From the NCBI GenBank assembly GCA_048013815.1, contig CM106586.1, forward strand, positions 17,112,001 to 17,176,000: a DNA stretch of 64,000 bases, in the 5' to 3' direction. Positions 1 through 64,000 of the stretch are shown piece after piece (position 1 is the first letter of the stretch; each line of letters opens with the position of its first letter). The translations under genes were made by a program, and so were the position numbers. The DNA is from Setoptus koraiensis (taxonomy: Eukaryota > Animalia > Arthropoda). Under the pieces are notes generated by a model that searched no databases, was not told the DNA's origin, and worked only from the letters and a program-made list of their open reading frames with translations.

Positions 1-339
1 TTACACAGCCGCACACTGGCTCAATGCACAGTATGCAAATTTGTCGCCATTTAGCCCCCTCCGAAATTGCGCTACTTGTTCCGACACGGAAGTGAACACA
101 TATTGCATCGGCTAATACTCATGCTCATGCACTGGAGGCAATAGATTGGTCTTGAGCTTCAGCTTACTACACAATGCTTATTATTAGCTTGCTCGCTTAT
201 TATTAGTATCATGATTAACAATCATATTTTCTATTTCTTGCCTTTCAAGCAATGCTAACTTTATTTACGCGCTAGTTTACATTTAGCAAAGTTTTAGTAG
301 CAACAACAATCCCATGCTCACACGTTGAATTGCTTAAAA

Positions 340-1400
340 CAAATCGCTTCACAGATTAAGCATTTGGATGCCAGCCAAGAGCATTCATTATCACTGACTA
401 TAACGGAATGAACTCCGACAATCCACACTGTCCACCGGTAGTTGCGCTGTATCAATCAACCTTCAGCTAACAACAACAACTCGTTGTCCGGATTCTCCAG
501 TCTTGCGTTGGGCCCAAACGCAACAATACTGTTCATTGTCTCTAATCGACTTACACCACTCGGTTCATAGGGACAAAAGATCTGAGCCCGAATTCCACAG
601 GTCAAACGAAGCCTTGCTGGAACACTACAATTTGTTATGCACAACTTACGGCAATTCCATATACCTTCTCATGGGCTTGAGGATTGGATCAGATTTATAA
701 AATACCATGGTATTCTTGCGACAGAAATCATCAGCTTGGAAAATTTATGGAGAACATAAGATAGCTTCGAAAATGCAGCAAGTTGACTGATCAGATATCA
801 GAATAAAGATTCTGGCTGAATAGTGACAGAACTTTGTTGTGTCAGCATCACAAGTTTCTTCTATATAGCCTGAGAGCATGATTATCGGACGGTGTGATAT
901 TTTTTGTAGATAGTTTACATGTTAGTTCTATAGATCTCATAATCACGCAACAATCAATGCAGAGACAAAAGTGAGGATACGTCCCAGAAATAAGAAATTG
1001 ACGTCACACACAAGCAATCGTTTGCGATCCAATAAGGATCAGCGGAGGATTGAATGACCAAGTAACATCGATTGAAAAAATACGCCCAGAAGGACGAGAA
1101 AATCCAAGATAAAAATCGACTCTGAGCTCTTCTTGCCAGATGATGTGATGCGGAATTCATTTGAGGAATCGCTCTATTTAATCGCCTGAAACTCAGTCTT
1201 TCAATTGACACAAGATCATCATGTCCAAGCGCCGGTCAGAGTCGAGAAGACCATCTCTTTTCGCCGTCAGTGAGATTAGGTTTACTTAGCAACTCCATAA
1301 CATCCTGTTAGATACAATTGAAGTTGGAGATTATTGTGAGAATAACCGATTATTTACATCTTAAGATATTACTACACAAAGAGATTGTAGGTTATCTGAG
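340..1400 (-). pseudogene. Decayed copy A of an unidentified coding or mobile-element family (stops and frameshifts); boundaries approximate
   Basis: The minus-strand remnant IFCPYEPSGVSRLETMNSIVAFGPNARLENPD (about 490-585) aligns with ISCPYESSYMSLLKGMDTIV--GPNAQLENPD at about 3995-4085. DNA similarity also appears at about 1335-1395 vs about 4775-4845. No intact long ORF. Confidence 0.4.
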
Positions 1401-1420
1401 ATAACTTACAATACCCCTTC

Positions 1421-2031
1421 CTAAATAAATAGCATGTTGATTTTGTTATTAGACTATACTTTTGGATGAGTCAAGATGCACTGTGGTAGTTACTGGTGTT
1501 GTTGTGTAACGATGACAGCGTTAAATTAAAGCTGCAACATACGACGTGAGATATTCAGCATTAACAGCTGATAATGGCAGTGGCATTTCTTAGAGTACAG
1601 TGACATCCCTTGCATTGCGAAAATTTTTATACATTTGTGACACAAAGACGGCAACAACCTCTTGTACTCTTGCCTTCATTCCAAACATTACAAATCATCC
1701 AGAGCAAATGGCACCCTCACTATTTCTGGAAATTGTATAGATTATATAGCAACAATAGAAGGCACAGTATCTCACAAAGTAGTAGAGCATGATCTGCAAG
1801 ATTCCATCTGAACATCAGCAATACAACATCGACTGTAGCGCGCCGGATAAAGTTATAGTAAGTGGCGAGTATTCTGTTGTTTACGGTAAGGTGAGTTTAA
1901 CGACACCCAATAACTTGAGGAATTATTTTTCTTCTACTATTCGACAGTATATACCTCTAACCACTTGTTGCTTTTCTCCTTCCTCGCGGACACATATTTA
2001 CCATGTATTCTAAGTAGGATGCATGCAGTAG
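1421..2031 (+). pseudogene. Inverted partial duplicate of the mevalonate kinase upstream region, exon 1 and intron 1 (donor locus 10147-11363, minus strand)
   Basis: 1421-1590 matches rc(11170-11363); 1630-1790 matches rc(10740-10905); 1810-2031 matches rc(10147-10375). It encodes CSAPDKVIVSGEYSVVYGK followed by gtgagt at 1891, against CSAPGKIILSGEYSVVYGK/gtgagt in MVK. The intron copy ends at aagtag (2017). Confidence 0.92.
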
Positions 2032-3719
2032 ACCACCGATACGTCAAAAACAACGGAGTCGCCCCGCAACTGCCCAACGTAAAGGCAAATGGATCGGCGG
2101 ATGCTAACATCAACAGCAAAAGTGCCCTGGCTTTGGTGGAGGTGAGGCGAAAATTTGTCCAGTATGCTGAAGAGAATCCCGACAAGGTGAACGAACGCGA
2201 CTTGAAGCGCCTCAAAACCGACGACTGGTATTTGAAACGTTACCTGTTGGCTAGAAATAGGAAGGTCCAAGACACTTTAGACATGCTGAAGCACACAATG
2301 GAATGGCGCAACGAATTTGGCATTCACCTGTCCGAAGATTCCATGTTTCCGCAGGAATTCTACAAAGTAGGCGCCCTATTTCCGTACGAAAATGATAAAA
2401 AAGGCAATTCTGTCCTGTATATGCGCATCAAATATCACAAGAAAATCACCGAACTAGTTGAGGTAGAAAAACACTTTTTGGTGCACACCTTGGAGAAAAT
2501 AGATCGCATAACAAATGGCAATGGCTTAGTAATAGTTTTCGATTGTCACGAGGCCAGCTACTCGAACTGCGACATGGAATTCTTGCAATTCTTGATTTCG
2601 TACGCCGCCGAACACGCACCCGCCGGACTCCAATACATAATAGTGTACAAGTTGCCCTGGGTACTGAATGCCTTTTGGAGTTTGGCCCAAAAATTGTTGC
2701 CTGCTTATCTGGCGAACAAGATTTGCTTCTGTGACGAAACAAGCATTTTGCAGTGCATAGACAAGGATAATTTGCCTGACTACATGGGTGGATCCTGTCG
2801 GCGCAACTACCGCTGGATTCCGCCAGGCAGCCCATCAGTGTTCAAGCTTGCCAGCGCTTACGGAATTTCCGACGAGGATGTAGAAGGGTTGTTGCCTCAT
2901 TTTCAGGCATTTTTGGATGAGGCCGATGAGGTGCTCAAGAGAAGTGACTACGTGGATCCGCCCGCCGCGATAACGCAATACATGAACAATCCCGAGATCG
3001 CCCGCGACATGATGGCCGACTTGGTGCTCGGCTCCGGCGAGCGCAGTCAGACGAATACTGTGGAAAACAGCAACAACAGCAGATCACAGCACCATTTGAA
3101 CGCTACCCAACCCGTTGGTCACGACAAATCACTGGTGCGTGTATTCCCGCAACGATTTTGCTTATTCACACCCGATTCATTTGACGGTATCTGTAACGCA
3201 ACCCTGACCGTGTTCAATCCAAGCCAACACGATACTCTTGCTTTCAAGCTCCAAACAAACAGACCCGCGGCCTACCGGGTTCAGCCAGCCCGAGGTTTGG
3301 TGCAACACGGCTCGTCTGTAAGGCTCTACATATCACTATTAGAGGAGCACGAACAGGGGGACGAGTTTCTATTAATTGCTCAACGCGTGCCGGCACACGT
3401 AGAAAAGATGCCAGCCAGCGAGTTTGAGTCCCTTTGGCAACAACAATCTAACTATGTCAAACAACAAACATGTGTGAGATTGGCCTCCCAGATCAGACGA
3501 GGCGCTCAACTAGCCACTGTTTCGGGTTGTGGCCAAACAACTAACAAGACAAAGCCGACATCGACATTATCTAGACAACAACAACAACAATTGAATAGTG
3601 ACACCCAGATACACGAATTGATAGCCACTTGCCATTCATTGAAACGAAGCCAGACTCTTTCAATACTCATCAATGTTATACTCTTGTTGATTATCATAAA
3701 TCTTTTATATTTTAAGTGA
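2019..3719 (+). CDS. MOSPD2: Motile sperm domain-containing protein 2-like (CRAL-TRIO + MSP domain + C-terminal TM anchor); intronless, 566 aa from the ATG at 2019
   Basis: CRAL-TRIO_N motif (TDDWYLKRYLLARN), SEC14-type core (GLVIVFDC...YIIVYKLPWVLNAFW), MSP domain (LTVFNPS...LAFKLQTNRPAAYRVQP) and hydrophobic tail ILINVILLLIIINLLYFK. The ORF-track TTG start at 1965 lies inside the copied MVK intron. Confidence 0.9.
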   Translation: MHAVDHRYVKNNGVAPQLPNVKANGSADANINSKSALALVEVRRKFVQYAEENPDKVNERDLKRLKTDDWYLKRYLLARNRKVQDTLDMLKHTMEWRNEFGIHLSEDSMFPQEFYKVGALFPYENDKKGNSVLYMRIKYHKKITELVEVEKHFLVHTLEKIDRITNGNGLVIVFDCHEASYSNCDMEFLQFLISYAAEHAPAGLQYIIVYKLPWVLNAFWSLAQKLLPAYLANKICFCDETSILQCIDKDNLPDYMGGSCRRNYRWIPPGSPSVFKLASAYGISDEDVEGLLPHFQAFLDEADEVLKRSDYVDPPAAITQYMNNPEIARDMMADLVLGSGERSQTNTVENSNNSRSQHHLNATQPVGHDKSLVRVFPQRFCLFTPDSFDGICNATLTVFNPSQHDTLAFKLQTNRPAAYRVQPARGLVQHGSSVRLYISLLEEHEQGDEFLLIAQRVPAHVEKMPASEFESLWQQQSNYVKQQTCVRLASQIRRGAQLATVSGCGQTTNKTKPTSTLSRQQQQQLNSDTQIHELIATCHSLKRSQTLSILINVILLLIIINLLYFK

Positions 3720-3849
3720 CCCCAATTGACTACATAAATCCACTCAATATAGGTCAAAACCGACGGTCAGCAGTGGCTCTAGTCAGAATCGGATGAGTTC
3801 AAACATCGGCAAAGAATATCTCTACATTTCAAAGATCTAGCTAATGATC

Positions 3850-4860
3850 TCAACAGTCCAGTTGTATGAATATAAGATTTCTGAAACCATAGAAGGTTGC
3901 GATCCAGGCTCGGCCAAGTCTTTTATCAATCGGTCAATGGTGATTATATTCCTTTCGGTGAATATGCAGTATATCATCATGAAAAAACCCTCCGTCCGGG
4001 TTCTCCAGTTGTGCGTTGGGCCCAACAATAGTATCCATTCCCTTCAATAGACTCATATAACTCGATTCATACGGACAAGAGATCTTAGAAATCATCAATC
4101 CTTGGATAAATACTTTTGAAAAGTTTGCAAGTGGTGGATTGATAAAATACCGGAACGAGGTCCTAAATATTTGCAGAACTCGGTTGTGCCAGCATCAAAA
4201 GTTTCGCTTGTCGGACCTAAGAGCATGACTTCAATGGTGAGAGATGAAGCTAAAATACTAGTCAGTAGCCCGGAAAGGGGTCGACGAACCATTATGGTTG
4301 ATGCCTTCGAATCGAAATATGACCTTTTTGAACATTTAGTCAGCATTACAAACCTCCGATGATCTGATGTCTTCTTATGAAGAAATCTATCAAGGGCAAA
4401 GATGCGCGATAAAATCAAAATTTGTGATAAACAGAATATTTCATTAAATGTCTATCGACAACGTTTGAATGATAATGACCATTCTTCATTTTTGTATCGT
4501 CCTCATATTTATATCTGATTCTGGAAAGTAATCAGCCGTGAACGTCACTGACCGCCTTCGATGTTGAGCCAAAATAGAATCAATACAATTTCCTGCCATT
4601 TGGTAACGGCTTGTTCATTCCATAATCTAACAATTGATCGTCGTTCTGTATTTGAGACTATTTAATCGAAATAATTTTATCGGTTTCGGCGCATAATTCT
4701 ATAGTTAATCCATCCATGAACGTAACTGATTTGAATAGTCAGGATGTAGAAGTTTCTAAAAATCTAAAGAATAACCTGTGAGAATTATCTACACTTGCTT
4801 GAGATTTATCTTAAGTAAGGTGTTCATAACATTGTAAGTAACTTTAAGGAATAAGTATTA
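3850..4860 (-). pseudogene. Decayed copy B of the same unidentified family as 340-1400; boundaries approximate
   Basis: Same-strand paralogy with copy A (GPNA-LENPD motif). Also rc(4555-4605) caaatggcaggaaattgtattgattct...gaaggc resembles 1704-1765 and its MVK-side counterpart. Multiple in-frame stops. Confidence 0.4.
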
Positions 4861-7468
4861 TAGTTATAGGTAGTTATGATGAAAAATAATTACTTATAGA
4901 TTGACAGCACTGATAGTTAGTCCATTAACTGCGCGACGATGCAGACTTATCAAGAGGAAGGTCAGAATACGATTCGTCTTTGGTGATAAAGACAATAGAG
5001 AAGGGTCAAACTTTTTACGAAGTCTCGCTGACATTAAAAAACCCAAGGTATAGAGATTGTGCAAAGATTTATATCAATTTTATATTCATATATTTCAGCC
5101 ATTTAATAGATTTTCTATGACCTAACATATGTTTAACATTCTCGAGTAAGCAGCAGTTTACTTTCAACGACATCTTTCCTGTTCTTATTTCTCTAAATAA
5201 TAATCTAGAAGAATTGTCGATTTGAAGTATCTTCTTCCAAAGACTTATCATTTAATCGTGGTATTCCCGTTCATTATTATTAGCTCATGACTAGTTTCAA
5301 TTTAATAAAACTGAGATTAATTAAAAACAAGCTTGACAGAGCACCTTGTTGTTGTTGTTTTCTGTGGATTGTGCGACAACATGTTCCGCAGACTGTCGCA
5401 TGATGCATGCTAGCATTATAGTTACTGGTTCATGTTGGTTGTACAGCATGCTAGTTGAAAGTCGCAACTTTTTTGTTGACTCTTGATGATATAATACTTG
5501 ATTTAACTGCTTTATAGATGGTGACTGTATCAGATCGTTTATCAGCACCAACAACAACATCAACGACAACAACAACAACAACAACAACGAGGCACATGTT
5601 AGCCGTGATACAAAGGTAAAATATGTATATGTTCTGGGAATTCCAAGATGTTATAAGGAGCGAGATAGTAAAAGGCGTCATTAGATTATTTGCTACTGCC
5701 ACTGTATGTGGTATGTATGTGGTGGCGATGGTAATTTGTTGTAGCAACGACAACAAATTGCATGCAACATGTCAAGATATGATCAATAGAAGATCCCCCA
5801 TAGAGAGAAAGTGAGACCAATTCTTATTAACAAAGTAATGAAACTGGTGATCATGTTTGACTTTAAAACCGCTCAGTGTTGACGATATGTAACCCTGTCT
5901 CATAGCGATAGTTTTGTTTCTGTTTTTATAACATATTCTAATGAGTGATTTTTGTTATTAATTTCTGGGTTTTACGTGTGCGTCAACTTATAATGTTTTA
6001 TTTATTATTATGTGAGTTTTGTTTATCAATCAGCATTTATATTGTCACTGCCGAGGGTCAATGATGTCAACAAGGATCAATCAAATCACCTATAATCACT
6101 TTCTTTCAAGTCTAATCAAGTCTAGTCCCGGATCGACTAGCTACTAACTAGGTATGCTATGCTATCTGATATGTGGATATTCATCATCTGTCTACCTGCG
6201 ACAAACATTGCTCATTGCTATCTATTAAATTAGTCAAGTGTTTATTATCGTGATTATTGTGAGATATGACGACGACGACGACGTCTAGACCGAAAAAAGT
6301 TCACAAACAAATGTAGGGAATCAGCATCAAGGTTCTATTGATGGGATGCTAGAGGTGCGGCTAGTCAGAGGATGTTGCTCCCAGAGATTTTATGATGGAG
6401 CAAAAAAACAGATACGCAAAAGAGAGAAAGTATTGTGCCAGATTTTGATAGTAGATAGAATGTTTGTGCGTCACAATGTTTGCACGCAATAACATAGAAA
6501 CAAAATGATTGCGTGCAAATGTAATGCCAAATACCTCATCTCATTAATATTTAATCACGGGAACTAAATGCTCTAAAGAATTAGAGCAGCAAAGCCACCG
6601 AGGAATTAATTAGCCGACATAGATATAATTATTGTGTGACTACTGGATGTAGACAAAAAACTTTACAATGATTAGATACAATGCAGAGACTCTTCTCTCT
6701 GAAAACTGTATATGGTGCATATAAAATGATGATAACTCACTATAGGGTTGACAGTCTCTATATTAAACTCGTGATGAGCTGACCGCGCGCTTGTTAGGTA
6801 TGAAATTGAAATGACTTGCCTGTAATTTTATTCTATTTATTTTGAGCACGTGCTCAGGTAAAACAGCACCGCATGGGCTCCAGACAAGTTACTGGGTTAG
6901 TTGCTACTGATACAGTCATTATCATTTGTATATGTATATATGGTTGAGTATAATGAGTTTGCATTTTGCGCCTCATTCTGTCAACCTGCACTAACGATAG
7001 AATGATCTGAAGTTGACCCGCTCTGTTCAAGTTTCAACTTTTGTTTTATAGATGCTCTCGAACGGCCCCGGTCTTCTTCTGTCTATTGAGCTAGATTTCC
7101 AACTTTTCACGTCATGACCTACAAAGAATTTACAATAAAAAAAGGAAATATTCAAATGCATTGCGTTTGTTGTCCGTTTAGCCAGCGACAGTTTTGCCAA
7201 GACCACACCATATATCCGTTACTAGTATCTTCATCATTCTCGGATTCATCTTCAGCTTTTACAAATGTATTCTATAATGATCAAAACAAAAAAGAAAAGA
7301 AACAATGGACAGCAACAGCAAAGAAGTATCTCACAACGAATACAATCAATACTTTAGAGAGCATGTTTTTATTTTGTTGAATTAGATCGCGCTAATGTAA
7401 GCAACAATCCATACAACAGCAACAACAACGCCTTATTATAGCCCACTTGACAAGAATCATTGAAGAAA

Positions 7469-8602
7469 ATGATGAAATCAAGAAATCGTTTAGTGTCCAA
7501 TAGTGAGACAGCTTCGTCTAATCTGAGATTATCTAACCTAAAAAATGATTTAGCCAATACATCTAATATTGTGCAAAATATCAGAACACCCCAATCAAAT
7601 ATAGTGTCTGCACAAGCTCTGAGAAAGCGCCGTTCCTCTATCAATGTATACGATCAGCCATCTAGTTTAAGTTCGCGTCTCCGACAATTGGAGACCGACA
7701 TGCTTAGACTGGATGAAGACAGGACAAAATTATACGATGATACTCATTCGACATTGGCCCAATACGAGCTTAGATTGAAAGAGATTCAAGCAATATTGAG
7801 ATCGCGCCAAGACAATGTTGAGAAGTATGTAGAAGACATGAGAATTCTGTTGGATGCAAAATCAGATTTTGAGGCGCAACTTAAGACTCTAAGGGAAAAA
7901 CATGTAAGTTTATGCTTCCAAGTGTGTCTATTGGCAGTTAGCAATCTTTTCATCAAACTGTCTCTAAATTGTCAGCTTAAATGATAAACTTTTCTCAATG
8001 AATCGCAATTTAAATAATTGCTAACGTAACAAAGCAACAAACCGTTTACTCTACTTGCACATTGTCGCACTATATCAACATCTACAACCACTACTGAAAC
8101 CTAGGAACGGTTACAAGATAAATTTAGCCAACGCGAAACAAATATATCACGTGAGATTAAATTGTTGAAGAATAAATTTGAATTGTTGGAAAAAAATAAA
8201 ACATTTAGAACCATCTTACAAAAGTCTAATACTAATAGACAAAATAGCTCAATTGGTGATAACAACATTGACCTACATCAGCTAGATAATCGATCGTCCA
8301 GTCCGGTGTCATTGTCCGATAACAAACATTCGGGTATACCTAACAGAGGGCAAACAAAATCTAATTCATACGCCAGCGGCGTTCATATCGATGATAGTGC
8401 AAGTGATAAAAGGAATAGATTTAAATCACTAGTCAATCGACTAATTTGCTATCCAAGATATTTACTTAGAACTAGAAAAGTTTCAAGTAGCGATCATGGA
8501 CAAACTAAACCTAAACCAAATGGCCCATTTTGGCGTTTCATTCGTCTTTTAACATGGTGGTGCAGTGTCAAGAAACGTCCATCACCAAATACTACACAAT
8601 AG
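7469..8602 (+). CDS. Uncharacterised coiled-coil protein; exons 7469-7903 and 8105-8602; 5' end uncertain
   Basis: Heptad-rich ORF (LRQLETDMLRLDEDRTKL...LKTLREKH). A phase-0 donor gtaagt at 7904 and acceptor cctag at 8104 join in frame to ERLQDKFSQRE...LKNKFELLEK. Confidence 0.6.
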
Positions 8603-9028
8603 GCACAACAAAAATTTATATAAATATACACTATTTATTTCGTGTTGGTTAGTTAACATATACTTGGAGTAGCAACAACAATGTAAATATGGCTATTATT
8701 ATTGTATCATTGTATCATTATTAATGTCGCTCAAGCCAGCGACCGCCATGATGGCACTAATGGCAGCGTGCGGCTTCTTGAGTTAGTAGAGTACAACTAT
8801 CACATTATGAATTTACACCAAGCATTTTATTATTAACAAATAAAAAGGTATTCATCAGCAGTTATCACACTAACAGTATTTTAGAATTTTTGAACAACAT
8901 CCAAAAAGAAATGAAGATACTCGTTGAACTACTCATTGCCCACAGTTCTCTCTAAAATTTCTAGACTGATCTCATCGCATCAGTAACGTTACAAAATGTT
9001 TTAATTTTCTTCTTGGTCTGTTCAACTG

Positions 9029-10500
9029 CTAGCTGAGTAATGAAACTTGTGTTTTAACTCCATCACCTCCTATTTGTGTTCTATAGCATCTGTAGCCTCT
9101 TGAGGTCAAAAGGTGCGCCAAATCATCTAGCTTTTGGCTGTCCAAATTCCTCCATAATACAAAAGCCATACCTCCACCACCGGCACCTGTCATCTTGGCA
9201 CAATATCCACATTTAAGGCAACAATCGATTATATCTGATAGAGTGGTATGACCAACTCCCAGTTCATCTAACAGTTGTTGATTTTTAGTTAGTAGGGCAT
9301 CCATTGAGGCGCTGCCACCGTACTGTTTAGATTGAAATTCATCCCAAACAGATAAAGTCACTTTATCAATGTCGTCAAACAACTTCTGCGAATCAAAATC
9401 TGAATCATTTAGTCTATCAGCTAATTTTTTGCACAAAGTCTTTGAGCTTCGTGCAACGCATGTATCCACCAATAGCGCATTCCAGGCCTCGTTTTTAATG
9501 TCAGTGATTAGTTGCTTGATTTTACCCTGCCGAAATAACATTAAACCGCCGTGAGCTATTACATTATTGTCAATTCCTGATGGTGTTCCACAAAAATGCC
9601 TATCAAGTTGATACGCCCACTCACTAATCATTTGTTTCGATGGATCCGATTTAATATCTTTCATTTTCAGGAGAGCACCGCAAAGCGCTACGGAATAGGC
9701 TGATGAAGAGCCTAGTCCACAACCTACAGGCAACTGTGATTCAATTGATACATTTATAGCTGGTCTACCTGATGACATGTACGAGTCAGTTATTGCCAGA
9801 TAAGATAATAAGAAGGCGAAAATTGCATCTTGGCAGGAGTTTTCAACAATATCACAGTTTTGTTGTAGATGGTTGTTATTGTCGCCAAGTTGCTTCTCGG
9901 AACTGTTCAGCTCATCGCTATTGTTCTTTGAACGAACAATGTAACGAGAATCCATTAGTGGACTCAATTTTTTCAATAACGTATCGTTAAAATTAAGTTT
10001 TTCATCACGATTAGACACTAAATTGTAGTCTCGCAGATGATCCGATGGCCAAGATCTGATATGATTGAAATCTGACAGTTTAACTCTAACATTGCCGTCA
10101 TTGCTTGGCCTAATAGAGACATGTGTTCTCATGTCTATGGTAGCCGCTACTGCATGCTACTCAAAATACATGATAGATATGTGTCCGCGAGGAAGGAGAA
10201 AAGCAACAATCGCAGCAACAAGTGGTTAGAGGCACACACTGTCGAATAGTAGAGAGAAAAATTATTCCACATGTTGTTGGGTGTCATTAAACTCACCTTA
10301 CCGTAAACAACAGAATACTCGCCACTTAATATAATTTTACCCGGAGCGCTACAATCGATGTCGTATATGTCATTTTTCTGACAGCTTGAAGCATTCGGCG
10401 TCTGTTGTTCACTGTTGGTCCGATTAGATTGGTGATTCGAGTCACCTGCAGACATTTTCTCTGCGTAGATCTCTATCTGACTTTCAATGTGATTTTCCAT
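9029..10500 (-). CDS. MVK: Mevalonate kinase (GHMP family), 443 aa; exons 10500-10297 and 10156-9029 (140-bp intron)
   Basis: SAPGKIILSGEYSVVYGK|HAVAATIDMRT splices in frame. The ATP loop ESQLPVGCGLGSSSA, GTPSGIDN and KMTGAGGGG are the canonical MVK motifs. Confidence 0.93.
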
Positions 10501-13360
10501 CTGTGGTTATTTTTGGTTATTCTATCGTATGAGTGATACTAACACTCTTTGAAAGACACAAAAGAAGATGAATAAAGCTTTATGTTGTGGTGACAAAATG
10601 ATACTTTCTAAAGGTACGATTGAATTTATAAATATTTTGTGTATTCTAGTATTGTCATTCATCTATTAACTCCAACTTGTGGTTCATGATAGTAGCTGTT
10701 GATGTTGCTGTCGTCCAGGAGAAATCGATGACTTATAAATCCTGCTCTATCACTTTGTGAGAGAAGGTGCCTTCTATTGTTGCTATATAATCTATACAAT
10801 TTCCAGAAATAGTGAAGGTGGCATTTGCTCTGGATGACTTGTAATGTATGGAATAAAGGCAAGAGTACAAGAGGTTGTTGCCGTCTCTGTGTCACAAATA
10901 GTGTTATTTTTCGTCGAGCTTCGAACAACTACAACACCGGTCACTAAAATGCATTAAGGTCTTGAAGTTGCTTGAGCGTTGTTTGTTGCAAACAATGATC
11001 AAATAAATTCTAGTAAATTTTAAAAGACTCACTTGGCTAACATCGATCTAGATTATTATTCAATAATATTTTCTATTTGTAGATTCATTACATCGCCAGA
11101 ATGGAGGGGGAAACATCTATATCTAATTGGCAGGGTTCGAAAATGTTAGATCGCAGTTATTTGAGCATGGAAACTAAAATAGTAACAAGTTAGTCCAAGA
11201 ACTACCACTGCCTATTATCAGCTGTTGATGCTGAATATCTCTCATCGTATGTTGCAGCTTCAACGTTGCCATAGTTGCACAACAGCACCAGCAACTATCA
11301 CCACAACAGTTCATCTTGGCTCATCTAAAAGTATAATCTAGTATCAACATGCTATTTATTTAGCCAACGGCAATAAAAGAGCAGCAATCTTATCATTTTG
11401 GACTGAATGATATTGCCCGTCAAACGGTTCATAGCTGCTTCATAAATTCATAGTAAATAGCTTGCGATGATGCTCTCCAGACACAGTTTGATCTTATACA
11501 GACACACAAAGAACTGATAATTTACTGGTGAGAAGAGGGTTTATGCTTGTCAGAAGAGTTTGATAGATTTATATCGACCGCAGCATCGGCTAGTGATGAT
11601 TGTAATCACTAATAGCAAACTTGCAAAGTCTATCTGCCAAGTAACAAATCTCTAGTTGCCAGTGGTTCAAAGTTGTTGTTGTTGCTGTCTCGAGCTCAAG
11701 GAACTGTTTTTTTTCTGTCATCAACACCATCGTCGAATTACTGCAATGTTAATGCTGGGAAAAACTCAATTCTGACGCTGCCACTTGATGGCGTCAGTCC
11801 AACAAAAGTTGATTTGTATGTTTGCTTATTTACACGTTTTATTCGTTTGCAAGATGTTGATGATTGTTTTGTTTATTTTTTCGCTACTTGTTACTTCTCG
11901 GTATTCCTACCTTTTCTCAACACTGATGTGTGCGTCTATGTGTTATTATGTAAGCTGATAACAACGTCGACAACTATAGGCGTTGATGCTGTCGTCATAG
12001 CGCGTTATATCTTGCTTGTAAGAGATAGGAAGATTGATAAGAGAAGTGATAGATAATTTGAGTTAATTTTGCTAAATTTTTGTGAATATATCTAGTTTCG
12101 AATGTGTGTACAAATAGTGCGCCTATTACTAGTAGAGCTTTGGTGGCGGTGCTGTTGTTGTTGTTTTGATTTGATTTTATTGCCTTGAATATTGCCCAGA
12201 GTATGAATAGTTTGTTTTTAGAATAAGGTGAATTCTCTTTATAAGGTTCGCTTTTAACAATCACTTCAAGAAAAAGTTTGTGTGTTTGTGTTCATATTGA
12301 ATTGTGGATTCATTCGAGACATTTGTTTTTCGTCGATATGGTAATGAGTTGTTGTTGCTGTTAGCAAGATCCTTTCTCCTATTCCATTGACAGTTGTGTG
12401 ATGCCGACAACTTGTCGCTCATTACTTTTTGGCGTGTGTTTGTCAATTGTGATATGGTCGTTGAGACGTTAGCTGTTTAGCCGGCCTTTAGCTCGATGAC
12501 ATAACAACGAACAAATATCGCAAGCACGATTGATTAAATTAAAATTCCTCTTACACAGCTAATGGCTGATGGTTGTTGATTCTGTTAGGCGCAGTTCAAG
12601 TCGACCGCTACTAGCTATATTTGCATTGCTGGACTGCTAGAAATCGTGATTGATGCTGGCTTCGCTGCCGCTGTGTAGTGTTTCTCCGAAGCGAGCATTC
12701 GCTATATTTGGATTAATTTGCGTAGGCTCCCATTGTGCAGCATGTTTGATATGACGTTGCAATATTTTTCTCGAGTGACGTAATCTCCAAACGATGACGA
12801 CCTGCTATATACAGGTATCAATGTAGCTTATTTCTAATTAGGTTAGTGCGTCGAGGCAGAAAAGGGATTTATGTTCAATTTATTCATGTCGAATCAAGTG
12901 TCCTGCATGCCGTCTCAAGCATAAGCACGTGAGATGGCTGGCATTTTCGTAAGAGCTGGCACATGTGTGAGGGATTGAGGCGAACATGTGGATAGAAAAA
13001 TTCCGTTTTGCTCGCTCTTGCGCAAAATATTCCTGTTTGTGTCTCTGTGAGCCTCTCTTGGCCTGTGCCTCACTGGCTGCGCCTCATGGTGCAATGCTCA
13101 TGCAATACCATCATAGATGGCATTGATAAACTTTGTGGCACACGCACACCGACACACGCAGGGGCTCGTGTTGGCGGCACAGTGCGCCAGGATTGTGCGT
13201 ATGTGTGTGTGTGTGTGTGATGGTGCTACCAGACAGAGCGGCGCATACATTACACAAGATGGACGCCCGGCGAACTATTATTACCGCTGGCTGGTTGTTC
13301 GCCCTTTAGCGCCGCCGCGCAACTCCACAGGCTGTGGGTAACTCACAACCATTGTGGGTG

Positions 13361-13405
13361 TTCGATTCGAAATCTGCTCGATTCGAACAGTTCGACTTAT
13401 CGAAT
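13361..13405. promoter_or_regulatory. TCGA-dense cluster (6 TCGA in 45 bp) inside a GC-richer island (about 12.9-13.9 kb) upstream of the 852-aa gene; candidate promoter element
   Basis: ttcgattcgaaatctgctcgattcgaacagttcgacttatcgaatg; the core resembles the DRE (TATCGATA). Confidence 0.3.
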
Positions 13406-15058
13406 GCAGTCTCCATTATGCAGATCTGCATCGGGTGAACATCGGTTGTTGCTACCATATATTATGTGTGTTGCGAGTCCTATACGGCAGAATGTAGCCA
13501 ATCGTTAGCGTCGCGTGTACCATTGAGGTAGGCCTGTTGGGAGAGCTTGTAGCTCGATGGGAGATTAGCCCACGACGAGCAGCGCCCTCTTTCGTGGTTG
13601 CGTTGTTAAGCGTTATTTCTATCGGCTCGTCTGTGATATTGTATTGCAAGTAGTGGCAAGTAGCTAGTGTTGGGCCGACACACATGATCGCCTTAAGTTC
13701 GCAAGTGCCTTGTGCGTGTGTCTGTCTCTACGGTATCACACAGTGAGTGTGTGTGTGTGTGTGCGTGTGTTGTGTTGTTCGTCTTGCTCAGTGGCTCAGT
13801 TCGATCCATTCGCGCATTCGTTCGTTCGTTCGTTAGACTCGCTAACACACTCACTAATGCTCGATGATACTCATGCATTCATGGATCATTCGCGATTCGT
13901 TCGATTCTATGCTAGTTAGTATATATACCACGTTCAAGATGTCGGACATTGTGAGATATTCCACCAAATTGATTATCTAGTTAACAGCAACAACAACAAC
14001 AGCTCACTGCACACACACCATAATCAAATAGTAACAAACTAATTGACGTAGATCATTGGAATATCCATCAAACCCATGACCAGTGTCGGATGCACACAAC
14101 CAACAACAAACTTCTACTCACAAAAGAAGCAAGTTTAAGCTAGGAAAAGAAAAAGAAGAAGAAGCAAAACAATAAATCACAATAAATATCATCGACTCAT
14201 GCGGCCGACAATTGTCGAATTAATACCATAATACCATTGAGATGAGATAGTAGTCACACACTCACAGCACATTGATCAGCCGGCTCAACCATCAATCTGA
14301 TAAGCGAGATTCGAATAAGAGTGAAAAAAGAGGGAATCATTCATCTTCAAACTATCAATACATATTAGCAAACAGACACACAGATAGATAGTTCAAGGAA
14401 TTCATTCATACTTAAATCACGACTAAAGATTACATCATCAATTAAAGTTGCGCAACAAACATCAATACTGAGAACTCTGGTACCTTTCAATAGTGAATCC
14501 AATTGTTGTCCTCGCAGCGCACACACACACACACTCACTCAGACGCACGAGAGAGCAAGATATAGAGAGAAACAGAGAGAGCTAACAATCTGAAAGTATA
14601 AGGGGTAGTGGATTGACGAGAAAGAAAAAAAATATTATTATATAATCATATTGGCTTCACCATCAACACTAACCAGCAACAGAAACACTTAAACTCACAG
14701 AGATGATGCAGCAACATCAGCACCAACATCAGGTTCTATTCTATTATGAATAACGAACATACTCATCACAAACTTAATACATACGCGATTGAAAGAAAGA
14801 AAGCTTCCATTGCTACCATCACCACTTAAATCGATTCAGCATATATTCGAAATTAGCCAAAAAGCACAACAAACTTTTTGGTGGATGAAGCACGATATTA
14901 AGTTATACAACATACATTAAAATACATCATCAACACTTGGCAAGTTGCAAATGAGCGACCGACTTTAGGTTTGCATTACAGCAGCTTATAAAGAAACGAA
15001 CACACCAATAGTAAACATCAAGACAGATTTATTTATTATATATAGTTGCCATATAGTC

Positions 15059-17617
15059 ATGACCTCAATTGATTCTCTAAAGAATAACGAAAGAAAGTAT
15101 AACCAATCCACCAAAATGATCATCAACCAAGTACAAATTGATTGCACCAAAGTTATAGTTATACTATTAACTATATCATGTTTGCTCCTAGAGTCTGTGC
15201 TAACGAAAACTAGCACCAAAGTTAAATGTTACTCACCTTCATCTCAAATGTGGTACTTTACTGAAGTAGACGAATTGGGATCAAACACCCAGCAACAAAT
15301 ATCACAACAGACCCCTTCAGTCCATACTTCGAATATTAATAGCGACAATCATCAGCTAAATAAACCTAGTGTAGATTCGGCTATAAATGATAATGCTCGA
15401 CTTTCATTTGTCTCCGGGAATGGGGTTGATGAGTGCTATTTTGTCAAAGAGAATTTCATTAATGGCAATCATGCCACTTATGTTGAGCCACCGGCAGATT
15501 TTAAGCCAATTATTTATGATCAAAATCAGCAACAACATCAACAGAATCTCCAAAAAGAAAGATTAGATGAGGAACAGTTCGATCACCAACAACAGTTGAA
15601 TAACAACCAAATTTCTGCATCTGCTTCATCGCTAGTCCCTATACTAGTTTCTCCATCTCCAGTTAGAAAGTCTTCATCTCCCACCAGTGACAACTTTGTA
15701 AGAAATAATCCACATCAAATCCCCATGCGCTGGTCGGAATGGAAAGACATGAGTATTGAACCAGAGTTTGCCGCTTCTGTCACAGATAGTGAATTTGGTG
15801 ATAGAGAATCACATAGTTCAACCCTTAAAAAGCCCAACAGTCCATCAGTATCTTCATCTCATTATCAATTAATTAGCTTCAATGATGATTCGCCATTTCC
15901 AAAAAGGACTAATAGCGGTAATTTAAAGAACGAGAATGACGAAGACAAAGATATTCTAATAACAGCAGATGCTAATTCTATAGATGCTAGCTTGGCACCA
16001 TCAACAGTTCTGTTCAGGAAAAGGCCCACACAATCGATTGTAAACGCCAACATTCAAAGACCATCTCCAATACAGACTACCTATTACGTTGTAACTCCAG
16101 AAGAAGCGTTGAAATTAGAACTTAATGGTGCTAATTCAGATAAAGAAAATCACTCAGATCAATCTTCTAGTGTTTCACAGCAGACACCAAACCCAAATAC
16201 ACTGTCAGATATACTTACACCAAACGTTAATATGATCCATCCAAAGAATCCATCCAATGGCAATGATCTAACTACATTCGATGATGAGAAGCCTGTAATC
16301 ATGGTGCCGCCGGCCATGTATCGTAAAAGAGTAGGCTCTTCATTAAAGGTTGTAACTATACAAAGGAACGCTAAGAAGCATGTAAAAAAGTCCACGCTAG
16401 ACAACAGAGTATTTAGTCATGGCCAAGATGAACCTGTACAATATCCGCACCCTGCAACAAAGTTATCGACCTCTGCCGATTCTAACAGTTTAAGTCAACT
16501 AAATGGAACATTTGGAGAGCTTCTCTTAAATTCTGCTCAAAAGTTTCCATCTCCATCGCAATCCGTATCAGCTCCGGCTGTGCCATCGTCTTCAGTAGGA
16601 CAAAAATTCTCTCATAATCTCAATTATGGTTATAATGGTACCAAAGCCAATAACGGTGGTAGAAATGGCAGTTCCAGGAAGAGCAAGCGGCGAAGGAAAT
16701 CAAAGAGCAACAAGGAAGTCAGGTTATTACTGCATTCTAATGCCTTAGTTTCTAAATCAGATGCTAAGATTAGCCAACAGCAGCAGCAGCAGCAATACCA
16801 ACCGTTGCAGCTACAGCAACTAGTTGCAAGCTCATCATCAAATGGTCAAACGTTATCTAAATTAGAAACAACAGGTAACAACAACATGAATAGTAGAAAT
16901 GTCCGCAATTCTGGCAGCACTCTATACAATAATGTAGCTTTAGCTAATTTACAACAGTTTAAGCAACATCAAGCTGCTCCGCTACTACCTTCAGCTCATG
17001 ATAATTCAATATCGATAGCTAGATCGAGTCAACTAAATGTAGCCAATGGTATACACCAGCAAAGACAACATCATCAACAACTTAATTACGACCCACAACA
17101 ATTAGTGTCTGTAGATAGCAGAAGACAAGCAGCCTCTCATTCGGTGGTACACGAATCAAAGTTGAGAAATATCGCCGGAGAACCGATGATACAATCTCAA
17201 ACACTGAGAGAAACAAGTATAGCTAAGCCAGTTAATAGAGCCGGTGATGTGATTACTAATAAACATAAATTACTGCCGAAAGATGCTGCTACGGATGGTA
17301 AAAGCTTGAGTTCGCAAGATCAAACCCATACAGTCGAAAGAAGCAGAAGAAATAGAATTCGAACCCTATTGCCAGTTGGATTAACATCGTGGTTTTTAGG
17401 GGGCATTCGTGATTTAGATGGTCGTCATTGGCATCTCCCAGCAAGCGTCATGGACAAATTGTCTGTGAATGATGTAGATTTTGCGCCTGTTGCTGCGCCA
17501 TCTTTAAAAGTAGAAACACTTGGAGTGACTTCTTCTAATGTAGATAGTGATACTCGCGTGGGCAACAACTCATTGAAAAAGCACACAAAAGATTACGAGT
17601 TTATCAATCCTAGATAA
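15059..17617 (+). CDS. Uncharacterised 852-aa low-complexity (S/N/Q-rich), probably secreted or membrane-targeted protein; intronless
   Basis: A 2.56-kb uninterrupted ORF in AT-rich DNA. Hydrophobic segment VIVILLTISCLLLESVLT follows M20. No recognisable domain. Confidence 0.75.
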   Translation: MTSIDSLKNNERKYNQSTKMIINQVQIDCTKVIVILLTISCLLLESVLTKTSTKVKCYSPSSQMWYFTEVDELGSNTQQQISQQTPSVHTSNINSDNHQLNKPSVDSAINDNARLSFVSGNGVDECYFVKENFINGNHATYVEPPADFKPIIYDQNQQQHQQNLQKERLDEEQFDHQQQLNNNQISASASSLVPILVSPSPVRKSSSPTSDNFVRNNPHQIPMRWSEWKDMSIEPEFAASVTDSEFGDRESHSSTLKKPNSPSVSSSHYQLISFNDDSPFPKRTNSGNLKNENDEDKDILITADANSIDASLAPSTVLFRKRPTQSIVNANIQRPSPIQTTYYVVTPEEALKLELNGANSDKENHSDQSSSVSQQTPNPNTLSDILTPNVNMIHPKNPSNGNDLTTFDDEKPVIMVPPAMYRKRVGSSLKVVTIQRNAKKHVKKSTLDNRVFSHGQDEPVQYPHPATKLSTSADSNSLSQLNGTFGELLLNSAQKFPSPSQSVSAPAVPSSSVGQKFSHNLNYGYNGTKANNGGRNGSSRKSKRRRKSKSNKEVRLLLHSNALVSKSDAKISQQQQQQQYQPLQLQQLVASSSSNGQTLSKLETTGNNNMNSRNVRNSGSTLYNNVALANLQQFKQHQAAPLLPSAHDNSISIARSSQLNVANGIHQQRQHHQQLNYDPQQLVSVDSRRQAASHSVVHESKLRNIAGEPMIQSQTLRETSIAKPVNRAGDVITNKHKLLPKDAATDGKSLSSQDQTHTVERSRRNRIRTLLPVGLTSWFLGGIRDLDGRHWHLPASVMDKLSVNDVDFAPVAAPSLKVETLGVTSSNVDSDTRVGNNSLKKHTKDYEFINPR

Positions 17618-17700
17618 CGGTTTCTTCATCATCAAAGATTTTGATCAGTCAAAAGAAAGAAAGAAACACACCAACTAATCATCTATCTAATTTGAAAAGT

Positions 17701-17785
17701 AAATTATATGTATTATTATTATATATATATATATTATATATGTATATATAAATTATATATATAGATATATTATATATTAAATTAA
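17701..17785. repeat. AT-rich low-complexity (TA)n tract between the convergent 3' ends of the 852-aa gene and Elongin B
   Basis: Nearly pure A/T run of tatatat units. Confidence 0.8.
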
Positions 17786-17793
17786 AAATCGTT

Positions 17794-18111
17794 TCAAACG
17801 CAATTTTGTGATGGTGCTTGCATGACGGCTGGTAATTCGGGGGGCTCACTGTACGGGGTTACTTCTAACACACTATCTTCCCGCAGCATGAGTCCTATAG
17901 TGGCGGGTGACTGGGCCCTGGCTTGACTAAAATAATTTGTCATGGGGTGACTGTCAGCCATGACTTGGTGTTCATATATCAGTTTTTGTTCCTCTGGTGG
18001 CCTCTTGGTGATGCCGGCTATGACCATTTTGACATCCAAAACTGTGGCAGTATCCTTGACATCTATAAACATAGTTGTCTTCTGACGTCTCACCATGAGG
18101 AATAAATCCAT
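17794..18111 (-). CDS. ELOB: Elongin B (ubiquitin-like subunit of the Elongin BC / Cullin-2/5 ligases), 105 aa, intronless
   Basis: MDLFLMVRRQKTTMFIDVKDTATVLDVK...KRPPEEQKL...ARAQSPATIGL...TPYSEPPELPAVM matches the Elongin B signature (MDVFLMIRRHKTTIF...ARPQAPATVGL...PPELPDVM). Confidence 0.93.
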   Translation of the reverse strand: MDLFLMVRRQKTTMFIDVKDTATVLDVKMVIAGITKRPPEEQKLIYEHQVMADSHPMTNYFSQARAQSPATIGLMLREDSVLEVTPYSEPPELPAVMQAPSQNCV

Positions 18112-18835
18112 TGTTATTTAATTCAAGATATAATAATCTAGATGATATAATAATCTTCTAACCACAATTTTATTGTTTGTTTTATCTGATGGTAATGATG
18201 AAATTTTAGCTATTGCATAACACACCGATTGAAATTGCAGAATTTATATGTGTGTTCGAAATGCTAAAATAAAATGTGCGCTATTTATGAAAATCCCCAG
18301 CCCACTGTCACTCATGGAGCGAACAGTAGGGTGGGCGCAGTGCGCACATGAAACAGAGTTGGCTTTTCGCACCGAGTTCGCACTTGTTTTCTCTTGCTAG
18401 TTGAAATAGATGCGAACTGTTGTGCCGCTAGAGGCGCTGTAAACTCGAGCGCCACAAGCACAAGTGCGGTCAAAAAGCGCTCTCTAACGGCCTATCCCTC
18501 AACCAGCGCACACAGGGTGCGAAGCGAGCAAAAGCGAACAAAAGAGAACGAAAATTGAACACATGCGACGTCCAGCCGAATGCCTCTCGCACTCGCCAGC
18601 CGTTATCGATAGAGCACAACAAAATAGGAAAATCTCAAGTGCCGATGGCTCCATCTCGACTACACGGTATCAACTTGATTTGAACCCACAAGGTCCCAAA
18701 GGAGGGACGGGATGGAAATCCGATTCCTTCATTTCTCTCAGGGAGCTCAAATTCTCGAAACTAACGATTTTTCAGCCGGTGACAACCTTGAAAAATGCTA
18801 AAAGGCAACCAGCACGATAGAGACAATATCATATC
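18112..18835 (-). promoter_or_regulatory. ELOB upstream region/5'UTR, a diverged copy of the PSMA7 upstream region; includes a perfect DRE TATCGATA at 18604-18611
   Basis: Colinear blocks shared with 20108-20525, including tcttctaaccacaatt, tgatgaaattt, aaatgtgc-ctattt-tgaaaatc, catgga-cgaacag and gccgatggc-ccatctcgactacacggt. Confidence 0.8.
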
Positions 18836-18899
18836 TTGCACTGAGTAAATTTATCTGATACATTTTCGTAATATTATATGTATATATAAGTAGCATAAA

Positions 18900-20525
<1,626 letters not shown>

Positions 20526-21337
20526 GATGTATAGTAGTTTTATTTAACCTTAATTGTTTAATTTTGGTATATTCTATAGGATCTGGCAATATCCTTGTTA
20601 TTTAACCCGAAAGCCGCGAAGATCTGCACACAACCACCCCCATACAAGTATCCGCAAGCGACCGCTCATACCTTCACACAGCCGCACTACACGCGCTGCG
20701 ACGCACGCCTCTTTCAGTGAGCTAAAGTGCGCTGCGTCCACTCTGATGTAAACTACCCAACAAACAAGACGGAATGCAAACTCAAACAAATTAAATCAAA
20801 ACTTTGAACCAATCTAGCCAAAATGACGATTGAGCGATATTTCAGAATACTTAATAGTAGAATTTATTATCATGTGTATCACAATTTTTTAAGCATAATA
20901 AAATATAAATTATTATTCTTGAAACGTCTGTGAACAACTTAATGTGTTGTTCGGTAGGGAGCTAGGGACAATCTGTCATGATGCCACTTCAGTTTGGTGA
21001 AACCCGAGTGGGCACCTAATCATGCTCGGTGGGCTCTCACAAGAACTCAGTTAACTCTTCAGAGCCAATTGTTGACCAATTCTTGTTTCGCTGACGCGTT
21101 ATGACAGATAACTTGTCTTTGACATAGGGGCAGCATTTGCGTTTCTTCATTGCTATTATTTGATAGCTTCATAATTGCCATGATAGTTGACCGTCGACCG
21201 ACAATTCTATAACAATAATATGCCTGATAGTGAATTGTTAAATCCGTCAGTGTGAGCTATGCCCTTTGGAAAACTATTATAACAAATTATTATTGAGACT
21301 AGTTGATTTGATAGTATGTGCCAATCTAATTATCGGC

Positions 21338-24300
21338 TTAGACCTGCGACACCGCCGAGCTTGGCTTCTTTACAGATGCATAGCCATCAGTGTTGACCGT
21401 CTGTTGGTACCCGTTGTCGGTTTCACCAACACTTTGTTCATGGTGATGATGCGACTGATCCACTGACGTCCAAGGTGACGGCGGCTGTTGCTGATTCGCG
21501 TAATAACAACTGTTTTGTACATTATTTGATATTGTTTGACCATAAATGGATGATGCTTGATTCTCTAATTGCTGTTGTTGCTGTGTGGCTGCAGGCGAAC
21601 TATCAAATTGATGATTCTGGTTGTAATAAACATATTGCGGTGGAGCTTGTTGCATGAAGTCATCCAACCTGTCTGATGGACTATTATCGTACATGATAGC
21701 CCTACTTCCGACAATGTTCGTCGTTGTGCCCTCAATCTGATGAGGTGAATTTCTGTGGTGATGGTTGCTTGATGAGCGCAAGATATTGTTCGATCCGTTG
21801 GGGATAACGTTATTCAATTGCTGTTGCAATCTTTGTTGCAATTGTTGATTAATATAACTTTGTCGATCTAGGTGATGATTTTTAACATTGGTAGTTTTGC
21901 TAGTAGCAGTAGCATAGTTGTCGTCCCTATCTATTGCTGGGCTAGTGTTATTAAGTTGTTTATGATTAGGCAAGTCCGTCAAGCCAAGCATTGATGGCAC
22001 TAAGGTAGTGTGATCTAAATTCTCAATTCTCATAACAGGCGGTATTTCGTTGCGTTCTTTAGCTTGTTTTACCTTGTCGTAATGACTCAGTAATATATCC
22101 GCTGGCCAAGACTGAACTGGACTAATCGCAGTTACCAAGCCAGGGTTTTGTTGTTGCTGTTGATTATCAACAACTGTAGCAGGAGTAGCATAGTCTCTAG
22201 ATATAGATAGTTTTTCTTGTGATATAGAACGGGGCAACATCAATCCGTTTGCAACACCATTGTGAATGGAATCTAATTTAGATAAAGTACCCACCAGACT
22301 GTGATGGTGATGATGGTGGTGGTAGAGATGATGTGATTGTTCATTTTGATGATTGACAGTTATACTGGAGGAAACCGGCGAGGGCAATGTATTATGTAGG
22401 CGATGTAGGTATGGCATGTTGATGTTCAAGGTAGATATATCATTGCCTAAATTACTGTAGTGCTGCTGATGGTGAATACCATTTGATAACTTGGTGCCAT
22501 TGTTTGTTGGCAAAGATATCTTACTTATTTCGACATCCTGGCCGCTCTGGCTGCTTGCAGCCGACGACGCTATGTCACTGTTGCAGCCACTCGTTGATGA
22601 GGAAGCCGACGAATTGTTACCGGCTACCACTTTGGTTTCTTCACTGTTGTTTGACATAATTGAAGATTTGTTTTTTGAATTATACAAACAGCATCCCACC
22701 GCGGCAAGCGATACAACGGATATGAATGCCGCTACAGTTATTGCTGTCATGACAACTAGACTCTCGAGCATACCGACATTACCATTTCTACCATTGCCGG
22801 AACCTATATCATCAAGCAGGGATGCATCTCCGTTGTAACCATTTATTGCACCGGTGCCAAATTGATTGTATGAATCATCCAGATATGTTATGTTTTTAAC
22901 CAAAACAAATTTAACTATATTCGAATAATCGCTAACAATACCAAGATTGTTGTATGTACGCATTACTATGTAATAGGTTCCCTCTTTAGTATATGGTAGG
23001 CGTAATACAACCTCTTTGTTGCCACCATAATTAGAAGCCAGCGGAAAAGACCCATCAACGTTTAGACTATTGTAACTGACAACATTAATGTTGTCTTTGA
23101 GGGAGTTGATGTCTTCGAATGATTTGATCTCATATCTTGCTTTGTTTTCATTAGAATTGTCCCCATTTCCGTTCTTCAAGGAATTATTATTTGTGTTCAC
23201 GTTATAGTCGTACCTTGATTGGCTTCCCTGTCCCCTCGTACCCTTGATTACTTTCGCATGCTTTGAGGTTGATCTTGTCATCCTCTGTTGGCTATTCTTT
23301 GGCACCAGTAAGTCACCTTCGGGATCGATAGGCCCCTGATTATCTGTACTATTAGTGGTAGTGGCGGGCGAGTTCGACGATCGTGTACTTGATGAGGCAA
23401 TAGAGTAAGAAGACATGTCGACCATGGGCTCTGACCATTGCACAGTTACCTTCCTTTGAAAGCGATCCACTTTGGTGATACGTAGATTGTTGACCTTTGC
23501 CGGTTTTTGCTCGACCAGTTTATTACTTTCGTCAATGTAAAATGTACCGCAGTACAATTGTCTGCTAAGATATCTGGTATTTGCCAACTGCTTTTGTTGA
23601 ATTGGTGGTACAAAACTTCCACAACATGGAGTGTCTGAGTATTGATCCGTTCTCTGTTGTTGTTTTATGGAATTTCGTTGCTGCGGCACATAAGTCTGCT
23701 GCCAAATATCCTGATGATGGCCCTCAGTAGATATTCTTGGCGTGGTAGATCTAGTTGATTGGTTGCTGGATGGCTGACGATAATTAGTTATGACGTCGTA
23801 ATCATTTTGCGTCAAAGGATCAGCTAAATAATCCTGATTCATTTGACCACTAGCATTTGGGTTAGCGGGTGCGGTCAAATCGACAAACACCTTATAATAA
23901 CCGGCTTTCTGAGCTCTGACAACATATTGCGAATGAATTCCATCGCCTTGAGTGATATCTGGCATTCCAAGACCATCGTCTAGCATTTCAACGTTTTGAA
24001 CAATGTCACCAAAGTCGTCGTGGACTTCCATTCGAGCCGCTACGTCTTGCACATAAGGCATACTGTGATCGTTATTTGTTTCTACAAAAACTCTAATAGA
24101 TTTCAATGAGGTAGTTTGTTTTGATGGGTTACTTTGTTGCTGTTCATTTGTGGTACTATACTGTTGTTGGATCCAACAGTTTCCAATTGTAGTGTTACCT
24201 TGACTGTTCACTTTTGCGATAGCTATTGCTGCTGTCTGAATGGGCAAATCTGAACTAGGGCTACTAGCACTCAATAGCCAAGTTCCCGTTTCCAACGACT

Positions 24301-25265
24301 GTTGCTTAAGATGGAATCCTGCAATTTTCAATTGTTGCCTTTGGTCTATCAAATCGGTGTTGTTTTCTCGGTCTTTCAATAGTTTGCCACTAGGCGATTT
24401 GAGTTGTAAGTTTGCAATTCCAAATTTCTTTAATTCAATGAAGCCCACGATAATCTCATTTTCGATAGTTGAGTCTAAATCAAAGTAGAATTTTAGATCA
24501 GTTCCATTGACACTTCGAGTTTTCAATGTAATATATGAATCGTGTTGGTCCCAGGAATGGCCTTTGCCCATATATTCAAATATTTCAAAGAATTGCAACA
24601 GTGTTGTCATTTTAACATTGCCATCAGCATCCAAATGTTCCTTGATGATGTGTACTTTTGCATCGAACAACTTCTGAACATAAGACAATTTTTTTATGTA
24701 TGCGTTGTGCTGATACTCATCGGATGATCGCTGGAATGGATATATGATGAGATGAAGACCGAGGCGCTCTGATCTTAGAGTCTTGGCTAGCTCACCAATT
24801 TGATACTCATCCTCGATGAAGTTACCGCTTGTTATTATTACCAGATCGCAATCCATATCGAGAATTGTGCTTCGTTCCATCCAGAGGTTTTGGGCTTCGC
24901 TCAAGATTTTAGCAAAACTGCATTGTGACTGCTCGTTTCCCAATTCTCCAATGGTTGTGCCTGGCTCATTGAAGGGGGGCACTCCAGGCGAATATAATTG
25001 AAGACGCGAATCCAGATTGCTGTCCAATCGCCTGAATGGCCTACGATGCGATTGTTCTCTACCAAACCAAACAACAGCTACATCACTGTTGGCTATCAAA
25101 TCAAAGGCCAAAAATTTTCTAATAGCAGCATCCAGAAGTTCACTCTCCATTCGTTTGGAATTATCCATCAAAGTGTTGGTGTATTCGACCCCAATAATGA
25201 ATCTGGGTGGCTCTTCTTTGATAAACCGGAAATTGGTTGGCGGTAATCTATTGAAGGCGATTTGA
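21338..25265 (-). CDS. CLCA: CLCA-like protein exon 5 (degenerate VWA, beta-rich/FnIII-like region, TM helix, long disordered cytoplasmic tail); full gene 37128-21338, 1788 aa
   Basis: Phase-2 acceptor gacag at 25266-25268. MLDDGLGMPDITQGDGIHSQY is the CLCA DDGxGADxxKxDGIYS motif, and YYIVMRTYNNLGIVSDYSNIV is the FnIII end. TM segment VVMTAITVAAFISVVSLAAVGCCLY. Confidence 0.9.
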
Positions 25266-27924
25266 CTGTCAATAACCAATAATTAATAAATGTGTTCCAA
25301 TTTGGAGGCAGATAGCGGGAAGTGGATAGAGACAAAATAATGATCAGTTAATAAGTTCTAAGGTATCAAGCAGTGCATTTGCATGTTGTGAATATAAGGA
25401 ACTAATCTAATTATGGTCCCTTATTGAGGTGACCGAATTAGGTCTCGGAACCCAGATAGAGAGAGGGAATTCAATTTTGCTAAGTGAGCGCGCGTGCCAT
25501 ACATTTCATTAGAACCAATCCGTGTAGCTAAATGAGCCAGCGCTGCGATTAATTTTGCGATATCCGATCTAATGCGAGGACTTCGCAAATGCATCCGCTG
25601 CGAGCGGTGTGTACAAGACGTCGTCATTTCTTGAGTGTTTTTAGTAGATTAGAAACGGCCAATATTCATGCACCATATATCAACAAACAACAGATGGAAA
25701 TCGGCTTACAAATTGATTAGGAACCGCGAGGACATAATTTATTGCTCAGTCAGACGTCAGACGTAGTAAGCACACCACATCTAACAACAAGCGCCGCTAT
25801 ATCTGATAGCCTATTCAGATCAACGATCAGGTGGATTAACACCGACGGCGCCTTACAGATTTATCCCGAGAGCACGGTCATTCGCAGCAAATATTTAGCT
25901 AAGACGACCCACTACTATTCGGGTTGGCATTTCAAAATGAGATCAGCATCACACACATTTTCCATATAATCCTAATAATGCTTACAGTTCGAAATGAGAA
26001 TTATAATTTACATGTGTCTGCTGTGTTTGAGAAGTCGGATTGGTAACGAGATGAGATTCATTCTCACGCTGCCACGTCGTTTTTGGCCAAAATCTTCACT
26101 GTTGTGCCTGCCAATGATTATCACAAATGTCATAAACGTCTTTCAGGTGTCTCATTTCACCTGTCCACAGCAACATTATTATGTCATAGCAAAGTGTGGA
26201 TGTAATACGGAATGTATAATGTCTCTATCAGAATGGACTCATCGCATGATGATGACATGGCGGTGGCGACACCGCCATGTGACTATAAATAAGGTTTATA
26301 ATTTATGCAGCGACGCAGCGTAATCCTGTCATCATGTCGGCCGGCTGAGTGGCTGGCCGGCCGGCCGATCGATGAAGAAGAAAGTTATTGAGAAAGTGAA
26401 AACAACGATGGTGGCAAGATGATATAGAGAATGCGATGTTCATATCTACCGTTTAAACTATTTTGTCCCGTACCAGTGCGTGCACGCAAAGATATGCATG
26501 ATAAAATTTATGATGACTTTTCATTTTCAATGGCAGTTACCGTTACATCACTATTTGCTGGTCTCGTTGTTGTCATCGTGAGTGGTAGGCGGCGGCTGTC
26601 AAGTGCAGCAGCAATGGTAACAGAATGAAAGAGCATAAAAATTGATGATAGCCACTGTCTACATAAATAAACAAGTATGTTGACATGTTCGTATTAGACA
26701 ATTTTATCGTCACTTTGCATTTACCAGCGCGCCTTGTCTCTACGAGAATATCGCCAGTCTTGCGATACAAAGCCGGTCGCATGTTAAGCATCAGCAACGC
26801 ATATCGTAACACTAACAAACAGCAGCATCGAGACATGGCAAAAGAAGAAATTTGTTCATCTGTTCATCCAATTGGAGAGAGCTTGAAAAAAGTCAAAGAT
26901 AAGGAGAATCATAAATTAAAATAACATCTCTCTTGCTTGTCGCCGTTGTGTGTTGCCCGTTGGTTGGCCTGGCCGAACACAACAACAACAACACTTAATT
27001 AAACTAGCGGACACACGAATATAAACCAGTCGCCAACGTCAAACCATTTGCATATGAGATGATGATCGGAGCATAGTCAGGTAGCGGCCATTGGCTGTTG
27101 CATCTGTTATCTCGCCCCTTTTAATGATCTTCCTCACAAATGTTTATCCATCGTCGCATTGCCTATGCACATCATAGCCAAATGGCAACACTCTTGGCCA
27201 TAATAATTTTGTTATGTTTGAGTGCCGCCGAGTCCGTTTCGTTCGCAACGGTCATCTCTCTCGCTCGCTCTCTATAGCTATCTCGAGAAGCGCGTGCTAA
27301 AAGACATTAGTAACAGTAATATCGGATAGGAGCAGCACTCCATTTGACAGGGCGACCAAGACCATGTGTGTTTAGTTTATACACTAGCCACTGGTAATGT
27401 GGTTAATATTTAAATTGCTTTGTGTGGCAAGAGAAGCTTACAGCGGCAGCAGCAGCGGCATATCAGATGAGGAGAGAACTCCTTCAAATGGATGTTGGCA
27501 CGACGGCCATTCAATATTGGATAAATCAATATGACCAGCGTGTTGGCTGGCGCCACACACTTCAGTGCTCGGTGTCCAGCGATAATGATCTAGATGGCCA
27601 ATGACCGTCTTATGTATATGAGAATAGATAAATATATCATATTGGCTGCCACTATCTATCTTGTTACCAGCTGGCAGCATCTCGCGCTAGATCTCTATCG
27701 GTATCACGGTGAGAATCGGCCTTCTATTGTTATCATCTCGTCTGATAGGTCTCTTGGGGAGAAAGAAGCCACTACCTACCACACTTCGGCTGTATCTATG
27801 CGCACATAAAACAATTATTGGCCCCAGAGACAACAATATATATATCGCTCGCTCGCAACGAAATATTGTTAGTTAAGAATTAATAAGTGGCAAATGCAGC
27901 CAATAGAATCACAGCAAAACTCAC

Positions 27925-28723
27925 CTGAATTTGTTGGGTTCAAAGTCAGCACTCTGCCTGATAACGTCCATAGCACTTCGTTGCTGGCACATAATATTTT
28001 GTTTGTTGGGAGCATCGCCGTCATGATGGTGATAGTAATGATTCTGCTGTTGTTTGCCAGAGCCCAACATAGTTAAGCGGCTGTTGGTTGCTGTTTGCAT
28101 CTGATCGATTTGATTCGTTTGCTGTTGATCGTTCGACGATGATAAGTGCTGTTGTTGCGCGTTAATTGGTGTAAAATTTTCACCACAAAAATGCCAACCA
28201 GCCGCGCTGCCACTTGCTTTTGGCTTGCCGCTACTCGCCAGATCATAGGACCAATCGCCGTACATTATAGAGTTGCTAGTAGTGATTGGCGTATCGGCGG
28301 CGACAAAAGTCGAATTGATGCTGTTGCTTTGCTGTGTCATGGCATTTGTGGTGGCCGCCAATAATGGGTAGGGCAGACAGTCGTAGGAACTAGCCAAAGG
28401 CAAACCAGACGACGGGTCTACCTCGGCGGTGCAACGCATACCTTGCGAATCAATACCACTTAGTAGCTGATCGGAAGCGGTGGCATTGTCCTGACAATCG
28501 GTTGGTTGGATATTTGAGGAGCTCATAGTGTTGACAGATTTTCCAAAGTAGCTACCAGGTGTCGAGTAGAATGGCGGATACATAGGATCGTTTCTGAAGC
28601 CATTCTCTTTGAACACTCCGTACCTGTATGAGGCCCATTCTCTGATGAAGGCGCGAGATCTGTCACTGTTTGTTCTGTCTGATGAGACCACGGTGTAATT
28701 GATGGGCAAATGAATCTTGTGAC
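27925..28723 (-). CDS. CLCA: CLCA-like protein exon 4 (metalloprotease-like domain, HExxH degenerate; Cys-rich region)
   Basis: cag|GT CAC AAG ATT CAT gives GHKIHLPINY. FIREWASYRYGVFKENG corresponds to CLCA HEWAHLRWGVFDE, and DAPNKQNIMCQQRSAMDVIRQSADF to EAPNxQNxxCxxRSTWEVI. Donor AG|gtgagt at 27924. Confidence 0.9.
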
Positions 28724-28960
28724 CTGTGCGTATGTCAGTTTGTTTGTGAGGGATAATTAATTTAGCATGCAGGATATTTGATGATGTATTAGTGCATATT
28801 AGATGATGTGTGGTTACAGGATGGTAGATTATTGAAGGAAGTTGGAAATTGGCAACAGAAATCAATGGAAATGAATGAAATGAGACCATTCTAAATGAGA
28901 TCCTAACAGGGGCCGTGATGACATGACAACTGCACGATTGTCCTGCTTAATTAATAGCTG

Positions 28961-28985
28961 CTCTCTCTCTCTCTCTCTCTCTCTC
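28961..28985. repeat. (CT)n microsatellite
   Basis: About 12 CT units. Confidence 0.9.
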
Positions 28986-30632
28986 GCTTGTCTTACACGA
29001 CCGACTTCTATTAAGCTCATTGTATCATCAACATCGAAGCCGGAGGTTAATCACTAGCCACGCATAAGCTGACCTGGCAGCAAGTTAACAAAAGGCCAAC
29101 ATTGAGCAGGTTAGCACACATAAACTCACCTCTCATGAAGTAGATCGAAAAACGTGCAATAACGATCATCTTCTTTAGCAGTGATGATCTTGATCTTGAT
29201 TCTTGCTCTCGGAATTATCATTTTTCTCTCTGTTCACTGCAGAAGCAGCAGCAGCTTCGAAGCATACTCAGCCTCGCAAGCACGCTTTAAACTCTAACTA
29301 AAGACAACAAGTATTTTTGGCCCAAGTACACACAAACAGTATATTACTGGACACAACTAAACCATCAGTAATACACTTTTATCTCTCTAGTTTTATGTTG
29401 AGGATGTTACGATGCGCAAATATCTCTAAGCAGAAATGGTTTTCAATCAAGAGAGCTAATCATGATCATCATGTTGGTAATAATTCAACTATTTAGTTCA
29501 CTAGTAGTAGTAGTTTCTTTTTTCATTAGAATTATTTTGCAATCGGACAACGATGGTGAAGTTCATTGGTCGTCGTCGTCGTTACAGAGCAAAACAAGAC
29601 ACGGACACTTGAAATAATCAACAACTTATATTGCTTATATTGGATGTGAGCATGGAGTCAGTCAATATTTCATAATGTTGTTGCTGGCAGTCGGTCAGTC
29701 AGTCAGTCGTTGCCGTTCGTTGTGTTGCTGTTGTTGTTGCGATTATAATGATTTAGTTAAATCGTGACTAAACACCAGTATCATTCCTTACGCCTCATGC
29801 ATCACCGATTTATAATACACACTCCAGTTTATAAACACAACAACAAAGCAACAACAGCAAAAGGCAGATATATTTACAACAGGAGATTCAATCATATTTC
29901 ATGGCTGTAGAATAGCACATCGGCACATCACATTGGCTCTAAACAAACGTTGTTGTCTGCCGACACAGGTCAAAACACACACTCATTGGCCATTACTGCT
30001 ATGGGGCCCAACAAACCAAACTTCACAGCCAAATCACGCCGTGGTTGCTTGAATCATATGACACATGATTGATGCTTCCATCGGGCACACCACCGCCATT
30101 GGTTGTTTTGTCCACCCGAATACTCGCAATTTTTATGTAGAGAGGCTCATTTGATCGATAAGTTGTGTTGCTTATAAGATGAAATCGATTAGCGAATCTT
30201 TTCATTGCACAAACACACTAATAAACGCAACCATTTTGTTAATTAGGCTGCATCAGGGATTGTTGGTTGTGTGTCTTAAAAAACAAACAACAAAACATAA
30301 AAAGGATGCAAGTTCACCATACGATTGCGATACGGATATTCAATTGGCTCCAGCCAGTTCATTATACTCTCTCGGTTATCCCTTGGGAAAGTAAATAAAT
30401 GATAATATGGCTTCTCGATGCCATCAGCATCGACAGATGGACACACCAAGAACATCCGATGCTAGCAACTGATGATCCCTCATTTCTGAATATATGTCAG
30501 CCACTGTTTCTATTCTCCCAGTTGACCAATTCTTTTGGGTGTGATGATGAAACCCCAAAAGCGTAATCTCCAGAATCGATTCAGCAGTCACAAGTTAATC
30601 AGGGCGACAAATGCGCATGAGTAATGACTTAC

Positions 30633-30689
30633 CATATTGAGCACAGCCATCATGTTGAATTGTATAGGGCATCTGTCCAAAAATGGGAT
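30633..30689 (-). CDS. CLCA: CLCA-like protein exon 3 (57-nt microexon)
   Basis: (D)PIFGQMPYTIQHDGCAQY(G) corresponds to CLCA xxPYTxQxxxCGxxG. cag/gtaagt boundaries, phase 1-1. Confidence 0.85.
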
Positions 30690-33600
30690 CTGTATCGTCA
30701 CATTTGGCAATAATTGGGCAATAGACGGGTGAGAGATAGTATAAAGAACATAATGAAAACGGAATTGTTAGTTGTGTGAGCTTGAGGCAGTTTTGAGTAA
30801 TTGAATTGTATTCCTTCTCTCTGGGATATTTCCGGTCGGCAGTTGCATCATCTTGACCTAATGTAGGTGATGATGTCTTGAATTCACACGCTCGAGCACA
30901 AGAACATAATAGGTGTAACAGGATCAAACATCTAATTTAGTTGCATCATTACAAACATATTGTGATGATGTAAGCAAGAAAGCATTAATTACATGATAAT
31001 TAGAGCCTGCTGCTGCATTTTTAATCTTGCTACTCACTCATAGGAGCAGTGAAGTGTTGTGGCGGCGGTTGTTGTTGTCATGGTCGTCGTAACCAACAAG
31101 ACGAGGCGCCTTCATTGCGACAAATTGTTTGCCAAATAGCGCAACAAAGAATGGTAGTAGTGTGAGAACATGGATCATCGTTCGGTTTACAGCACTTATC
31201 GAGGTGTTACTGGTGCTACTGCCAGTCAAGAAAGTGACGAGGTGCACAATGTCTTAACAACAATGCCAACAACTATGCCAAAGACAACGTTTTACATGAT
31301 CACTGAAGCAAGTGTCAGTGGACTTCTAGTGGCGATGATGCCACAACACAATTGCTGCAAACAAGTATTGAAGTGAATAACATCATCGAGTGCCATTGAG
31401 ATTGAAGATTCATGCAATCAGAATTCTTGGCGAATCTTGACGCTACACAATTGAAGGAAAAAATATGGCCTCTTATGTGCTCACTAAATTCAATTGGCTT
31501 TTCATGCAGATATTCAATGGAGCACAAGTGCAATTTTGTTCTTGTCGTCTCTATAAAAATACTTTCAAGTAAAGCGGAGAAATTCCTAGAATTAAATCAA
31601 GCCTATAATTGTTAGAATCAATCACTATCACATTCATTACATGTAGAGCGACAGTTGTCCACAGATAGTGCTAGGGAGTAGCCTACATTTAGTTTTTTGG
31701 TGTTTACAGTGATATCAGCAGTCAATCAATGAGAGGCAATTGCATAGAAGAGCAAGGCGAGTTTGCAAATAAATACAAATTTCACGACAACGACGACGCT
31801 GCTTACATAATCATCGTCAATGGCGTACAAACGACCATCTTTGTTAACTGGGGCACAGCGACTATGGACCGTTTACTTTATATAAAGTTTAGTTGTGCTC
31901 TCCCAATGTTGGCCAAATGTTGCTGCCGACAGGGTGTTTGTGATGTGATAACGATGGCACCCTTAAACTCTCCAAGCACGTACACAAACAATCTTGATTA
32001 TTATTCTATCCTTTCTTCTTATCAATCTATTTGCTATTGGCCCAATAAGAGTGTTCTATCTTTAGGCGCCGTTGCAACACACATCGCGCGTGCCAAAATC
32101 CATCAACATTGATGCATGGACTAAACAAATGGGACGAATACATACTATTGGACGGCAACTTATCAAATGACCACGGCCATCAATTAGACTTGAGACCTCT
32201 ATTGCGTCAAACAATGAAAACAAAACAAACAGAATAATCAGTAGTTTTCCTCTCTGATAGGCCACTGTTGAAAACCTCTCATTTAGACAATGCAAACGAC
32301 GACGACAACAACAGCAACAATCGTGCCGCCGACGAGGACGAGAAGACAGTAAACAGGTCCCACTCAGAGTGATCAATCAATCCACTGGGCTCTCTATCAA
32401 TGCATGGGGCCTTCTCTTCTGATCAATCAATGCTTTTTCTCTCTCTCTTTCTCTCGCTGTTTACCCTTATTCATTAGCAAGTTTATATCCCTCAGATGAA
32501 CCGAAAACAATGGCCGACAATCATCAACTTTCAACTGTACTTATGCCTGCCCATGAAACCCTCATAACCTCTACTTTCTGTCACTATTAAACGTCCAGAA
32601 CTATTAGCCTACCATATAGCTAGAGTGAGGGCAAACATTTGATCTAATTGGTTGATCAAATGATCTTGCACGTAACATGAACCGGGAGGAATGAGGGTAA
32701 ACAGATTGAACAAGTAGTTACAACAACTTCATTAATACTATCAATATGCTCTGTTATGATTAGTACTTAAATTGTATTGATTGGCTGGTCACCACCAGAT
32801 TAACTAGTGCGCACCGATCAACACTAATAGTCGCCCGTTGTAACTGCTGAATCAATATCCAGTACAAATAAAATCAAGCCGCTCGGTTGATTTGTCCATC
32901 TGTTTGTGTCCATCTAGATATGGAGCTCGTTGAGCGTTAAATCGGATCAACGCATGCAACAAAAGATTTTCTTTTATCCTATCAAAATAAGAGAGAATAT
33001 TGTTCAATGATTGAAAGGTTGTATTTACTCACGGAATGGTCGAAAGGAGGCCCAGATTATCGCTGAACTCTAGATCATTTCAAGGTTCATAATCACAATG
33101 CAAACGAGGAGACCGCGTAGTTTGTACCTCTCGCATTCTAATTATATACGATGGCTGTGGAACAATTTATACCATACATATGTGTAGTGAATTGTGAGGA
33201 TTTATTACTTATTCACTTTCATACGCAATATGTAAATACATATACATTAATTTAGTCTCTGTCCGTCAGTTTTTCTCCCAATGATCAACCATGTTGTGTG
33301 CAAAAAGTTACCGCACGTTGTGCCGCTACATTGCTAAAACGCACAATAACGTGGTAGTAGTCCAATTGCGTAATCATCACCGTGACATATATCAGATAGA
33401 GATAAACGTTAACAAACGTACACGTAGCAAACGAACCAACTGTGAAGCTTCCAAAACCAACAAATGACCATTGGTCATTTACAGCACTCCCTAACGCAGA
33501 GAAGACAGCCTACGGTGATGGTTATAATACCGTTGACAATGATGCAAACAACATGTAACGGTCATCTATAAATATATGACTTAGGACGTCGCCTAAACTG

Positions 33601-35141
33601 ACACAATTAGATGTGGCCCCAGCTAATTTGAATGAGACAAATTCTTTCAGCTGGGCCCAATGTAGCCCACCACTACCAACACTAATCTACCATAATCCAC
33701 ATGACAAAGAGCAGCAGTGCATGCACAGTAGATGGAACAATGTCACAAACTCTATATAGGATGAGTAATGTTCCTACATCTACTATGACTAGCATTTAAT
33801 ATAATTTGACTGATGATGAGCTCCCCTTATTATCTCCCTTCTCTACTAGCCGACATTGCACATAGTCAAATCTCAGGCACACCCACAACAGCTAGCGCCC
33901 ATAGCATTTAGTGTGTGCAAACAGCATACGAGGCAGCTGAACTGCTAGCGACTGCAGCAGTTCAGATTTTCAGGTGTAACCTTTGTGAGGCGTTCCTCAA
34001 CTGCCCGACCAAATGACTTAATTGGTGCTTCTGTATAATACAATGGCAACAACAACCAGAGGTAATAATTCGCTATTCTTTACTACTTAATTGACACGTG
34101 CATAGGTGAGGATTCAATCGCACAATCAATAAGTGTAGATTATTTTAAATTGTTATGGCGAAAAATGTTAACTACCGACTAAAATAAGTCTACCTGGGGC
34201 GAAATGCTCGGGACAGCATGAAAACAACATGGTGTTATGAGCAATTGTGCAAATATCAATACTCAAATAATTTCAAATAGCCAACTGCCTATTAACTGTC
34301 AACTTCTAGTGTTCTCGTTAGAAAACGGATTTTTAAAAGCAACGATTTCATACGACTTTTACTCCGGGTACTACATGTGGCAACATGTAATTGTTCACGC
34401 ACATTCTATTACGGCACACGCACAATGTTTTGTAGTATGATTGTTTCAATTTATGGCAAAAAGTGTAGCACAACAATAATACTGCATGGTGCAGTTAGTA
34501 AAATCACTAAATGTTGCGCCAAGTATTTGAGTGTCTTGACCATCCATGAGAGGATCACAGTATGGTCAGCATTTGTCCCCTCTAGACTGGCGAGATGGGA
34601 ACACTTGTGCAAGTGAAGCTAGGTTAAACTAGCTCAGGGCACGCACAAAAAAGATCTGAGATGAAAAATAATAATATTCTGTGACCATTTGGCGACTTAT
34701 TGTTGTGTACATGTCAAATTTCGGACTGACAGTATTTTTTCTCATTTCTTTCAAGACAACAGAATAGTCATCACAAGCTCTATTGATCGCTCTAATAATA
34801 GACTGAATGTGCGCTATGGCTAGGCCAGAGTCGCCAGATACAAGTTGTACTTTCCGAACAAAGCATGTTGCAATCGACGGTCACACAGATAGTTTCTAGT
34901 CTCTAAACTGAACAAATTACACTCAATGAGTGTATCCAGTTTTTTGCATATATCGTCAAAGTGTATTATGCGAATATCATGTGTGACGAGTGTTTCAGAC
35001 TAGAAAATTTTTGCTAGTTGGTAAGAAAATGCAGAATCTACAATTGATTAATGCAATCACCAACACGGACTTATCGCGTTTAGAGTTAGTCGTATAATAT
35101 GTATATGATAGAGAGCGGTGTATTCATGATTATGCACTTAC

Positions 35142-35334
35142 CATCAAATCCAACTAGGATGTCGGCTTCTCTATACAAAGTTCGACGATTTTTCGTAACA
35201 GGTTGACCCGGGTTTGGGAGCCAATCGTCTGTAGAACTATTCCATCTGTAGGGTATTAATATTTGCACATCACTAAAGTAGACACGCCCATTTAGAGCTT
35301 CATTTATAAATATAGAAGAGTCTCTTATGAATCT
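35142..35334 (-). CDS. CLCA: CLCA-like protein exon 2
   Basis: RFIRDSSIFINEALNGRVYFSDVQILIPYRW...YREADILVGFD corresponds to CLCA ASxYLFxATxxRFYFxxVxILIPxxW...ADV. taacag/gtaagt boundaries, phase 0-1. Confidence 0.88.
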
Positions 35335-36643
35335 CTGTTATGTAATAATTATTATCATGTTGTTGATGGTTTTATATTGTTTAGTGTAATGTACATGTTT
35401 TTGTACGTTATAGACGTTTGTGACACAGGATTGAAGGATAATGATGATCCAGAATTAATGATGTTGAAATGATTGTTGTTGTTGCATATTATGTTTGTTT
35501 CATTTCGTTTTGGTGATACAATGAAAGGAAGGCATTGTCGAATAGTTTCAATTGCACACACACGTCAATGTGAATCATACAGATGGAGGGCAACAGATAG
35601 TCAGGAAAGATGACGATGTGGAGCACATTATAATTTAAAAAGAATTGTTAGTTACGGTCGTAATGTTGTGACGTAAGTAATTTTTCAAGAAGTTGGAAGG
35701 ATTATTAATAGTTGCAGTGCGGATTTGCCGTTGCAGTATGATGGTTATTGTGTGTGGAAAGTCAAAAATAATGACGGCACACATACACACATCATGAGCA
35801 TAGCGCACGACAACAACAACGGCAACAACACCGGCCGGACATACAATGGAGATTAGTGCAAGTCATAGGTCGTCGTGATGCATTCGCCAATGACGATGAT
35901 TAGTGTGATAACAGTGAAAACGGTGAGTTATGTTACGAAATAGTGTGTTGTTCGGAGAGTGGTTTTGTTGTCCAAGATTAGTGTATATAAGTTTTGTTGT
36001 TGTTGTTGTCGTTCAACGGTGGGTCGTATGTCAGACACGACAGAAGAGATGAGGTGTTCAATTGGCGGATATTTTCGTTATGATTATTATTGTACGTATA
36101 TGGTCATCAATGGAACAAATTGATTTTTTTTTCGGCAATAATTAGCAGTTCATTATGGAAGCGCAGGTGAAGTAATTGAAGTTTTGTTGTTGGTTGGTCG
36201 TTTTGAATGTTGTTAAGTGGCAGTGTAAAGGCGTTGGTTGGCGCAAGCGTTGGCCATGTGTCCGTTGGAAGAGAGTGATTGTGTGATAGATGGATATGAT
36301 GATGATGTGAAGAAGTTTTCAATATTATTATTATTAGCGTTGTTATCGATGTTTCGTGTTCGATTGAGTTAGGTTGTGTTGGTTTTAGCAGCATTGTTGT
36401 TGTTGTTGTTGCGAGAATGGCAGTTTGAGGAGTTGTTGTTGGAGGTTGGTTGGCCATGTATGGTGGTTGTGTTATTTGCACAACGTCACAGACACAATGG
36501 TAACATGTGGAAAATTTGTCGGCGCGATTGTTCGATGTTGACGATGTTCGTTGGCGCGGTGGAGTGTTTGTTTTGGAAGCGCGATGATTTTATGGATTTT
36601 TGTCCGAAGCATGGAGATTATTTTTGGAAAATAATAAAATTAT

Positions 36644-36663
36644 GAGAGAGAGAGAGAGAGAGA
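36644..36663. repeat. (GA)n microsatellite
   Basis: About 10 GA units in CLCA intron 1. Confidence 0.9.
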
Positions 36664-36738
36664 AAGAAAGAGGGGGTTAGTTGGCTAGCGTGGACGGTGA
36701 GAGTGACTGGATGTTGTAGGGGGCGGCACGGGACCTAC

Positions 36739-37128
36739 CTGTACATTCTCGATGAGATCTTCTTTGACGAAATCTTTCACGTTCAGTTGATTGGAGAATG
36801 TTAGTGTGATTCCAGTGTAGCCAGAGTTTTCGAATTTTATGGACGATTGCAGCGCCGATCCAATATTACAAATTGACAATAATGATATTAACGATAATGA
36901 TACTAGTGCTAGTGGCGATATCACTGTTGAATTAAATGAGCTGTGAGCAACGGAGGCGGCGGGGGCGCTGCCGCTGTGGGGATGGGGCCGCGCTCGATGA
37001 GGTCGACAACAAGTGTGCATGTTGCTGGTATGGTAATTTTGATTGTGATGTGTGGTCACTGGTCGCGGGTCACTGTGTGATGCTGCTGAGGCTAATCTGT
37101 TGGCCCGTTTGCTTGGTGTGGCTTCCAT
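36739..37128 (-). CDS. CLCA: CLCA-like protein exon 1 (signal/anchor segment and start of the mature domain); start codon uncertain
   Basis: Hydrophobic LALVSLSLISLLSICNIGSA, then SSIKFENSGYTGITLTF (CLCA IxLxNNGYEGIVIAI). Donor CAG|gtaggt at 36738. Confidence 0.8.
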
Positions 37129-37325
37129 CGTCAGTTGGCTGATTGGTTGTTGATTGATTGCTGTTGTTGTTGTTGTGATAATTGTCTGTTAATTATTATA
37201 AATATTATCTGGTTGCATCGCTGGCAAGTGGCTGGCGTCATGTTGACGCTTGAACGTTCATTGATGCCGATGTATTTTCGTTGTTCAGTATTGGAGTGTT
37301 GCTTGGCTTGCGAGCGACTAACAAA

Positions 37326-37422
37326 AATAAATGCGTTGGGTAACAATAATAAATGCGTTGGGTAACGATAATAAATGCGTCGAGTAACGATAATAAATGA
37401 GCGTCGAGTAGTGATAATAAAT
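37326..37422 (+). repeat. 22-bp tandem repeat (AATAAATGCGTYGRGTAACRAT) x about 4.3
   Basis: Read directly; each unit begins with AATAAA. Confidence 0.9.
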
Positions 37423-38594
37423 ATATTGATTGTGTATTGAGCGGCGCTGATAAATTGGATATTGAGTTGGCAGTCGGATGGGGCGATCGAATGATGAGCT
37501 GATGCGGCGCGGCGAGGCGAGGCGACTCGACACGATCGAATCAAATGTCTGCAAATCGGAGACACTTTTCTTCTTGTCTGCAATTTCTTGTTTGCAATTG
37601 TGGCCACGAGGCTGCAAGTGTGAGCTTGATGGTGCGGGCCAGTGTTAATTGTGCGGTGCAACACGAGACGACGACGACGCGATATTCAAGTAACACTTGG
37701 CGAGTATTGTCTGTGTGTTCAAATGATGATGATGAGTTGCGATGTTGCAAATGTAACGTGTGTGTGTGTGTGTGAGCGATGCGTGCTTGCCTGCTTGCGA
37801 CCAAAATCGAACTAGTCGCTTAAAACAGCCAACTGGGGTTTAGCGGCCAACTCCGCTCGCCAATGCGCACCACTGCGCACAAACCGCACACTGTGTGCGC
37901 ACTGCACAGGCTGTGCCAGAGCACGACTTGCGCGCACACAGTGTGCAGCAGCAGTCTTCCCACGTTGCCAGCGTGCGCTGTTGCTGCCGGGCGTTGCAAA
38001 CGTTTTGAAGCACCGTGGGCACACAGTCATCACAGAGCGGTGCGTGACTTGGTGCTCGCACTGATAATAATCTCGGCCAGGCAAAGAGTGTGTCGTTCGG
38101 CGGGCGCAATGTGCACACTAACGACCGGCTACACTCGATTGTACAAACTCTCTAAACACAGTTTGCGCCTAACAGAGCGAACTAAACTTTAGTTACCAAC
38201 AAAGTAAAGCGAACCGAACAAACTAAAACGAACTAAAAGTTGGCACACACAACGCAAGGTGGCCGACGCATGCGCACCAGGCCAGCGCCGTATCGAATAT
38301 CGTTGGCAACGATTCGTTGGTCGTGTCCGGCGCCGAACCGACAAACCGCTTGCGAGCGACGCGGCCAACCGTTGTGACTGTGCGACCAGGCGGCTAGCTG
38401 GCCAGTGGTGGTTGCCAGCCTAACGCAAGTTGCCAACCGCAACTTGGTCCGAGTTACTTGGAGCGTCCGCACTCTGGCGCGGACCTGCTGCCGAGCTGCG
38501 CCCGGGTGCAGCGACTGCCTGTCCCCTCTCGTCCCTCGGTGCTGCCGCCGGTGCTGCACCACGCTCCGTCTGTTGCGCCTCGCGCCGCTGGTGC

Positions 38595-38750
38595 TCGAAA
38601 GCATCGAATGGCTCGAAAGTATCGAGCAGTTCGAAAGTGTCCGGCTATGATAGTTGAACTATCCGATACTTCGAATGCCGGCGGGCGACAGCGAATGCCA
38701 TCGGGTATCGGCGATGCTATCGGTTCGACAGCATCGACAGCGTCGATAGC
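38595..38750. promoter_or_regulatory. TCGA-dense cluster (9 TCGA) in the GC-rich island (about 37.8-39.4 kb) upstream of the CLCA-like gene; candidate promoter
   Basis: gctcgaaagcatcgaatggctcgaaagtatcgagcagttcgaaag...ttcgacagcatcgacagcgtcgatag. Confidence 0.35.
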
Positions 38751-39936
38751 GTCGGATGCCACCGAGCGCGCCGGCCGAGCGTGTCGCACTCGTTGGTCCC
38801 AGCGACGCGGCTCTCCGCGTGTCTCACAGCTTGTGTCGCAAGCGGCGTGCAATTGTGGACTCCAAGAATGGGAGCGCAGACATTTTGGAGCGACTTGGTG
38901 CAGGCCAACAAGTTGTGCACCATTAGTGACGATTCATTACTCATCCGCTGTCGACATTGGCCTGCACCGAGCGCTAATCTACTGCCGCCCGCAGTAGTGC
39001 CCGGCATCTGTTGATTGGTGTGCGCTACAGAGTCCGTGGTGCAGACCGCAAAACTGGCGCACCGTCCATATTTTATATTTTATGCACTGCGCGCATTCCT
39101 AATGCAAATGGTGTGTCGCCGTCGATGTTCGGCGCTCGATGGTCGACGCTCGATGGAGTCGCCCATGAGACTCGCGAGCGATACTTGAAAAGTGCTGCTC
39201 TCAAAGTATTGCTTTGCGGCGACACACGCGCGACCAGCATATTGTGCCACACAAACAGACCTGCGAGGCTCTCAACATTGAGATTCAATGTGAGGAGTGG
39301 CTCTTCTCCGGACGAGCGCCAGCGGCGGAGATTAAAATCGGAGATTATCTCGTGGCGACATCACACAATAATATTTTTATCGAATGACCACTGGCCAAAC
39401 GACAGATAATGCCAATCAGCTAATTTTGTACGCCAATACGCCAATATGCCAATGAGCCGACGACGAGCCGACGAGCCGACGAGCCGATGAGCCAATATGC
39501 CGACCGTGCCAAACATGCTCTCTTGTTGCCCCTGCCGCCGCCATGTATCGTATATCACACACTCGGGCACGTAAATAATTGGAATGGGCCGACTCTTATC
39601 TGGTTTCATCAGTGTCGAAATTACAATAGTGCAATATTTATTATTTTTAATACATGTCATTATTTCCATTTATGTATGGTATCTCATGATGATGGCGAGT
39701 GTTGCCGCCGGCCCATCTCACAGGAAGGAATCATTATTATCTACAACTGATCGACAGCGACAATCAATTCTTCTTTTGTCAATCATGTCAAACAGTGTAC
39801 ATTACATTAAGTTTGTGTGTTGCGCTGTTGTTGTTGTTGTTGTTGTTGTCGTAAACTAGTAGCAACCTGGATTCTGTTTCATCTCCGATATCCGTTCGCC
39901 AGTGTCGACCGATTGTCAATAATGTCCAAGCAACAC

Positions 39937-40034
39937 TTATGACATGCTCGATGGTAGACCCGATGCAACTCTTAGAAACTCCTTCAGCGACTTCTTGAGA
40001 TCGATCTCCGTACTCACAAATGTACGACTGGTTC
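39937..40034 (-). CDS. Probable terminal exon 2 of the orphan gene that starts at 44212
   Basis: aatag|GA ACC AGT CGT... gives (G)TSRTFVSTEIDLKKSLKEFLRVASGLPSSMS*. Phase 1 matches the donor at 42612, and the codon usage is coding-like. Confidence 0.55.
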
Positions 40035-42612
40035 CTATTCAAAACGATGTTTGACCATTTGGGCGATAAGACATAAAGATTGGATAAAGCAGCATTAGTT
40101 GTAATAGTTATAGTGCTTGTAATGTGGTACTAGTATTAAAAACAACCACGAAAAAAATGGAATAGACAAGTGAATATAATGAGACAGAGAGGCTCAACAG
40201 AAAGCGACAAGAGAGAAAAAAATAGGAAATAAACAGAACGCGACCAGACAACACACACATTGAAAACAATTGTTATTGTATTACAAGACTCTGTGTCTTG
40301 TACTTATTATTGTTATCACTGTTTCTAGTGATAGCTGGCTCACTCGATGGCTGGACTGCCTAACGATTGATGTTTGATTTATTCATTGAACGAAATAATA
40401 ATAATCACAAATGGAGCAGCAGTTACCGTTCTGTATAGGTTCAGGTTACCAAAAGTGATTATTTATGAGCGCCAATGTGTCCAACTTGATGTTTTTTCCA
40501 TCATGCCCACGTACATACACGATAACTGTGTGTGTGTGTGTGTGTGTACTGGCCCATGCCTAACCACTTGTTGAGGCTATAAATTAACAGGAGCAACAAG
40601 ACCATGTCAAAATTGGTTATCGTGAATCATCATACGCATAACTACAACTTTCTGATTTACTACAAGCTCATACCTAATATCGACGATATCTACCTATTTG
40701 TATCAGATTGAAACAACCTGAAGACAAACCCAATTCGATTAGGGTTTCAATAGATGCCAGTTGGTGGTCGACAACTTGTTTCTCAATCAAAAGAAACTCG
40801 CACAAACGAAGACATGGAGAGAAAGAGAGCGAGAGTTTCTACCTTTCATCCGACCATTGGCTACGAGATATATCAGAGCAGATATCATTGATACTTGAGC
40901 TCCAAGTGCAAATCATGATATGGATTAGTTTGTATTATCATTAATGGAATTAATTTGAGCACTTACCATCGCTACACACCGACATATACACAGGCAATCA
41001 AAACAGCATAGAGAAGAAAAATCTATGATTTGTTGATCATGTATCGATATCGACTTTGATGGCATTGGTTTTACTGGGTTAACGAATTGACCACTCAAAT
41101 CAATGCATAAAGGTTGATGACCACCTTTATAATGGCCAGCGATAAACCTTTGGTCAGCATCAATGGTCACAACAGCAACAACCGACCACCACAATAAGGG
41201 AATAATCATGAATGCACAAACAGTGCAGGGCAAACATACATGTATTAGCAACAAGAACTGTTTTATACATTACTATGTAGCGCTACAGTCACACAACAAA
41301 CATTTGTTGTGTATAATGACATTTGCTCTCTCGGCTTCCATTATAAATTTGTTGTGTCTATTTGCTATAATGCATTTGCAATTAGTAATTGTGGTAGTTG
41401 ATGTAATGTTAGTTAGTAGACCGGCAAACAAACAATTGATATCTGTGCGTATACAACTATTTCATGGGCTTGTTGTATCGCCGCATCAATTAATGAGATT
41501 TGTAAACTAGCTTCAAGCGTCGATTGAATTATCAGCGCCATGATTATTATCATCAGCTTATCAGTTTTATACTAATATTACATAGGATAAACAAAGATTG
41601 CTTATAATATGTCTAAGCGGCGTCATCGGCAGTAACAACAACAATACTTGCTACTACTTACACATCTACTCGGATATGGTAGGCAGCTGCTCGATGGAAT
41701 CGCACGTAATGATTGGCTCATGGTCATTCCCAACATATATCATCGTAACATGGCAATAGTTGTACATGTGTAATAACAATTCTTGTATATAAATATATAT
41801 ATATACATATGTATATGTATGTATGTATGGCGCATTAGTCATTGTTCAGTGATGATGTCCATTGAATGGGGAAATCAAAGCAACAAGCGAATGATGATAA
41901 CATCAAGATCGATCCATCTTGCAATCGGGTTTGTTGCGTTAAGCATTGGAGCAAAGAAACAAAGTTAATAATGATAAATATCAGACATCATCATCGTCGT
42001 GTTGTTGTAGCGAGGAAATCAACAAAGTACCTGTTGCCACTGCCGTTCATTTGTATTTAGCCCACAATACATAATACCACTTCACTACTGCTGGATTTCT
42101 ACGCCATTTACGCCATATAGGCCATCAGTGGTGTTGGGAACAACTGAATCGTCAAATTTGCTGGCCATACAATTGTGCAATTGTAATAGTTATAATAATA
42201 ATAATAATAACCATAATGATGAGCAGATTTGATTATAAAACGTTCATCATAATCGACTATCATCAGAAACAACAATCAACATCATCATCAAACAAAATCG
42301 CGATAATTGTGATTTGCAGTTGTTGTTGTTTCTATTTGTCTCTCTGATGTTGAGAGCTGCATCGGTGGCTAGAATCATCTGGGCATGTTGTTGGCCAGAG
42401 TTTTCTCACACATTCACACACACACACTCACTCACACCAAACAATAACCGCAACACTGGCGATTTTGACTAGAAAAAGGACCGACAAACTCTACAAATCG
42501 TTACAATGTTTTATATTATGGCATTGCAGTATGTTGTTCCGAAGTACCGATACCGGTATGGCATGCATATAGCGATACGCATAGGCGGTAGTAGCGCTAA
42601 ATCTGGGCTTAC

Positions 42613-44212
42613 CTGTTGTGCCAAACATTTCGTTTAGCAACAAGTCGAGAAAATATTGAAGGAAAACTTTGGCCATTTTAACGAATAACGCATTCCAATC
42701 AGTCTTACTCAGCATCTTGCCAACCATTAAACGTGATTGTCCAGTTAGGGTGGTACTGCCGCCGTTGTCTGACTTTGATGATATTGACGATGATGTGGGC
42801 GATTGGCTCTCTGGCCCGTCTCTGTTGTTCTCGGATGTTTCCATAGACTTTAATTGCTGTTGTTGCATGGACGCTGCCACATTGTGATCTTTGGCCAATA
42901 ATGATGAAGACATCGCGTTATCAACAACACCACCATCACTATAGACAGAGTGCCATTGCTGATTGAGAATACCGCTACCAGCAGCGGCTGCAACATTTGC
43001 CGGATTAGTGGCAACTCCCTCTTGGGTACCGTCACCAGAATTAGCTATGGTTAGGTAATCGTAGGAAGAGGAGGGCATCATCATAGGTTGCGGGTAACGG
43101 GTTATCGATTGGCCATCGAATAACAATGGGCCTAGAGGTAGATTATTGTTGTTGTAATTGAGTGACGACGACGATCGGGCCACTAGTAAATCGTCGCTTG
43201 TTCTGCCGTCATCGCTGCCGTCTCGATGTCCAATCAACATATGATTGTTGGCCTCTTGGTCTCGTGTCGTGGCGGTTGTTGTTTGATTGGCATTACCGTT
43301 AGTGCCACTGTCAGTCTTTGTTGTTGATAGTTTGTTATTGTTGTTGTTGTTGTTGTTATTGGACTTTTTAAACGATCTGACGTCCTTCACTGCTCTCATA
43401 GCGATAGGTATCAGTTTTATGACGGCTCTCATATCTTTGGCTATTTGTTCGGCTTTCAATTCCTCGTCCTCTTCTTCGCGTTTTAGTTCTTGTTGTCTAC
43501 CACCATCACTGCTACCACTATTACTGATACTACTCGGATAAATATATCTCTCTAAAAGTGGCGCAAAATAAGTATCAAATGATTGTTTAGGGCTGATGGC
43601 ATTATTTATATGGCGCAATTTGCTTAATAACGAATGATGCTTTGTTGTTGATTGCTGATTGTCTGTTTGCAGCAGCTCGAGCTGTTGATTGTTGTTGTTG
43701 CCATCATTTAATTGTTGTTGTAAATTTATGTTGGCCTCTTTTGCTTGTTGACCGTTAAACAGATGCATTGTTACAGTTGTCGTTGTTGGCGTGCACTGGA
43801 TTGAGCCAATCAACAAAAGGGCCAATGTCACGACCGATAACAGTGGGCTTAAATGACTCACAGAGGTGTTGTTGTTTCTATTGTGAATTAGGTGACGATC
43901 GTTTGACCATTTCAAGTCGTCACGTTGTGATTTTGTCTCATTTTGATAGCTCAATTTGTTATTGTTTCTAGCGTAAAAATAGTAATGGTGGCGGCGGTGG
44001 TGGTGGTGGCAGCGGTGACGGTGGTTGTAATTGATTGCAACATTTGCAACAACATACGATGGCGTTAATTTGGCACTTTCATTGCATGACACAATATGCG
44101 TTTTACAATTGTCTTGTTGCTCTTCGCTTTGTGATAACTTATTTAATTGCATATTAGACTGTCTGGTTTGTATTTTATTGATGCTGTTATTATGCATTGC
44201 AGCCGGCGACAT
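42613..44212 (-). CDS. Uncharacterised low-complexity secreted or membrane-type protein, exon 1
   Basis: A 1.6-kb ORF with hydrophobic LSPLLSVVTLALLLIGSIQC and helical islands (EQIAKDMRAVIKLIPIAMRAVKDV; WNALFVKMAKVFLQYFLDLLLNEMFGTT). Donor G|gtaagc at 42612. Confidence 0.75.
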
Positions 44213-44930
44213 TGTTGAAGTGGCAGCTAATACTACTACTAGTAATATTATTACTACTCATTCATACGACGTGACATGATTAGCTGGCCAGAGTGTTGTT
44301 GCCCATAAAAGAACCCCACACTCACCATATACTTTTGCTAATCTGACTAAATATCTGGCTCAAATGTTAATGTGAATGAACGAACAATAAGGTAATGATC
44401 GGCGTAATCGATCTAGTTAGAATGAGAGGCACGAATCTAATTATTGTATTGCTCTTATTATTATTATTACTATTATTGCTGCTGCTAATATTGTAGTATC
44501 AAGCGCCGTTAGTTTTGGTGCACCGTTAGTGGTGATAATTACTGAATGTGCAACGACGATGACCAATGGATGAAAGTGGCGACGTCATCATCATTTTCAT
44601 CATCGCCACATTGGACGCACAAAACGGGATCGACGAACGAACACTGGAGAGAGAGGCTAGAGTGGACTTATTTATCTGTCTGTCTAAACAAATAATATTA
44701 ATAATATATAATATTATTATTAATAATAATCAAGATGCTGCTGATGCTGATCATTGACGAGGTCATTCGGACAGGACTTGCAGTTGTTGTTGTTGCTGTT
44801 GTTGTTGCTGTTGTTGGCCGAGGCAATTGTGGCGTGCAACTGGAATACTCACTATGACCCAGCTAAGCTAACAACTGGCCGACATGCTAACGGTAAACAG
44901 GCCGGCCTGGCTGTTTATTCATCTTTTGAC

Positions 44931-45011
44931 ATAATGTATATAATGTATATAGCGTATATAACGTATATAGTGTATATAGTGTATATAATGTATATAATGT
45001 ATATAATGTGT
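44931..45011 (+). repeat. 9-bp tandem repeat (ATAATGTAT variants) x9
   Basis: Read directly. Confidence 0.9.
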
Positions 45012-45044
45012 GTATAATGAGGAGAGGGGCAGAAAGGAGAAGAA

Positions 45045-45073
45045 GAAGAAGACTCAATTAGTGAGTCTTCTTC
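45045..45073. other. Perfect 12-bp inverted repeat with a 5-nt loop
   Basis: gaagaagactca-attag-tgagtcttcttc. Confidence 0.85.
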
Positions 45074-46046
45074 AGTTAGCAGCAAGACGGAGCAGGCCCG
45101 GCGAGTAGACCGAGTTTAAGCTCGACGTTGCGGAGCTTTAATCGTCGTCATCATCAATTCCAATAGATATTTATGTATTCAAGCTGGCTGCAATTAAGCC
45201 ACCAACGACAGGCCGAATCATGTAACAACAATTGAGTCCATCTCCAGGTAGAAAGTGTTTACGTTTCTCCGCATCACTGCCAAACAACCGCTTGCCTGGC
45301 CAACCAGCCAGCCAGCCAGCCAGCAGCCAGTCAGTCGGCCAGCCAGCCAATTCTGGCTAGCCGAAACAACTGACATAGGGCAACTGGAGCAAACAAGTGT
45401 CTCAGCCGACTTTCTCCAGCGGCAACAGCATCAGCAGCAGCATGTTATATAATAATACCGTTGCAAATACTCAACAACTTACAAGCGTAATAACATGCAG
45501 TATAAACACAGTACAACAAGTGTAACCATGCAGTTGCACCCGTTGTATTGCGCTGCCTACCTACACTGTAACCTTAACCGTTATTTGTGATCGAGGTGTG
45601 ACTTTTGGCCGCTCTCGTTGCTTGGCCTGGCCCCCTACCAATGCTGCGGGATGCCACGCCGACTAGCTCGCCAAGGAGCAATGACATTAGCAGCCTGGGC
45701 CCGTCTCTGCTCCGATGGCCAGCAACGGCGACGCGACAACTGTCAACAGGCTGATTAATTAAGCGTGTCATGTCGTCATCTTGTGGCGCTTTGTGTGTGT
45801 TTCATAATAAAACACGTCGTAACATATGAGCGTCGATGGTATGCAAATAAGCGGTGGTCAGTTTTGCAGCGTCCGCTGGCCGCCATTGAGTGTGATTGGC
45901 TGCGTTTGGCGCGTTGAGTCTGCCAAGTGGCCGGCGAGTGGCCACTGGCTGCCAGTTCGGCCAGCGAAGTGCAACTTGGCAAAGTGTTGATTCCAATGAA
46001 AATTGCATCCATACTTTTATTTGCGAATATCGGCTCGAAGAGTGCC

Positions 46047-46113
46047 GGCCCGACGAGCGTTGGCCCGACGAGCGTTGGCCCGACGAGCGTTGGCCCGACG
46101 AGCGTTGGCCCGA
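46047..46113 (+). repeat. 15-bp perfect tandem repeat (GGCCCGACGAGCGTT) x4.5
   Basis: Read directly. Confidence 0.92.
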
Positions 46114-47154
46114 GAACAAGTGGTCTCGCTTGCTGCTCGCACTGCATGTTGCGTAAGCGAATTGCCGGCCGCAAGCTATCAGCAGAAGGCATTAAAACTA
46201 ATTGAATATTTGCATTTGATTTGCGTTATTTATTTCGGCCAGACTCGACTGGACTCGTAAGTGTGCGAGCTGTGAGTGCGCTCTTTGCATCTCCACTCTG
46301 GTTGCGTCCACCACTGCATCGTCGGCGGCATCGTCGGCCGCAACTGGACGAGATTTTGATGTTGAGAAATCTCTTGAGCATCTCGTTTGTGTGTTGCCAC
46401 AACAACAGCCAGTTAACTCAGGCAATGTTACATGTTATGTAATGTTGGATACATTAAACGCAGACGGAAAGCCGTAAAAGTGCGCCGAGATTGCGGTTTG
46501 TTGCCTTCGTTGGCTAATTATCATAACTTTACACACATTTAGACACACTCGTCATGTCGATGGCCAATACCGCCGAGCGCTGGCGATATTTCTTCGGCCC
46601 GTTTAGCCTGTTGTGGCGGCGGCGGCGGCGGCCATGAATCACTCGCATTATACAAGTTGTATACCACTTATTAGTGATGCGTTACGCTCACTAGGCGGCT
46701 AGTCAAACAGCGCTGATGAGTGAATTATTGTCTCTCCGTCTTTATTTTTATGTCCAGCCAGGTGTAGGCCATGAAAAACAACTTTACAACAAGGCCGGCA
46801 GCAGCCACCACTCGGCGCGGACACACGGCCACTGCGGGCCGGCACCGGCCGACTCCGGCCAACTCTGGCCATTTCGGTCTCGCAAGCATTTTGGTCTCGC
46901 AAGCACTTTGGTCTGGGCAAAGTGACGCACGCCGGCGCAAGAGCGCCGTCGATCGGATCTGGGCCCGCGGACGCCGTCGTCGGGCGCCGTCGTCGCAGTC
47001 GGACGTGGGAGCGGCGCGCCACACTAATTAGCCCGGATTAGCCGCGATGATGCAGCGCAGCTCGCACAATCACGCTCGTCAGAATCACTCATCGAGCTCG
47101 GGCCGGCCGACAACGCGGCCAGCGCCGCCAACAGATGCTGTGGGTGGCGGCGCT

Positions 47155-47194
47155 GCTAGTTACGCAACACAACATCCCGTGTTGCGTAACTAGC
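47155..47194. other. Perfect 16-bp inverted repeat with an 8-nt loop (hairpin/cruciform)
   Basis: gctagttacgcaacac-aacatccc-gtgttgcgtaactagc. Confidence 0.9.
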
Positions 47195-48261
47195 GCCTAA
47201 TGTAACTGACAAGAGTGAGTGCCGCATGGTTATATCAACCCGATATTATCACCACTATATAGTCACTTGGCGATTCCGTTCATTCCGGCACGGTCGCTCA
47301 TTGCGTCCCGTCGGCGTCTCTCGCCGGCCCGCCACCGCCGATGAGGCGCACCCCTGCCGGCCGCTTCTGGCTATACCGTCCGTCCGTCTATTAATGGTGC
47401 GCAGTCCGTACCATCACAAAACCGCTGACAGTTTTGTAACTCGAACCGCCCGCACCGCGTCGAGTGGCCCGGTCGACGGGCCGGTATTGCAAATTTGCCC
47501 GCAGTTGGTCAGTTTTGCAACAATTAAAACGGCCTGTGTGAGCGCCGCTGTGTACCGCCGCCGCTTGCCATGATGCACAAACAGGCCGCTGACAGTGATT
47601 GACCGTGACTTTCGTTTCATTAGGCGCACATTGCGCCGTTTGTCCGCTCCGAACATTTCGGCCGCTGACCAGCGGAAATGTTCTCTTGGTCGGCCTGGCC
47701 GCTGCTTGCGGCCGCCGTGGCCGCAATCAGCACACAAGGCGACTAAGCCGGCCATTCGGCCGGCCCGGCCAGTGGCCGAGATTGTCCTACGGCGAGCAGT
47801 AAATGAGCGAGCGATAAAGTTTGCATGCGGCCACTTGCAAACTGTCGAGACGCTCATGCTGCCGCACCGGCGGCTGAGCGGCACCGGCGCTGCGACGGCC
47901 GACAGAGGGCAAACTGGAGCGATCACAACACCGAATAATTGCCGTAAGAGCGCGCGCAACAAGTGGTCCGCTATACATAGATATATGTACGCTCCACAAT
48001 GCAGAGTGTGCATATATCTATGTATGGCTGCCACTGTAGGTGCCGGCATAATGGGCGAGCGGCCGACAGGTGAGCTCGGGACGGCACCGCGGCTGTCGGG
48101 CTACGAGCGAGCCATGACTCACGGGCTACGAGCGAGCGCCGGCGAGCGCCGGCCAGTTCAGTGCCACAGGTGAGATGAGCATCGAGCTGAAATCGCTCGT
48201 GCGTCCGTGCCCGCGCCCGTGTCCAGTCATGAGCTTGCGATTTAGTTGCCGGCACACAGCC

Positions 48262-48340
48262 CAGGTAACTCGGCAGCTTCGAACAGGTAACTCGGCAGCT
48301 TCGAACAGGTAACTCGGCAGGTTCGGACAGGTAACTCGGC
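48262..48340 (+). repeat. 22-bp tandem repeat (CAGGTAACTCGGCAGCTTCGAA) x3.6
   Basis: Read directly; each unit starts with CAGGTAA. Confidence 0.92.
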
Positions 48341-50916
48341 GGGCTCGCACAGGCAACGGGCAAACACAACGGAGCCCCGCAATAAAATGACAGCACAACG
48401 GCGGCCAGATTGAGCGCGGTCGCTCGCACGATGCGAGCATGATTCGAGCGACCCGTCCGAACGGTATCTGTGGCCGTTTTAATGAGCCCGCAAGTTTTAG
48501 GCCACAAGTGAAATCTTTGTGCTGCCCTGGCGCTGGCACGCCGCCGAGACTCGCCAGGCGATGCGATCGCGCTCAAGACGACAGCAAATCACAGCGCCGG
48601 TCATGATATATCGTGATGCAAAACTTACTCTCGCTGTCACAATGTGCCCATGTCGTGGCTTACCTGTCGTCGCGCCGACTCGATTTGACTGATGCCTCTC
48701 AAGCCGCTGGCATGGCGTGTAGGCGATCGCACATTTTAACATTTTAATGGCCAGAATGCATTAGACTGACGGACGCAGCAAACAAACAAACAGACGGCCC
48801 GGCCGGCTAATTGGCCGCGACGGCCGCTCATCAGGTGCGTACATCAATTAGAGCGGCGCGCAATTATTGCTTGCATTGGTGGGCGCATTGGTCACGGGCC
48901 GGCGCGCTACATCCGCGGGTGCCCATGTGCGGTTTGTGCGGTTTGTGCGGCTCGTGCGGTTTGTGCGGCTCGGTCGGTTTGTGCGGCTCGGTCGGTCTGT
49001 CGGTTGTGCCGGATGGAGGCGCGCAGAGGCGGGTAGCGGTGCGGACCGGCTCTGTGGCACGCCGGTTGATGGGCACGTGTGACCACAACCGACAGATCGC
49101 TTGTCGCGATAAACACACACACGGGCCGACGAGCGACAAATTGGCCAATCCATCAATCAGATCTCTCGCTCGGCCGATCGCGGCTGACCGCGGCTGATCG
49201 CGGCTGGCGTCTCCGCTGGCAGCTCCACCTTGCCGGCAGTCCGACGAGGCTGGTCGGCCGACGACCAGCAGCGAGAGCGGCAAACGAGAGCGCTCGCCAT
49301 AAAAAGTAACGGGCACGCAGACGACGTCGGGCGGTGATCTATGGCTGTGCGAGTATCTGGCGCAACTAACGACGCGAGTGACTGCCAGCGATCGCAAGTA
49401 ATACGACATGTTTAATGGCTCCGAGCGGCGAGCCGCATCAACTGTTGACAGCAATCGAAATTGCGAGCGTACCGTCGGGCCATCGGGCGATTGGGCGCGC
49501 GGATGCCGCAAATACCGGCCGCCGTATTGGCAACGCCATCACAATGCAAGCGCAATCGTGCGCCACCCACGACTGTTTGTTTGTCTCATTGTTTGTCGTG
49601 TTTTTTCTGCGCTGTGCCAGTTGTCTCCGCGACGATGGGCTCCCCTCTCATTATATCTGTTTGTTTGTTTATTTATACACACGAGAGCCACTTGACTCGG
49701 CGCAAGCACTCACCTGAGCCGCTTTCAATTGCGCTCCGATCGCGCTTCGGTCGGGCTTCGGTCGGGCTTCGGTTTGGCTTCGATTTGGCTTCGATCGGGC
49801 GCTTGCTAGCGGCAAAAAGCGACGGCTGCAAAAAGTTGCACTGTTCGCGGGCGCAAGCGTCTCCCCGCGACTCGACAGTATCGAGACGCTCGTTCGCGAG
49901 CCTTGCGCCGCTCGATTGTTTGTTTGATACTCGCCCGTCGACGCTGAATCTCGCCCGTTGAATCAACAAGTATCAACAGTGTTGATACTCGCCCGAGCGG
50001 CCGCCATGAATGGCAGCCACTCGGGCGGCCGCAATCACCTGCACAGCGCCACCACAATGGACAACAATGCTCTCGTCGACTCTCTCCTCTCGACAATGTC
50101 GTGTGTGTGGCCCAACGGACGGCCGATCGCATCACCGACCGGGCCCGCTGCACAGATTGTTTGTCTGCCTGCTCGTCGAATTCGAACGGCGCTGTCGCAG
50201 AATTCGAACGCCGCTGTCGTCGCATTCGAACGCGGCTCGAACGGTGCGCCGCCACTAGAAGCGGCCCGGTCGGCGCGATCCAATTGCCAATCGCCAATCG
50301 CCAATTGCCAATTGCCAATTGGCAAATTGCGAATCGAGTGCGTTCATGTCGAGTTCGCGACTGGCGCGACTGATCAACTGAAACCGCAAACTGATAAACT
50401 GAAATGGCAAACTGATAAACTGCAAACCGATCAGTCGGGCCACTAATGAGCGCGCGCCATTGTTCGCGCACTGTTTGCACAGAGGCGTGCGCGTGCTCAT
50501 CAATGGGCCCGCAATTGTCAGCCGATCCGGCGGCCACTCTGGCGGCCGGCCCGGCGACCACTCGGGCGGCCACTCGGGCGGCCACTCGGGCGACCAATTG
50601 AATGGGGGTGGCCCGTTGTGGCCACTTTCGAGCACAGTTCGCGAGCCAAACAAGTGCCAAACAACGGCTCGTGTGGGTTCTCGGCCACTCGGACACTCGG
50701 CCAATTTGCCACTTGGCCGCCGACCGGCCGACGGGCCGACGGGCTGGGTGGCAGAGCCAACGGAATTGGGGGCGCGAATCCCGTTGGCCGGCTCGTCGGC
50801 CGGTCGGTCAATTCAGTTCGTCGGTCCGGCTCGCTAGGTTGGCCGGTTGGTTTGGCGCGGTGCGGTGCGTCGGCCGAGCGCCGCAGCCCGGCTGGTGCTC
50901 CCCGGCGCTGGGCCAA

Positions 50917-50954
50917 CTTTACGAGCTGCCTTTACGAGCTGCCTTTACGAGCTG
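50917..50954 (+). repeat. 13-bp tandem repeat (CTTTACGAGCTGC) x3
   Basis: Read directly. Confidence 0.9.
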
Positions 50955-53900
50955 GCTGGCGACCTTGATCGGCGAAACGGCCACCAGTGGCCATGTCGCG
51001 CTCGCTCGTTATCGTCGGCACCTCCGCGGCGTGCCTTATGCCCGGCCCGGTCGCAATTGCACGGCGCGGTCGCGTTCGCATGGCGCGTTTGCTTGCTCTG
51101 GTCGCGTTTGCTTGCCCTGGTCGCGTTTGCGCGGCCCGAGCTCGGGCCGCTCGAGTCGCCGGCGCGGTCGGCGGGCCGACGCGAGCGGACGTGCTGCACT
51201 CACCTGAGCGACAACAATGCCAATCAGTGATTATAATGGCATCGTTGGCGTTCCCCGTTGTGCGGCCAGATGCCGAGATGCGCCCAGCGTCGACACTCGA
51301 CCAGCAAACAAAGAATGCAAATGAATAGCGTCCACATGAATAGCATTCATTGGCCAATAAACGGCCAAAATGCAACAGACTGGACACTGTTCTCATGGAG
51401 TGTATTAAAACGGCAAAAATTTACAAATGAACGAGTGGACAAATGACAGTCCCAGTGACAGTGACGCTGACAGTGACAAACAGACAGATTGCGATCGCTC
51501 AAAATCGGCCCGACCGACCGGCTGTTTGCCGGCCGCGGCGCCTCTCGCCGGGCCCAATCTCACTCGACGGGCCGGCCCGTTGAATAATATCGGCCGGCTC
51601 GTCGCTGGCCGATCGCTATCTGATTCAGATGATCTGGAGCGCTCTCACGATCATTCCGCGAACTAATTCCGACAACATTCCGGTGACATTCGGCCCGAGC
51701 GATTTGGGCCAGTCGCTTGAAATCGCGTCGGCGCCCACTGCTGCCACCACCAGCACGCCGCGGACACTAACGCAGTGCGGGCCGGGCACGGACGCGGCAA
51801 CAGGTCGCAACGGGCCGGCTTGCGACAGGTGCCTCGGCCGGCTTGCGACAGGTACCTCGGCCGGCGGCGGAGGCCCGGACGGCGCCGATTCGCCCAGATT
51901 GCGTGCCATTTCGTGCCACTTCGTGCCGCTTCGTGCTATTTCGCGCCGTTTGGAGCCGTTTTGTGCCGCCATGTGCCAATGGCCACGGCACAGGACGTTG
52001 GTTCGACGGCGCTGGACAGTGTGGGCCTACGGTCACCGCGGCGCAACTGGCGAAATTGATTGATGCCATTCGGTGTGCGCCATTTGTCACGACTGTGCCA
52101 GCCTGTTTGTTTGCTCATGCGGAATGTCATGCAAATGAATGGCCGGCGAGCGGACACTGACAGCGCCTAATGAGCAACAACAGCAACAACAACGGCGAGC
52201 GAAACTACAAGCGCCGTTGTTTATATTTGTTTTGACACATTCTTGCATAATAATGAGCGAGCGAGCACGACGGCGCGGCCGGCAATTGCATTAGCATGTC
52301 GTCTTGCTGTCAGCCGGCCGGCCGGCCGGCCGGCGGCAACAAGAGGCCGGCCCACGTTGCTCGCTGGCCGATGGTGCCGGGCCGGCGCGTTCACGACACA
52401 ATCGGCGGCCGGCCCGGCGATTGGCCGAACGACAAGTGATTTATGACGACTTTTGAAGTTGGCTGTCACACAGCCAGTTATTCGATAACTGGCGCCCGTC
52501 CGATGACCGGCACCGTTGGCGTGTCGCTGGCGTGATTACGCCGCCCGATTATGCAAATCATGCGGCAATCATCGTGCCCGTCAGCCGGTCTGCGCAACAG
52601 TGCGATGTCAATCGGCGAACCCTTCCACCTGTTGCCAACAACACCGACGGCGCTGTTTGTTTGCCCGTCGTCGGGCCGGCCGCCGCTCGTTGCGCCGCTC
52701 GTCGAGCCGAGCGCTGCGAGCGGCAGCGCATCAATCTTGCCAGCTCCACTCGAGATAAGTGCCTGTCAATCAGCGCCGACCGTCCGCCGACCGAAGGGGC
52801 CGCTGTCGACTGGACGGTGTCGGGCAAGCCGCATGATACAATCAGTGCGCACAGGCGGCGCGGACGGCCCGCCTGTGCACTGTGTCCCGGCGCTCGCCGG
52901 GCGCAAGCGGCGCTCAGCGGGCCCGCAACAGCGCCGGGCACGCCAACGCGCCCTCGGCCGGCCGCTGCTGGCGTGACCTTTGTGCGAGCGGGGCACAATT
53001 AACTTGTCACTATTCCGATAATTCTAATGATAATTGCGCCATGATAATTGCGTGTCGTCCGACGATGACGGCTTAATTTAGATTGTCGCTGTCGCTGTTG
53101 TCGCTGTTGTTGCTGTCGTTGTTTTCAGTGTTGTTGTTGCTGTCGTTGTTTTACATGTTGCTGTTGCGGTCGTTGTTGCCGCCGTCGTTATCGATGTTGT
53201 CGTTGTTGGCGCTGCTATCTGCGCCGGCATCTGATCGATTGTTTGTTTGCATGAGCGATTTGTTTGTTTGCCGGTAGCCTGTCGGTGCCGGCCCGCCGCC
53301 GTCCATCACGCCGCTCGACCGGCCGCCAGCGCTCGCCGGACAGCTCGCCGGCCAGCCTCGAATCAATCAGCCCGATGCGCTTAATTAAGTTAGCGATGGC
53401 GCCACCGACTCACCTGTTGTTGGCCCGTTCGCTCGCTGCTTGCTGGCCAGCGCCGTTTGTCACTCCCATTGGCTCGCTTGTCCGGCTTGTCGGGCCAGTT
53501 GCGGCTGTCGGCCGTTTTCACGGCCAGCCGTTAATAGGCCCGTCGCCTGTTGCAATTGGAATTGAGTTCACATTGGCGAGCACGTCCGTCGGGCCGCGCA
53601 CGAAGGCCCGCGGACGCGCGTTTAACCGGCTATTTGCCGGCCGAATCAATCATAATCACGTTAGCGCGCCGATGCCAACAACAACACTGACATCGGCCAA
53701 CTTGTCAGTGGCGCTCATTACTGGCCACACTGGCATTTGCGCCAATCAGCATATTGACTCAATATTATTGAGCCAAGCAGCGCGCTTGATTGCAATTAAT
53801 TGCTGCCCGACCTTGGCTACCTGTCGGCCAGTCTGGCCACTTTGGCCACTTTGGCCAGTCTCGTCGCTGCGGCCATATGGTCGGTCTTGTTATTGCGGCC

Positions 53901-56900
53901 AGTGCGGCCACTTTGGCCGACTGGCGGCCGGTGGCGGCGACTGGCGGCTGATTTGCATGAGCGCAATTCAAATCAATCGGCGATTGATTCGTGTCAGTGT
54001 CGCACAGCGCACGCTGGCCGCCGCTGTTTGTCGTTGTCGCTGTCGCTTGTCGCCGATGACGCAACAGCGACGAGCGACAGCGACCAATTGGCCGCCGAGC
54101 GTAGCGAATCGGCTGTGTGTCATCACCTGTTGCACCTTAACCTTGATTTGGGTTGTCAATTGTTGTCAATTGTTGTCCGTCAGACAACCAGGCGACCGGC
54201 GTTTCTCTCATTGTGCACAGGCCACTCGGCAGATTCTCGACGGATTCTCAGCAGATTCTCGGGGTGCGCAATGCGCCAACAACAGCGACGACGGCGACAA
54301 CGGCGACAACAGCAACAACAGCGACCATCGGCAACTGTCACTCGATCCCACAAACGGCGCTGTTGTGGCTGTTGCGATTGTCGCGGTTGTCGCGGTTGTT
54401 GCTGTCGCGGTTGTTGCGTTTGTCGCATGGTCACAGTGGCGGTCGCAGTGGTCGTCGCGCAACAACAATGGCGCAAACAGTCGAGCCAGCGACAGAGCGA
54501 CAGAGAAAGAATCAGAGCGAAACAAGCTGACGGCGATCGCGCACCCAGCGCCACCAACTTTCTCTCGGCTGGCCACTGGCCGCTGGTAAGTGTGCGCTTC
54601 GACAGGTGAGTCGGACAGGCTGCTCGCTGTGACTGTTTGCACGCAGCGCCTTTCGGCGGGCGTTCGGCGCGGCGCACCGAAGCAGCAGCCGTTTGTGGCC
54701 GTCGATTGGCTGCGCTCATGAAACGACCACAACAGCAACCACAACAACAGCAACAACAACAGCAACAACAACGACAGCAGCAACAACAACGACAAGTCAA
54801 ATATCGATCACAGCCAATTGCGGCTCGAGTCGCGTTCGATTTGTCCGAGCTGTCGAAGCGTTCGCTCGAGCTTTGAGTTGGCTCTCGGGCAATTCGCTCT
54901 CGTTCGGCGTTCGGCGTTCGCTCTCGTTCGGCGTTCGCTCTCGTTCGGCGTTCGGCGTCGTTCGACTGGTCGCAGCAATTGCTTTCCATTGGCTGCTCGC
55001 CTTGCGGCCGTCCGTTCGCCGGGCGACGTTGTGCGAGTTCGTGCGCTTCGAAACGACCAACAAAGAATTAATAGCTTTTTCCCATTCTTGCGCTGCTCCA
55101 GCGCTGCACTCCGGCCACTGCACTCCAGCAACTCTGACAGTGACTCGGGCAGATAGTCGCTCTGGCGACTGGCAGTTCGCACAGAATTCCCACCTCGTCC
55201 CAGATTCCTGCGCGCTCCATGTTCTGGGCGCTTCGCAGAGTGGGTTCTCTATGCCGCCGTGCTCCAGAAGAAGCGTTCTCTCGACGGAGCGTTCTCTCGG
55301 AGCGTTCTCTCGAAGCGTTCGAGCCGCAGAAGCAACAGGTCGTTCGATTGGCTGGCACAACAAGCACAACAAGCACAATGAGCACCGCAGACTGCGGCCC
55401 GTCGCGGCGGCGGCGGCGCTGCAAACGCTCTTACCACCTGTTGATCGTGGTTGCCTCTCGCCGACTGGCCGGCTCACTGGCCGGCGCTCGTTCGTGAGCT
55501 GGCATAATTATTAATCTGGCCCATGGCTTCGCTCCGACGAGAGACGCAACTCGCTCAGCGATGCTTCGCTCTGAGCTCTTTCTCTGAGCCTTCTTTTGGG
55601 AGCATTCTTTTCGGTGTCCAGTGTCCACTAAACTCGCCGGCTCGCGAGCGCCACCGCCGGCCAGTTTAATCTGCGCCGGGCGCCTCATTCGAATCTTGCG
55701 CACGCCGATCGAAAGGCCGGCCGAGGCGCCGGCCATAAAACCAGCTGATCGGGCCATGCAAATCAGAGCCGATCAAGTGGCATGCAAATGCGCGCACACA
55801 GTTTTGTATGATGCAACCACAACGAGACAATCGGCCGAGATTGTTGTTGGGCACACACACACACACACACGAGAAAAACGTAAGAAAAAGGCAAGAAAAA
55901 CGCAACAAGTACGCAACAAATACCCAAGAAATCGTGCTAATCTGCAATTAATCATTTCATCGTCTCACTCAATTCGGCGGGCATTCATGCCTGACGTGGT
56001 CGGCCGACATGAGCAAATCTCATTTAATAGTTAGCTTGTCGTTGTTGCGCAACTCGGCCCATCGAGCATCGAGCAAAGCGTTGCAAATCGTCAACTGGCT
56101 GCCGTGTTCCAATCGATTGGTCATTCTCGTTGCCATTGGCCCGCTGACCAATCGCGCAACATCCCGACAGTGGCAATAATAATAACAATGCCGATAATGT
56201 ATGTAAATGTTTGTAGCGCGGCAGCGGGCGCCCAGAGCGAAATCGGGCGCCCGCTGCCGGCCGCTCTGTTACTGCGCGCATGGTCGTTTGAGGCGCCAAC
56301 TTGCGGCGCGGCTCCCGGCCGCCGCAGTCTGCGGACATGGCTTGTGCTCATTGTGCTCATTGTGCTCAGTGTTCTAATTGTGCTTGTTGTGCGGCGGCGG
56401 AAGTGCGCCGAATCGGCACTTCCGGTGCGACTCGTATCGCGGCTCGTATCGCGACTCGTATCGCGAACCGCGGAGACGGCCGGTCGGCCAGGTTGGCCGC
56501 CAACAGCCAACTGTTACCAGTACAAATTTCCAGTTCGCTTCGCGGAGCTTATGCCGGCGAGCGCAACAATGGGCGCCCTCGAATGATTATCGCTCTGCGA
56601 CTCGCAGACTGCGGAATCTCGCGAACGCCACTCACAAACGGCAATTGTGACTGCAATCGCAGTTTGTGAGTGAATGGCCAATGTGACTGGCAAATCGCCA
56701 ATGGCAAGCGGCAAATATACGAATGCACAAATGCGAGCGTCGGGCCGGCATCGGCGGGCCTCGCGTCCAAGGTCACCCGTCCGTCCGACGGCTAGCCAGT
56801 GGCGGCACATTTTTTTTTTTCGTTGACGGCTGTTTGTTTTTAGCGGAAAACAACGCTGAGCAAACAACAATCGCGCCACGAAGCCATCAAAGTCGCAGTC

Positions 56901-59856
56901 AGCATCGCCGGCCAGCGCATAAACAAAACAACTTAATCAAGATCAATCATCAGCAATCAGCGCTTTGCCGGCCGAAACAGTTTTAAATAAATCAGCTCAA
57001 AACAATCCAATCCGCCATGCAAACATGCAGCTCTACTCGACTTATTTGGCCGTTTGTCAGTGCCAAACGTTGCGTTACCCCCCGGAATTATAACTAGTCT
57101 AGTCAGTTTGATGCCGTTGCCGCTGTTACGCAATTGCGGCGGCGGCGGCACCAGCAATCAAGTCAGCAGCAATCGAGTCAGCAATCGAGTCAGCAGTCGA
57201 GTCAGAGCGGCAGAGTAAATCACCTGAATCACACTGTTTTAGCGTCGCTCGAGCGAAGGTTAACATGCGAGCGCAAACAATCGCCAAAAGTGGATTACAT
57301 AATGCTTTTTATTATTTCATTTCATTTTGTTTTATTTCATGCCATTCCGTTTTATCGCCGGCTGCTCGTTGTTTCTCGTCTCGCCGGTTCTCGTCTCGCT
57401 GTTTCTCGTCGCGTCGCGTCTCGTCTCGTCGTTTCTCGTCTCGTCGTTTCTCGGCCTCGCTCACTCCCTCGCTTATCGTCGCCGCTCTCAGCCGCCCGTC
57501 GCCGCTCTGCGCTCTTCGGCGGCTCCCGACGGCTCGCGGCTTGCGTGGTCGCCGGCCCGGCCGCAACAAACAAACCCACGCCTCGCATCAAGTGCAAACA
57601 GCCACCTGATGATTTCTCGATTGCTCAATCAAACGTGGCATCTCGACTCGAGACTCTCGAGAGCCGCTCATCGGCGCTCGATCGCGGACTCAGCGCAACC
57701 AAACGGTGGCAGCACTTTCGCCGACGCGCTGGCGGCCACCGTCGGCCGGCCGCACCGGCCCGGTCTATTCACAGCGCGGTTCACAGCTCGGTCCGGTGCG
57801 GCCACGGTGCGGCCCGGTGCCGCCACGGTGCGGCTTCGGTTGCAGGGCCAGACGCTCAGGTGCGAGGCAAGCGCTTTGCCGGTGTGAGAATTCGGAAGCT
57901 CGCACTTAAACGGCTCGCAATTTTGTTGCAAACAAACGGATAAATATAAATCGTTGGCGTTGGCTGGAATTGCGGCGCAGCAGCCTGCTCGAGCCGTCGG
58001 CTCGCATGCTCGGCTGCGGCGTTCGGCTCGAGAATTCGGCCGCGCCGTTCGGCGTGAGAGTGGCCCGGCGCTGAGAGTGTGTTCGCGGTGCGAAGCCTAA
58101 TTACGCGCCGGAACGCGCATCAATCAAAACACAAACGGGCCAGGCGAAAGGCGCACAAAGGAGCCACTTGGCCGAAAACAAAATTGTTGTAATCAATTGG
58201 ATTCGCGGCAAACCGCTGCCGGTCGCACTTGACTCCGCTCTCGCATTTATCCATTCGTTTGCAGCCAGTTGGCTGTCTCACAGGTTATAACTCACAGGTT
58301 ATGACTGGCGCGTTTTCACTCGCGAGCGACAAGTGACCGCAGACGCGTCGTCGGTTGCGGCCGGCGCTTTGGACCTCAGGTGAGTCGGCTGTCGACGCGG
58401 CCCGAGCCAGCGCGCCGGGCCGACGGTCACGCCGCCACGAGAGCCCGTCCGCTCGGTTCAACCGGGCGATAGCGGGCCGATACCGGCGGTGCGCCGCGAT
58501 ATTAGCCGATCATCATCGCATTGTTGTGGCATTGTGGTGATCGGTTGGCGCTGAGCGGCCGCTGAGTGGTCGGCTGTTGTTGTGCCGGCCGGCGGGTTTC
58601 TGCGGCGCTGGTGGCCACCGGGCCGGCACCGGCGACGCTGGCAACGTTGGCAACACTGTTGCAGTTATCGGTTTCTCCGCGACTATTGCGAATCGCTTCC
58701 AACGAATCTCGCACTTCCAACGAATCTCGCACTTCGGAACGAATCTCGCGCTCCGAAACGATGCCCGTCGCTTCGAAGCGCGAGGGCGACTGCGAACGCG
58801 CCCGATAACGCATGCCGCGCGCGGCCCAAACGATCCGTCCGCAAACGATCCGTCCGCAAACGCACGCAACAAACGACGGCGTCCACTGGAGCGTGCTCCT
58901 CTCTCTCTCTATCTCACCTTATTAATTTTTCACTTTCGCCACTCGCGGCTACCTGTTGCCCGGCCGCCTGTTATCTCGCTACCTTTTGGCTGGCCCGTGT
59001 GCCCGCTCGTTGGCTGTGTTTTACCCTGTTGAGCCGGCCAAAGTTTGCCCATCGCTTTTTACAAAATTTACCTGTTGGCCGGCGCGATGCCAGCAACAAT
59101 TTTGCAAGTAGCAACAGGTAGTTAAGACGGCGGCATTAATAGCCGATGAGCGGCCGGTATTAAATAAAAAACTCAACTCAAATATGTTCGCGTGCAAACA
59201 CTTGTCTCGGCGTCGGTCAGTTATGCGGCCGCAGCAACTTGTGGCCGCAGCAGCTATGAATTGACTGCCGGCCAACTATCGCTGGAATTATAGTTATAAT
59301 TGGTGCAACAACAACTGACAGAATCGAAATCATTTTTTATGCTTTCGCTTTTTACACTGTGTACGAGTCACATTCTTAGAATCTTTGCGAGCCGACTTTC
59401 TAAGCAAACACTGTCGCTGGCCACTGCCACCGGCCAAAGCTGGCCAGTCGCCAGAATTACGTAATTAAATTTATACTTCTTTTTACTTATTTATACTTCG
59501 GACAGAGCTGGCCACTAATCAGGCCAGCTCAAACTTATTTTGCTCATTTTATTTTATAGCAACTGCGCGCTCATGGGCCGCAATCAACCACAATCGACTG
59601 CAATCGCCTGTAATCAAATTAGAATGTGTGTGGTCGTGGTCGCCAATATCGTCTACGGCTGGCTTCCGACGCGTCAGCGCAAACGCATAAAAGCTAGCGA
59701 CGAAAGGCCAGAAATAGCCTCGCAGCGATACCTGGGTGTGACACTATTTCGGCCCTCGCCGGACCATTCTTGTGCAGACCGCTGCCATAGTCGCTCGGGA
59801 AGAGTGTCCGGCGAGACTATCGCCAGATCGGTGCGCTCGTCGGGCGCCAGCGGCCT

Positions 59857-60066
59857 GTCCGAAATGGTCCGAAATGGTCCGAAATGGTCCGAAAAAGTCC
59901 GAAAAAGTCCGAAAAAGTCCGAAAAAGTCCGAAAAAGTCCGAAAAAGTCCGAAAGAGTCCGAAAGAGTCCGAAAGAGTCCGAAATGGTCCGAAAAAGTCC
60001 GAAAGAGTCCGAAAAAGTCCGAAAGAGTCCGAAAGAGTCCGAAAAAGTCCGAAAGAGTCCGAAACA
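59857..60066 (+). repeat. 10-bp minisatellite GTCCGAAA-NN x21
   Basis: An invariant 8-mer with a variable last dinucleotide (TG/AA/GA/CA); counted directly. Confidence 0.95.
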
Positions 60067-60409
60067 GAGTGAATCGCGGGCCGATTTCGCAACTTTGAAT
60101 CAAAGTCAATCAACTGGGCCGAAGTGCATCGCCTATCCGATTGCGTAATTGTGTTCGTGATGCCCGATCACAGCTCATGTGGCTCGCATGGCATTTGATG
60201 TCATGCGATGGCGCATTGGCGGCCGCAATCAAAGTCGCTCGCTTACCTGTCCGACGCGAGCGCCAGAGTGTAATCTAATCAACGACAGGTAGCCGGCACC
60301 GGCGAACAGGTAGCCAAATAAAGCGCAAACAGAGAGTGTAAATGAGGAGAACAATGCCGGCCAAACGGTAGCTCGTGGCCAAAGTTGTTTGCGTCATGAT
60401 GACGGCGAC

Positions 60410-60463
60410 GACGCCGATGACGCCGATGACGCCGATGACGCCGATGACGCCGATGACGCCGAT
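60410..60463 (+). repeat. 9-bp perfect tandem repeat (GACGCCGAT) x6
   Basis: Read directly. Confidence 0.92.
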
Positions 60464-61230
60464 GATGTAATTGATGCACCAGCTGCCGGTCAGCTGATAC
60501 AAATGACGTAATGCGCGGCGTAATTTATTGCTGGGGCTGTGATCGGTGGGCTCGAAAAAAGACAAGGTGAGTGTTGTTGCGGCGATCATTACTCATACTC
60601 ATGTGTGATGTTGCCACTTGTTGTTGTTGGCACTGGCAACATGTGTATTAATTTAAACAACAGTAGTTTGGCTATTAGTGATTGCGTCATGAGCGTGTGT
60701 GTGTGCGAGTCGTGATGAACCTGTCCGATTGTTTATATCGGCTCGCATTGGTTCCGGTTTCGCTCTCGCGGGCTCTCGCTCTGTGTGCTCGTTGCGTCAT
60801 GACGTCCTGGTCGGCTGATCATGTCGGCTGTCGGCCGTTATACAGCTACAGGCTGCCCTATACACCCTGCGCTGACCCGTAGCGATGCCGGCACGATTCG
60901 GGTCCCGTGCCGGAGTTACGCAGGCGTCACCTGTCGGCTCGAATGGGCTCCATTTGTCGTTCATGGCGGTGCAATAGCTCGCATTATGCGAGTCGTATAC
61001 CATACCTAGTGTAATAGTGTAATATATCTATGATATATTATGTGATACGACAACAATTGCAACAATGGCCGCTTGTTTTTTTTTGCGATCAAAGCGCCAT
61101 CTCATCCTGAGTGCTCGCCAAAAGATAATAATCTGGCTGTCGCTGCATCATTTGTAGCGCGTGAGACACCGCAACAAATCCGGACCGGTTATGGTTGCGC
61201 GCCAACTGCAACAATATCAATACACGGCGG

Positions 61231-61303
61231 TATATATATTAGTAATGTATATATATATTAGTAATGTATATATATATTAGCAATGTGTATATATATATAT
61301 TAG
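61231..61303 (+). repeat. 19-bp tandem repeat (TATATATATTAGTAATGTA) x about 3.7
   Basis: Read directly. Confidence 0.88.
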
Positions 61304-64000
61304 GGCCACAATTGAGCCGGTTGGAGGGTGCGAAATGGCACGAAAATGGCCAGCGACCAACTACTGTCAGTGGCTGCAACTACCGTTCTGCTTTCTCCGA
61401 TCGCCTTTCAGGCTGAAAGTTTCAACTATCACACTGTGAGACTCATAGGGCCAGCACAATCAATGCTGGTCGGCCCAATTGCAACAATTGTGCAACCAGC
61501 GATTGCGTAACCAATCGCCAGCGAGCAAACAATTAATGGTCATCAACAGCAAACCAACACCTGCTCATATTATGTAACATGTATGATGCACTTGCAGTGT
61601 GCAATTGTGACTATTGGCAACGGTGCTCATGAGTGTGATTACCGTTATGTTTAGCTACTAAATATATGTATTTATGTACAACTGGAGCGGCGGGCAGGTG
61701 GCGCGCCATTGACACGGCCCCGGTTTCAACGGCAGTTTCACCTGTTGGCGCGCTGGCGGCTGACAGCGAGCTCGGAGTAACTGTGAATTTAAAGTGTATC
61801 GAATGCACTGATTAACAATGGCGCCGGCGCCAATGGTGGCAGCGTCAGTCGTGGCGAGCGAGCACAGAAGCTTGCCAATGTTTGTATCAGCGCGTTGGCG
61901 ATTCGAGGCGGCGACCCGAGCGGCACAAGCGAAGCGGCGACCCGGGCGGCACAAGCGAAGCGGCGACGAGACGCGCTCGCCAACGAACAAACAAACGACA
62001 GACAAACGGCAAACAAACGACAAACAAACAACAAAAAAACAAACGACAAACAAACGATCGAGCCAACAGACAAACAAACGATTTTGTCTTTTTCGGGGCG
62101 CCGGCGAAGACGCACGAACGGCGAGAAAATCAGCGAGGCCGCGAAAATCAGCGAGGCCGCGAAAGGGAGCGACGCCGAGAGATAGAGAGAGAGAGAGAGC
62201 GACGCCGAATAAAACGCTGCGCGCAGACCGACGAGCGAGGGCACAAATGTGACGACAGAAAGCGCGAGACGATGACGTAACCGACGATGATCATTTCGAG
62301 CTCATGTTGGTGGCTGTGATGCATCATGGAGAGCGGCCATTGTGCGCTGTGTCATGAATCATGATGCCGATTGCGGCTGCGATCGTTACTCGTTACGAGT
62401 TAATTAGTTTTGGCGCACAATGCGAGCCAACATTGTTTTGGTTTCGCGAGGTTTCATGTGAACACGAATAGCTCATGTTTGCCCCCTCACAGCAACACTG
62501 AATTGCGCGCGCGCGCTCACAATTAGATCAAGAGATGAAGCGATTGCATCACAGATTATATCACAATTAGGTGATTCGGGGCAGCAGCAGCCACAGCACT
62601 ATTCCTGTTTTACGACGAGATAATTATCATCATGAGATTTGGAGGCCAAGCCGGCGCAAGACTATTAATCATTTACGCCAATTAACATGTTTATTTGTCG
62701 AGCCGCTCGCTCGCTCTCCGCGGCTGCTGCCGGCTCGACTATTCGACTGTTCGTGTCGAATGCGAGAAACATCACAATGGATCGCGCGACCTCCCCGCCG
62801 AACGCTGACTTGCGTAACTCATTGTAGGGGCATTCTTGCACTGGCATTACGATCGGTTTGTTTGCATCGCCGGACTTGCACTGCCAGTCGCCGGTTGCTC
62901 GCTCGAATCGTCCCCTCGCCGTTCGGCGCAAACTGCGCCCGCTCATGATGCGCGATATGGGCCGACATGGCGACGGGCACGTACAATTGCAATTAGCCGC
63001 TCGGTCGCCGGCCGTCATGGCCGGGCCCCGGCGGCCATCAAAACGACGCCGGAGCAACACCAAAACGACGCGAAAACAACGCGAAAACCGACATCAAACT
63101 GCCCAATGCGAGCCGCAAACAGAACATAATAAAGACGCAGCGACGAAAAGAGATCGCGCTGTCGTGTTCGCCTCTCCCATTTTATCGTCTCTCTCGGCGC
63201 GTCCTTGCCTCAATTTCCATTTAATGTCCCACTTCCTCGGGTCAGCGCATTCGCGCTCTCGCTGCCCACTTGTTGCCCGGTCGCCGGCCGATTGATGTTG
63301 CTGGTGTGGCGACGCCGACAACAACGGCCCCAGCGCCAACAAGTGGTGACCGACGCGCCGCGCGGGGGCAATTTTATGCCCAATTAAACATTTCATTTCG
63401 CAATTAGACAAACAACACGAACGTGACCAACTTCGATAGCTGCGTGGCCGGCGCGCGCTTCTTCCATCGGCCACCGACCAATCACCGACCGATATTTTGG
63501 CCTGCCGTTGCCGCCATCTGACGACTGCCGGCCCAATCGCGCTCCGGCAACGCTCGAATAAATCTAGTTTGTTTCGGCCAGCCAACAAGCAAACTGACCG
63601 CCCGAAACAATGAGCAATTTATTTCGCACATTTCCGACTAAATCGCCTGTCGTTTGTCTAACTGTCCGACTGTCCTGTTACTGGTACAGACAGGCGGCCG
63701 CCGCCGCCGCTGGCGTGAATGCAAATATCCATTTTTATTCATGTTCGTATTTATATTTTATTGCAATTGTCCAATTGTCGCCATGCGTAAGGTGTCATGC
63801 GTGGCGCAAATCCTTATTTACGGCGCAATCCAACGCAACTTGTTGCTGTCGTCGCAATCGTTATTATGGGCGAGATAACTGCTTGCAGATATGCGAGATC
63901 GACTCGACTTGCGAATCGTTTCGAAATCGCCGCAATCGTACACCAATGTGACAGGCGCCTTTTTTTATTGCAATATGCAACCATCGCAGCATGGCACAAG

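Follow-up and report, generated by a model that had tools for sequence, protein, structure and literature searches.

The intronless MOSPD2-like gene in the 64,000-nt stretch analysed here (the window) appears to have obtained its extreme 5' end from the mevalonate kinase gene MVK. The DNA of the window is eukaryotic and AT-rich; by its best protein matches, its source would be an arthropod, probably a fly. Positions 1421-2031 on the forward strand repeat the MVK 5' region (11363-10147, reverse strand) in inverted orientation and with internal deletions, as recognised by self-BLAST, pairwise and three-way alignments, and a repeat finder. Judging from the sequence, the ATG within a 4-nt insertion in this copy is most likely the present start codon of the MOSPD2-like gene. 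We hold the whole of this reading, in which a copy of the MVK 5' end was inserted and its GATG start is used by the MOSPD2-like gene, to be moderately probable; the origin of the start codon in the GATG insertion and the DNA history behind it are well supported. Two parental sequences are joined at a definable junction, MVK-derived over 1421-2031 and MOSPD2-specific from 2032 onwards, and the donor locus is intact. The locus is a well-documented chimera at the DNA level, and its function is what we infer. The chimeric gene origin proposed in the earlier note stands for the 5' end and the first four codons, but not for the body of the protein.

The copied MVK segment and its polarity

The donor is a two-exon gene. 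Its exon 2, which begins CAT GCA GTA GCG at 10156, encodes both the N and the C domain of a GHMP kinase, and exon 1 encodes SAPGKIILSGEYSVVYGK, with the N-terminal APGK...GEH/Y..V motif, as expected of a mevalonate kinase. The features of the source gene and of its copy are as follows.

10500-9029, reverse strand: mevalonate kinase gene (MVK), two exons; Pfam and matches to named mevalonate kinases
ATG at 10455 or 10500, end at 10297 (...TAC GGT AAG), reverse strand: MVK exon 1, followed by donor GTGAGT
10296-10157, reverse strand: MVK intron 1, 140 nt
9029-10156, reverse strand: MVK exon 2, GHMP kinase N and C domains (PF00288, PF08544; Pfam), 76% identity to the relative's P0042
10147-11363, reverse strand: MVK source segment, comprising upstream DNA, exon 1, intron 1, and 10 nt of exon 2
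1421-1597, forward strand, against 11363-11191, reverse strand: copy block 1, distal MVK upstream DNA, 79% identity
1633-1800, forward strand, against 10899-10732, reverse strand: copy block 2, MVK upstream DNA, 91-92% identity
1821-2023, forward strand, against 10366-10151, reverse strand, continuing across a 4-nt gap to 2031 against 10147: copy block 3, about 85% identity
1821-1890, forward strand: remnant of MVK coding exon 1 (its last 70 nt), with SAPDK in place of SAPGK
1891-2017, forward strand: former MVK intron 1, 127 nt as against 140 nt in MVK
2018-2021, forward strand: derived 4-nt insertion GATG, containing ATG 2019-2021, absent from the window's and the relative's MVK
2022-2031, forward strand: former start of MVK exon 2, CATGCAGTAG, a 10/10 match to 10156-10147

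The three blocks are collinear and the exon and intron landmarks are exact, from MVK upstream DNA through the last 70 nt of coding exon 1 and all of intron 1 to the first 10 nt of exon 2. Direct reading bore out the coordinates in the earlier note (donor after 1890, exon start at 2018, ATG at 2019), with the small correction that the MVK source extends to 10147. MVK homology ends at 2031/2032, and a 10/10 match beyond the 4-nt gap has a chance probability of about 1e-5. The presence of intron 1 (1891-2017) and of upstream blocks extending at least 860 nt 5' of the MVK ATG marks the event as DNA-based and not as a retroposition.

Two internal pieces are missing from the copy. One, of about 291 nt, corresponds to 11190-10900; the other, of about 346-365 nt, corresponds to MVK positions from about 10731 or 10712 to 10367. 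The loss of roughly 360 bp containing the MVK ATG had been noted before, and it holds for both MVK ATGs (10500 and 10455); the detail to be amended is that the one conserved in the relative is that at 10455, not that at 10500. In block 2, the best conserved of the three, lie the upstream ATG 1789 and, at 1676-1681, a TCATTC that resembles an Inr and was made by a copy-specific substitution. A search of positions 1-13000 against Rfam, which asked whether this block is an RNA gene, gave no matches.

The former exon 1 no longer behaves as coding sequence. The G-to-D change in its SAPGK motif, also pointed out earlier, is real (GGT>GAT at 1847), and exon 1 of the relative's MVK has SAPGK. Three nonsynonymous and two synonymous changes are specific to the copy in this stretch, and coding constraint is absent. 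The former intron, which follows the exon end at 1890, retains a donor GTGAGT (1891-1896), a CTAAC branch-point-like motif, a pyrimidine tract, and a terminal TAG (2015-2017). None of its seven copy-specific substitutions falls within the donor, the CTAAC motif, or the AG, a pattern not beyond chance; identity runs unbroken for at most 43 nt, where about 42 nt would be expected, which likewise puts the conservation of the splice signals at chance level.

Polarity was read from the nearest available relative, represented by the Logan assembly of SRR33593474. Its MVK locus (L005) and window positions 13608-8082 are collinear at about 80% identity, over the entire source segment and beyond it on either side: positions 11364-13608 match L005 1-2253, and the MVK body and its downstream flank are contiguous to 8082. 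In the 535 nt that could be aligned three ways, 54 substitutions are common to the copy and the window's MVK, 32 are found in the copy only, and 15 in the window's MVK only, which gives the tree ((copy, MVK of the window), MVK of the relative). Owing to this pattern, the copy must have arisen from this lineage's own MVK after the split from the relative, and it has evolved about twice as fast as its source. The GATG insertion, the G>D change, and both deletions, polarised by L005, are derived in the copy. If the Drosophila neutral rate of 0.0111 per site per Myr (PMC3355041) applies here, the 6% divergence on the copy branch suggests an age of very roughly 4-5 Myr.

At the former splice acceptor, the copy reads ...taagtag/GATG/CATGCAGTAG, whereas the window's MVK and that of the nearest relative read ...gagtag/CATGCAGT(A/G)G, the relative's acceptor being gtgagtag/CATGCAGTGG in L005. 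Because GATG is missing from both of these MVK genes, it is derived in the copy, and it sits exactly at the old boundary between intron 1 and exon 2. Direct reading and the three-way alignment with the relative therefore confirm the 4-nt insertion that the earlier note had described at the copied acceptor. The four bases could just as well be the product of a tandem CATG/ATGC duplication and a C>G change.

Start codon, leader, and rival gene models

The recipient gene has the following coding features.

2019-3719, forward strand: MOSPD2-like open reading frame, 566 codons, intronless; Pfam domains and orthologues
2032-2095, forward strand: N-terminal tail codons 5-26, not MVK-derived and not alignable to the relative's 5' region

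Its product has an N-terminal CRAL-TRIO domain (CRAL_TRIO, PF00650, residues 119-258, E=1e-23), an MSP domain (PF00635, residues 373-477, E=4e-11; both by Pfam), and a hydrophobic C-terminal tail, LSILINVILLLIIINLLYF, as a membrane anchor. It can thus be placed among the MOSPD2/VAP-family ER tethers, and the same architecture of CRAL-TRIO, MSP, and C-terminal membrane anchor is given for MOSPD2 in PMC6030701 and PMC8996327. Orthologues are 75% and about 55% identical to the protein. Against the relative, dN/dS is 0.10 for the whole reading frame and 0.015 in the CRAL-TRIO domain, indicating purifying selection.

The open reading frame spans the junction, with ATG 2019 and codons 2-4 on the donor-derived side, and continues across 2031/2032 to its full 566 codons. 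Codons 2-4 (H-A-V) and the first base of codon 5 come from positions 2022-2031; these ten bases also contain two alternative acceptors, CAG 2026-2028 and TAG 2029-2031. As had been claimed, the H-A-V of the initial M-H-A-V are former MVK exon 2 codons in their old frame. The tail that follows, up to the conserved body, is variable and of low complexity. In a local alignment of 2032-2095 to the relative's 5' region, the score was not above that of shuffles, and DNA homology of the MOSPD2-like gene to the relative begins at GCGGAT, at about 2097. A supposed remnant of an ancestral ATG at 2089-2091, shifted out of frame, was dropped, as the short alignment is ambiguous.

Upstream of the conserved N-terminal helix, the frame contains a single ATG, that at 2019. 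Whether the leader is spliced or unspliced, no in-frame ATG precedes it, and the frame is closed upstream in either case: by a stop at 1962-1964 if the leader is unspliced, and by one 11 codons upstream if 1890 is spliced to 2018. The next in-frame ATG is codon 89, which lies within the conserved CRAL-TRIO N-terminal region, and residues from about 33 on (SKSALALVEVRRKF...) are conserved in all orthologues. The reading frame is conserved from about codon 33, selection on it is purifying, and about 6% of neutral divergence since the insertion has left it intact; translation must therefore begin upstream of codon 33. For the same reasons, namely an intact and selected frame despite about 6% divergence of the copy lineage, the gene has needed a working start codon all along. 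Since ATG 2019 is the sole in-frame ATG between the upstream stop and the conserved helix, the protein would most probably start M-H-A-V at this codon.

The orthologues have other beginnings and lack the copy. That of the relative starts MSAADKNNNNSKS, and the DNA upstream of it contains no MVK-like sequence; about 36 other, more distant orthologues begin MASTKL... or similar. The comparison of N-termini across relatives, which the earlier note had suggested, found no orthologue starting MHAV. A word search of a protein collection (the species itself seemingly not included) with the first 120 residues returned no fragments from the same or a closer species. Among orthologues, the tail ahead of the conserved helix varies from about 9 to about 90 residues, and a new upstream start would therefore be easily tolerated.

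The unit formed by the leader and the MOSPD2-like gene is bracketed by a repeat.

478-885 (left) and 3986-4232 (right), forward strand: degenerate direct repeat bracketing the leader-plus-MOSPD2 unit

Its best patches are 486-586 against 3994-4088 (75%, E=3e-15) and, collinear with these, 816-885 against 4163-4232; no further copies occur within the window. The repeat may mark a larger, complex insertion. It is conceivable, if unlikely, that the window's MOSPD2-like gene was relocated or duplicated, with its parent elsewhere in the genome or as an older paralogue, and lies within a complex template-switch insertion bracketed by these repeats. Just as unlikely is the further consequence that the gene is under relaxed constraint, in which case the start at ATG 2019 would matter only for a redundant or decaying copy. 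Apart from the repeats, this idea draws on several observations. Neither flank of the MOSPD2-like gene can be aligned to the relative's locus, whereas the MVK flanks align at 80%, and the upstream neighbours differ, being HgmA in the relative and a SIR2-family gene at two more distant loci. Between the same two genomes, dS is 0.9-1.6 for MOSPD2, about 3x the 0.35-0.5 of MVK, and third-position identity between window and relative is 56% for MOSPD2 and 75% for MVK. The window branch is long in the maximum-likelihood tree (0.70 vs 0.14 for MOSPD2; 0.23 vs 0.16 for MVK). Polymorphism between the reference and a second sample, X2, comprises 7 nonsynonymous and 6 synonymous differences, a ratio given which constraint on the gene may recently have been relaxed.

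However, the reading frame is intact with a dN/dS of 0.10, and no second MOSPD2 copy exists within the window. Window-specific changes at conserved sites are in excess in MVK as well (6:1, as compared with 22:6 in MOSPD2), so that the excess looks like an effect of the lineage. A gene-specific acceleration of MOSPD2, which the tree would suggest, is not claimed, as the window lineage is the faster one for both genes and the conserved-site relative-rate test is equally skewed for MVK. None of the neighbours at three other MOSPD2 loci (L001, L002, and L004) recurs in the window. As for signs of a retrogene, the coding sequence is intronless, as in all orthologues found; the only A run is A6 at 3978-3983, and the flanking repeats measure 100-400 nt and are not short target-site duplications. 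A relocation would in any event be compatible with the origin of the start codon set out above and would alter only its context.

How the proposed M-H-A-V frame is transcribed is a separate matter. Two predicted elements have to be considered.

TATAAA at 10630-10625 and Inr TCATTT at 10601-10596 (A+1 at 10599), reverse strand: probable MVK core promoter (predicted), inside the piece missing from the copy
1193-1275, forward strand: candidate alternative first exon (predicted), with Inr TCAGTC (A+1 at 1195), ATG 1221, and donor GTGAGA at 1270, in frame if spliced to 2029 or 2032

The first is the sole pair of a TATA box (at -31) and an Inr in 11500-10401, and it lies inside a 58-nt block that is identical in the relative. 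The whole predicted core promoter (10630-10596) falls within the piece of about 346 nt deleted from the copy. Promoter capture is doubtful because the copy lacks this only canonical TATA and Inr pair of the MVK upstream region, and the copy probably brought no working MVK core promoter with it. A spliced 5' leader, built from the former exon 1 and intron and driven by an MVK-type promoter, is likewise unproven and somewhat doubtful. The upstream ATG at 1789 is ancestral, being present also in the relative's MVK upstream region and retained in the copy. It has a good context and, if transcribed, would open a 63-codon upstream reading frame that overlaps ATG 2019. Our best guess is that transcription would start within the copy, downstream of ATG 1789, with or without removal of the 127-nt former intron.

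An enumeration of ATGs, donors, and acceptors returned two other stop-free, in-frame models that bypass ATG 2019, from the only two such donors in 1-1900. Both would still use MVK-derived bases of 2018-2031, yet both make GATG irrelevant. In the first, to which we give little credence, a first exon in the older flank (ATG 1221, donor 1270) is spliced via the CAG or TAG acceptor at 2028 or 2031, the MVK piece is an intronic passenger whose last bases provide an acceptor only, and the protein would read MSKRRSESRRPSLFAV-(N or ID)-HRYVK.... Besides being one of the two in-frame combinations, it has a perfect Inr hexamer 26 nt 5' of an ATG with A at -3, and it would keep a native promoter in 886-1420, which would explain why a promoter-less MVK fragment is tolerated. 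However, an in-frame fit has a one-in-three chance, and the acceptors at 2028 and 2031 follow a purine-rich stretch and lie downstream of the first good TAG (2017). The orthologues, all of whose coding sequences are single open reading frames, have neither an N-terminal coding intron nor a similar peptide, and the mini-exon is without evidence of conservation.

The second model, which is very improbable, would make the chimera one of proteins. Transcription would start upstream of 1789, ATG 1789 would open the frame of the former MVK exon 1 (MICKIPSEHQQYNIDCSAPDKVIVSGEYSVVY), and splicing from a donor GTAAGG at 1886 to an acceptor at 2029 or 2032 would fuse 32 MVK-derived residues in frame to MOSPD2. 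That this combination is stop-free and in frame, and that ATG 1789 is ancestral and kept in the copy, speak for it. It needs, however, a non-canonical donor and acceptor beside stronger sites (GTGAGT 1891 and TAG 2017), and in MVK the equivalent of ATG 1789 lies upstream of the predicted transcription start. In addition, the former exon 1 codons show no coding constraint, with the 3 nonsynonymous to 2 synonymous changes including the G>D in the kinase motif.

Mechanism of the duplication

After the split from the relative, about 1.2 kb of the MVK 5' end, extending from upstream DNA through exon 1 and intron 1 to the tenth nucleotide of exon 2, was copied. The new copy came to lie 8.1 kb away, inverted and immediately adjoining the intronless coding sequence for the CRAL-TRIO/MSP (MOSPD2-like) protein. 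It then lost two internal pieces, including the probable core promoter, 5'UTR, and ATG of MVK, and gained GATG at the old boundary between intron 1 and exon 2. The resulting protein would most probably start M-H-A-V, continue with the variable low-complexity tail, and then enter the conserved body.

Since the relative's MVK locus is collinear with 13608-8082, the right-hand MVK copy is ancestral on both flanks, which points to copy-and-paste and not to an inversion by staggered breaks. On this comparison, the event is a dispersed, inverted copy-and-paste that left the source locus undisturbed, and we infer templated (break) repair or template switching as its mechanism. The alternative, a micro-inversion of 2032-10146 by staggered single-strand breaks, would have left the inverted duplicate as its footprint and placed MOSPD2 beside a leftover MVK 5' copy. 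Two inverted copies of single-copy DNA do flank an 8.1-kb segment, and this mechanism is documented for inversions in Drosophila (PMC3355041). However, it needs one new junction per copy, whereas the right-hand copy is ancestral on both sides (13608-8082, collinear with L005), and the left flank, 1-1420, is not MVK upstream DNA. As the segment running through the right-hand copy and the MVK body is not inverted relative to L005, the alternative was rejected and is now hardly credible.

That the duplication or its junction is an artefact of assembly has a practically negligible probability: although mis-assembly can yield inverted repeats some 9 kb apart, the two copies are about 9-20% divergent and large indels set them apart, and contigs from the samples X1 and X2 span the boundaries. 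A search of sequencing runs found the sequence in three, all of a DNA-like kind and available as contigs, and in none recorded as RNA; these three bear on its presence and not on splicing. Contigs of X1 (498-1675) and of X2 (673-1602) run across 1421, the left boundary, and an X2 contig (1968-2320) crosses the 2031/2032 junction. This last contig contains GATG unchanged and differs from the window at three positions (2105, 2277, and 2279), all synonymous. X2 is a sample separate from X1, with SNPs of its own, and bridging of the junctions by contigs of an independent sample means that they are not assembly artefacts; the doubt raised beforehand about the duplication can therefore be laid aside. 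Neither the spliced nor the genomic junction turned up when metagenome contigs were scanned for exact matches.

Relation to known chimeric genes and biological meaning

The locus resembles several known systems, and differs from each of them. Among the classical chimeric genes of Drosophila, Sdic and jingwei re-use exon or intron sequence of a parent as promoter, leader, or first codons. Both are new genes that encode new domain combinations or new N-terminal exons, whereas here an old, conserved gene has apparently had only its extreme 5' end, four codons, replaced.

Hun Hunaphu of the D. simulans complex goes back to illegitimate recombination that duplicated part of a gene at the DNA level (Arguello et al. 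2006, PMC1463047). As in our case, a parental intron is retained, and the event is young and readable base by base; Hun Hunaphu also shows neither a poly(A) tract nor a short target duplication, and has a new 5'UTR with an intron together with new regulatory DNA, features that the present locus would share (PMC1463047). However, Hun Hunaphu still has the start codon of its parent, its UTRs and C-terminus come from intergenic DNA, and its transcripts were mapped by RACE. Here, the recipient keeps its whole body, the new start comes from a 4-nt insertion in a fragment of another gene, and the case is known from DNA alone.

In D. yakuba, duplications irrespective of gene boundaries have attached the 5' ends of genes to other sequence, often with altered expression (Rogers et al. 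2017, PMC5460883). Those chimeras are polymorphic, tandem (direct) duplications with RNA-seq support (PMC5460883), in contrast to the present copy, which is inverted and dispersed (8 kb), the same in both samples, and millions of years old, and is seen at the DNA level. The breakpoints of staggered-break inversions, where single-copy DNA of about 1 kb is duplicated in inverted orientation (Guillén and Ruiz 2012, PMC3355041), share with it that gene 5' ends come to lie next to other genes, that one copy decays by deletions, and that promoter recruitment is possible. They differ in that the flank test fails here, the source copy being ancestral on both sides. Overall, the chimeric 5' end is a tidy, not an unprecedented, example of how genes gain new front ends, and it fits the DNA-level chimeric genes and 5'-end recruitment known from Drosophila. 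What marks it out is that 4 nt inserted exactly on a former acceptor make the probable start codon of an old conserved gene, not a new one, with three donor codons re-used in frame.

A second case lies close by: the stretches of about 230 nt that precede the Elongin B ATG (18111) and the PSMA7 ATG (at about 20103) are homologous to each other, the homology ending at AATGG. Two 5' copies thus occur within 20 kb, one inverted (MVK to MOSPD2) and one direct (PSMA7 and Elongin B). A bolder conjecture, which we consider unlikely as it stands, is that this genome repeatedly re-equips intronless genes with 5' cassettes copied from neighbouring housekeeping genes, the junction falling at or within a few codons of the ATG. 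MOSPD2 would then have been relocated without a start of its own and rescued by a templated insertion and a 4-nt slippage on the former acceptor, and the old donor and acceptor would now bound a 5'UTR intron.

If confirmed at the RNA level, the locus would be an unusually legible case of the replacement of the extreme 5' end of an old, conserved gene. Each of its steps, namely the copy, the two deletions, and the 4-nt insertion, can be read at single-base resolution, with the outgroup state known and donor and recipient only 8 kb apart. The case bears on how far ER-tether proteins tolerate change at their N-termini, and on the question whether this genome has gained new regulation repeatedly by copying and pasting 5' regions over short distances.

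Start codons of MVK and of a second duplicated 5′ region

The first ATG of the minus-strand mevalonate kinase gene MVK, at 10500, reads ATA in the nearest sequenced relative (SRR33593474 assembly), whereas the ATG at 10455-10453 on the same strand (gagaaaATGtct) is conserved there. The true start of MVK is probably the ATG at 10455-10453 and not that at 10500.

The upstream DNA of Elongin B is a direct duplicate of the PSMA7 upstream region, with about 71-74% identity between the two. The Elongin B ORF is intronless and begins at ATG 18111 (minus strand), PSMA7 begins at an ATG at about 20103 (minus strand), and AATGG marks the exact point where the upstream homology stops. This pair is a second copy in the window of a neighbour's 5′ region ending at an ATG.

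Features of the window
478-885 and 3986-4232: degenerate direct repeat, on either side of a unit that joins MOSPD2 to the MVK copy and to DNA of no known identity
7460-8602, plus strand: two ORFs of a coiled-coil-like gene that lacks Pfam matches
18105-18668 and 20101-20415, minus-strand genes: Elongin B/PSMA7 upstream duplicate
27924-28889, minus strand: ORF matching CLCA (calcium-activated chloride channel N-terminal; E=3e-11)

Surroundings and sample variants of MOSPD2

The repeat that brackets MOSPD2 and the inverted MVK copy directly upstream of it is 75% identical over about 100 nt, with a second collinear patch besides; it does not look coding, and no further copies occur within the window. 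In X2, a separate sample, a T>A change at 2105 is synonymous in MOSPD2 and abolishes the TAA stop of the upstream ORF opened by ATG 1789. The contigs of run X1 carry a 3-nt deletion at 3575, within the CAA/glutamine stretch.

Other genes and regions

The two ORFs of 7460-8602 are convergent with the MVK 3′ end, and the MVK contig of the relative (L005) is collinear with part of this region, up to window 8082. GC rises abruptly from about 40% to 55-62% in 46000-64000, where numerous long ORFs overlap on both strands. A Pfam search of three ORFs there (49809-50696, 53264-54586 and 57134-57940) and of one further left (42494-44212) gave no significant match.

Divergence of MOSPD2 and MVK from the relative

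For MOSPD2, dS is 0.9-1.6 and third-position identity 56% (window 2019-3716 against 10001-11596 of the relative's MOSPD2 locus, L001), whereas MVK gives a dS of 0.35-0.5 and a third-position identity of 75% (window 9032-10156 against L005 3463-4620). In the same genome pair, the synonymous divergence of MOSPD2 is thus about 3 times that of MVK; moreover, the MVK flanks align with the relative at 80%, whereas those of MOSPD2 are unalignable. Relocation may explain this contrast in dS and flanks, as may paralogy of older date or a sample of mixed origin.
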